DNA of 63,726 nt, the filler included, from Hausera hauseri (Eukaryota): assembly GCA_046269625.1 (NCBI GenBank). It is 13 parts of 13 records of this genome, joined end to end, with 100 filler letters (N's around TTAATTAATTAA, not from the genome) between each part and the next. Parts side by side here need not be neighbours in the genome. Positions count along the whole stretch, not along the records: positions 40,133 to 44,414 come from JBJURY010659774.1; 12 more parts are not named here. One strand, 5' to 3'. The notes beneath the pieces were generated by a model. It ran no database searches. It was not told the origin of the DNA and was given only the letters and a program-made list of their open reading frames with translations. Made by a program: the position numbers and the translations under genes. Positions 1 through 63,726 of the stretch are shown here, one piece after another; positions within the stretch are counted from its first letter, which is position 1, and the number at the start of each line of letters is the position of its first letter.

Positions 1-1271
1 TGTGATACACTGAAAGTCGTAGTTGTGTTGGAGATCATTATATAGCCAAATTCGATCTGCTGCATGTTTTTGATCCCCTACGAGTTCACATAAAATGGCA
101 TACATATAGCACTTGTTGTCATTATTATGGACATTGATGCAAGCATTTTTCTGCAAAATCCATTTCGAAAGCTGTATATATGAACAGCTTCGCATCGGGG
201 AGTATCTGTGTTCATATATAAGCAGTCTCTTGATGGCTGCCAGAGCCCATCCACTCTTCTTATCCCGGCTCTCATCGGCTTCACGGATCAGCTTCGTATG
301 TTCTTCATGTAGCCATTCAGCTATATTTGTGTTTTCCAATATGAGCCAATTTTTGGTCTTGAAGGCCCTATTTGATTCTTCAGCATCGACATTGACGCAT
401 GTGGCCTCAAGTTTCATATTAACCTTAAGGGCTTTGAGCTCAGTCATATTGTCCTGGAGGATCCCCTTTGTTTCTTCCTTTGCATATTCCAGGAAATCCT
501 TGATGGTTGTTTGCCCAGCTGCATCAATGACATATTTGCGGACTTTCTTCTTTAGTGCAGCAGCATCAACTGGCCGCTGTCTTTGGCTTTTTGGTGGAGC
601 CGCTACGCCTGTTGAGTCTGAGGCATCTGATGGACCCGATGGGCGTTATAATCCTGATTCTCTATGTACTGCTGTAGGCTGTATTGCAGGCTGTACTGCT
701 GCATCTGGCTGTACTGCGGACTGTGCAACTGGTCTATGCTCATTAAATATTATCTTCTTGGACTCTGATGCGAAGTCAGTCAAATGATGCTTGTGATCTT
801 CATATAACTGTATATATTTTCCTCCATCACATCCGGTCTCACATCCTGGGCAGATATAATAGAAGATTCTATTGAATTTGAGGCCATAATAGCACCTCAT
901 GGTATTGTGGCAATTCTCAGGGTTATGTATTGTACATGTGCAATACACATATGAACTGTAACTTTGGTTTTCCTTTGACACAAAAGACGCTATTGGCATA
1001 TTGATACTGAATATTTGTTTTTTCGACTTGGCGTAGGAAATCAATTGTTGTTTATTGACATTGTAAAATTCCTCGTACCCTGTCCTACATACTACCTCAC
1101 ATGTAGGGCATATGTAATATTGAACCCTGTTGAACATATGCCAAAGTATTTCATCATAATACTATGTCAAACATCCGGCTCATGGACTGGAGCCAAGTAC
1201 TCTCTGTAAAGTTTGCACATGTAAACAAAGCAATTATTTTGATGATGAGCACAAATAAGAATACTTACCAT
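1..1271 (-). pseudogene. Polinton/adintovirus protein-primed PolB, N-terminal part (two Cys/His domains, A/Q/P linker, terminal-protein region, start of vOTU); truncated by window start
   Basis: The frame of ORF 646..1137 continues past one TAA (646-648) and stays open to base 1. It reads ...LKALKVNMKLEATC...KKSGWAL...RSCSYIQLSKWILQKNACINVHNNDNKCYMYAIL, the group-2 Polinton pPolB N-terminal signature. Homologous to 7008..8241. Confidence 0.85.
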
Positions 1272-1399
1272 TTGTGGAAGTGAATTTTGGAAATAATGAA
1301 AAATATAGCTATGTCAAAGTGCACTGTCTAATTTTTAATAGTTGATGCAGTAAAACAAAACATGTAATGAATTAATTTTAATGGTGGGGTAAATTTGGC

Positions 1400-3139
1400 A
1401 CTGCATGGGTTTGTTTTAATGCATCAAATGATTTAAATATGTGGCGGCGCCATATTCGAAAAGGTTTTCATATATTCGGAATCGACTAAAGCCATCAAAT
1501 TCTTCGAAAAATGCATGCTTAACCGAATATTCAAGTTCGAATCGATAATTCTTCAAGTTCGAATAATGTATTCGAATATCTGACATCGGATTCGGATTCT
1601 GGACATATGCTTTCCTATCCATGTGCGCTTAAATATTTCTTGATTTCAATGTTCTTCACCTTCAAATTCACCTCAATTCCTTAATCAACAGAACAATTTC
1701 TTAGCATTTAACATGTACTTTTACCATATTGGAAAAACCTTATTTTCATACAGCGCGGTGCACTGCGATCGCACTAATATTGATTGCCATACACGTTTTC
1801 GACCATGGGGAATTGATTTCCGTCATTAGGTTCTTCGAATAATGAATGCTTGACTGAGTTTTCTAGTTCGAATCGATAATTCTTTGAGTTCGAATAATGT
1901 ATTCGATCATCCAATATCATATTCCGATTCATTATATATTCTTTCCTATGCAGCCATGCTATTAGATTTCTCGATTTCCGCTTCACCGGGCTTCAAATGC
2001 ACATTTTGCTTATCTGCAAAAATTGATTTTATGCCTATATAGTACATTTTCATGGAATAATTCTAATGTACGTAGGGGTTGTCGAATACGAGAAATCGAT
2101 TCCCGCTGTTAGATTTTTCGAATAGTTCGATATTCGATATTCGAGCTAGAAAATCTTTGATTTTCGATTTTTTGACTCGAGATTCGAGATCGCCACAGCC
2201 GATTTCCTGTCTGTTCTCGCTCAATGTTATACCGAATTTTGCTTCCTTACAGCATAAAAACATATGCTTATTCGCCCAACTTTGCACTTTGGATCGATAT
2301 CAATCGATAACTAATCGATAAATTTAAATTCTAACTGCACGTTCATATACTACACCAATTTTCCAATCGAATGCACCCGGCCACGTGTCATAATCATCAA
2401 TATTGGAAATATCGGAAATTCGATATTATTGATTTTTTCACACTTGCACACATGTTTTTGAACTGCACACCACATATCAAGGTGCATCCCGATGTGCTCT
2501 ATCCACTAGCACTTGACCCCAATCAATTCCGTCACTCCTACGCTGCACAAATGCAAAAATTTGCTACAAAGTGCCCTGGCAACCTTATCCAAGAGCACAC
2601 CTCACTCGAATATTGCACTGAACGATAGTACATAAAGTACTGCACCTGCCAGTATGTGTCATATTGATATTATTCATTTAAAATTTATAGCGGAAAGGCC
2701 TGTGGCTGTTCGGTCCCAATTGCGAATTATTCGAAAACGATTCCACCGATTTAAATTCTAACTGCACATTCACATAGCGCATCATGTGTGCTATCGATTT
2801 CACCCGGTGCCGAGTGCTAATCATCAATATTGGGATTATCGGAAATTCGATATTATTGATTTTTGCACAGTTGCACATGTGCTGCACACCTGCCCTCTTC
2901 ACCAATCGATGCGCACTGATGTGCACAGTCGATTAGCGCTTTGTCCCGATCGATTCGATCATTACTGCACTGTTCAGCGATCGATTTGTGAAATGTGCAA
3001 AAGTGTGCCTAGCAACGGTGCCTATCGGTACCGTCGCCTAGCACTCTATCGGTCGATAGTGCTTCGTGTACACTATCGATTGCCACATGTGCAGTATCGA
3101 TTCCTGTGGGTGGGACCGAACTGCCATTTTTCACCTACT
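1400..3139. repeat. Polinton terminal/subterminal non-coding region with internal direct repeats; terminus at 3139
   Basis: Ends ...CCATTTTTCACCTACT (5'-AGTAGGTGAAAAATGG on minus). Homologous to 8330..9734 and 27240..27578, and homology stops at the same base. Internal repeats have periods of about 331 bp (gttcgaatcgataattc near 1535/1866) and about 428 bp (tttaaattctaactgcac near 2322/2750). Confidence 0.8.
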
Positions 3140-3248
3140 GTTATATAAAAGAGGAAACGTACTCTCCATTTGACATACTTTCGGAAAAAACTTAAATAAT
3201 CATAGCACTAATTGCCAAACAATAGAATCAGTAAGAGATTACCCCTAC

Positions 3249-4259
3249 TTGACTATCACTAAAGTAGTCAAAATACTTCGTGATATTAATAAACTTCGCA
3301 AAAACTGGCATGCGTTATCAACTGAAGAATATAAACTATATACAGTAGCCAACCGTTTAGCCCAATTATCGCTGGATAATAAAAATCCTGTAGCGATGCA
3401 CGAGCAAGCTCCGGACAAACGGATAATGATTAACAACCTCAGACAAACCTATATAATGCAGCTAGAATGGAAAAAGAAAATGAGACAATTTAATTTGGCC
3501 GCAAAAAATGCATCAATAATGTATCAGGATGAAATACGACCTCGCCAAATGAACAATTTGGACGTTTATCAAAGCATTCAATACGCAAATTACCTATGGG
3601 AAACACCCGACCATATAAAAAAGAAACTTATATCCTTTTATCTCAACATGTACAAGAAATATTTTGAGAAATACTTCAAAGAATCAAAATATAATCCTAG
3701 TACTCACTCCATGAAGCATAATTTACTACTAATCACCAGTTTTCAATGCAAACTTTCCAAGGAAGCACTACATGAAGGTAGATACTTTAGAAAACGATAC
3801 GAAAACGAAAGTATAAATTATAGCTCAGGACTGAGAATATTTGATGAAATTACAAATGTATCAGGCCTAAAGCCTTCATGGTATAATCCTATGTATCAAC
3901 TAGCCAAAGCTTGGAACTATAGGTGTGGAATACAATCTATCCATTTCGAAAATCAGAAACATAAATTAATAATTATGCATGAGCTACAACTGTCAACTAT
4001 ACCACAATTGTTTGAAAAGATACGATCAGTTGACTTACTGAACGTAAGACATGATTTTATTGACAGCGAAACACTTGTAATCGGATCCGCCATGGATTAC
4101 GAACCTTTATTTATAAGAAGTAAAGCTGAACGGAACTTCTTAACAAGATTTCTTCGAGGAGATAGAGCTCCCTTATCCGTTAGCCATATTAAAAGGGAAA
4201 TTGAGGACGAACTACCGGATATAAATGATTATGTCGCCATCATGAAATGTACAGTGTAA
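3249..4259 (+). CDS. Uncharacterised 336-aa basic protein, intronless, A-rich
   Basis: Long uninterrupted ORF in AT-rich DNA; no recognisable motif. Confidence 0.5.
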   Translation: MTITKVVKILRDINKLRKNWHALSTEEYKLYTVANRLAQLSLDNKNPVAMHEQAPDKRIMINNLRQTYIMQLEWKKKMRQFNLAAKNASIMYQDEIRPRQMNNLDVYQSIQYANYLWETPDHIKKKLISFYLNMYKKYFEKYFKESKYNPSTHSMKHNLLLITSFQCKLSKEALHEGRYFRKRYENESINYSSGLRIFDEITNVSGLKPSWYNPMYQLAKAWNYRCGIQSIHFENQKHKLIIMHELQLSTIPQLFEKIRSVDLLNVRHDFIDSETLVIGSAMDYEPLFIRSKAERNFLTRFLRGDRAPLSVSHIKREIEDELPDINDYVAIMKCTV

Positions 4260-5100
4260 TTAACTATCACCTGACCCTGTATGAATGGTTTGGATTAGAA
4301 CTGAGACAACAATGTAAAGGTGACATATATGCACCATGTATCATATCCTATTCAATAATGGAATTAAAAGATAAGCTCGACGATGAAGCGTTACAAACAA
4401 TCGAAGAAAAGAAAATCAGAATCCTATGTAACCAATATTTGAGGCGAAACTTAAATCGAGAACTTATAAAACAGGATTACCAAGATATATATTCATTTTG
4501 TAATGCAAACGCAGGAGGACTATCTGGTCGAGTAAATGCTATCCGGTACCGCCTAATATTCTGCTCATTACTTTTACCAAACGAGAAGGCAGAAAACTGC
4601 AAATCAGAGAGCGAAAGAATAATATTACAAAGAAGGTTAAATGGGCGAGATAGAATTAACGATTGGATAAAATTCGTGACCAAACCTTTCACTCTATCAG
4701 AATCAGTGCTTATACCATCATTTCTAATCAAGAAAGCTAACGCAGAAATGACTACCAGCATTACAGTGCCAGCTAACAAGCCAATATTCTCACTAATATC
4801 CATACTAGAACAGACTATTTCTGCAGTAATATTGACACTTCTAGTTAGTCTGATAACAGGAGCAATAATATTCTTCAAAAAGAAAGTTATTATACATAAG
4901 CGATTTAATTCCACTAGACGGGATATATTGCCAACAACTAGTGGATTTATGATTGGAAGCAGCCTGATACCCATAATCAAAGCCAGTATATGTAACAAAG
5001 AGGCATATGCCTACAATCGAACGATGGATGTAATATCGCTTATGTTGCTAATATTGTTGGCATTTTTTATCAATATCTCCTGCACTGTCATGAAATTCGA
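4247..5100 (+). CDS. Uncharacterised putative membrane protein (two or more hydrophobic segments), truncated by contig end
   Basis: Open for more than 280 codons; TM-like ISAVILTLLVSLITGAIIFFKKK and VISLMLLILLAFFINISC. Confidence 0.45.
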
Positions 5101-5200
5101 NNNNNNNNNNNNNNNNNNNNNNNNNNNNNNNNNNNNNNNNNNNNTTAATTAATTAANNNNNNNNNNNNNNNNNNNNNNNNNNNNNNNNNNNNNNNNNNNN
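5101..5200. other. Artificial contig spacer (N run, TTAATTAATTAA, N run); also at 10186, 16167, 22013, 27140, 31268, 35548, 40033, 44415, 48840, 54155, 59335
   Basis: Twelve identical 100-bp N blocks, each with a six-frame stop linker. Confidence 0.99.
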
Positions 5201-8200
5201 TTGGATATTGATATAGTAGACTACAGACTTCTTCCTTTTTTCAAGATGGCAGAGCAGCTTCTTATGCTTAACATTTGGTGGCCTCTTGCTCTCGGGCAGA
5301 AAAGGCAGCCGCCCATGCCTTGTGTGCATGCTATGTGGGTATTCCACATCCATCTCCAGTATGTAGCCCGTATCTTCAGTGGGATCTAGGTCCAATATTG
5401 GGATGTCTTCAGGATTATCGACCCATTTGAAGTTATTATAGGGCAATGGGTTGCTCAATGCCCATCCATACAAGTTATTGGCATCCAGATATGATATATA
5501 TGAAAATTCCTTTGATGTATCATATTCTGCCATGTATCTTTGTTGGCCTCACTGTACCTGTGAATGGCCTGGCATATTCCACCCCTAATGGCGCTTTCAA
5601 CCATGAGGACAATATTGTAATCCTTCAATATATGGAGCCTTATGCCGGTATAGTCAGTATCGCCGCCCAGCTCATTCCTGGAGCTGTAAAGAAATGGGCT
5701 GAATCCAAAGAATGGCTCTTCACTGTGACATCCCGGAAGCTTTCGAAGACATCTGTAAGCAGCAGCACATCTGTGAGGTGATAGATATCACTGTATTCCC
5801 CTATTGTCCTGCACTGGAAGGTCCGCCATACTCTTTGGGCACGCTCATAGTCAGCATCGCTAATATGACTGGATGACAAATGACTATAAAAGTCCTTCTT
5901 CTCATGTAATGCTTTTTCATCCAGTGTTTCCATAAAGTTATATAGTCATAGGGGAACACGCCTTTCCTCTTGACGAGGTCAAATGCAGTGGGGAAGAACC
6001 GCTTCATCTCCTTGAGTTTTTCTGCAGGGAAGTTCTTCACTAATCTATCCAGTGAGGAGCTCATGAAGCGGAAGCTGTCTATAAATCGAAGTCTAATGCG
6101 GTCCACATGCTTAGTGAAGGTGATATATTTTTCCTCACTGTTTGGAATGACATTAATGTTCCCCTCAATATTACCGAGTTCCCTAACAATAAAGTGTGAA
6201 TCATAACCATTGAGATTGTGGGACACTAAAGGCACATATGTGCATGTTTTGCAGCGTAAGTTGCAGTTGTTGCATGCTGCATCTCGATATTTGCCTGTAA
6301 AATGGCAATGATCCTTGACTTTATGATTTTCCCTGGTGAAGGACTTGTCGACAAGTAACATGTTGTTGCCTTACGCCATTTTTCAGCTTGTTTCCACGAC
6401 ATGCTCATTGTATCCTTATGCTGCTGAAGCATGTTTTCAAGCTTATGAGCCATGTTTTCTAATCTCTTCATAAAATGTTCTGTTGTGTCTGGCCCTCTGA
6501 ATAGAAATGGTTCACTGACCAGTCCTTTGGCATACATACAATATGATGAGAGTTCATGATATTAATATGCTGTTGTGCTACTATGCTAGAGATAAGGCTG
6601 TAGCTGTGAACTGTGCTGAGGATGGCCTCAAAATCACAATAGACGATAATCGGCACCTTCTGCATCTTCTCGAACTCCTTGAATTCCAGGTAATCCTCCT
6701 TTGGGAATTCTGCTCGGATGCAATAGTTTGTATGACAGTAGGTCGTGTGCTCCACCAGCTTTTCTGCAGCTGTCTCCCCATTAAAATGGGTAAAGCATCT
6801 CTTTCATATTTCTAGCAATGATTTATGCTTGGATATTTGGAATCCTACGAGGCGCTCAAAATTCTAGATCCAGAAGAAATGCATCGCTTTTCCATCATCT
6901 AGCACGAGTAGATCCCTATGATCCTCCAATTCCTTCTTGCACACATGTAATGGATAAAATTTGTCCTCCTCCAATCCGAAGATGTTGATTGATATGTTGT
7001 TCACGCTTTAAAATTTCATGACTACATCTAGGCTCGGCGGGAATGAAATACAGCTGAAGTCGTATGTGTGCTTCACTTTGTCATATATCCAAACTCGGGA
7101 AGCATGTTGTTGATCCTGGACTAGTTTTAATAAAATGGCATACATGAAACATATGTTGTCATTATTATGGACATTGACACATGCCTTTTTCTTAACTATC
7201 CATTCAGAAAGCGGTATGTAGGACCTGCCTCTCATGGGCGAATACTTATGCACATGCAGAAGTAACCCCCTTATTGTTGCTAAAGTCCAACCGCTCTTCT
7301 TGTCCTGCTTTTCTTCGGCTTCACGGATGAGCCTGGCATAGTCCTCTGTAATGAAATCCTTAATAAAGACTCTATTAGACAGCTGTCCTTTGATATTGGT
7401 GAAGGTGGCTTCCAATTTGAAGTTCACCTTAAGGGCCTTCAGCTCCAACAAGTTGCCCTAGAGAATTCCTGCTGCGTCCTCCCTTTAATATTCCAGGAAA
7501 TCATGAAGCGATGTTTGCCCACTGCTGCTATGTAGTATCGCCGCATTTTGCTCTTCAGTGCAGCTGCATCAACTGGCCGCTGTCTTTGGCTTTTTGATGA
7601 CCACCGCTGCTACTTCTGATAGGCGTTTTGGTCCTGCATCAGGCCTTGCTGCTAAAGCAGGTTGTACAACTGGCTGTGCTGCTAAAGCAGGCTGTGCTGC
7701 CAAAGCAGGATGCTGGTCATTAAATATGACCTTCTTTGGCTTTGAATTGAAGTAGGTCAAATGAACAATATGATCTTTGTAAAACTGCATGTATTCTCCA
7801 TTACTTAGAGCCTCACATCCAGAGCAAATATAATAGAGGACTCTATTGAATTTGTGGCCATAATAGATCCTCGTGGCATTGTGGCAATTTTGAGGGTTGT
7901 GTATTACACATGTGCAATGCACATATGAACTGCATATTTGATTTTCCTTTGGCATAAAAGTCGTTATTGGCATATTGGTACTGAATATTTGTTTTTTCGA
8001 CTTGGTGAAGGAAATCAAGTGCTGTTTATGGGCATTGTAAAAGTCTTCATAATTGATTTGGCACACTACCTCACATGTAGGGCATATATAATATTGAACC
8101 CTGTTGTACATATGGCCAGTGTACTTCTTCATAACATTGTGGCAATTTTCCGCTCGTGGATTTGAGCCAAAAATTCGCTGTGAAGTTTGCACATCTAAAA

Positions 8201-8241
8201 TCAACCAATTATTTGAAGAGCACAATTAAAAAACTCACCAT
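5201..8241 (-). pseudogene. Polinton group-2/adintovirus pPolB, frameshifted (Cys/His repeats, TP region, vOTU, exonuclease with EndoVII insert, palm motif A)
   Basis: Fragments: NVHNNDNICFMYAIL, IVYCDFEAIL (ExoI), VKDHCHFTGKYRDAACNNCNL (EndoVII-like), HNLNGYDSHFI (ExoII), LRFIDSFRFMSSSL, RKGVFPYDY, DVLLLTDVFESFR, YLDANNLYGWAL (motif A). Confidence 0.93.
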
Positions 8242-8329
8242 TCGTTGAAGTGATTTTGGAAATAATGAAAAATATAGTAATATCATTATGTACTACTTCG
8301 CTTATTGATTGGTTTTAATACACTTTTGT

Positions 8330-9734
8330 TTCAATGAATCATTTAAATTTATTACCTAGCAGCGCCAAATTTACATAGGTTTTCCTATATGGGGAATCGA
8401 ATGCCGTCATCTGATTCTTTGAATAATGCATGCTTGACCGAATATTCGAGCTCGAATAGCTAAATATTTTACTTGTGAGCTCGAATTAAAATACCTGGTG
8501 CCATATTTTGATTCGGTATACATGACTTCCTATCCCTCCCCGCTATTAGATTTATTGATTTCCGTTTCACTGGGTTTTAAATGCAGATTTGCTTAATTCG
8601 AAATATTGATGTTGTGCCGATATAGTACATTTTTATGGAATAATTTTTATGCAAATGTGGGTTTTCGAATATGAGGAACCGATTGCCGCTGTTAGATTTT
8701 TAGAATAGTTCGATATTCGAGTCAAAAAGTATTCAAATTCAAATATATGACTCGAGATTCGAGATCGCCATTGTCGATTTCATATCTGTCCAGCTAATTA
8801 TAATATTGAATTTAGCTTCCTTAGGACCTAAAAACATGCGGGTTCTCCCTCAGTTGCACTTTGGATCGATATTATTCGAAATCGGCTCGATAAATTTAAA
8901 TTCTAACTGCACATTCATATACTGCATCGTATTTCCAATCGATCCCACCCGGTTACATGTCATAATCATCAATATTGGAAATATCGGATATCCGATATTA
9001 TTGATTTTTCACACTTGCACATGTGCTTCGCACCCTCACAGTATATATCAAGGTGCATCTCGATGTGCTCTATCCACCTGCACTTGGCCCAGATCGATTC
9101 CATCAATCCTACGCTGCACAGTGACAAATATGTGAAAAGTGAAAAAGTGCCTTGACAACCGTATCCAAGAGCACACATGACTCGAGTATTTCACTGAACG
9201 ATAATACATCATGTACTCTACCCGCCAGTATATGTGCCATATTGATATTATTGATTTTTAATTTATACCGGAAAGGCCTGTGGGGAATGTCCCACTTGGC
9301 AATTATTCGAAAACCAATCAATATATTTAAATTCTAACTGCACATTGGCACAGTGCATCGTGTGTGCTTTCTATTGCACACGGTGCTGTGTGCAAATCAT
9401 CAATATTGGGAATATCGGAAATCCGATGTTATTGATTTTTGCACACTTGCACATGTGCAGCACACCTTCACTGTGCACCAATCGATGTGCACTGACGTGC
9501 ACTATCGATTAGAACTTTGCCCCGATCGATTCGATCAATACTGCACTCTGCAGCGATCAATTTGTGAAGTGTGCAAAATGTACTTAGCAACGGTGCCTAG
9601 GGGCACCGTCACCTAGCACACTACCGATCGCTAGTGCACAGTGTGCACTATAGATTAGCACATGTGCACTATCAATCTATCGACGCGCACATCCCCCCGA
9701 AGGGGTGGGACAAACTCTCCATTTTTCCCCTACT
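8330..9734. repeat. Polinton terminal region, second copy; terminus at 9734
   Basis: Homologous to 1400..3139; ends CCATTTTTCCCCTACT; about 431-bp internal duplication (near 8895/9326). Confidence 0.8.
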
Positions 9735-9974
9735 ATTGTTTCAATCTAAACTCAACAAAAGTCAAATTTAATTTTATTTCAATAAATTTATTTATAAATT
9801 GAATGCAATAGTGTAAAATACTTTCTCCGATAATTATCCTTCAACCATATACATTCATAATTATTGAATCGATAGATCTTTGTGTATAACAAGGAATACT
9901 CAAAATCTGCGAAAAATCCAATTGACTAAACGTTTTGTAGAACGTTCATTGTGATTTATTAAAAAATTGGCCAA

Positions 9975-10175
9975 AATTCACTTAATCAAGAGAGAATTTA
10001 AAATTAGAAGTCTGAAGCCAACAATTTTATCAACATTTGTCTAAAAATCTACCGAACGCTTTAGATAAATTTTAATACACACTTTATAAACAAACATGAT
10101 TTGGTGATCACTATTTACTAAATATTAAAAATATTCTAATTTCTAAATTTAAATTTTCTGTTGATTAAGTGAATT
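9975..10175. mobile_element. MITE-like element, about 200 bp, with about 35-bp imperfect TIRs
   Basis: AATTCACTTAATCAAGAGAGAATTTAAAATTAGAA ... TTCTAAATTTAAATTTTCTGTTGATTAAGTGAATT. Confidence 0.6.
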
Positions 10176-10764
10176 ACCACATCTANNNNNNNNNNNNNNN
10201 NNNNNNNNNNNNNNNNNNNNNNNNNNNNNTTAATTAATTAANNNNNNNNNNNNNNNNNNNNNNNNNNNNNNNNNNNNNNNNNNNNAGATCGAAATATTAG
10301 AACGTTCGAATCCAGCAACATTATTGTCCTCTAAAAGGCATTTATATATAATTTAATAATAATAATAATAAATTCATTAAAAGACACTTCCTGACGCGTG
10401 AAATGTACTATTGTGTATTAATACGTGGCTTTATTATACATACTGGCGTCCATCGCAGAATGTACATTAAGGCTGAGTAAGTTGCAGCAACTCACAAGTT
10501 GCCGTATAATTACATATAGTTTAAATATTGTGATCGAAAGACTTATACTTCCTTTAACCCTAAAACTTGACACATGTATAATGATTAACCTTATAATTAA
10601 CATTAATTCATGCTAACAAGTGAATTAGAACTCAATTCACAACAATCCAAGATGGACGAGAGATGTCTAAGGAATCAAAAGCTGTTAAAAGTCACGTTAT
10701 TGAAAAGTATATAATGCTTTGTCATACTCATGTGCAATGATTGAAAAAAGTCCAACATTTAAAG

Positions 10765-12281
10765 TTACTCATAGTAAATCCAGTGAACCAAACACGATAT
10801 CGAGTAATTTTCACGATCGTAAGTATAGGATACGAAATCATCATAAGTTTTGTCAAGCACAGAATGACTACTCCATGAAACTCCTTGTCGTAAATTTTCA
10901 ACAATCGCAGTTTGAACAATAATTTTATATCGGAGTCTTTTGTACGCAAGTTTGATTTCATTACGCACGTCATCGCTAATCAGCTTGCAAACTTTTCTGA
11001 AAAAAATGCATAAATGCTACATATGTATAATTAATAATCGATTACATAATTCAATTAACAATGCTTCACAGACATTGAACGAAACGTCTCACTATAAATG
11101 TGGGTTTTTATAACAAATAGTCAGGAAGACATGCAAAATACAATGCTGATTAATATGAAAAAAAATTTTTGCCGAAAAAGCCAAACTATAACAGCAAAAT
11201 GTAACAGCATTTGACACGTATTCAAATCTCCCGCACTATGTTTAGAAATTTTCAATTTTCACAACATTTTCGTATTAATGTTTTTTTTAATATTCGATTT
11301 ATAATATTTCCTTCATGTTATGTCAATTTAAAATGTGTTGGTTTAATTCACCATAGCATATTTCATCGTGTATAAATTTTGGTCATGCACATATTAGATG
11401 GATATATTTTATTTTGTCAGAAGATAAAGGAAACATTATAAATCGAATATTAAAAGAATATTGGCACAAGAAAAGTAATGAAATTTTGGAAAAGTTCAAA
11501 ATTCCTAAACGTAGTGTGGGCGATTTGAACAAGTGCGAAATCCTGTCAAATTTAAAAGCTCCAAAATGCGTTATTTTGGCCTTCTTGGCAAACATTGTTT
11601 CATATTATTAATGATCATTATATTTTGTATGTCACTCTGATTATTTGTTATAAAAATGACCCATATTTACAGTAAAATCCCTCATTTATGGTACGTACTT
11701 CTACAATATTCCCTACCTTCAGTGAATTATAAATTTTAACAAATTCCACAAGAGAAATGTTCAACAATTTTCTCATATTATTAATCATTATTATATTTTG
11801 TACGTCGCTCTGACTATTTGTTATAAAAAAAAACTACGATGTACAATAATGTGACAAAATCGAAATTTTAACAAGGGTAGAAAAATCAATAATTTTTCCT
11901 CTACTTATATAATATACTTGTTTGAATATTTCCCATAAATAATAAGTAACTGAAATGAAAATACCTAAGATATCCAACACCATAGCTGTGATAATTTTCC
12001 ACAAAGAATCGAATACTTTTCTTTATGATTTGTTCCACTTTGTTTCTACTAATCTTTTCGTCCGAAGTCGGTTCCATTCGATACGTTGGTTCATATTTAA
12101 TCGGTTGTTTAGCCTTCACATGCCGAATCCGGAATGCCGCCATTTTATGACGCATCATCATCAATGTTCCAATATTCGGGAAACTCGGTCGTTTTGTTGA
12201 CGACGTCGTCGACAGATTTGGAGTTAATTTCGATATTTTACGGGATGATTTATTCCCTTCACTGATTCGATCTCTTGACAT
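10765..12281 (-). CDS. Tctex1-domain dynein light chain (TCTEX1D-like); exons 12281..11965 and 10996..10765
   Basis: Exon 1 has YEPTYRMEP...KVEQIIKKSI. A GT-AG intron (10997..11964) joins it in frame to RKVCKLISDDVRNEIK...RYKIIVQTAIVE...SCLVHWIYYE*, a typical Tctex-1 C-terminus. Confidence 0.85.
11090..11680. repeat. Long imperfect inverted repeat (foldback/MITE-like) inside the Tctex1 intron
   Basis: Arms of about 260-290 bp: tttataacaaatagtcag vs ctgattatttgttataaa; aatattcgatttataat vs attataaatcgaatatt. Partial third copy near 11775-11830. Confidence 0.8.
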
Positions 12282-12428
12282 GGTCGAATTGGTGAGACAA
12301 TGAACAAATAATAGAAATAATTGCAGTGGTTAACAACAGTTCGATAATATTTGCTAATCGAATAAGTACGTACGATGATGACTGATAGCAGACAGACATC
12401 ATTAACAAAACACAATGAATTGTCATGA

Positions 12429-13262
12429 CTACAGGCCTAGATTTGGTACTACATCGATGCTACACAAACAATCTAAAATATATCTCGAGCAGAGTAAAGC
12501 ACAATATATTTTGCAGACATCCTCATAATCCTGTGGTTGTGTTATCGCGTAATGAATACAATCAGTCAAATATCGAACGATATCCATTAAATTTTGAAAT
12601 TCGAACTTACTTGTCATTTCATTTATTTTTATTGATTTGACTTTTACAATCAACTCTGAATTGTCTTCGATAATTTCCATTTGTGAGATTTTTAATTCTT
12701 TCATTATTTTGAATATTGTTTTTAAACGGTTTTCCGAACTTTGTAAAATGTTTTGAATGGCGTTCAATAGATTTTTATTGAAATTAATTGTTTCTATACA
12801 ACCAGTCTTTTGTTTCTCAAAGTAATTCATTCGACACTGATCGCAAAAGAAACTGTCTACATTTTGAGTGGATTGTGCTTCTTTTTGATTGCACAAGTAA
12901 CAACACCTTGCTTCTTTTAATTCGTACAATAAATCTGCGTGATCAAATTGTTGCAGCATGTTTAGTGACAATGAATACACAATATTTACGTTTCTAGAGA
13001 GATACTCCTCAACATTCTTAAGGAAACGTTCATCCGAGTTTTGCATATTGATCTGGAAATAATATAGCATTACATCAGAAATAATTACAATATTTTCCAG
13101 ACATCTTGATTCGACTTCAAATATATTACCCAAATCAAACTCTTGGACTGAAGTCGTCTTGTTGAATCTATTAATAAAAGTTTTCATATCATCAAAACGT
13201 TCATCGAGAAAAACAATCATCAGATCATTAATAGTACTTTGCTCCTTGAATAAATTCGTCAT
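12429..13262 (-). CDS. Uncharacterised 277-aa protein with CxxC..CxxC cluster
   Basis: Intact ORF in very AT-rich DNA; CCYLC and FFCDQC pairs. Confidence 0.5.
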   Translation of the reverse strand: MTNLFKEQSTINDLMIVFLDERFDDMKTFINRFNKTTSVQEFDLGNIFEVESRCLENIVIISDVMLYYFQINMQNSDERFLKNVEEYLSRNVNIVYSLSLNMLQQFDHADLLYELKEARCCYLCNQKEAQSTQNVDSFFCDQCRMNYFEKQKTGCIETINFNKNLLNAIQNILQSSENRLKTIFKIMKELKISQMEIIEDNSELIVKVKSIKINEMTSKFEFQNLMDIVRYLTDCIHYAITQPQDYEDVCKIYCALLCSRYILDCLCSIDVVPNLGL

Positions 13263-13439
13263 TATCGAATAGAGTTTGTGAATTTTTCATAAAGAAGTTT
13301 ATATTTTAAATAGCCAAGTATCGAAAATAATAGTTGAAAATCATTGCATGAAGAATTATTTACAAACGAAATTTATATTGTCAAATTTATCAGTAGTAAA
13401 ATGTAATAATATGAAAGAACGCTGTAAATTGAATATTAG

Positions 13440-14130
13440 ACGAATAGTAGTCCCTATAATCATCATATATTCCCTCTTTACTCCCTATAATCCTCCTGTA
13501 ATCCCTTCTTATTCCCCAAATCCTGCTATATTACTTATACATTCTCCATATATTACCAATATATTTTACCTCAATATTACTCATGTCACATACACATTGC
13601 CTTCATTTCCTCCATATTACATGTATTTTACTTGTATATCCTATATTCTACATGTATTTTACATACATTGCCTATATATGCCCTTATCATATTCCATGCC
13701 TATTATGTTATATTCCTTGCTTAACATATCATATTACGCATTTCACACATTACATTCTATATTTCTTATACCACATTTCATACATCTCAATCTGCTGTTA
13801 CGTCATATCCATGCTTATTACGTCATATATTGCACACATATCATACTTACCCGTATTTCATCTGCATTACCCGTATATTTTACACATGTTACCCATAATA
13901 CCGATATTTTACCCGTATTCTACTTTCATATCACTATTACTTCTACCACCTACATATAATCCAGAGAAGGTAAAGGGTGTATATAGTATATATAGAGGTA
14001 TGTGTGTGATCATGTGTGTGTATATGTACAGAATGGAACGAGTGAATGGTGATGTTGTGTATAGATATATTGTACATATAATATATTTTTATGTTTATCA
14101 TGTAAATTTTGTGTAGAATGGAGACTGTTT
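13440..14130. repeat. Low-complexity degenerate simple-repeat tract
   Basis: G-poor tract followed by G/T/A-rich tract; the ORFs here are compositional artefacts. Confidence 0.7.
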
Positions 14131-14475
14131 GTAGAAAACCTGCGTGCTTGAAGATGTAAAATAGGTATGGAAATGCCATAGAATATGTTGTGACTGCTGT
14201 AAATAAATAGCCGGGTCGACATTCAGGGAATCAGAAGACGATAGCAGCCATTGTTATTTACCACACCGATCGTGACTCTGTTCTATTACTTAATTGACTT
14301 GTAACGCCATCAAACGGGGTAATTTGTTACAGAAGGTTCATAAGGAATTCATCACATATCAAATTCTGAAAGAGATAAACAACAGATGTTAATATCTAAA
14401 CAGCAGAACCCAATTGTATTTAAAATGAAGAAAAGTATGTGTAAAACAGCAAAACCGCAATTGTATACAAGGGTT

Positions 14476-14522
14476 ATGATGATCATGATGATGCTGATGA
14501 TGATGATGATGATGATGATGAT
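14476..14522. repeat. (GAT)n microsatellite
   Basis: Directly visible. Confidence 0.9.
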
Positions 14523-15967
14523 TATAATTCAGATATATAAATGTTTCCATATATAGATGTTTTATTGGATTTGCTATTCTTTATTTACGTAGTGCTTGAC
14601 ATATTTTATTACCCTTTCTATTTATTTTTTTCTATTTTATTATTCTTATATATATATATTTATTTATTTATTGATTGACTTATTATATATTAATCTTTTT
14701 GCTTTTAGAAGTTGATTCGATCAACAAAGCCCTATGGCATATCCATAGGACTTGGTTGATCGAATCAACGATGCGGAAATAACTCCTCGCCGCGCTCTAC
14801 GGAGTGAAAAGAGGGCACCGGCAGGGCCATGGGGGGTAGTTTCCCATGTGCGCTCAACGGTGATTTTCACTATATTTATTTATTTTTTTTCTTTTACTTT
14901 TTTTACATTAAGATAATTTCGAAAATGGAGTAGAATTTACCATGTAGGTGCTTTTATATATATTATTTTTATTTTCATTTTATTTATTTATTTATTTTTT
15001 ATTCTTTCCCAGTTACTTTACATAACTATGAACTAGTGTAAACAATATGAAGCAGTGAATTGCCGACGCCTTCATTCGTTTTTGGAGAAATTTAAACGAG
15101 ACAGAGAGAGGTCCTATGCAGTTGAAAATTAGCCTTATGTATTATGAAAACTTAATACATAACATAAAGTAATAAATTATAACAAACTGTTTGTGTGTGT
15201 GTATTGGTTTATCTACGGTAATAATTCACTATATTTCATTTCAAACCATCCTGAAAAAATAAGAGACATATTGGGTGACATTCACAAAACCATACGATAA
15301 TTTATTAACAAAGATCGAATACCTTAATCTCCATTAATTTATCGTATACACCTAAACCGTATATAATAATATGAAATCTTAAACCGGAAGTATCAGAAAC
15401 CGGAATTTCACAAAAAATTTTGAAAGCATGGATTGGTTTCTTTTTTTGATAATATTTTACAACACTATGTTCTGTGTATAATTGTAACTTTAAATGTCAC
15501 AGTCATATTTAGCCGCTTATTTGGCACACCTTTGGGTAACTTGAGCACGATTAATATAACCAACATATTAAACCGATGTTAATATCATATATTTATGAGA
15601 CCTCATCTATTTACCATTTAAATTAAATTTTATAACCATATAATGTAAATATAATTAGCATTCAATTAATATATTTGTTCTATGAAACCTGCCTTATTCA
15701 CTCAATTCTACGTGGAATAGAGGGCATATTGTAAGGAACATAATGTGTGTTAATCTTTAAATACCGAGTGATCAGTAAAAATCCAACCAGTGCATATTTA
15801 CATGGGTAAAATTAGTAATCAAAATTTGATAAGAATTTCCTCAATTTAATCTATATATAAATAAGAATACATGTAAAAAACCTACAAAATGTGGTAAAAT
15901 AACGCATTAAATAAATAATATATATATATACTAGTAAATATATTTGCATCAACTTTTAACAGTGAAT

Positions 15968-16166
15968 AAAATGTCTAGATAATGTAAAGTGCGTCTAGAC
16001 AATGTCATCAAAATGGTGCAAATGGTGCATATAAAATGCCTAGACAATGTAAAGTGAGTCTAGCAATGTCAAAATGGTGTAAATGGTGCAAATAAAAATG
16101 TCTAGATAATGTAAAGTGCGTCTAGACAATGTCAAAATGGTGCAAATGGTGCATATAAAAATGCCT
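15968..16166. repeat. Tandem minisatellite, unit about 62-65 bp, three or more copies, cut by contig end
   Basis: aaaatgtctagataatgtaaagtgcgtctagacaatgtc...aaatggtgcaaatggtgcatat repeated. Confidence 0.85.
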
Positions 16167-16484
16167 NNNNNNNNNNNNNNNNNNNNNNNNNNNNNNNNNN
16201 NNNNNNNNNNTTAATTAATTAANNNNNNNNNNNNNNNNNNNNNNNNNNNNNNNNNNNNNNNNNNNNAAATTATCTGTGTAGAGATCGTTAGGAATGTATG
16301 GTCGATTGCCATGTAGAACTCTGAAAAAAGCGTCTTTACTAATAGTGACAAAATGTTCCTGGGCCGCCCAAATTGTTTCATCAGTAGGTGAGTTGTTCTG
16401 TTCAGCTAACTCGAAAAGGGCACGTAGTAATGTGCCAAATAGGACCTCCGACGTGGAGCAACCGGTTGATGTGGATGGGGTGTT

Positions 16485-17093
16485 TCACCATCCGAGTAAG
16501 ACAAAAGGTAAAAGGTTTACCCAATGGGGGTTTTGTTCAGCTAGGATTCTGAGAGAGGTTTTCATTGTACGATGAAAACGCTCTAAAAGGCCGTTCGACT
16601 GGGGATGGTAGGGTGTTGTGTGGATGTGCGATATGCCCAGTCGATTTACTAGTGATTTAAAGAGATTCGACTCGAATTGGGGGCCTTGGTCAATGATGAT
16701 GTGTTTGGGTGAGCCGAATCGGCTGAGCCATACACATATAAAGGCGTCAGCTATTGACTCAATGTTTGTGAATCGAAGTGGAACTGCTTCTGGCCATCTA
16801 GACGAACGGTCCATTATGGTGAGGATGAATTGGTGACCGTTATTTGGTGGGAGAGGGCCAACGATATTGAGGTGGACAGTATCAAAGCGTGACGTACAGG
16901 GAAAATGATAAAGTGGCGGCTTTAGGTGTTTGGTGATTTTGAACTTTTGACATGTCGCACACTCCCTAACCCATACCTGTACGTCTGTTTTCATTAATTG
17001 CCATGTAACTTGGCGTTTTAAAAGGTGATTTGTGACCTTAGGTCCTGGATGGTGTAAGGCATGAATATTAGTAAAGCTGTTTTTTGGAGACAA
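16485..17093 (-). CDS. Gypsy integrase (HHCC + core), frameshifted from RT-RH
   Basis: HALHHPG...CATCQ, VHLNIVGPLP (first Asp changed to Asn), DRSSRWPEA, DQGPQFES, ERFHRTMK. Confidence 0.9.
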   Translation of the reverse strand: MSPKNSFTNIHALHHPGPKVTNHLLKRQVTWQLMKTDVQVWVRECATCQKFKITKHLKPPLYHFPCTSRFDTVHLNIVGPLPPNNGHQFILTIMDRSSRWPEAVPLRFTNIESIADAFICVWLSRFGSPKHIIIDQGPQFESNLFKSLVNRLGISHIHTTPYHPQSNGLLERFHRTMKTSLRILAEQNPHWVNLLPFVLLGW

Positions 17094-18604
17094 GGAACTA
17101 GTATTATTTTAGGCCATCCAGGGTCGGTGGTATCGAAGGCCACGCCATCAATGATTTTAAAAGATTTATAAGAAGTGAGTGTTTCATCATCCTGTTGATT
17201 CCGTCGAAGCGTCTCATTGTCTAAAATTGGTTTAAAAGTTATCGAGTCAACTGAACGTGATAAAAAATCAGCTACAACGTTATCTGTGGCGTTTATATGT
17301 TTTATTGTAAAATTGAAAGTTGACAAATAGGATACATGTCTCTCCTGAGGTAGAGAGGGAGATTTCATGGCGAAAATATGTAGCAGCGGCTTATGGTCCG
17401 TTTGGATTTTGAAGGTGCGTGATATTAAGAGATGTTTAAAATGTTTGACTGCGAGGACCATTGCTAAAAGTTCTCTGTCGAAGGCAGAGTACTTTTGTTC
17501 CGTTGTAGTAAATTTTCTAGAAAAGAACTCTAAAGGTTGATGCGTGTTATTTTTAAATTGGTGGAGTCCTGCGCCTGCAGCGATAGTTGATGCGTCCGTT
17601 GTAAGGAAAAGTTCTGATGTAGAATCTGGGTAGGTTAATATTTCCACTGTTTTGAGATTTGATTTTAGGTGTTGAACAGCATTAACAAGTTTGGGTGCCC
17701 AAATAATACGTTGTTTCTTTTGACCAGCGCTTAAGGTAGCGAATGGGGCGGTTAAGGTCGAACAATGCGGTACGTATTTGTGAATAAAATGCAAGGTACC
17801 GAGAAATGAACGCATTTCTGAAGTTGTGCGTGGTAATTGAATGTTTTTCATTTGAGTGATGCGGTCTTGCTGTGGAGCATGTCTATTTGGAGTAATAATG
17901 TGTCCGAGGAAATTGATATGTTGTTTAAAGAAGGAACATTTTGCAAAGTTTATTTGGAGGTCGTTTTGGTGGAGTAATTTGAAAACGATGCGTAGGTGCT
18001 CAGTATGCTGTTTAGAAGATGAAGAGGCAATTAAAATATCGTCGATGTAGGAATATGCGAAGTCTAGGTCTGCGAAGACGGTGTCTATATGCCTCTGAAA
18101 GGTTTGGTCTGCACTGCGTAAGCCAAATGTCATGTACAAATATTTAAAAAGTCCGAAAGGAGTGGTTACTGCCGTTTTTGGAATGTCTGTTGGTGCTACA
18201 GGGATTTGGTGGTATGCCTCATGGAGATCGATGTTTGAGAAAATGGTGGAACCGTGAAGTCTATGTAGAATGTCATTGATTAGCGGCAAAGGATAGGCGT
18301 CCATAGTTGTTGTCTGATTCAGTTGCCTGTAGTCACCGCATGTGCGAAAAAATCCGTCCTTTTTAGGGACAACATGTAATGGCGAAGCCCATAGAGATTT
18401 AGATCTCCTGATGATGCCTAAGTGTTGCAGTTCTGAAAATTCGGCTTCGACTGCGTGTCTGCGATATGGGGACAATGGGCGTACTTTTTGTCGAATGGGT
18501 CTCTCGTGTTCTGTGACAATATGATGGAAAGTGTGCGTGGCTGGTTTAAAAGCTTTGTCTTTCTGCAACAAACGAGTGCAAGAGGAAGATACATAGGATT
18601 GCAA
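17018..18604 (-). CDS. pol: Gypsy reverse transcriptase-RNase H
   Basis: SPLHVVPKKDG, CGDYRQLN, AYHQIPV, YIDDILI, TTDAS, FDRELLA, TDHKPL. Confidence 0.93.
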   Translation of the reverse strand: MQSYVSSSCTRLLQKDKAFKPATHTFHHIVTEHERPIRQKVRPLSPYRRHAVEAEFSELQHLGIIRRSKSLWASPLHVVPKKDGFFRTCGDYRQLNQTTTMDAYPLPLINDILHRLHGSTIFSNIDLHEAYHQIPVAPTDIPKTAVTTPFGLFKYLYMTFGLRSADQTFQRHIDTVFADLDFAYSYIDDILIASSSSKQHTEHLRIVFKLLHQNDLQINFAKCSFFKQHINFLGHIITPNRHAPQQDRITQMKNIQLPRTTSEMRSFLGTLHFIHKYVPHCSTLTAPFATLSAGQKKQRIIWAPKLVNAVQHLKSNLKTVEILTYPDSTSELFLTTDASTIAAGAGLHQFKNNTHQPLEFFSRKFTTTEQKYSAFDRELLAMVLAVKHFKHLLISRTFKIQTDHKPLLHIFAMKSPSLPQERHVSYLSTFNFTIKHINATDNVVADFLSRSVDSITFKPILDNETLRRNQQDDETLTSYKSFKIIDGVAFDTTDPGWPKIILVPCLQKTALLIFMPYTIQDLRSQITF

Positions 18605-21600
18605 TTCCAGTGGAAGTGATGATAAAATGGTTGATGGTGATGCTGATGTTGTGATTTGTTTAGCGTCGGTTAGAGAAAAAGTTATACTATCAAGACTATG
18701 TGGAATTTGGTGTATATTGTGGCAATGAAAATGGTGTTGCGAGCAGTTTCGTTAGCGAAAGATGTCAAAGAGTTGGCATTATCATATTTGTCAACTGCGT
18801 TATAGTAATCTCTAAATAAAGGATTATTATTATAATAGTTTAAATTAATGTGATTTTTTAAGAGCAGATTTACGACCGGTGATCGTCCTTTCGGTCGTCG
18901 AAATGATATTCACCTGATTAGACTGTTCAATTTGATTTGAGTTAATCAAGTAACAGCGTCTGCAATCCACCAGTAGTTAGTAATGGGACAGGAAATCTGA
19001 TCCCAATATAGGCGTTTGGATATTGGCGACTACGAATGTCCAATTGTATGTGATTGTGCTGCCTGGTAATGTAAAAGTGATGTTTGTGGTGCCTAAGATG
19101 TTTAGTTCAGCCCTGATTCAGTAAATAATTTTTTGTGTACGTTTGTTTTGTTATGTACTTCATATTCAGGAAGAAGCAGAGAGACAGCTGCTCCAGTGTC
19201 TATGAGGAAGTTAATGTTATGTTTTATTGGAGTAACAACAGTTGCCTCCAACATAAAAACTGCATATGTTGTGTTTCGGCTGTAATTTTGTAAAGTTGAG
19301 CCTTTGCTAGAGGTAGCCAATGACTCTAGCGGCGTTATTAGCTTTTTTGCTGTGTTTGATTTTGTTTGTTTGTTGAAAATTGCCGATTCTCATGTGAGTT
19401 AAAATTGCATCCTGGTAGACATTTTATGGCCTTAGTGTTGAATTTAGAACGGTAAATGCAAATGTTGTTGCTCGACTTGAATTTAGGTTCGAAAAATTTG
19501 CACCCAATGCAACATTTGTGTGCATTGTTTTTAAAACTAGTATGATAATAACAAATCGACGATCGCACGGGCGATGGCGATCGTCTGTTGCGCAGTGTTT
19601 TACCAGAATGAGCGACACCATGAAAATTTTGTCTTGGGAGAGTCATTTGGTTTAACTTATCGTTTATTCTGTTAATGATTTCTAAAAGTGCCTTGTTGTC
19701 TTCTCTTAACTGCGTTATTTGTTGTTGTAAAGCGTTTTGCTGTGTATCGTTTGGTGTGATGGTGGTAGAGATAATTGGGGTAGTGTGCATTTGTAATAAT
19801 TAGTATGATTTATCAGCTAACTCTGTTAATTTATTAAGGTCTAAAAACTCTTCAACCACGGTTAACGGACCCGTAATTTGTAAGGGTAATGCGTGGAGAA
19901 AATAACGTCTTAAAGGGTCTGAGTTGTGTTCTTGTGTTATTCCAAGTGCTTTCAAGTTCTTTAGAGCTATCTGCAAGAATTCGGAGGGCTTCCGATTGCC
20001 TAAGGTATTTTCGTGGAAATAGCGTTGAATAATAGAATCTAAAGAAGGCTCTGTAAGCCTAAGAACAGCGTTGTATAGCTCCTTGTAGGGGTCAGAGTGC
20101 TCGAAAAGCTGTAGAAGGTTGAGTATTCGGGTTTTAATTGAGTTCGGTAAATAGTAGAAGAGACTATTGGCCTTTGGAAGGGACTCGGTGATGTTGGCAG
20201 AATGCATCCACAGCTAGTGAAATTGAAGCCAGGTTTGGCTTAAATTTTGACTGTCAATAAAGAATTCAATGCAGTGGTGGCTAAAAGGGAGGCCGGAAGG
20301 TATGACTGTACTGGCGCAGCGTAGTATCGAAATAGACTTTGGTTTTTCAGTGGTGTCGATCGAAGGTGATGAGTTCATGCCGCCAAGAATTTTGACATTG
20401 ACTTGAATAAGAAAGGTAGTCTGTCTAAAAAGGAGAAAATCATGAAAGGTGTGGATGATAAGACCGTTGTAAGACAAGAAAAAGGTAGAAGTGCCTAGAA
20501 GATTAGCGAGGAGGTGATAGATATGTGTTATGTGTGGTGTATTCTTGCATGTGTGTATATGTGTTTATTGTTAGTTAAAAAATAAAAGGAAAAATAGGGG
20601 GTATCAGCGGCGGGTGGGTTTTGTGGTGCACGACGCAAACAATCCCGGCGTTCGGACGGCACTGGCGCGACAGCCCGGCGCGTGGCACCACCTCGCCGAC
20701 GTGGCAACCTCTGGGTGGCCGAACTCCCGTAACCAGGTCCGGCAGCCGTTCGACTATCCTCGTAGTGAAGGGTATTATGGGGTTTAAGGATGTTATTAGT
20801 GACAACTTGTACTAAGTGAGCGTCACGCGCGGACAACGTTTCAGGAAATGGTGCAATAACACCTTGTTGCTCAACATATGCACTTGGTCTTGGTGTTTTA
20901 CTAATTGTGAAATTTGAAATAACCGGAACAATTTCCTTTTGTGTTTGGAAGACACCTTTGTCCAAGTGAAAAGTTATAAGCGATATAAGCTGATAGTCGG
21001 TAACGGCTTGCATTTGATTTTGACCGTGGGTGGTAATGTTTGATGAAAACTGAGCAGGTTTTTTGTTAGTTTTGCCTTTTATATGTTGCGGCAGTTGTGG
21101 AGAATGGGATAATGCGTCGTAGTTCAATATGTGTTGTGTTTGTTTACCGGCACTCGTTACAAAATTATGGACTGTTCGCAATGTAGTCGTTTGCATTATT
21201 GCATCAAGTGGCAGAAGTGGTAGTAAAAACAAGACGATATGAGCGTCAATAACTATTTGTATTGGTTTATTTTCTCCATTAGTTATTTACGATAATATCC
21301 GAAGGGTATCAACTAAAACATTGGCACCGGAACCCAGAACTAGGAAGCGCAGTGCTGGCGAAAACTGGCCAGTAATTAATGGAATACAGGGCGGTTCTTC
21401 GCCACTATATATACTGACGATAACCCATGTGGCGTTTAGCAACAACCTGACTGACACGTTTGCATTCAAAAACCTGGACGATGGGTAAAGAACGGCCCGA
21501 CCAAAAAATAAAAATACGCCAAAGTGGATAGAGATACGGGCGAAAATGTGCCTTTTGGGATGATGATAAAATGATTAATAAAAGGGCCTATCGATAAAAC

Positions 21601-22139
21601 AATAATTAAAAGATGAGTACCGCGAAGCAAAACGAGCCAAAAAACTTCTGCCGGGGGAGAAAAAATCCATTGGCTGCCACGATAGCGAAAATTTGGCCCA
21701 CCTGGGTGCGGTAACACGGTGGTAGATGGAAATTGTCTGATTTTCACTAGTAACGAGATTCAACAAAACTGTGTCATTAACTGAACAATAGCAGAAGTAT
21801 TTCCCTAAAGGATCATACGCGGATTCATATATTACTGATTTGTCATTGTAATATTCTTGATATACACCATTAGAGACGGAAAATATGTAAAATCCGAGCG
21901 CACGTTTTTTCCATATAATTCTGTGCGTATCTGACACCATTTTTGTTCTTAAAACTTGGGGAATAATAAATATCCAAATTAACAAAATGACTGAACAGTT
22001 GATAACTGATATNNNNNNNNNNNNNNNNNNNNNNNNNNNNNNNNNNNNNNNNNNNNTTAATTAATTAANNNNNNNNNNNNNNNNNNNNNNNNNNNNNNNN
22101 NNNNNNNNNNNNAATATGTGTAAAATAAAAATACTGATG

Positions 22140-25100
22140 AAGAAACATTGCATGCGGGGAACTCGGTCAACCCGAAGTTTGTGATTCGCCGTGGCGGGGC
22201 TGAAGTGTTGGCCGCCCACCCTGCACCATTGGGTCGGACGGCACGTTCGCTGAAGCTCCGCGACACGCCCCTGGCTATACGCCCACATCGTTTTCTCCTT
22301 TTTTAAACAACAAACACATTTACACAATTGCATCAACATACGCAAACACCACAGACTTCTACAATTTCATCTCCACTTTTCTTCACTCATCTGACCTTTA
22401 TATCACACACAATGGATCTACACTACCTATCGCCGGAACCGTACAATCTTCCTCAACTTACATCCAACTCCATATACACTTCCGCGTCCGTGGTGGCATG
22501 AATTCATCGCCAACCATAGACACCACGGATAAAACCACCATGAAACCAAAATCTGCAATACTGCTTCAAAAACCCACCCCTACTTCCGCTAATAACCTTT
22601 CACCTACTACCTCTTCCGCTCCTTTCCCTCACTGCAATGAATTCTTCATTGACAACCAAGGCTGTAGCAAAACTTGGTTGCAATTCCACTAATTGTGGCT
22701 ACAAACAAATAACGTCACCGATTCCTTAACTAAAGCACACAACCTCCTATACTTACTCCCTAACAATATCACATCACAAGTTTACAACATTATCGAAATC
22801 TTTGAACTTCCTGATCCATATTCACAACTCTTCAACGCTGTTCTTAAAATCACTGAACCATCAATGGACACGATGATACAACGATTTTTCCATGCCAATG
22901 CTATAGGCACACAACGACCATCAGACTTTTTACGCACCTCTTTAGCACATCTACAAACCCTCAGCGTCACTAAAGAACACAATTCAGAACTACTGCGCCA
23001 CTACTTCCTCAGCGTGTTACCCATCCAAATTCGGGCTCTACTTACAGTGGTGGAGGACTCCACGGCTCTTGAAAAATTGGCTGAATTAGCCGATAAAACA
23101 TACGACGTTCTACACTTAAACATCCCACCAATCGTTTCGGCGGCAGTTGCCACTATTGGTATCCAAAACAACAACACATCAATAGAGCAACAACTACATC
23201 AGTTACGTACCGAAAATACAGCACTACACGCAACAATCAACAATATAAACAAGAAATTAAATGAACTTTCCCTGTCCCGGCGAAGGGATTTTGTTGCTGA
23301 CCGCGCCCATTCTGCATCTAGAAACCGGTCACCATCGCCTGCGCGGTCGTCTATTTGCCAATATCACAGAAGATTCAATAAGAATGCCAAAAAATGCTGC
23401 CTAGGGTGCAGATTTTAAAATAAAAGTTTTTCTCAGACACCGTTGTTTGTATCTACTATGCAAAGTTTAAAAATCAAGCCCGTAAATGCATTCCAGGCTG
23501 AACTTTCAAACCAGATACGAACGATGGACGTGCTACCTTTTCTTCTAATAGTCGTCCTAGTTCACCTTCTCAAAAAAACTAAATTTGCCGTTAGACCTCA
23601 CGGCAAACTCTGGCAAAGGCATTACTTCACCTTCTGAATGCCGAAACGCTTCTTTTGCAGTCTTTACTCTAAAGGATGCAATCACCGCTCCTACAATGCA
23701 ATCCGTTGATTTCCTCATTGATACAGGTGCAGCAATTTCTTTATTACCACAAACCTTTCCTGTACAAAATTCACCATTCAGAATTAAGCACTTATACACC
23801 GCTTCAGATCAACCGCTGCACATTTCTGACATGGCTAAACTATCTTTTATCTTACCAAAATTGCCTTCACCTTTCCACTGGACTTTCACAGTTGCTAACG
23901 TCCAGACGGCAATTCTAGGGTTTGATTTCCTATCACATTATAATTTTTTGGTTGACTGCAGTCAACGATGTCTGAGGAGCGGCATCACTGGCAACGTTAC
24001 TAAGCATATAAATAACATTTCGACTACTGCGCAGTCAATCGAGACGCGGGAACCAATTTTGAAAAAACCAAAAACTACTTTGAATTTCCGTAATATTTCA
24101 TTCCGTAAATTTTTAAATAATAATATTGATATCCAATCGCGGTTCGATGTCGTTAATTGTGGTACTGTCACCAACGTTAATTCACTCGACGAAATCACTT
24201 CATTTAACACCATTTTCAATTCGACCATCTTACACCAAATACCACTTGACTGCACATCACCAAACTATTCACAAATTGCAGGTGCTACTACTCAAGCTGT
24301 TTTACCATCATCACCGAATCTCTCACAGTTGCCTACAAGTTTACAGCAATTCGTCAACACATAATGTTCACAAGTACTCCTGCAAGCAGCACTGCATGTC
24401 ACATAATTAAACTGCATCAACAACCAATACGCCAAAAGGTACGACCACTGTCACGTCATCTTAGGCAGGCCGAAGAAGCCGAATTTCTTGAACTTGAATG
24501 CTCCGGCATTGTACGCCGTTCCAAACCTCCTTGGTCTTCACCTTTACATGTCGTACAAAAAGGACGGAACTTTTAGACCATGCGGTGACTACCGACAGTT
24601 GAACAACGTGACAATTATGGATGGGTATCCCCTGCCACTCGTCAAGGATATCTTGTATCGCCTTGATTCAACCACAATTTATTCGACCATTGATTTGGCC
24701 AAAGCATACCACCAAATACCAGTTGCACCCGAAGACATAGAAAAGACTACTGTCACCACTCCTTTTGGCCTCTACGAGTACCTGTTTATGCCATTCAGTT
24801 TGCGAAACGCCGCACAGACTTTTCAGCGACATATCGACTTATACTGATGATATTCTGATCGTTTCCTCTTCGGCCAAACAACACGAGGAATACCTTCGCG
24901 CAACATTCCAACGCCCTAACCACCATAATTTCCATGTCAATTTCGACAAATGCCATTTCTTCAAAAAGCGCATAAACTTTTTGGGCCACGTTATTTCACT
25001 AGACGGCCACTCTTCTCAACCAGACCGCGTTAAAGCCCTTAAGAATATCCAGTTACTACGTACGATCACCGAAATGCTCAGCTTCCTCGGTACACTACAC

Positions 25101-25700
25101 TTTGTACATAAATATGTACCATATTGCTCTAAATTGACAGCACCATTTGCACACTTAAGCGGTGGCAAAAAACATCATCCAATACAGTGGACACCTCAAT
25201 TGGTTGATAAGTTTGATAAGCTACGCGAAGGAATTAAGACCGTCGACATTCTCGCTTTCCCCAAGCCTGATGTGGAACTCATCCTTACTACAGACGCTTC
25301 AACCACTGCAGTAGGTGCTGTACTCCACCAAATCCACAAAGGAGAATATCAACCTCTAGAATTTTTCTCTCGCAAGCTAACATCCCCTAAAACTAGATAC
25401 TCAACGTTTGATCGAAAATTCTTGGCTATCGTTCTTGCTTCAAAGCATTTCTGCCACCTACTTGTCGCTCGCCATTTTACCATACAGACCGATCACAAAC
25501 CCTTACTTAACATCATGACTATAAAATATCCTTCCACACGCCAAGAACGACAGATACCATACTTGTCGACATTTAACTTCGACATAAAACACATTAATGG
25601 GGTTAATAATTTAGTTGCTGACTTTTTATCTAGGTCGGTTAGTTCGATTAATTTTTCACCAATTTTTACGCGACCCCAACTTCAACAAAACCAACCTGTT
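22140..25700 (+). mobile_element. Ty3/Gypsy family A copy 2 (leader, gag, PR, RT, RH), degenerate, integrase missing
   Basis: gag MNSSPTIDTT... homologous to copy 1; FLIDTGAAIS; CGDYRQLN; YTDD; TDAS; TDHKPL; homology breaks off near 25700. Confidence 0.93.
23573..23614 (+). promoter_or_regulatory. Programmed -1 ribosomal frameshift signal (A_AAA_AAC plus putative pseudoknot) at the gag/pol junction
   Basis: gag frame CAA AAA AAC TAA; the pol frame is -1; 7-nt spacer, then GCCG/CGGC and GTTAGA/TCTGGC stems. Confidence 0.75.
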
Positions 25701-27239
25701 ATTTCCGAAATTTTCAGGTACAATTTGTCCATTTATTGTACGGTTATCCATGAATAGCCAGAATTCGTCAGAAAATAAAACGATTACAATAATACATCCA
25801 ACATCAATAGAAAGTAAATTGAAATCCTCGTGTTGTATTTCGTCTCGAAGGAATTGGTAATTAAAGAAAATATAAACTTGACAAACGGTTAATTTTGAAA
25901 TTATTCATGACGATATTTACAGAGATAACGTTTAAATTGAATTCAATTAGAAAATAACACCAAGTCAATTACAGTAATTAAATAGCGGTCAGACCAAGTC
26001 AATAAAATAGTAATAACTTTTATCTGGAAAAAATCAGGAACTTTAAATAAAAACTATCAAATAGAGTGCAGAACGGCGAATGAAACAGGAACTGAATCGA
26101 CTTAGAAAACTGATAAAATTGAGACAGTACAATAATGCAAAATTATTCAATCACCAATCGACAATCCTTTTTTGAATTAACCTGCCGCAATTTCAAATGG
26201 TTTCCTTATTAAAACAAGAAAATGTTTTTTTGTACAAATCATCGATTGGGTGAATGTGGGCACCACATTGTAGCTGCAATTGGACAGATGATATAATGTG
26301 CCAGGAATATGGACATGCTGTAGAAACATTTGCAGCACGTACATGGAAACGTACCGGTCATGTCGTGATATTCATCAAAATGCTTTTTGATTTCCTTTAG
26401 TTCGATACATGTGTATTAGGTAATTCATTGATGACCGCGTAAAAGGAATTGAAATTTTTGAGAATCAATAAATGTTTTGCTATGTGAAGAAATCTCTCGG
26501 CAAACTTTTGCTCTTTCATTTACTTTTAAAATTGACAAATTAATATTACCGATAATGACGTATTCAGAATGGTATCTAAGATTGCTATCTTAACGTATAA
26601 ATCGCATTACATAATAAAGTATTCGTAGAGTTATGTTCCATTTCTGTCTAATACAACAATCCACATTGCTTTTCCTTTTCTCAAATTCTTCATTGGCATA
26701 AACACAACAGTGGGTAATTGACATACTTCTAAACGTATCCTAAATTGAAAACACTGATTAATTCTGCTGACAGCCCACTTTCTAATCTTTTGACCAATTC
26801 AGCGGGTGAACTTCTCGAGGCGGAAGATCGGGCCCGACTATGGATCCGACGCGGCGATGACGGACGCCCGGCCGTGCCCGACTAAAATGGGCCAAAGGGC
26901 ACCGACCGCGATGGGCACTATTGTTTAAAAAATTTCTAGGTGGTACATCCCACATAGACAATTGCAGCAAAATATTCCGATAGAGATTTGTCTATTTGCC
27001 TATTCAAAACTTTTAAATAATGAATTCGCAAATTCTTTTGATCAAAATTTCCTTTTAGATCATTTTTATGCGTTGACGGAAAGTGAATTAAAATACGTTC
27101 AATATGGCGTAAACAGATTGAATATCAGCACTAATTTAANNNNNNNNNNNNNNNNNNNNNNNNNNNNNNNNNNNNNNNNNNNNTTAATTAATTAANNNNN
27201 NNNNNNNNNNNNNNNNNNNNNNNNNNNNNNNNNNNNNNN

Positions 27240-27578
27240 TGCCAATCCCCAATATTGGAAATATCGGAAATCAGATATTATTAATTTCTGCACACTTTCA
27301 CATGTGTAGTGCACCTGCACTGTGCACCAATCGATGTGCACTAATGTGTATTATCAATTAGCACTTTATACAGATCGATTCGATCATTTGTGCAATGTGC
27401 AGCTATCGATTTGTGAAATGTGCAAAATTGTGCATAGCAACGGTGCCTAAGGGCACCATCGCCTAGTACATTACCGATCAATAGTGCTCCATGCGCACTA
27501 TTGATTGGCACGTGTGTAAACTGTTTTATCGATTCGCACATCCCGGGGGTGGTGCAGACTTCCCATTTTCTCCCTACT
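27240..27578. repeat. Polinton terminal region, third copy; terminus at 27578
   Basis: Matches the last ~330 bp of 1400..3139 and 8330..9734; ends CCCATTTTCTCCCTACT. Confidence 0.85.
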
Positions 27579-28653
27579 CATATAAAACCATTCGCCTCCA
27601 TATAGTAAATCTTGAAAGCCCAGAATCAACAACAGTCTTTGTCATTTTTAGTCATCAATAATAATTCTTTGTCAAATATATAACTTGACAAAACCTGGAA
27701 AAGAATTTATAAACCGACATACATTATACAAACAAACGAGTTTTTCTGTTCTCTTATTGTGCAACTGAATATTCAGCCTATCACCCAAAAGTTTCATCTG
27801 TTTAATTCTGTCATGGAAATGCGGATGAACACATTTTATTTTTCATTGTAGTTCACGGAATTGGTAACGGGAACAATAATCTCTTTGGATTTCTTGGGTC
27901 GATGCACTGGCATCCTTGCCAATTCAACTCCAAGACATAATCATATTCCAAATCAATTGCAATTCTGGATTAAATGACATCACCGAATACGCGCACTTGT
28001 TAACACGTTTTTGATTTGCTAATGTCTCCTTAATACTAACTCTTCGGTTACAAAATTTGTCAGGACACTTGAATTCCGCAACTGTGTCATTTAAAACACT
28101 CACATTTTCTTCCAGCTTCCCCTGTTTACTTTACCCAGTCATGAAGAATTTTCTATAATTTTTTGTCTAACTCGGCGTATGCACCAACATCTACTAGTCT
28201 TACATCATACCACAATTTCAAATTGACTCGATTTTTTACAAATCCATTTTGTTGGATGATCTTTCTTGACAATAGAGTCAACTTCACATAACGACTTTCT
28301 TACCTGCTTACAACTGGATCTTCATATTCTCTTTATCATTGCATAGACAATTCGTAACTTGTCAATGTACCAGATGAATTCCGATCAATGGACCACAAAT
28401 TGAAAATAGCCTGCAATTGGTAAATTCACTTTCCAACACTCGAACTGGTTCTTTTGTTATCATCCCATACTTGCCATATAATGTCATCAATATACGTGTC
28501 GGCTGTTCCAATGAAAACATATTAATCAAGTCGATAATCGAACCCAGATACAACTTTTAATTTTTGTTCTTTCGAACGTTATCAGTGCCAGATTGAACTT
28601 CCGAAAATTCAATTTTATATTTTCGCTAATTATTCTTAAGCATAAATATTTAG

Positions 28654-29266
28654 GAGTCTTATCAATCTTATGGTTTCTGGACCCGTTGTGGCGTTTGAAC
28701 TTATGCGAGATAACGCCATTGAAGCCTGGCGTGGTATGGTGGGACCAACTGATCCTTTAATTGCTAAAAGAGAGAACCCATTGACACTGAGAGCGAAATA
28801 TGGAATTGACATTGTTAGTAATGCACTCCATGTTGCCGATTCGCCCGATTCTGCTGCCAGAGAAATAGGTTTTTTCTTTCCAGACAACGATTGTTCTATT
28901 CCAAACACCGCTATATTTCATGACAGCACATGTGCTGTTATCAAACCACATTTAGTTGCTGAAGGTGGAGAATATTATAATGTAGTACGTATTGAATACT
29001 GTTTAGGTCGCGTTGGTGAAGTTATTGTATCCATTCTTAATGGTGGATTTGAAATAACCGCCATGGAAATGTACAACTTAGATAAAGCGAACGCTGAAGA
29101 ATTTTTGGAAGGCTATAAGGGTGTCTTAGCTGAATATCCAGCATTAGTGCAGGAACTTATTTCTGGACAATTTATTGCAATGGAAATAAGTGCGGGTCCT
29201 TGTTTGAAAGGTACACAAGTTCAGAAATCATTCAGAGATTTCGTAGGACCAATGTTTTCTATTTAG
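28654..29266 (+). pseudogene. NME7: Nucleoside diphosphate kinase 7 fragment (end of NDK domain A, most of domain B), with a 42-nt in-frame intron 28965..29006
   Basis: SGPVVAFEL...WRGMVGPTD...TLRAKYG...NALH...EIGFFF...TCAVIKPH...GFEITAMEM...EEFLEGYKGVL; homology ends abruptly at FRDFVGP. Confidence 0.88.
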
Positions 29267-29386
29267 TCTTGCGATGCGGAGTCTTCATCATCTAGCTTAT
29301 TTAACCCAGATAATTGTGTAATTGTGAATCAAGCCGAGCTATAAAAATTAGCTGCGGATTTACATGAAAGAAAGAAAAATTTTGAG

Positions 29387-30260
29387 ATGAAACAAAATGC
29401 TCTATCAAAGTTGCTTAAAATGCCTGTTGTTGACATTCAGCGTTGGGAAGTATTAGATCCTGGGCTGGTTGATTGTCTTAATAAACCTGAATTACACAGC
29501 CGAACAATTAAATTTATTAAGAAAGGTTTTTTATCAACTTCAATAAATGTCAGATATTTTTATTGTACTCTAGCTAGTCAACTAGAGTCAGTTTTCAAAG
29601 CAAAAGGTTTTCAAATGCAAGCTTTGAAAAAGGGTTTGGATATTCGACATTTGAGGACACTTGACAAATTAAGAAAAGCCGATAACTTAATTCCAGAGAC
29701 GAAAATTCTGTTTTCTGATTTGTATAGCTTAGACGACGCTAAAACAAAACTCCATAAACTATTTATCTGGCCAATAAAGTATCAATCGTTATTTGCCAAG
29801 TGTCCGATTAAGCTGCACCAAAGTCTTGCTTCCAGGTTGCGTAAAAGTCATCGTGCAGTTTCGTTGGCCAATGAAGTTAAAGTGAACTTTAAATTAACAA
29901 AGGGCCCAGAGTTACTAAATAAATATATTGTATCAAGGGAAGAGGAAGTTAGAAAATTCTTTGAGTTTTCTACAAGTATTCAACCGATTCTGCTCTTCTT
30001 TTATGAATTTGAAGCACTTGTTCCTATACGTGACCATGACAGTACGGGTGTTACGGATAGGGTGGTGAATTAGTTACTAACAAAAGACGACGTATTTCAA
30101 GTTTAAAACAGTCGAAAATTTTCATAATAGCTTGTTCAAACAGACCAGATCTTATTGATCCAGCTATATTAAGACCAGGAAGAATCAGTTTCAAAGTATA
30201 TTGCTCTCCTCTTACTAATTTTGTTAAAAGAGTCGAAGTTCTTGAATTTTTCTTGAAGAA
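29387..30260 (+). pseudogene. PEX1: Peroxin-1-like AAA ATPase D2 fragment; Walker A lost, internal stop and frameshift
   Basis: WPIKYQSLFAKCPIK, KGPELLNKYI, HDSTGVTDRVVN*LLT, SNRPDLIDPAILRPGR. Confidence 0.8.
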
Positions 30261-31367
30261 GTCCTGCTTATTTTTTGCAGAAGACTTTGAGGAACAGAAC
30301 AAATACTTGACCTTTAAAAATCCATACGAAAACAATCAACCGAAAATTACCGTACCTTCTCTTATTGATTGTAAAGTCAAATATGACGAATATAAACGAG
30401 GTTTTCTTGGGGTCATTGATAACCGAACTGTTTCGATTATAATTACAGACGTGGTCGAAAGCTAACGACTGCAAAGTCTAGGAGTGTTACAAGACGATAC
30501 AGACTTCAAAAATGATTTACTAAGTATCAATTGGAACATTTTGGATTTGATGACCATAGATTCAAAGTTCAGTGACGTAGCTATACCATTGAGTAGTATA
30601 CAAAATGTTAGTACAGTAAAAACAGTTATACTGAGGATAGTCGCTACGTAATATGCCATTATTTATGGAATGTTAACAAGCTTTCCTATCGACATTGGAG
30701 GTCTTTTACGTTTCGTGATACTTTTGAAATGCAACAACGGTAAAAGATGGTACATAGGTACCTTCCCACCAATATTTACGCCGAAGTAAAGAGAATTGAC
30801 GCTGGCCAAAGTTTGGGTATTGTAGTTTCTATTCGCTGCTTTAATTTTATTGAATTTATTACAGGGCTGTTTTGGCAGTATTGCATTTTATCTTTGTTTT
30901 TTGTGATTCCGTCCGTTTTCGGTCGTCTCGGATTTTTGAAATACAACTGCTATCTAGCGAAGGCGTTTTTTTGGTGACACATCTTGCTATCATTCTGGCA
31001 TTACTTCTGCCGCTCTTGGAATTCTAGATCATTTCAGCAAAACACCTCTTCTTTTCTTTATTCCTCAGGTCATAAATTTTGTCTATTCTATTTCACAGTT
31101 GTTTCGCTTTAGCTTTTGCCCACGACATAGTCTTCCGATATCTTATTACTGTTGATAAAATTACTCAGTCTACATCGAAATTTAGATTGGCTTCATTGGG
31201 AAAAATTGGTAAACTACGCTTTTACGTTCTGAAGTATTTGACACTCGTAGGAATTCGTGAACTCGGTNNNNNNNNNNNNNNNNNNNNNNNNNNNNNNNNN
31301 NNNNNNNNNNNTTAATTAATTAANNNNNNNNNNNNNNNNNNNNNNNNNNNNNNNNNNNNNNNNNNNN

Positions 31368-33960
31368 CTTAAGAAAAAGCCTGGCTCCAATGAGGAAATA
31401 GATTTAGAAGATCAAAAGATGCCGAAATGGTATCCTCCTCCACACTCGTTAAGACCGGAGATAACAAAAGAAGTAGGACGAATGTTAAAGGCCGACATAA
31501 TTAGACCGATCGTGGTACTGCTCTATACTCATGATTAAGAATAAAGGTACTACAAAGCATCGATTTTGTATTATTATCGAGCGTTAAACACACTTATGAT
31601 GAAAGATTCATTTTCACTACCATCGGTAAAAGAAGCCCTAGATTGGCTTTCCGGAGTAAAATGGTTCACCACACTTGATCTACAATCTGGATATTGGCAA
31701 GTGGAGATAGAGGAAGAAGACCGCTATAAAACTGCGTTTAAAACGCACGACGGTGTGTACGAATTCAACGTCACGCCATTCGGAATAACTACGGAGCTAA
31801 CAATTTTTACTCGAATGATGAATAAGATGTTAATGGGACTAGAACACGCGTTCGCATATATGGACGACGCGCCCAAAACGGAAGAAGAACATCTAAAGGA
31901 CATTGAGGACACGCTTATGCGGATAGAACAAGCCGGATTGAAATTGAATCTCAAGAAATGTAAACGGGCTCAAAACGTTGTTACTTATGTCGAACATATA
32001 GTTGGAGAAGGAGGATCAAAACCGGATAAATCACTGTTGAGTAAAATATCAGATTGTATGGAATCTCAAAATTTGAAAGAGTTAAGACATTGTTTAGGCT
32101 TGTGCGGATATTACGCCACTTATGTACCGGACAATTTAAAAATAAACGCACCCTTGTATCGCTTACTTAAAAGGGGAATTAAATGGAAATGGACTGATGT
32201 TGAACAAAAGGCTTTCGACGGAATGAAGAAAATCTTAACTAGCGAACCCGTTTTAAGATATCATGATTTTAACCTACCGTTCATAATTAAAACGTATGCA
32301 AGAAAAGAAGGCATTGGGTACGAGTTAGTTCAAAAACGAGAAGATGAAGAATTGGAACATCCGATCGCATACGGAGGGCGATCACTAAAGAAAACTGAGA
32401 AGAATTATTTTGTTACGGAATTAGAAACGTTAGATGTAAAAGAAGCTCTACGACACTTTAACGTATACTTCTACGGACAAAAGATTATAATTGTCACGGA
32501 TCATAAAGCGGATACAACCTTGAAAGGCAGAGCAAATAATCCGACATGTAGATTCAGCAGATGGATCGAAGAGATTTCATGATATAACATTGAATTTCAG
32601 TAAAAACCCAGAAGCAAACATGTCGATGCCGATGCGTTATCAAGGCTCAAAACCAAAACAAGCGCGATTACTGTAATGGGAAAAGCTCAACTCGAGGAAT
32701 TAGTGGATAGACAACAAGTTCTAACAATGGATAAAGCAATTAAAATTTCAAGTGAACAAAAGAAGGACAAAATTATACAACAAATCATCGAATTTGTCAA
32801 AAAAAAGATAACGCCAAAGGATCACCAACTACGAAAGCATTTGCAAAGACATGGTCATAAATACTGCGCAACAGGAGACACGAACCGCGGAAACGTATTG
32901 TATTATGAACGAAAAGGACGAAAATTAGTAGTTATACCAAAAGGACTACGTACAGAAGTACTAATGACCGAACACGACTCTTACTTAGCCGGACACACGT
33001 CATGGAAGAAGACATTAGAGAGAATATTAAATAAATATTATTGGCCGAGCGTTTACATTGACGCAAAGAATTTGGTGAATGCTTGCGAGGTATGAGCAAC
33101 CAAACAGAGAAAAGTGAAGAACTACATCACCGAACGTAAACCGATAAACGTGCCGGACAGACCAATGCAAGCAATGCCCATGGATATTGTAGGACCGTTA
33201 CCTACAACTCAAAAATAATAAGTATATTCTAACATGTGTAGATCGATTCACTCATTTTGTCGAGCTTATAGCATTGATGGACCAGAAGGCCGAAACTCTA
33301 GCAGAAGCCGTAGTAAGGAAGATTATCTGTAGATACATACCTCCTGAACAAATTTTGACAGACCGAGGAAGAAACTTTACAAGTGAACTCTGAGAAAATT
33401 ACCAAAATATTCCAGATTGAACGATTAACCACAACGGCTTACCATCCTCAATGCAACGGATTGGTTGAACGAATGAATGCAACAGTTATACGGATCTTAT
33501 CCACCGTGGTTGCGAAGGACCAGAAAGATTGGGACGAATTTTTAGAGGGCACACATTTTGCCATAAACACTACACCACATCCTGCAACAGGATTTACTCC
33601 ATTTTTATGATGTACGGCAGAGAAGCTGTATTACCCACGGATTTAGGAAGGATACCATATACAGTGAAAACGGAAGAGTTAGAGCGAAACTTTGTTGAAG
33701 TATTACAGATGAGACTGCACAAGTGTTGGGAAATAGCCAAAAAATTATCCAAAGAATATCAAGAACAATTTAAAAATCAATACTACAAGAAGGCTAAACC
33801 ACACGATCTAGAACAAGTAGATTGTGTTTATGTACACTATCCAGTAGCGTTAGAAAGGCACCTCTCTGAAACTCACTCGAACAGGCAGAGGCCCCTACGA
33901 AGTTGTGAGAACCACGCCAACTACAGTTCATATCAATAAAAATGGCAAAGAGGAAGTCAT
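31368..33960 (+). mobile_element. Ty3/Gypsy family B pol (RT-RH-IN), degenerate
   Basis: LDLQSGYWQV, KTAF, YMDD, TELETL, TDHK, HDSYLAGH, DIVGPLP, TDRGRNF, YHPQCNGLVERMN. Confidence 0.93.
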
Positions 33961-34089
33961 ATCAATAAAAGGAGTGGTCAGAACGGAAATAAGGCCAAAC
34001 AAACGCTATAATCTGCGTTGAAGTAAAGAGCGTCCGAATAAAACCAAGAAAGAAAATAGAACGTCGTCGATAGTAACAAGACCGGCATT

Positions 34090-35352
34090 CTATGTACAGA
34101 TAGTTTTTGCCTTGTCGTTAATCGCTTCATATATACCGAAAACAGGATCAATAACTCCAACCGAAAAGCAACAATATGCGGCAAGACGGAAAGACATACA
34201 AAACTTGCAGCCCCTTAGAATATACGATATGGATTGGAACAAACCCTGTGTCTGGTTCAAGGCAAGCGAATTGGTTAAGAACCACGTAAAGTTTCAAATA
34301 ATATTTATGAATAGGATTGGTGTCGAGATGAAGACGTGTGATTTTCCGTATGGAACCTATCAGAAATGTTGCGACTTAGATTTCGGTCAAACATATAGAT
34401 ATAAACTTCAAATGTTCTAATATTCTCAAAGTTCAAGCCTACATAACTACATAGTTCAAAATAGATATACCCAAACTGAACGAAACAAGCCAAGCAAAGC
34501 TTAACGACATAATCCAAAGTACCAACCCACAGAAATGAATTTTGGATAATAGCATAATTGGAATCTTTAAATACATAAAAAAGAAATGTATTCAGATAAA
34601 AACTGAAATTGGATTACTGGGCGACAGACAAATTATCATTTGATTTATACCAATAAAAAATCAACCCCCTCAGTGAATTATTGTTATATAGGACGTAACG
34701 AAGAAAATTCATGTTATGAAATGCCACTGGATCATGAATATAAAATGCAATTCGATCAATATAACACCCAACCAAACGAACCAAGTGTTTAACTAAGAAG
34801 GTATTATACAGAAGCTTGAATATGAAAATTCTCTTTCTGGTAACTACATGAAAACCATCTACTGCCCAGAGTACAACTGTTTTTGCTAATGTTGACACTT
34901 CGAGTAATATACCCGAAAGGGAATTAGAAAGTATACCTGTTAAGTATCTGACGCACCTATATACAATTGTCTTTCATCAAAGAGAAATTAAACTATGATA
35001 TTAAAATTGAATCTTACACCCTGCATACTAACAAAAGTGTAATATTAAAAAGAATAGTCTGGAAACCCAAAGCAAACTTTTACGACCACAATACGTCTAT
35101 GTAATTCAAATTTTTTAAGATGGTAAAAGACCCAAAACCTTCACACTACGAATTCTAAACGAAATTCGAGTAATGAAATATAAAGATACTAATACCGAGA
35201 ACAATATTACTACAAAAAATTCAATTGAGCCAACAAGCTTACCGATAATATCCATCTTTGGTTTGACAATTTTTGTTATCATAATAAAAACGACAATTTT
35301 CTTAGTTTCCAAAAATTGTAATAAGCGACTTTATCAATCAACAGGGCGATAA
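34090..35352 (+). pseudogene. Degenerate third ORF (env-like/membrane protein) downstream of Gypsy B integrase
   Basis: Signal-like VQIVFALSLIASY, Cys-containing segment, C-terminal TM-like LPIISIFGLTIFVIII; several stops. Confidence 0.4.
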
Positions 35353-35467
35353 ACGGGAAAAAGGGTATCAAGACGAGATTTATGATAGAATAACCTGACA
35401 ATTACAGATCGGGTTATCCTATAATCATACAGAGAAAATGTTTGGTTTCAAAACGATCATCTGTTTT

Positions 35468-35547
35468 AGAAGGAAGAAAATGGGGAGTCTGTCTCACACC
35501 CTTTGGGGTGGGAGCGGTAATGGATAAACCAATTTTTCACATAGGCC
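35468..35547 (+). repeat. Fourth Polinton-like terminus, pointing into the gap
   Basis: AGAAGGAAGAAAATGGGGAGTCTGTCTCACACCCTTTGGGG aligns with AGTAGGGGAAAAATGGAGAGTTTGTCCCACCCCTTCGGGG (reverse complement of the 9734 end). Confidence 0.6.
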
Positions 35548-37170
35548 NNNNNNNNNNNNNNNNNNNNNNNNNNNNNNNNNNNNNNNNNNNNTTAATTAAT
35601 TAANNNNNNNNNNNNNNNNNNNNNNNNNNNNNNNNNNNNNNNNNNNNAAAAACTCAATTTTAGGCTGAAATATCCACTTATGTGACCAATAATCTGATCG
35701 TAGTCTTACTACTGGCAACTGACCATAGCACAAAATTACCAACCACTAAATTGCAAAAATAATAAAAGAACACGTGAGCAGGAACGATGAGCGTAACACA
35801 TCAGATCAATATGTTTTGAAAATTTTCTCTTTAAACAGACGCTAAATTATGTCAGAAATAACCGTTTACAGACTGAAGCAGAATACAGCCCAACATGGCA
35901 GGCCCACTGTATGTTGAAGACCAACTCAGCTCAGCTGCTCTGTTTGGTGACCCATTGTCTGTGTTACACCCTCAGCCTACAATGATCAGAATTTTATAAC
36001 CTTTTTAAATCGGACAAACTGGAACCCAAAACAAAAGCAGAATTGATAGCATCTGGCATCCTCTTTTTTCCACAGCAGAAAAAAATGTCCTTTGTGTGTC
36101 ACTTTTCTGTTGCCACTCACCGAAAGCAGACTGTGGCTCTCAAGTATTTTGGATGGAAAAAGCAAGTGAGTGATGCATTCATGAGCATTCAGGAAAACTA
36201 AACTAAAAGTGTAATTTATGGTATGCAGAAAATTGAGGTTTTCAAAATAAATGTTTATCTATCTTTACAATAGAGCAATGTTCATATCTCACATGGGATA
36301 GCCCCAGTTGCAGGGGTGAAATTCCTACACCGCAATGCAAATAAGTAAGATCATCAACTTTGGTATCATTTGTTGAAAATCACTCACCAGTATCAGCTTG
36401 TACTCTTTTTTCCAAAATGGCTGTCGACCTCTCATTGAGTTCAACATCTTTTGGTGGGTTACATTTGTATCCTTAAAAAAGGTTAAAAAAGAAGGACATT
36501 GTTAAGCCTTGTGTAGGCATAAGTCAAACTCTAATTGTATTAGTTCTGGTGTGAAAGGGCCCTTTGTCTTTGAGAAGTGTTTGTTTTGTTTTTAACAAAC
36601 CAGTTTTTTAATTGGGGAGTAGCTTTACCATGACCAGGTGTTAAAAAAATCATAACAATGGTGTGGCCCAAACAAGCAACCTCTTATAAAATTTCTAAGG
36701 CAGTTTATTTACGGGTTCAATGCAACCAGGCAGTCTGACATGCAAAAGTGGCAGTCAATTATTGTACACAAGATCTGACACACGTAACCATACAATTTTC
36801 AAACGCTTGTCATCTCACAGTTTGCTGTCTTACCTGCTATGCAGCTTCTAAAAAGACCCCAATTAAATATATGCTGCAACGGCATTATGTCATCCTGACT
36901 GCTTGGTCTAGTCTCAAAAGTGTTGTGTGAAGGCGGACCAAACTCAATAGCAGCTTATCACTTTCCTTCAATAAAAGGCTACTTCTTTTGCCAGATCACA
37001 GTTGTTAAAAAAATTTCTTAATCTGTCTTCCTGGTTAAATCAAAAAAAAAAAAAAAAAAACTTGAATTTGTCAGTATTCCATTGTCCAATTGAAATAACT
37101 CCCCCAGACCCCCCTGGTGTGAAAATCCCATTAATTTCCTGGAGGAAAATAATTAAGGAAAAATACATAC

Positions 37171-39075
37171 CTAAGACAACAGAGTCCAGAGTCTTCAAAT
37201 TTTTCCCTTTCAGGGATTCAGCACCACTCTCCAATGCAAACAGAAGTTTTCCGATTTTGGCTACCTGGAAAGTCTTGTCTGTTTGGCGATAATAATCACA
37301 ATGTACTCGTATGTCATGTCCCATGAAACGAGCCACTTGTTCTAGTTCTTGATTATTGAGGTCCAGCAGCTGACACAGAGTAGCAACATGTTTCCTTAGT
37401 TTTGTTGAGCGAAGCAGTTCGGGATTGCTTGCCTTGCTGTCTTCAGCAAACTTTCTCAAACAGTCACAGCCACGGATGTTTGTCATTGTCCCAATCCTTG
37501 CGAACACAAATGGGTTTTCATCAAGCACACCAGCTTCTCTTCGCATTTTTATTAATAAATCAAGAGATGCCTTTGTGCGTTCTGTCAGGAGAATAGGCAC
37601 TTTACGCCCTCTCTTTCCACGAGTAAGTATTCGAGTAAGCCTATGACTCATTTGTTGTTCCACTGGTGAGAGAGTCTCGTATATGTCCTTGTTAATTGGG
37701 CCAGTGTCTGCTTTCATATATGTTTCCAAGGTCAAGCGTGATGCTTCTCCTTCACGCTTTTTGTTAAACACAATGATTTGTGCAAGAAGGCTTTCACTTA
37801 GCATTTTGTATGCTGTAGTACTTGCACACTTCTGCAGCTCATCTTTTGCTTCATTCTCTTTTTTTTGCAAGTAATTCTGCAGTATGATAATATCCTCTGT
37901 CAGAGGGACACAGTCTTCTTTGTTCCACTTTCTTTGTTCCATGGTACTATGAGCATTTGCTGCCACATAGCTTGACCAAGAACGATCTAGCAGCTCCTTA
38001 AATTTCTTTGCCTTCTTCTCTGTCAAAACATCTGATGCCATTAAGCAATGTCCAATCCAAGCTTCAGTAGCCCCCTTCAAAGAAAATCCAATTTTAACAG
38101 CAGTAGATGGCTTCCCATACTCTGAAGTGCTCGTTGTGTAGTCAGAAACTTTTCTTGCAGCTTCAATGGCTACCTTGAATTTTTGAGGATCGCACAGATC
38201 CTTAAGACCTTTAACAGTCTTATCAAGATCTTTGGCAGCTACCAAAAGCCTCCCAAGTTCTCTCATTTTCTGAGTTATATAGACATGTTGGGATTGCTCT
38301 CGTCCTTTTTTTGCAAATAATGCATTGCCATAATTACAAATCATCTCATCATTTCTGATGTTTGAGGTCACCTCATCCTGCATCATATTGTGGAATAGGT
38401 CTTGTAATCCCTTATTAGATTGACAGAATGGAAGCAGAAAGGAGGACGCTTTTTGGATTCGTTTTTTTATACCATTCTTGTTTTCACGCTTGGTGCCGCT
38501 CTCCTGCTCTTCAGTGCAGTTCCTGCAAGTCTTCTCATGTCGCCAAAGTTCTTTTCGCCTGAGCATCGCATAACAGTGTTGGCAGGGCAAATAATCTTCT
38601 ATGTGTGCCTTTTTTGATAGTCTTTTCCATGTTACAATTTCACCATTTCCTGCTTCTAAAACTTGTTTATTGTGTTCCCAGTCACCCTTATTTCGAAGAA
38701 CTTCCAACAGCATCTTTCGCCTTTTGGAGCCAGTTGGAAAGCTGAAAGCATATGCGACCTCTGACTCATCCACATGTTTGCACTCCAGATGTCGTGCCAT
38801 CTTTAATTTGGCCTGTTTGCAATATAAACAATAATGGGCTTTGTCCCATCTTCTTCCGCCATCAGTTTCTTTGGTTGCATTGACTGTTATTTCATGCTTT
38901 CTTCTTCTTTTGTCTTGTTTGTTTAATGGCACTGTATGTTTGTGTTTAGCTTTTTTGTTTGTCTGCTGGATGGATGGCATAGGCTTCATCAAGGTCATGT
39001 CTTCATCACTGGATGAAGGACTCGCCGACGGTTGGTACTCTTTATCTGAGTTGCTGTTGCTCGAGAGTTCTGTGT
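37171..39075 (-). CDS. Large intact exon of a Crypton-like tyrosine recombinase with N-terminal Zn-finger motifs; small flanking exons near 39977..39919 and 36472..36389
   Basis: Catalytic-type motifs NKKREGE, RGKRGRKVP, STKLRK, FMGH, DYY; CLYC..RHLE..H and CQHC..RHEKTC. Acceptor ttttcag at 39076-39082; donor gtatgt at 37170. Confidence 0.82.
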
Positions 39076-40132
39076 CTGAAAAAAGTTAAATTGTTCATTG
39101 TACTCGTTTAAAATCACAATGAGCATATGACTCTCTTTTAGGAGGTATACACCAAAGTGGTTTCAGTGCAAAATGCTGTTTCTACGGTCAGTTCTTTAAA
39201 ATAACCAGCTGGTTTTAAACAGAGCAACCTCAGTGCCCTGTAATCACAACACTTGACCTATTTGTTACATCTTAAGTTTTGGCTTGATATCACCATAAAC
39301 ATTTCTAAAACAATTTATATGTTTTAAAAGATGATTAAAGTTGTTGGGAAGGTATAGTGCAGGTGAAGGATACCTGAAGTTTTTTTGTTTTCAGTTTGGA
39401 GATTGTTCAAGTGAAGGATGTTTGCAGTTATTTTGTACTTTTTAAAATATGTGGGAGATATAATTTTTTAAAAATGTTTTAATAAATTGTTGTTCTGCAC
39501 CCTTTTCATTCAATGTTGTTTTCTTTCTGGTGAATTTGTTTTATTTTGTCCCATTGATCCTCCAAACATGTGTTAAGGTGAGCAACAGGATATAATTATG
39601 GTTCTCATTAATACTTTTTCAACATGTGGTCTCTGGCAGATCAGTCCAGTATCGGCATTCTCAGATAGCCATGCCTTTGCAATGTATGCAGCAAAAAATG
39701 CTGATGTTCTGACGGCAGCATATGTTGCTTTAAAATTTTAATACTTGCCATTATAAAAGAGTAAATAGGCTTTTGCCAGAGGCGCTGAAACGACCCATCA
39801 CAGATCCCAGCCTTTTGGATATGTTACTCTTTTTACTTTTGTTTGGATTTTGCTGAGTCATGTTTCTCCCTTATTAGTTTTGCTTTACTTTAATAAAGTC
39901 GTTTTGGTCTCCATCACCTGCCTTCCTCTTTCACCAACTTCTCAAAGTTGACTATATCCTCCAGGTTTGGGACAAATCTGTAATGACAGAAAGAAAGCTT
40001 CATTAAAATATGACAAGATTTCAATGACAGATNNNNNNNNNNNNNNNNNNNNNNNNNNNNNNNNNNNNNNNNNNNNTTAATTAATTAANNNNNNNNNNNN
40101 NNNNNNNNNNNNNNNNNNNNNNNNNNNNNNNN

Positions 40133-41065
40133 GACGAGATATTGTTTATTCGAACATTTGCCATGTGGACGTAGAATTTCCTAAATACGATATACGTCGG
40201 GTTTCTGGGACAGTACTTGCAGTTACCTTTTGTAGAATTTACCGTGTATTTCCTCACCGTTTTCATCCTCTAAAACGTACATGACAAGTGTTTGTTTTGT
40301 GTTGATTGCCGAAATGCAGAAAAGCTCGTCGCTTCAGTTCCGATTGAAATTCTTAATGAATGGCTTTGTACTTATTTTTGAGATACGTACGTAAGCACCG
40401 ATTTTAAATTTTTGGCGCTGAATTGCCTGTGGTTGTGTTTGGTTTTGATAAAGTCACATGTCCAAAACATCGATTACATCCACCGGCCGTAATCCATCGA
40501 TCCCACGATGTGTCGAATGATTGCATGCATGAATAATATTCGGCAGTAGATCTACCCAGCGTTTGTTTCCTTGCTTCGTAAAGAATTTATTCAGGCGACC
40601 GTGCAATGTTCGATTAAATTGTTCAACCAGTGCAGCCTTTTATTTAGAAAACAACGAGTAGTGGTTTACGCCGAACTGTTTCAAGACAGCTGCAACGTGA
40701 GCGTTGTAGAATTCCTTACCCAAATCCGTTTGTAAATTCTTCGATTGTTGTTATTGTTGTATCAGTGTCTGAACAGCGTCAGTATATCTTTACCGGATTT
40801 AGATTTCACAGCAGTTGCACGTGCAAAACGACTAAACTCATCAATACATGTCAGTGCGTACCGACACCCATCGTTAATGCTGGCGTACGGAATCATTTCC
40901 ATCAGATCCATTTGCCATACGTTATTTACACCTGCAGCACAATATGCTATCTGTTTCCCGAGTTGACATTGAGTCTGTTTTTGAGTCTGTTTGACAGTCT
41001 TTGCCAGTTTGTCGACGCCAGTATACCCGACTGAATGAGGCGGGTCGAACCACACGTGGCTCATG
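40133..41065 (-). pseudogene. Polinton retroviral-like (rve) integrase
   Basis: WFDPPHSVGYTG, VWQMDLMEM, LTCIDEFSRFA, LQTDLGKEFYN, VEQFNRTL. Confidence 0.9.
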
Positions 41066-41202
41066 GTTGTCGTCGATGATGTCGTTTTGTTAGCATTACA
41101 GCAATTAGAAAACAACTTAAACGAAAGATTCGGTAAACTTGGGCAAAATGGTGAAAACCATGCACCCATATCGACGAATCATCATATACTTACCGTCATT
41201 GT

Positions 41203-41538
41203 TTATACTATGATGCTGCTGTAGAACCAATGAGTCCATCCAGTAATGACGTGACAATCAAAAGAATATGTACCAAGTAATTCTCCATCTTGTTGGTACA
41301 TGACCTCTCGTTTCAGTCGTTTACTACGATTGTTGGCAAAGCCAATGAGTCGTTTTCGATACCTTAGTAAATTTCGCTTCCCACTTCCAATATTAACGTA
41401 ACCCACAAAGATATTGTACAAAATTTCTACTAAATTGTCTACCAAAAACTGTGGGAATGATCGTAGCATGTTTCGCTTATGTCTCTTAGGTGCCTTAAGC
41501 AAAGAAATAATGTACGGCTGACTACATTTGAACCGCAT
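41203..41538 (-). pseudogene. Conserved small basic Polinton/adintovirus protein ('gasderminX'/core-like), 3' frameshifted
   Basis: LVEILYNIFVGYVNI...RYRKRL...KRLKREVMYQQDG pattern, located between ATPase and integrase. Confidence 0.6.
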
Positions 41539-41791
41539 TTTTATTGACGTTTTGATGCTGATGAGACGTAATTATTTATAGCCGTTGCCACTGAGACGAT
41601 AATTTGCTTTTAGCTATTGTTAGAAGCACAGAATTGATTAATCGCTTGACTGTAGCGGTTCATTTTGATACACGTTTCTTGCCGGGCACCCACTTGGTAG
41701 GTTTAGTTTAACAATTATTTTTCGGAAATTCTTCATTTTATCACAATCATGTCGTCGATTTTCAAATTTGTTTATAGACATATACACCTTT

Positions 41792-42403
41792 CTAATTGAA
41801 AATGTTTCTTTCTACACGCATGTCATCGAAAAACTGTTGTGTAAAGTCAGTGAACAAGTATCCGTGTTGCTCGGCCGTAGCATCATGATATGCATCTATC
41901 ATGTAGGCTCGATTGTGAGGAAATGCTTGTCGTAAGAAATAATCAATGATAGTCTGATCACGGGGATTTTTGAACAACACCAAATAATGTACGTTTAGAT
42001 TTTTTGTTCGATGCTGTCCGCCCTGATGGAACATATTTTGCGTAAGTAAAATAGCCGTCACATTACGGTGTTGTGCAATCTTCATGAACAGGTTGTTGAA
42101 GTCGGTTTGTTTCGTTGCCTTTTAAACTAAATCGTCAATAAAAATAACGTCACCGTGGCGTAATCCTTTAGAGCAGTTCTCATCAAACCCATAAATTACC
42201 GTTATCGATTTCAGTTTACAAAATTTCCGATGTGTCAAACCGGACTTTCCATTATTACCACTGCCCTGATGCCAGTACATATGATTGAACAGCGGCGATT
42301 GGTATATGTCACGGTAGTTCTGCAGCAGTTTGCAAACAAAGTGCGTTTTGCCACTTCCACGGGGGCCTACAATCTGGAAAATGGCACAAATCTGCAGCTT
42401 CAT
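41792..42403 (-). pseudogene. Polinton A32/FtsK-like packaging ATPase, split
   Basis: Walker A GPRGSGKT, Walker B IFIDDL, HRNVTAILLTQN, LNVHYLVLFKNPRD. Confidence 0.92.
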
Positions 42404-42484
42404 GTCGTTGGTGATGCATTTTCAATACATTTTGTTTATAATTACACACAAATAAAATTAAGTGCAGCACGAACATTGTTTTAA

Positions 42485-42990
42485 TCATTCATTATAGTAA
42501 ATATCAACTACCGCAGATATGTTATTGAGTGTATTAATGCACTGACGTTTGATCATTGGAAGCTGTCACAATATGCCCACAAATGTTCACTGGATGTTAC
42601 GTGCATCATATTTCCATCGGGAAAGTGTCGCATAATGAGCTGTCGCATACCAATCACAGCTGACAACAATAACAGTAAACTACTGCCATTCGGAATTGTC
42701 ATTGACCAAATTTAGTCATTAACGGTAACGACTCAGTTAGTCTACCAAACAATCAATCTGTACAAATTAGCAATGGCCACTGAATGTACGTATGAACCCG
42801 AACTGTTTCCAACACTGAGTCTGACATCGTTTTGCACACTTTTTATCAATATGTTTAGCAGTGAAAAATTGTTATACTCGGTATTCGAACAGTGGACTAT
42901 GAACCGATTATTAATTAAATTAAAAACCATAAAAATGTTTTAATGAATCAAAATAATGTGCTCTTTACAACAACAGCAAACTATAAATAA
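42485..42990 (+). pseudogene. TATA-binding protein (TBP)-like gene within the Polinton; one stop and one frameshift
   Basis: Manual translation: IVNIN...TCIIFPSGKCRIM...QI*SLTVT...INLYKLA...YEPELFPTL...INMFSS(fs)KIVILGIR. Both TBP repeats are represented. Confidence 0.78.
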
Positions 42991-43780
42991 CATTCCCATG
43001 CTCATTCAGACTTTACTGCCATGGAAGAAAACGACAACAAAATGATTCTACTCAATGATGGTAGTGAGAATGATTGTTCGTGGTTGTTTGGCTACAAAAA
43101 GGACAATTCTAATATCAAATTGCTGGAAACGAAAACAGAACCTGTCTAACAAGGAGAAAAATCGGGTGATTGTCTGCAAGTCGATTATCTGGAAACAAAA
43201 ATGGAACTTGCTCAGAAATCAGCAGTAGCAAAGCCGACGTTAAAAAGGCAAATGGCAATGATTGAAATACGTAAACAAAAATTAAAATCGTCGCGCGAAA
43301 CACAGAAATTTACAGAAACGAATTTTTCTCAAGAATAAAATGCATTTTATGCAAACGCCCGTACTGATTTCATTAAATGGTCCCATGTTTCTATGCGTAC
43401 ACAGGTACAGCTATTGTGTAAAACGGCTTTCGGATGAAAACTTGGTAGACTTTTTGATGCTCTACATCAATTAAACGTGGATTTGAAGTTGAACAAAACG
43501 AGCATGCAACAGCAGTCTGTCGATTTACCGGCTCAGAAAACAAAATTGTTTGATTTTATCGGTCGCGAAATGTCTCATACCCGATAATGATGATGGTAGT
43601 TAAAATGTCGACTGAATATTGAATTGCAAGGATACAAGTAAAAAGTCGGTATCAAAACTCCGATTTGTCGTGTAGCTGAAACACATTTTATTTATCAATG
43701 AATTACGTTGTTTTGTTTTACCGTTTTCTTTCGTTAACCCAATTAACGAGTATAAATATACGTGTAATTTGAATATGTAA

Positions 43781-44260
43781 ATGAGAATAATGATAATGAA
43801 TGATGTAAAGATTGTCTTAGCAGACGAAAATGCCTTTGTATCGAGACGTGTTACAGCAAACAGTGCAGGCTATGATGTGGTTTCCAATGTCAATACGACA
43901 ATTTCGGACAGCACAATCAAATGCATAACGACTGGGATTTAATTGGCAATTTCACCCGGTTACTAAGGCCAACTTTTATCGAAAATCGGACTGGCAAAGC
44001 TCGGACTAACGGTTGTGGGTGGTGTCATTGATTCAGACTTTCGTGGTGAAATTCAGGTGTTGCTGGAAAACCAATCCGGGAAACCGTATGCTTTCTCAAA
44101 AGGCAATGCAATCGCACAAATCGTTTTTCTTCGATGTGAAGAGGCGCAATTCAGTTTCATGTCACCGGAACAATGGGGATTGTTTTGCGTCAATGAAACA
44201 ACACGAAATGAACGCAAAGAATTTGGCTTTGGTGATATGGACAAAGCCACCTATGTTTAG
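43781..44260 (+). pseudogene. dut: dUTPase, two in-frame stops
   Basis: SAGYDV, GQLLSKIGLA, GVIDSDFRGEI, IAQIV, R..EFG motifs. Confidence 0.92.
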
Positions 44261-44342
44261 TGATTGTGACGATAATAATAATAATAATGGTAAGTTATTT
44301 TTTTGTGTTATAAACAAAAAATGATTTTGTACATGATAAACA

Positions 44343-44414
44343 ATGGCGACAGGATTTATAGATATTGAAGCTTTCAAAAATGATAATGCCCGGTACCTAA
44401 TAAAGGAATTATGC
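44343..44414 (+). CDS. Start of a DEDD-exonuclease-like Polinton ORF (truncated)
   Basis: MATGFIDIEAFKNDNARYLIKELC (DxE ... KEL). Confidence 0.5.
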
Positions 44415-44586
44415 NNNNNNNNNNNNNNNNNNNNNNNNNNNNNNNNNNNNNNNNNNNNTTAATTAATTAANNNNNNNNNNNNNNNNNNNNNNNNNNNNNN
44501 NNNNNNNNNNNNNNAATATGAACCATGGAATAAGGTTTGCCAGAAATGGGCCCAGCAAACCATGTGAGACAAGGACGAATTTATTA

Positions 44587-44784
44587 TTAAAATATTATGT
44601 TAATGTTCTAACAAATGGTAGCAGAACGTGGTTCCGATCCACGAGACTACCAGTTAATTATTATGTTATGTTTCCAACAAATGGTAGCAGAGAGTGGTTT
44701 CGATCCACGATGCTATCATTTATATATTTTGATATTGTTTCAACAAATGGTAGCAGAGCGTGGTTCCGATCCACGAGGCTACCA
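44587..44784. repeat. Three 66-bp tandem units, each with a ~28-nt segment antisense to the initiator tRNA-Met 3' end
   Basis: TGGTAGCAGAGCGTGGTT(T/C)CGATCCACG variants at 44616, 44682, 44748. Confidence 0.85.
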
Positions 44785-45536
44785 CTTAAATACTATTTAA
44801 ATCCCCCAACCTAAACGAATTGGTCATATAATTATTGTGATTATGTTATTGTTCTAACAGTGTATTTATACTTTATTCGTATTATCTGTATGTGTTCTTG
44901 TGTAAACATACGTGCATTGTAATCAGTGAGAAATTCATGAATTTATGATGAAGGAAATACTTTGTGTATGTCAGTTTTCAGAAATCAAACTGTTTTGCCT
45001 TCACACAATATAAACATGCCGGCATTTTATCGCTGTCTTGCATCGAACAAATTTCTTTCGACATTATCTATATTTGCATGGCGGAGTTGCTTACATTCAA
45101 TAGTTGAACAAACTTATTTTACTTACGCGTATACTTCATTGATATGTTATCATTTTTATGCGTACTGACGTTTGAATTTTACTGATCGATGCATTATTTA
45201 CTTCAAGTATATACTCAAGTGTACTTACTAAATGTATGTAAAGTGGCAATTTTATTTTCATATTAGAGACATTCTAGAATCTGTTTGTGCTGCTGCCTGA
45301 AATTTCAAATACTTTGGAATCCATTCATGATTGATGGATGTTCATGTGCATATGTACAAGAAATAAATAAATTGTTTAAGTGTAAAAAAATTGTAAAAAA
45401 TTAATACTTTTGAATTTGTTCTGGCCATATTGGCATTTTCATTGTTTTGTAGGTGTTGTTCGATATTCTTTTTCAGAGAATTTTGGAGGATATAAAACAA
45501 AGTTTTGTTTGCCATTTTTTCTTTAAATGTTAGACT

Positions 45537-45968
45537 ATGGCCAACAAAAACAATAATAGTCTTAATGCATACTTGCTCATTTTATTTTCCAGTTGCCAAT
45601 TGGAGATATATTTTTGCCGGTTTGTTTCTCATTGTGAAAACGACTGTATCTCAGGTTATATTCCCTATCTGAATAAATATTTCTGTTGTAACGCAGTTTT
45701 AAGTCGTCACATCATTCGATATCGTTTGAAGAATGAAAGTTTAATGCGGTTGAAATACAAATGTCTATGTGGAAATCAAAAGCCGAAAGACGGCGATGGT
45801 AACAAATCTCAATTTGTCAATTGTCGCAATCATTGTCTATCATGTTTCCAAAGAACGTGCGATTATAATAATTGTACCGTTGTGACTTGTGACAATAATT
45901 GTGGGGCTGTTATGCACAAATGCAAATTGGACGAACATGTGCAGTACGTCTGTGGAAAATCTCGTTAA
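45537..45968 (+). CDS. Cys-rich uncharacterised ORF
   Basis: 143 aa, many Cys; TATAAAA about 45 bp upstream. Confidence 0.35.
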   Translation: MANKNNNSLNAYLLILFSSCQLEIYFCRFVSHCENDCISGYIPYLNKYFCCNAVLSRHIIRYRLKNESLMRLKYKCLCGNQKPKDGDGNKSQFVNCRNHCLSCFQRTCDYNNCTVVTCDNNCGAVMHKCKLDEHVQYVCGKSR

Positions 45969-47079
45969 ATGTATAAATTTTGCCTATGGCTGCAAGAAGT
46001 TAATTTCCCGGGACTCGATGTACGAACATTTGTAGAAATGCGCTGGCGACATTGTCATTTATACACGGGAATGGAGTCGACACATGGCCGGTAACAAAAT
46101 TTACGATTCATCGTTGGACTGTTCGTCGTTTTTCGGAAAATGAAAAATGGATTTGCTCAATGAACTGAAAATAAAGGTGAACCATGTTGTTTGTTTACGT
46201 TACAGGGATACATTGGCATTGCGTCATCAGTGGCGTTTATTTGAAGAATTTCAACGGCTTTGCGATGCTGATATGTGTCAAACTATTGATATGACTCTAA
46301 CGGAATTAATGAAACTAAAATGATGTCAGAAATGCAAGGACTTTTTCACGAAGGTAATATTCATAATATTCATAAAAACGGAAACGGTATTTGGCGTTTA
46401 CAAATTCATAAGAAGAGTAATTGATCGGTACTACTTTGCTAATACTCGACAAGGGTGTATGAATTTGGATTCATCGAATTTTGATCTCGATGCAACAGTT
46501 GATGACAAAAACTGTGAATCGGCATTTGAGGGATTCATGTTCGAGGGATTTTTTCCACTTTCTACGAGAAGCCACCCGTTACCGACAAGCGAAATTCGTT
46601 GACTGGGAATATTAGTTGCATCAAAGATTATGAGCAAAATTTGATTTATAAAGAGGGTGATTATTCATATAAGTTATTTTTGTGTGCGACAAGACAACAT
46701 AAAACTAATGGCTTGATTTTCGGTAGTTTTTATTCGAAGACTGACAAATCCTTTGACAAATTCACAGCCTTGTCTGGAAGGGTTCACGTCTAACAATTTT
46801 ATTGATTCCATTTACCTTTGTCTCTCGCCTGATTAGGATTTGGCTTCAAAGGTGCCCCATTTTGGTGAATTATACACCAATGTCTTTGGTAATCCTTTGA
46901 CTGTGTCTAAATCCCTAGAATATCACAAACAATAACCCAAAACGCCCAGTTGAATATACTAGTGTTTATATGTCTGCTGATAAAAGCTAATGCAGATGTT
47001 TGCTAAAATTATGTACGACCCGAGGGACATTGATTTAAAGCTTAGTCCGACTATGGTTGTCGCTTTGAATACGTTCCAC

Positions 47080-48839
47080 ACCAAGACTGGTAAGAGATCG
47101 GTTACCCAGAAATTTGCGACCTGCCGCGGCGAGGCTGAAGCCCCGGCCGCCCACCTTATGCCACTGGGTCAGACGGCACCCTTCGTTGCCGCCCCGCGAC
47201 ATGCCCCGGCCACACGACCTCTCCTTATTTCCTATTCTTTTTCTTAAATAACAAACACATTTGCGCAAATGCAGTAAGACATTTAAACACGGCGGCAATC
47301 TATAACTTCATCTCCACTCTTCTTTGTACACCAGACTTCTACCTCACACTTTACGGCGTCACGATACCTATCGTTGGAAATCTGCATCCCTCTTCTATCT
47401 ATATTTACTTTCACATTCACTTCCGCATCTATGGTGGCATGGATTCATCACCCACTACTGATACCACGAACAAACCCACCAAACCACCGATTTCTATCAC
47501 TTACTTACCTAAATAAAATGCTTCAAACCGACACAGCACACACTCCCCACTCATTTACCATGCACAGAATACTTCCTCGACAGCAAAAACTCCACCCACA
47601 CGTGGCTAAAACAACATCAATTCTGGCACCAATCACAAAATGTCGTCGAACCTTCATCCAAAGCCAACAGCCTGTTTTTTTATTTACCTGCTTCTATCAA
47701 AACTGAAATTACAAATATCATCGATATTCTTCACCAAACCGATCTATATGCTCAACTTTATAATGTCGTTTTTAAGCTCACTGAGCCGTCGATCGACTTT
47801 ATCATTCAAAGGTTCTATATATTGACAACGCCATGGGCCTTCAGAAGCCTTCTGAATTCTTGCGCACATCTATGTCTCACCTCAGTACCCTTGGAATAAC
47901 ATCTGAGCATAGTCAAGAACTTCGTCGTTACTTTTCAAGTGCATTGCCCCTTTAAATAAGAGCTCTGCTAACTGTTGTCGAGGACTCCACGGCACTGGAA
48001 AAGTTAGCCGAACTGGCAGACAAAGCCTATGAAGTGCTGCATTCACACACAACACCAACTGTCTCTGCAACATTAACAACAAACCACCACCAACAAAATG
48101 CAATGCTGCAGCAACAAATTGCGCAATTATGCACAGACAATGAAATATTGCAAACGACAATTAACAACATAAACGAGAAATTAAATGAGTTGACGCTGCC
48201 TTGACGAGGTTTTCTAGGGCTGCTTCCCCTAATGTATTTCATCAACGACAAAGACAGTCGCCTTAGCCCACGCGGTCGTCTACTTGATACTACATAACAA
48301 ATTTGGTAACAATGCTCAGAAATGCTGCATCAGTTGTAAATTTCACTGCCCCGATTTTAATACAATCAACATCGTTTGCACATATCACTTAAAATTTTGA
48401 ACAAAAGCACAAAAATGCCTATCGGGCTGTAACTACAACACGCACAATAAAATCAACACCACTAAACCCACACAAACCAGTAGGCCAAACTCACAAGCTA
48501 CAATAAACTAATCTCGCCGCTAGGACACACGGCAAGTTCTAGCAAAGGCAACAACCTGCAAAACGATAGCCAATACATTTCTTTTGCTGCATTTACGTTG
48601 GAAGCAGCAGTCGTCATTCCAACAAAGCAAAACATTAATTTTCTCATAGACCCTGGAGCAGCAATCTCTACTACCACCAACACAGCACATCCAAAACAAC
48701 TTCATTTTAAAAAAGCAAGTGCACACTGTGTCCGGTAAATCTTTACAAACTTTTCGCGTTAGCAAATTAACTTTCACTCTTCCAAATTTCCCAAACACAT
48801 TCACTTGGAAATTTACAGTAGCCAATGTACGCACACCTA
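47080..48839 (+). mobile_element. Ty3/Gypsy family A copy 3 (GC-rich leader, gag, protease), heavily degenerate
   Basis: Leader, gag (LEKLAELADKAY) and FLIDPGAA are homologous to copies 1 and 2. Confidence 0.88.
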
Positions 48840-48939
48840 NNNNNNNNNNNNNNNNNNNNNNNNNNNNNNNNNNNNNNNNNNNNTTAATTAATTAANNNNN
48901 NNNNNNNNNNNNNNNNNNNNNNNNNNNNNNNNNNNNNNN

Positions 48940-49014
<75 letters not shown>

Positions 49015-49024
49015 AACAACAACA
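48940..49024. repeat. (CAA)n microsatellite
   Basis: Directly visible. Confidence 0.95.
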
Positions 49025-49699
49025 ATGAATTCTAGTGAAGCTGCTGCAAGTCAACCACGATACAATCAGTATTCAGTAAGAACGTCTCGGTTGTACAATG
49101 GCTACAAATTTGACTACCTACAAACGCCCATTCAATTGTCATTGGCGCAACCGGTCAAATTCAAAGAGGTAAAATACGGTGATTTGGATACGGTGGAACG
49201 TACGCTGAAAACGTCTACAGTGATTTGGTGTTTTTCAATGACATTCGGGACACATCATCACTTTTTCTCAAGGGCAATATGAAAAATATTGTCCGTTCAA
49301 GTGATGATGAAACAACAACAACAATAGAAGCGACGACGTTGCTATCCGAAGGTGCTAAAGGCTATCTAACACTGAAATTGAAAGGCTACAAAGAACTTCG
49401 GGGTGTTAAATCGCCAATGTGGAAATTGGGTAAATTTAGTTTGATTTGACTTGCCTTTTGTGTTTTATGATTAATAAATTATTGATTTTACGTTTCTCTT
49501 AATTTGTTATTTTTATTAAATACTTTACATAATAATACGTTAAATTCAAAAGACAAAACAAAATACGTGGAACAAATATACATTATTTACAAAAATCAAA
49601 TAACATCGAGTGTCATAGTTTATAAATTGTACTGATCTGACTGCCTTCGTCTGAGCTGTCTGACTATGCATGTGCTTTACTTCAACCACCAATGCCTAT

Positions 49700-52600
49700 A
49701 CGCCCAACTCTTATTTCGCCCCACCCATTTTCGATTGTCATCGTTGCATGACAAAGCAACCTTCTTATTTGTTATGGTATACAGCTAATGCTCAATCGAT
49801 CGTATGGTCGTTTGAGACACACCAGACTTTCCTTCTCCGTCTTCTTGTCCATCATAGACGCGGCGATAATTACCGTGATTTATTTCCGTGGGCCCGCATT
49901 TTCGGCCCACAGTCCGTCAGAAGACTGTAACACTTTTGGCGCAAAAATATCCATTCCCTGTATTGAACCCGGCCTTCACTTTTGTCCTTGAAGCAGCCGA
50001 TTTTGTTTGTTATCGCGCTGCTGTACAGTGGATGGTTCTGCGGGTAGTTGGACGTGTCCGGTAGTCCATCTGACATCATTTGTCGGAGCAGCTGGTTTCA
50101 ATTAATGTTTTTCAGCTGAAGGAAAAAGCTGTTTGTGTCATCGGCAACGATACTGATCTCACAGCCGCCGCCGCCAAACATTTGCCGGTAACGTCCCAAG
50201 TCGCGATACTGGAGCTCGTACATTCGCAACGTGCTCAGGTCCAATACCACTTGTCCGATGTAACTTGGCCGGTCCAGTACAACTTATTCCCGGTTTAGAA
50301 GCACGGCGACAAATCCATCGGCAATGTGCAATGACCGCCTAAATTGAGTCTTGCTGGTGTACGTAACCAGTCGTTTTTCGTTGTTGCACAGGCGCACATT
50401 AAGCCACTTCTTCAGATTTTCCACTGTTTACCCGTACAGTGAATTGTTTTTGAGCTTGTAATAGTCCTTTTCGAACTTTGTACAAGCTGCGGCTCGTTTT
50501 TCTGAATTTCCATCAATGTATGCCTTGAATTTCGGCGCCTGATTGAATTTGATTGCTTGATGCAGCTGTGTGATGCGTATACCGAGCTGTATGTGGAACT
50601 GTAGCAGACACCAATGGACCACGTAATTCAGCTTCGGTTCATGCGTCATGAGCAGTTTCTTCACTTTTGAGCCTGGCGGACATTGGTTAAATGATGCGAC
50701 CGGTAAATCGTCCAAAACGTTATGCAGCTCATCTGGTATCTCGAGATCGACCTCCATCAGGTATCCGACTGAGCCTGCCATGTCTGTTTGTGGTAGGTTG
50801 ACCATTATGTCATCCAGATTTTGTCTGTAGACGACCCATTCAATTGAACCGTACGGCAAGGTTTGCGAAAGCGCCCAGCCGTACAGGTTGTTAATATCAA
50901 TATACAGCAGTGATGTGATATGTGTAGCACTGACCTGATGCTTGTTGACAAATGTCATGCCACCGCGAATACCAACATCAAACAGCCGGTACATTTCCGA
51001 GTCTTGCAGCAGCTCAGCGTCTCCATCCAGTGACATTAGAGCTGATGCCAAACTCATTCCCGATATGGAATAAAAGTTAAGTGGCTCTAACCTATCTTCT
51101 GCCAGTGCTTTGGTCCGATATGCTTCGAACACGTCGGCTAATAAGTACACGCCCAGTTTAAGATACTGGATCATGTAATTCAACATGTTTCTACAGCCCA
51201 GTTCTGTCCAAGATTTTTGTGCTCTCCGATATTCATCTTCTGCGATACTTGTCAATCGCGGCGATAATTCCTTTGCTGTCCGGAGTCGCCTATCTGATGT
51301 TGCAAAGTCATGGAAATATGCCTTTGCTGCGTACAATATGTGCAGGGAACTGCGTCAGTGCTAGCGACACATCTGGCAAGGCATTTACCAGCTTTGTTAG
51401 AGATTCATTGAGAAATTGCAATGAATCAAGGAAGCGTACCTGGAATCGGTTTACTTATGCCGACAGCGATAGGTATTTCTCCATTGTCGTTGGGATTATG
51501 GGCAGTTCCCAGTGCGGAAAGCCGTTAATGGCCCATTTGAGTATATGGTGACAATCATAACCTCTGAAATTATGAAAGATCACCGGCAGGAATGGTCGCA
51601 CTCGCCTTGCTAAATTGCATGAATTTCATGCTGCTCCCAAGTATCGACCGGTGAAATGATCGTGATCCGGTACGAGCCGTTCCTGTGCATCAAAACGTAT
51701 TATTTTGTGGCACAGATAGCATTCATCGGTGACATCGAAGAGCAACGGTTCATATTCGTCTGCCCAAATCAATGGGTTATTGCAATTGTTGCGATACCAT
51801 GGTGCGATTTCCGTTTCCACTATGATTTCCAACTGCTGTAGAAAATCACGTACACAGTTCCAACCATGGAAAACATAATACTGCGGTTGTCCGGCGACTT
51901 TTATTGGTACTAGCAACATACCGACAGTAATTGGAACGTACTTTTGATCGTATACATTATGTCGTGGTAGAAATGCTTCGATATCGGCATGCACCACATA
52001 TGCAGGACTGTCCGTTTTTGATCAGTCACTGAATCTCAACTCATTTTTGACGGGCATAACATACATTGAGGTTCCTGACGAAGTTTGTCTGCACAGCGCC
52101 ACATGATTTTCCCATGTATCATTTGACCGAAATCCATGCAGACACACGGGACACCCCTTGCACCGTATACGCTTTTTGATGAACTGGTCATGCTTCGTGT
52201 TCAACAATCTGTTAAATTGGTCACGGCCGTGTAATAAAACTTTTCTTCATTCTCCAACAGCAACAAATTTACTGGGCGTCCAAACTGGATTTCGACTGCG
52301 GTAAATTATGTCCACGTGAGGATTCTTGTAAATTTCCTAATCCACCGGTATCTCTACGATTGTGCTGAACCGGAACACGTTGATTGCCAATGTCGGATTA
52401 CGCCATTCAAAAGCCGGAATGGTTTTGAGTTCCATCGGCATCCAACACTCATCGTAGTCCAATTCTGAGAAATACCGCCAGCGACTGCTTCAAGAACATC
52501 CGGACACATGTCACTCGTCTTGGTCAGAATAAAGCCGAGTGGCAATCTTTGAAATTCGCCAACCACTGCCATTTTCGGTATATTTGGCGATTTTTTCGTC

Positions 52601-53513
52601 AAGCCTTTCCCCTACATCGTCAATAAAATCCTCAGAGTATGGTACGGCTCGATGTGACAGGTACCATTGTTTCCTTTCACCCTGCAAATTTTCAAATTTT
52701 GCAAGTGCATAATATTGAACTTTGCAATGGTGTTATTGGAGTTTGGCCACCTCTGATTCCAACCGGTTACGCACATTAGCAGTTACATCCTTCAATTGCG
52801 TTGCTGTTTTCACCGAAATGTCCACCTTCATGTCCGCGTAAGATTTGTGCAGGCCGTACTTGACAGTAAAGGAGTGTTCACGTTCCTGCTGCTGCAGCTG
52901 TTTCTGACTTCTGTTGTTTTGAAAGTATTCGTCAAGGCTTGCTGATGCTTGACGCTTCCTGCTGCTTCTTGCTGCGTCCATTAATATTTCCTTTTTGGAC
53001 CTCTGAGACTAGCTCAAGTGGTCCTTGTGGTTCTTGTAGAATTGTTCATAATTGACTTGCGTCTCAACTATAGAATAACTGGGACATACATAGGCCCGTT
53101 TACAATGCACCATTGTGGTTGTTGTTCTTTTGTACCATAGTACTGCTACATTGAACTATGGCAACCATCAACGTCATACACCTTACAAGTACAGTAACAT
53201 GGGTGTGGGGCAATGCACATGCATCATCTTGGACCATGTGAGCGGACCGAGATGATGTTTGTGCATCTCATAAAAGTCGTGGTACGGGCATATGCTTTGA
53301 ATAAAACACACGAGACACAGGTACGTGTCCTTGGACACTGAATAATATTTGGCCATTTCCTTGTGACATTGTCCACCCTCATGCATGCGGGAGACGCAAT
53401 ACATGGGATATTGCCAACATTTCTGAATGAAAAACAAATGAAAGTAAATGTTAAACGGAAACAAATAAAAATGTATTAATTATAAATAAATAAATTTAAC
53501 TACAATACACCAT
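49700..53513 (-). pseudogene. Near full-length degenerate Polinton group-2 pPolB (family divergent from the copies in contigs 1 and 2)
   Basis: VHADIEA, DHDHFTGRYLGAA, FHNFRGYDCH, YLLADVFEAYR, GIRGG, YIDINNLYGWAL, YYKLKNNSLYGK, IGCFKDKSEG; Cys/His repeat region at 53000-53420. Confidence 0.92.
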
Positions 53514-53592
53514 AACTTATTCCCCTTACTGCAGTCTCAGACGTCGCCTAAATCGGCTATAAACGTTTATCAACATTACTACACTAAATCAA

Positions 53593-53874
53593 ATGGAAGA
53601 GTATATTGAAAGTGAAATTCAGAGATTGACCGATGACATTTTCACCAGACATTTGTTTAATGTACACTTTTTATATGATCTCATAGAAACGAGAATAATA
53701 AGCGGGCGAAAATACATTGAACTGATAGTCAGATCGCTCTTTGTAAAACGTATCGAGGATAAAATGAGACAAAAACGGCGACAACGACAACGACAGCGCA
53801 TTAATTTCCTCATTGGACTTGCATTTTCTGCTTCGCTTTGTATTGTAATGAAAAAGTTGATTGACCGTATGTAA
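53593..53874 (+). CDS. Small basic protein with C-terminal hydrophobic helix, divergent from pPolB (probable Polinton accessory gene)
   Basis: Intact 93-aa ORF; TATAAA about 35 bp upstream; RQKRRQRQRQR followed by FLIGLAFSASLCIVM. Confidence 0.5.
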   Translation: MEEYIESEIQRLTDDIFTRHLFNVHFLYDLIETRIISGRKYIELIVRSLFVKRIEDKMRQKRRQRQRQRINFLIGLAFSASLCIVMKKLIDRM

Positions 53875-55221
53875 TCACATATACACACATATATTATTTT
53901 GCTGTGTTTTTTTCGTGAATCAATATAATTTATTTGTTATATTTCAGTATAAATATATGAGCTTCTTTACGGCATTACATTACGACATGTCCCATTTAAC
54001 AGAACTCATTCGTTTATATCACTCGTTTGACGGTCTCCGGAGTCACCTTTACATCTTGATCGACCTTTACATGATGCACGATACTGTTCTCCCGAAGAGA
54101 TACTCCAGCGCGCTGAGGAGAATTGGAGAGCACGAGAACGTTATCTACGACATANNNNNNNNNNNNNNNNNNNNNNNNNNNNNNNNNNNNNNNNNNNNTT
54201 AATTAATTAANNNNNNNNNNNNNNNNNNNNNNNNNNNNNNNNNNNNNNNNNNNNTCGAGCGTCTGCACTTGTTGACCTTGGTGCCATTATGTTTTAATGA
54301 TCTACTGTAGATCGCCTTATAAGACATTGTCTATGTTTGGGTTGTCTGGTAGCAGAATATTTCTTAGCTCCTGAAGTGTGGGACGAGACAGCTGTGGTGC
54401 TCCATTGTCTCATACTGGTGTGTTCAATGTTTACATCTTGCTGTAGTCTGTGGGTTTAGTTTGTTTCTGTGGGCATTTAGTGTGGCGTGGCCAGTTAATC
54501 TCTAGATGTGTGTTAGGTACTTTCGTTCAATTCACGGCAAGCATAACACTACCACACTGGGGACCTCGATACATTTTCTAGGTAACCACTGGGACTGTAG
54601 GAAAGCTCTGTGTACTCTCCAACAGTTCTTTTTTACCGCTTGAGTAGCTCTTATTATGGGCGCATCCAAAAAAATTCATCGCTCGGTGACATGGACTTCA
54701 TCAGCACCAACAACACTTTTACTGAAATCTGCTTTGGCATTTGCTATTTTTGTTTTGGGTCCAGATAAACTGTCTTTATGTATAGTTCATTCCCAGTAAC
54801 ATATATTTAAATATATGTGTGAATCTTTAAAAAGATTGACGGGTCACCTTTATGTCAATTTTCAATTAGTACATTTACAAGAACGGCAACTTCAAGCCAT
54901 TATAAGTCATATAAAGTCTTGTACAAATTTTTTACCACCAAATTTTTCCACACTTCTGCACGAGGCTTTTAATCGGAACTTTCATTACTTTTTATCTTTC
55001 CCGACGCTTTTTACCAAGATTTTTGGAGACTTTTGAAGCCTTTTTCCTCCTGCCGCCCTCTCCACCCCTTGCACCCCCGGGTTGGCGCGGCCCTGTCTAT
55101 TAGAAAGGCTATTGATAGGTCCTGGATCTGTCTTAAACTTTGAATTCGAAGTTTATACCACAAATTTTTATACCTGAGGAAAATGACCCTAGGCCTCAGG
55201 AACTCATTTAGCCGTTATGTC

Positions 55222-56380
55222 CAGGCGCGGACTGGCCCGGGGGGGTTGGGGGTCCAAACCCCTCCCGGGCCCTCGCCAGATTGGGGCCCCTGGGCCCTTC
55301 TCTCAAACAGGTTAAGTCAGGCGGTCGGCGGGCCAGATCATTTCGGTTAGGCTTCCATTATAAAAAGTATAATAAACAAAAATGTATCTTGAATGAATTT
55401 AAACGTTCAAAAAATACCGCTCATCGTTTACCATCCACTTCTACATTCTACAGTCGATATTATTCAAGACGTTATTTCCTTGTTGCCGGTGGCTGATCTT
55501 CCTACGTAAACAACTCATTACACATCGTTGTCCTACCTCTTGGCTGGCTGTTATACTGTGTTGTTCTACTCAAGGTTACTATATAACGATTCTGCGTTAT
55601 AGAGTCGTATCTGGTATTTTTCAAAATAGCATTATATATTTCAAAACTAATTGATATACCCATATATGCAATCAAACTCTGTTAATATAAGTAAGAAAAA
55701 AATTCATGAAATGACTCGTATTAGCTGTTACTCGTAAAATCCGTGAAAAATAGAAAAAAAGGATTTGCTTTATAAAATTAAAATTAGTCTACTAATTCTG
55801 ACTTGCCTTTTCGGGTTTTCTTTTTTATCAGCGTTTTATTCTTTCGCGAATAATGTCCAAAATTGTCCGAGATGGTTTGTAAACAAATTCCCATCCACCC
55901 AAAGCAATCTCATCTTTCTTTGAGTGCTACCACAGTCGTGACCTCTATAGAATTAAAAGTTTTATTGCAATTTTTGATAAATTTTTTCGATTTTATTGCA
56001 GTACTTTAAACGAGGATGCCTATTCAGAAAAATCTGAGATGGTAGTCTTTCAGAGATAGATAAGTGTGAACCAGAACTTTGCAATGAAAGAGGTAACAAT
56101 ATTGGGGGGGGGGGCGATGAATTATTTAATTTTTTACGGTAGAAATTTCTTCCTATTAACCTAAATCTTGTTCATTATACTGGTAAGAAACGTGTAACTA
56201 TTAATATAACAGAATAGGAAACAAAACTTCTATTTTGAATTGCTCGTTTTAGCCGGGATCCCGTTTAAAGTGTGCTCGTAATAAGTGAGTTTAACTGTAT
56301 ATATATTATTCCTTGTTTTCCTGATAAACGCTCCCAACTCAACCCCCCCCCCCGGGGCTTTTTGAGCCAGTCCGCCACTG
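55222..56380. mobile_element. Non-autonomous hAT-like DNA element
   Basis: Imperfect TIRs CAGGCGCGGACTGGC / GCCAGTCCGCCACTG with G/C-rich subterminal runs; no clean 8-bp TSD. Confidence 0.5.
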
Positions 56381-57897
56381 GGTAAGCACAGTATAGAGAA
56401 TCGAATTTTTTTAAGATCTGAAAGCTGCTATTATTTTACTACCATTGTGCATACTTATGTTATACTATTATAGACACTTGTAATCGGAGAGGGGATGAAA
56501 GGTACCACTTAATAATAGAATTGTGAAAGTCTTTAATTACGGTACTAATAAGCGATAACAAAATGAAGATTTATTGTATTTAGGCTCCACTTCTCACTGT
56601 ACTTGTTTTTTAAAAGCATTTTTATTCTTTTATTGGATGATTTCCCGTTAAAAGTGTAAAGTTTTGCGAATTTCTGTATTAAACTATTGCTTTGAAACTG
56701 TTACTTTGCAATTCTTCTAAATGGGAATATAATATCTTTACGATTAAAAATTCTTTGCTTTTTACATATACACTTTATACAATTGTAAATTAAATGTATA
56801 CAAAGTATGATGTTTTGAAAAAATCGGGGTTTCATTATACAGGTTATATATGACATATGAGAAGTTTTACATGTTTAATAAAACTTAAATATACTATGTG
56901 TATTTTTAATTATAACATTATGTACAAATGTAATGTAAGTTCCTAATTATTATATTATATTTTTATTTAGAATTCCTTTCAAACAATCAGTAATAAGAAA
57001 ACGTGATTAATTTATAGAAGCATTACTTAGATTCTATAAAAATGTATTTTATCTGTGAGACAGAAAAATTAAAATGCAAATTAATTAAAATATACATATT
57101 AGTGTATTAATATATTTTAATTATTATACTGAAATCCTTATATGCTTCAAAAAGAAGCTTAATTGGCCAAAGGATAGGAGGCAGAGATTTCCAAAATCCG
57201 GGATTCCTAAAACCCAGACTAAGTCTGAATGATAGTTTCACTTTATTTTTTTTTATACGTTTTTTTCATTTTTGTCGATTCGGCATCAGTTATTGGCTCC
57301 GCTAATAAAAAAATCAGTATTTCAAAACCAAGATATTTAACACAAATGTTATTTGTTGTTTGCTTCTTTGAGTATTGTAACTATTATTATTACTTGCATT
57401 TTAAAACACTGTAATAAGAAAATGTCAATCAAGTTAATTATTGAATGATTCGTAATGAACTATACCTATGAAAAGATGGGCCACCTCGACGACTCTTTTC
57501 ATTGCAATTAATTGCACAACATAAAACCATTCTTTAAAAAAAGAAAATTACTTTAAACGTGAAAACTAACGCAACACTTCTAAGATATGAGCACTTGCTA
57601 ATTCCAAGTCGGACACTGGAACTGGAACTGATGTGTTGTTTGTTGGGCTGCCTGGCTCGGCTAGAGCACTACACCCGATGTAAGAAAGTAAATATTTGAC
57701 ACAATTTCCCTATATGGGAGCCCACAAGGAGTAACTGCAGTAAAACTGCGTAGAGGATAGAACAGAGTAATAAAATAAAGAAGTTCCATGAACCAGCATA
57801 CGTTACAAAGACTTGGGTGGAAGGATGTTAAGACTTCCCGAAAACATGGTTTTTTGATATATATTTAATTGCACATAAAATTGTGCTATTATTATTA

Positions 57898-59334
57898 TTT
57901 TTTTTTTTAAATAAATATAACTGTTAATCATGTGATTAACATATTTATAATTTTTTTTTTATCATGTAACTGTTAATCATGTGATTAACATAGATAAGAT
58001 TTTTTTTTTACAATATTTACAAGCTAACTCTGCCATATGCAGATAGAGAGAGATTGGATTCTTGTTTGCTATTCTTTTAAACAGAGAGACATTTTGGGTC
58101 TTTTTCTATTTTCAGCCCAGGAGGGCACGTAGTCCGGTATTTCTGCGACGATCTCATTAGGGAGGTCAAAAAGTGTATCATAGAATTTTTTTGCAAGTTT
58201 GCGTATTCTTTCTGGGAGAGAGGTCGTTTTCAGGTCCCGGCGAATTGTTGTATTCCGTAAGTAGCGGCTGCCGTCCCTAATATATCTAAGTGTTTTGTTA
58301 TGGAAACCTTTCATTTTTCTTATATTTGATTGGCAAACGAAGCCCCATACTGGGCATGCATATGTAAGGATGGGGAGGATACAGGAGTTATATAATAGTA
58401 TTTTATTTTTTCGGTTTAGATCTTTTCCTAGTAAGAGACATTTGAGGGCTTTGTACATGCCGATTGCTTTGGCAAAGACATTTTTGAGGTGCTTGTTCCA
58501 CGTTAGTCTTCTGTCCATGGTGACTCCGAGGTAGCAAGTGTCATTGTCCCATTCAATGGGGGTGTTGTTGATTATTATTCTGCTTGGGGCGATCGTTTTG
58601 AATGAGAAAAATACTGCTTTGCATTTATCTTCGTTTAATTTTATGCGCCAACGGTTACACCATTGCGTGAATTTTTCTACATGTTTTTGAAGGTTTCGTG
58701 CCAGGTAATTAGTGTTTTTACTTTTTGCTAGGATGGCGGTATCGTCCGCGTACAGTGCGAGGGAAGTATTTTCCGAGCGGGGGATATCATTAAAATAAAT
58801 GTTGAATAAGGTTGGGCCTAGCACCGAACCCTGAAGGATTCCTGAACTGATTGGTTTTGTGTTGGAGAGCGTGTTATTGATTCTAACATAGAACTGCCTA
58901 TCGGTGAGATATGAGTGTGTGAGTTTTATGATGTTTTCAGGGAGTTGAAGTTTTATCATTTTGTATATTAATGCGTTATGTTCGATCTTGTCAAAGGCCT
59001 TGTAAATATCCATAAATACCGCACCTACGGGGGTTTTACTCTGGAGGCCCGATGAGATGTATTCAACCACTCTTAGGAGTTGGTGTACAGTAGAATGTTT
59101 ATGCCGGAACCCGAATTGTTCCGGGATAATTACATTTTGTATTTCTAGGTGCTCGTGAAGTCTTTTGATAATTATTCTTTCAGTTATCTTTGCAATAGCT
59201 GGGAGGAGGCTGATTGGCCTATAGTTGGATGGAATTTGAGGGTTAGTGTTTGGTTTGGGGATAGGTGCAATTATTGACGTTTTCCATACTTTAGGAAAGT
59301 AGTTTAGCTCAAGGATACCATTTATTATACAGGA
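57898..59334 (-). mobile_element. Non-LTR (LINE, Jockey/I-like) retrotransposon 3' end: RT, 3' UTR, poly(A)
   Basis: Frame open from the contig end to 58069: NYRPISLL, QFGFR, DIYKAFD, QGSVLGP, YADD, YLG; A tracts downstream. Confidence 0.93.
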
Positions 59335-61109
59335 NNNNNNNNNNNNNNNNNNNNNNNNNNNNNNNNNNNNNNNNNNNNTTAATTAATTAANNNNNNNNNN
59401 NNNNNNNNNNNNNNNNNNNNNNNNNNNNNNNNNNGAAATCCGAGTAGGATCGACACGGAGCCTGGCGACGTCTCGAGTGAGTTGTTCGCCGGATGGTCAG
59501 GTTGTGGTGCTCGGATCGGACCGGTTTAGTGATAGCCGAAGGAGCAACAGCTGAGTTTTCCTCGCTGATTTCTGTCGGTGCGGGTATTTTCGGTATTCTG
59601 TACCCCGATGTTAGGGATGCCGTCGTTCGGCAAAGGACCGTATCGGCTGGAATGGCCGTTGTACTGCTCCGGGCGATCGGTTCGCCGGGTTTAGCGGTTC
59701 TGGATGCTTTGACTAAGTCCGTTCCTTTTGTAATTTTGTCGGAAACGGATTTGTCCTTTGAAACTCCGGTAGTTTGGGAAATCTCGTTGTGTCGTGGCAT
59801 GATGTTGTTTTCTTTTTTCGTTTTTCAAATGGAACTGTTCAATCTCTGAACTGTGGATTTAAACAAAAGCTTAAATCCACAGATCTTGATTGCTTTTATT
59901 TGTCGCAAGTGCTGGTTACTCCAGCGCTTGTACTGCTGATTTTTAAATTTCAGGGGTTTAAATTTTTGTAGTTTTAATGAATTCGTGATTTTGTGTTGTG
60001 ATTTAGATTTTTACGATTGATTGAATTTATTTTGGTTCATATTTAATTTTGAAAGTATTTTAGTTAATTTAATTTTTTGAAATTAGAATATTTTTACGGA
60101 TTTGGTTTGATATTAAATTTTATTTTAAATTTTGTTGTAAGGTGGAACCTTACAAGGCTCCCCCGCCTGAAAAATAAAATTAAAATCAGGGATTTTAATT
60201 TTAAAATTATTGTGGTAGTGTAAAGTTTTCAAAATATTTAGCAGTTTTTCGAACTATGAATTTTCCATCTGTAAAATTCGTGACTGAATATTTTCAAGAA
60301 ATTAAATGTCATCCAATTTTTATCTGAAAAAAAAGTTTGACAGACATTTTAGAGACGCTCGAATTTTATGACAAAGTTAAATATTATAAGTGCAATGTGA
60401 ATTCGAAAAATGTGTAGTAGTGCATTTGGAAAAAAAATTTTTTAAAGGGGAGTGTCTTACGTAATAACCCAATTGTGTACCGAGTAAAAATTCGGTCTAG
60501 TTCGTTAATAGAACTATAAATTTTAAATTTTGCAAATATCGTAAACCCTAAAATATTTTCATTTCTTAATTAGATTATTTAAAGTTGATATAGAATTTTG
60601 TCTAGTTTGTCTTCCATTGTGTGAATGTGACAGATTCCACTGAATGATCATAACGAAATTAATCAAATTTTAATGGCACCTAGATATTTATGAAACTTGA
60701 TTATATTGCAAGTTACTTAAAATTTAATTGATATAATTGTTTTGAACTCGTAATTTGGCCATATTTTGACAAATTTGTTTGAATATTCATTTGTTTATTG
60801 CTAATTTTTAAATTTAAGTTTCTCATCCGATATCCAACGGCTAATTTAAGGTTATTTCTCAGGTTTAATTTTTGGTAGAAGTTTTCTCGATAAAAGAAAT
60901 TGTCAATTATTCGGATGGGTATGATGATATCGAACTTTGATTTGATCTAAAATAATCAACATGCTTAAATAACTATGTAATTTTATTACTAAATGTTGGT
61001 CAAAATTTCATTACGAACTATTCTCCATTTTTTTTACTAATATTTTATAGTGTCATTTACATAAATACTAACATACGTATAATTTTTAAAAAAGGTAATT
61101 AACTTTCAG

Positions 61110-61622
61110 ATGCATAGAGCTGATCCAGAAAGTCTGAAGAGTGTTTTTAACAAATATGCTAGTGTTGAAGTGGGTGGGCGACGGTACACGAAACCGAAAG
61201 ATTTTGTCGTTGATTATCTTCAATTATTTGATTCTACGAATTTTAATAGTAATTCTGTTGAAATCATTGCATCCGTAGTCGATACAACGAAAGATGGGTA
61301 ATTTTTACAAACTATTTTCAAGCTTTTTAAGATTGATATCTTTAGAGGATTTTTCAGCTTTTGAAAATCTCCTTTGTACTCCGGATGCAACGGCTTTTCA
61401 AATGTTTGATGAAAATGGCAATGGTTATATTACGTTTGGTATTAGATAATTTTTAACTGAAAGTTTAGTCATTTATTTTTAGGTGAATTTAAACACGTGT
61501 ACAGTGCAACATTGATAAATGATCATTTTCCATTTAATTTGGATACACCGTTTATTAAATTGCATTTCGGTGAAAATAAGCAACGTCTTGTCAATTATCA
61601 TGAATTTACTTAGACAATTCAT
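61110..61622 (+). pseudogene. SLC25A12: Aralar/citrin (SLC25A12/13) EF-hand N-terminal fragment; three exons, introns of 34 and 44 nt, premature TAG
   Basis: RADPESLKSVFNKYAS...VDTTKDG|[19 protein letters not shown]...[14 protein letters not shown]|GEFK...LHFGENKQR...EFT*. Confidence 0.88.
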
Positions 61623-62094
61623 GTTAGTTCTTTTGCATTGTTGTTGAATGATTGGCGTTTTTTTGCTTGTTACAATAATGGCAGTTTAGAATAATAATCT
61701 TGATTTCTAAAATATTTAACCTTTAACATATTGTACTAAACTATTTTAAATTGAAAATCGATAATTTTAAACTATAGTCCAATTCTATGCATTTGACAGA
61801 TAATTCTGGTATTCGTTACGATCTAATTTACGTTATCCAATAAAACTATAACCCGTCGGCGAATATGAATTTTCATAGTCCTAACGAAATTTAGGCAATG
61901 TGGGCATGGCTTAGAGGACAATGGTCCCTTTATCCAGATTAAAAATATGCAGTTAGAATCGTCTTTAAATTTGTAGGACTACAAAGCAAGTAATGACTGG
62001 AATGTATATCTCGCCAAGGAGTTATATTTAACAAAATTGTGCGATTGCTATCCTCATTAGATAGCCCTGATATGGAACAATAGTTATCATCGAC

Positions 62095-62345
62095 ATTGTC
62101 ATCTGCATTGCACTGTTATGATCCTTGCGATATTTACGGTGCCTTAAGAGAACTCATTTATCAGAAACAGTCATTTAAACAATCCGGTTTTGATTTTAAG
62201 TTTACAGATTCCGATGGGAAAGGTATTTTTCGTTTTGTTTCTTATTAAGCGAATTACATTGTATGTTTGTCAGTTTATGCTGAAGATAATGAAACAATTG
62301 AACCAAACACGAAAATAATTGTTTCTCGATTAGCAAAATGTGAAA
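62095..62345 (+). pseudogene. RBBP6: DWNN ubiquitin-like domain fragment (RBBP6-like)
   Basis: LRELIYQKQSFKQSGFDFKFTDSDGK|VYAEDNETIEPNTKIIVSRL resembles DWNN; GT-AG intron of about 50 nt. Confidence 0.55.
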
Positions 62346-62574
62346 AACCGAACAAGTTTGTTAAAATATGGTTTTCAATTTTATTGATTTATATTTAGCG
62401 TGAAGAAAGTTTTACCAAGTAATAATAAAGTAATTTGTTTGTTTCACTGTTTGTTTGATGTATTCTGATAGGTCGTACAGCCTGTAGTATTGAAACCAAT
62501 TGAGCCGGTAAAGGAAGTTGTGAAGGAAGTTACCCCTGAAGTGCAAGAGTAATATTGTTATATTTCTTTAAATT

Positions 62575-63210
62575 GTTTTATTTCATTCGACAAAATTATT
62601 TCCATCAGGCCATCGGTTATATAAACGATGGTGTTAAGCGTTATGGAAATGACTCCTGTTTAAAATTGTTAAATGCAATTTGCATGATTTTTGAGGGTGT
62701 TTCATGTTTGTTGCAATGAAAACAATAAGTAATTTGTAGACAGAGTACAGGAAGCTATTCGGGAATTGGAAGTACTTGTAGACCGACCTGATGTAAACAT
62801 AGCATCGTATTTGGCACTAGCTGCTGCTGTTAAACGAACAAAAAAGCCAGGTAGGAAACATAAATTATATAAGACAGTATTTTATTTAGTCTTTGTATTT
62901 TTATGCCATATTTTTACAATTGTGTAATATTAGACTATATAGTTAATTAAGTTAAAATTAGTGAGCATTAATTTTTTGTCAAAATTTTCTCTTCGAACGT
63001 TTTCTTTTGTAGATCAACAAGCAATTCAAGATTACGAAAAATAAAGTTCGAGATTTACGGAAAAATACATCGGATTTGGTAAGAAAATTTTATGCTGTTG
63101 GTGAAATTATTGAATTGTTCACCGTACAGGGTTATTATTTTGCCGGTTTGACGTTGTTTCTTTTTGAACGATACGACAAAGCTCGTGAATATCTTGGTCG
63201 GGCATTGAAA
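62575..63210 (+). pseudogene. TTC21B: TTC21/IFT139 N-terminal TPR fragment, spliced, with stop
   Basis: YFHQAIGYINDGVKRYGND...QEAIRELE...DVNIASYLAL...YYFAGLTLFLFERYDKAREYLGR. Confidence 0.8.
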
Positions 63211-63539
63211 GTAACTACTTATTTGAGAGAAGTATGTCTTGTTTGCATTTTAAGTATTGTCATTTTTCTAATAGAAAATTAATTCGTTTTGATTGTTTCG
63301 TTAATAGAATAATTGGTTTACATAGTCATTATTTGGGTTATTATTCTTACAGTTATTATTATTCTATTTGTTTGTGGAGTTGACAGCGTAAATATCACTC
63401 CTACTTTTCACTCTTGTCAGCATAACTCTTGCAAAGACTGCTAACTATAAAGAAGTCTGATTGCTTCAAGATTTGTGACACAACTTGAATGACATCCATC
63501 AACAATTTCAGAGATTGTTTGTAACAAAGAATCAAGATC

Positions 63540-63726
63540 AAACTCGGTTCTGTAAAAGAAGTCAGCGACTGTGTTATCTTTTCCAGTTATGTGTTCTATC
63601 TGGAATGAGAATTCCGATAGAAATTAAATGTGTCGCTCTTGACGAGGCAATGGGTTTTTCATACTCATCATGTGAATGAGTGGTTTATGATCCGTGCGGA
63701 TTGTGAACACATTTCCTTCGAGGAAA
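63540..63726 (-). mobile_element. Gypsy RNase H fragment
   Basis: FTIRTDHKPLIHMMSMKNPLPRQERHI*FLSEFSFQIEHITGKDNTVADF. Confidence 0.85.

Follow-up and report, generated by a model that had tools for sequence, protein, structure and literature searches.

Viral counterparts to TATA-binding protein (TBP) have been described from herpesviruses, namely EBV BcRF1, KSHV ORF24 and CMV UL87. The accessible parts of PMC4893493 and PMC12529657 present these vTBPs as TBP-fold proteins with a polar DNA face that work with host Pol II at a one-base variant of the TATA box (TATT) in front of structural genes, features that recur in, or are proposed for, the Polinton-encoded protein and promoters reported here. 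KSHV ORF24 has 752 aa, belongs to a six-protein complex (five partners), has all four phenylalanines and is without the TFIIB glutamates (PMC12529657, accessible part). The Polinton protein, in contrast, is a single domain of 145-170 aa with the glutamates kept, a proline at F99 and YATAAACR as its predicted box, and no partner genes were seen. BcRF1 is a weak structural match to it (E 5e-3).

Cellular TBPs (eukaryotic and archaeal, PF00352) share with the Polinton protein the saddle fold and the residues N69, F116, F190, P191, F207, E186 and E188. Identity between the two is 21-26%, and the Polinton proteins differ in their long separate stem and in having no N-terminal extension; the short form also differs in a rewired DNA face, the absence of the H2 basic patch and the loss of both N-lobe helices. 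The TBP-like proteins of nucleocytoviruses are likewise viral and divergent and have lost the N-lobe regulatory signature, and according to the accessible part of PMC7221094 these viruses mostly have their own TFIIB, with variable stirrup acids (about 40% at C.L3.2). Their structural matches to the Polinton TBP begin at E 1e-7, at 9-19% identity.

Adintoviruses, Mavericks and Polintons (Starrett et al. 2021, PMC8502044, accessible part) share with the relatives studied here PolB, the rve integrase, an FtsK-like ATPase, the adenain protease, a double-jelly-roll capsid look-alike and PLA2. TBP occurs in the accessible part of that paper only as a label in the legend of Fig. 5, in the section on MELD viruses from non-animal data sets, where it marks a TBP-like gene on a virus map, as it does in the preprint, and a TBP family, its distribution or a promoter is not described there. 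The text and supplement of PMC10748475 do not mention TATA, TBP or promoter, and four searched supplements of PMC7221094 gave no Polinton match; PMC8097293 and PMC10748475 likewise yielded no matching element DNA in which the motif could be counted. No description of a Polinton TBP family or of its box was found in a literature search that lay mostly outside subscription papers, and the family is apparently undescribed so far.

The TBP-like gene and its contig

The window, i.e. the whole stretch of DNA analysed (63,726 nucleotides), consists of 13 unplaced contigs, and each linker between them is a 12-base all-frame stop flanked by two 44-N runs. Because these contigs are unrelated, only the 4.3-kb contig at 40133-44414 is the real neighbourhood of the TBP-like gene. 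The features of this contig, and of one further contig with a PolB gene, are as follows; "early" and "late" are names given by gene function, and L numbers denote loci of relatives.

40133..41085, minus strand: retrovirus-like (rve) integrase, truncated at the contig end and carrying five stops plus a frameshift (Pfam rve, E 2e-5)
41200..41207, minus strand: late-type box that precedes by 38 nt a small ORF (cluster C36) leading into the integrase
41269..41544, minus strand: small conserved protein, cluster C11 (43% to L010, E 3e-24), presumably resembling a pX-type core protein
41769..41776, minus strand: late-type box that precedes by 40 nt a small basic ORF
41768..42403, minus strand: A32/FtsK-like packaging ATPase with two stops (60% to the L001 ATPase, E 1e-83; the L001-type family matches Pox_A32)
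42433..42440, minus strand: late-type box TATAAACA that precedes the ATPase ATG by 37 nt and lies in a divergent spacer with no upstream gene on its strand
42451..42490, plus strand: probable remains of an early promoter for the TBP-like gene, with initiator-like TCATT twice (-6, -2)
42491..42990, plus strand: broken Polinton TBP-like gene, short form (PF00352, tblastn with intact relatives, family profile)
43021..43554, plus strand: decayed ORFs, preceded by a canonical TATA at -39 and an initiator at -19
43793..44260, plus strand: dUTPase with two stops and a canonical TATA upstream (Pfam dUTPase, E 6e-14)
44309..44414, plus strand: late-type box that precedes by 35 nt an ORF start, the ORF being cut by the contig end and presumably DEDD-like
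49659..52723, minus strand, separate contig (48940-54154): decayed protein-primed PolB (Pfam DNA_pol_B_2; 52% to the PolB of the TBP-bearing L012)

The gene at 42491..42990 is a decayed member of a Polinton-encoded family of TBP-fold proteins. Translation of 42485-42865 (127 codons, X at the TAG) scored 24.7 bits against PF00352 (cut-off 22.9, E 2e-5), and the family profile matched the gene at E 1.5e-29. An intact 160-aa protein matched the read-through at 67% identity (E 1.6e-43), and in tblastn searches intact relatives matched both pieces of the copy, in two frames, at 62-75% identity. Compared alone with solved structures, the window copy had TBPs as its top matches, below significance (E 0.12). 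It deviates at 6 of 22 near-invariant columns, the maximum among 181 short-form relatives being 5.

An earlier note on this DNA had described a two-repeat TBP core, head-to-head with the packaging ATPase, carrying one TAG and one frameshift. Six-frame translation recovered its motifs IIFPSGK and YEPELFP in one plus frame and KIVILG in another, and 87 bases separate the ATPase ATG (42403, minus strand) from the first codon aligned with the start of the relatives (42491). The TAG (42713) and the frameshift (about 42865-42874) are both present; to these must be added a second in-frame stop at 42916 and the absence of a start codon at the position where the relatives begin. TBP homology was borne out by the PF00352 score and by the TBP fold modelled for a relative, in which the first repeat is without both of its helices, so that the description of a two-repeat core holds in part. 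The comparison with the decay of the neighbours was apt, as the stops listed above for the ATPase and the integrase show. The copy is a relic that decayed together with its element, and is almost certainly inactive.

In the promoter remnant a perfect TATA is absent, and an AT-rich near match was seen by eye about 40 nt upstream. Within the decayed ORFs at 43021..43554, the second part matched, at 43319-43444 (E 3e-4), the profile of cluster C2, which often adjoins the TBP gene. Clusters C2 and C17 were observed in loci L001-L053 as small conserved neighbours of the TBP gene that have no late box and gave no library match; both presumably resemble OB-fold single-strand binding proteins (SSB-like).

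The presence of an rve integrase and a packaging ATPase on one contig is a Polinton/adintovirus feature. The PolB at 49659..52723 probably comes from the same element family, and its contig also carries cluster C14 behind a late-type box. Capsid proteins and protease gave no profile match within the window. In a public run, which is perhaps not independent of the window, 29,076 short contigs were 80-100% alike to the TBP contig and covered all of its 30 bins, the TBP gene included, so that the element family must be highly repeated in that run; no piece spans the whole stretch. A further 23,099 short contigs of the run matched the PolB contig. From the element type, the host is inferred to be an animal.

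Relatives and predicted fold

A first search for relatives yielded 7 accepted proteins among 10 candidates (best 67% identity), and a profile search yielded 754 proteins among 2303 candidates, the best 120 of the 754 all being 131-224 aa long and carrying PF00352. Clustered sequences gave 363 clusters at E up to 1e-10. Both counts, 754 and 363, include some cellular TBPs, and 10 of 150 listed clusters were set aside as cellular. Taxon assignments for the family, based on 1-8 members, were left out of account. Four intact relatives scored 48-64 bits against PF00352; P0003 and P0004 are the closest relatives of the window copy. Metagenomes yielded 78 loci, 72 of which were kept after 6 were dropped as cellular-type.

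A Polinton core gene was present in 34 of the 72 loci, in 24 of the 32 of at least 3 kb, and in all 7 of at least 7 kb. The remaining 8 loci of at least 3 kb carry accessory genes found beside the TBP gene elsewhere. Neighbours include the Pox_A32 ATPase, rve, PolB, adenain (Peptidase_C5) and PLA2, with PolB linked to the TBP-like gene in L012, L023, L055, L056, L058 and L059. A capsid candidate of the relatives is a double-jelly-roll look-alike at a score of 0.98, and the capsid profile gave no match against solved structures; the penton-like genes are presumed to be such, in part from their position. Gene order varies, the TBP gene lying before the ATPase, head-to-head with it or after the protease. 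Among 69 ORFs from the loci, no locus being a complete element, there was no match to a TFIIB or polymerase family, and PHROGs gave no useful name for any of 14 proteins.

In loci L055-L067 a long form of the Polinton TBP was observed, in elements with PLA2, KilA-N and zinc-finger genes. Searches of prokaryote genomes returned only archaeal and stray eukaryotic TBPs plus one misbinned Polinton, and viral contigs held no family member (0 of 9 stretches; 5 loci, all with other TBPs); Polintons sought in viral contigs by ATPase, capsid and PolB numbered 0 of 49, 0 of 59 and 0 of 106. Longer or fused forms and animal TBPs were absent among 7997 candidates, which is weak evidence. Locus L084 (JANOGQ010000345.1) is a Polinton contig with a capsid, a protease-like ORF and a TBP-like gene in a bacterial MAG, probably as a binning contaminant. 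The 5.8-Mb bacterial-MAG contig of L096 (G001:C2) carries a fungal-type TBP and TFIIB and is therefore probably a eukaryotic chromosome, and L094, L095, L108 and L100 are divergent eukaryote-like TBPs in marine bacterial MAGs, possibly on giant-virus contigs.

In a 92-row tree the family lay on one side of a branch with SH-aLRT 97 (short form 98). In a 49-row tree built by a careful method, with one long viral row left out and the family thinned, the family received 100/100 on a stem of 1.42 and the short form 79/80; a sister relation to the nucleocytovirus TBPs was unsupported there. The window copy pairs with P0003. The eukaryotic rows are plant-, fungus- and protist-like, animal TBP, TRF2 and TRF3 being absent, and within that sampling the claim that the protein stands apart from host-type TBP agrees with the 100/100 branch. 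A processed host pseudogene or one-off capture was rejected on the same branch and on the Polinton context (24/32 loci), which upholds the earlier view of an element-encoded gene. The dN/dS proposed as a check had a median of 0.19 over 42 related, non-independent pairs, compared with 0.015 over 3 ATPase pairs, a value that indicates purifying selection on the TBP-like family.

Structures were predicted for intact relatives rather than for the window copy, and the models make the intact protein a two-lobed TBP saddle. The model of P0003 (short form; pLDDT 96) has all ten strands and is without the N-lobe helices. It matched TBPs in Foldseek at E 2e-8 and aligned with human TBP over 145 residues (Z 13.1, rmsd 2.7), the first non-TBP row having Z 6.3. 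The model of a long form keeps both N-lobe helices (Z 18.5, rmsd 2.4, 161 aligned). The core is 114 residues long in the short forms (181 proteins) and 132 in the long forms (37 proteins), compared with 139-141 for cellular TBPs.

Residues are given in yeast numbering, with the DNA-facing positions taken from Table 1 of PMC12529657 and model residue 1 corresponding to yeast 66. The stirrup acids are numbered 184/188 in that paper; counting from F190 gives 186/188. Short forms retain all seven residues named above as shared with cellular TBPs, and by sequence comparison 172 of 181 short forms have both E186 and E188, as do 28 of 37 long forms. Three of the four intercalating phenylalanines are kept (F116, F190, F207), the fourth being replaced in F99P (176/181). 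In the N-lobe of the short forms V122R occurs in 179, T124M in 181 and V71N in 173 of 181 proteins, and further swaps are L205N (181), V203C (179) and I194R (174). N159S and V161T are also typical, and each of the nine swaps is found in 81-100% of short forms. The canonical hydrophobic floor that reads TATA is not retained, with V71, V122, N159, V161 and L205 replaced, and the basic H2 patch is absent from the short form (1 K/R vs 5). By these alignments the DNA-reading face is rewired and near-invariant. According to the accessible parts of the sources, I194, V203 and L205 are specificity-changing positions of TBPm3 (PMC1636458), and in KSHV ORF24 positions 122, 124, 161 and 205 are likewise polar (PMC12529657). 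Ravarani et al. tie the stirrup acids to TFIIB and place the contacts of TAF1, TFIIA, Mot1 and Brf on the basic N-lobe helix (PMC7221094, accessible part).

The YATAAACR box and its probable reader

Upstream regions of the loci were dereplicated to 233, and as every locus was collected via its TBP-like gene, box counts refer to TBP-bearing elements alone. ATAAACA was the top 7-mer, found in 89 of the 233 regions (7.4 expected, 4 antisense), and TATAAAC and CATAAAC were also among the top 7-mers. Of 41 ATPase, penton-like and capsid genes, 36 had YATAAACR in their upstream 120 nt, compared with 0 of 48 TBP genes, a difference whose Fisher P of 7e-20 is overstated because the promoters are related by descent. 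With wider classes, drawn after the data had been seen, the box preceded 84 of 98 late-type and 4 of 83 early-type genes. The TBP genes themselves have a perfect TATA in 20 and a CCAAT in 16 of 48 cases. An initiator followed the canonical TATA in 20 of 32 promoters and the box in 3 of 63.

Box sites preceded an ORF start in 118 of 168 cases (loci of at least 3 kb), compared with 2-32% for six related variant patterns. When annotation was disregarded, an ORF-opening ATG lay 32-46 nt downstream of the box 94 times and 12-31 nt downstream of it 10 times (193 sites). An edge at 32 nt would be expected if transcription had to begin some 30 nt past a TATA-type box; 10 of 89 boxes lie just 7-11 nt before the ATG. 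In the long-form loci (L055-L067) boxes begin with C more often (24/42 vs 9/51). All four boxes of the TBP contig are in sense orientation; the ATPase, the basic ORF, the integrase leader and the presumed DEDD-like ORF each follow their box at 35-40 nt, and the box is absent there before the TBP-like gene and the dUTPase. This count (4 vs 1.3 expected) was reached in 83 of 2000 shuffles and is weak alone; over the whole window the box is unenriched (22 vs 17.4).

It is considered probable that the intact protein is a viral TBP made early, through which host TFIIB and Pol II are brought to late promoters, in the manner of the herpesvirus vTBPs. The protein likely works like a vTBP without being one, as a TBP homologue that is not a canonical TBP. 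Under this proposal host TFIID would transcribe the TBP-like gene early from CCAAT/TATA/initiator promoters, and the product is then predicted to bind the YATAAACR box, whose C at position 7 would be poorly suited to host TBP. The N-lobe faces the second half of the TATA box, where YATAAACR has its C, and C at that position was selected against with TBPm3 (PMC1636458, accessible part). Polar N-lobe residues would read the C end of the box, with V71N, F99P, V122R and T124M as candidate readers. The kept glutamates would recruit host TFIIB, so that Pol II starts on packaging, capsid and integrase genes without TAFs, and loss of the basic N-lobe helix may free the factor from TAF1, TFIIA, Mot1 and Brf1. 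TFIIB would set the start about 30 nt downstream, giving very short leaders.

Several observations count against this reading. The implied leaders, at 2-8 nt, are very short. A perfect TATA is present in only 20 of 48 TBP genes, and the 10 boxes close to the ATG and the weak counts in the window, given above, also speak against it. The C-lobe positions that have changed most face the nearly canonical first half of the box, and proline replaces one of the four intercalating phenylalanines. As TATAAAC differs from the canonical TATA by one base, host TBP might serve the box, and as BcRF1 binds TATA and TATT alike in vitro (PMC4893493, accessible part), specificity may need a partner.

The first of the alternatives, that the protein is a decoy or a host shut-off factor, which titrates TFIIB or blocks the TATA promoters of the host, and that the box is read by host TBP or another factor, appears unlikely. 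It would account for the TFIIB-contact glutamates being kept while the N-lobe regulatory surfaces are gone, for the proline at F99, and for the single base by which the box differs from canonical TATA. A pure TFIIB sponge would not, however, need an invariant, rewired DNA face, and if host TFIID reads the box, the strict C at position 7 and the missing initiator (3/63) go unexplained. The earlier note had left a choice between redirection of Pol II to the promoters of the element and a TBP decoy; the former is favoured because a matching non-canonical box precedes packaging and capsid genes.

The same two glutamates also contact Brf1 and Brf2 (PMC7221094, accessible part), and the gene often adjoins the ATPase or replication-type genes, so the protein might use Brf-type TFIIB paralogues (Pol III), or bend DNA for replication, integration or packaging, and be no Pol II factor. 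This is distinctly improbable: according to the same source the basic N-lobe helix, absent from the short form, is required by Brf1 as well. The box, moreover, precedes long protein-coding genes in T-rich DNA, and box sites lie before genes throughout the elements.

It is very improbable that a host forkhead-type factor reads the box, or that the box is a variant poly(A) signal of the upstream gene, and that the TBP-like gene has some other role. ATAAACA presumably resembles a forkhead-type site, and likeness of sequence speaks for either identity, as does, for a poly(A) signal, the overlap of 13 of 89 boxes with the preceding stop codon. The strict orientation and spacing of the box argue against both. 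As a forkhead site the box was rejected on GTAAACA, which preceded a start in only 8 of 40 cases. Near gene ends the box was found in 1 of 47 cases when the next gene was early-type and in 36 of 76 when it was late-type; the box thus tracks the next gene and not the previous one, and the poly(A) signal was rejected for this dependence. Furthermore, 17 of 89 boxes have no upstream gene, 36 of 89 lie inside the previous ORF, and the ATPase box of the window lies in a divergent spacer.

In favour of a helper-virus motif, Polinton-like viruses and virophages have been described that share promoter motifs with giant viruses; against it, no helper is known, to our knowledge, for animal Polintons. 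That the box is, as in virophages, a start motif for the RNA polymerase of a co-infecting helper virus into which the TBP-like protein plugs is barely credible, given that the hard 32-nt edge fits a TATA-to-start ruler rather than initiation inside the motif and that the glutamates are host-type, unlike those of most giant-virus TBPs (PMC7221094, accessible part).

Polintons are without an RNA polymerase, and an early viral TBP acting on late promoters bears on how the timing of their capsid and packaging genes is set, and on whether they still live as viruses. If true, a late factor of their own, paired with its own box, would argue strongly for a viral cycle, and would represent a separate invention of the herpesvirus vTBP strategy with the TFIIB handle retained. 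The broader proposal, for which belief and doubt are evenly balanced, is that a large branch of animal Polintons runs a genuinely viral early-to-late programme by a single factor of 150 residues, the smallest TBP, consisting of a DNA saddle and a TFIIB handle with its own box and bypassing TFIID and its regulators, as a one-protein orthogonal Pol II promoter system. With one small protein and one 8-base box the system is directly testable, and factor and box could become an orthogonal promoter tool. Comparison of the long and short forms shows which parts of TBP can be shed.

Other contigs of the window

Two contigs, at 1-5100 and 5201-10185, have segments 70-86% alike and carry parts of another, more distant element of the PolB type (24-39% to Polinton PolBs), in which no ATPase or capsid match was found. 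An intact 681-aa ORF at 37040-39085 (minus strand) has no significant Pfam match, and its C-terminal part presumably resembles a tyrosine-recombinase-type (Crypton-like) domain. Gypsy-type and other reverse-transcriptase elements, several of them frameshifted, occupy 16485-18751, 22204-25757, 31545-33939 and 58069-59382. A host-like NDK exon region and an ORF matching BROMI and AAA lie at 28646-30465, apparently intron-poor or retroposed. Short tandem arrays occur at contig ends, at 44575-44796 (period 66 nt) and 15968-16166 (period about 62 nt).
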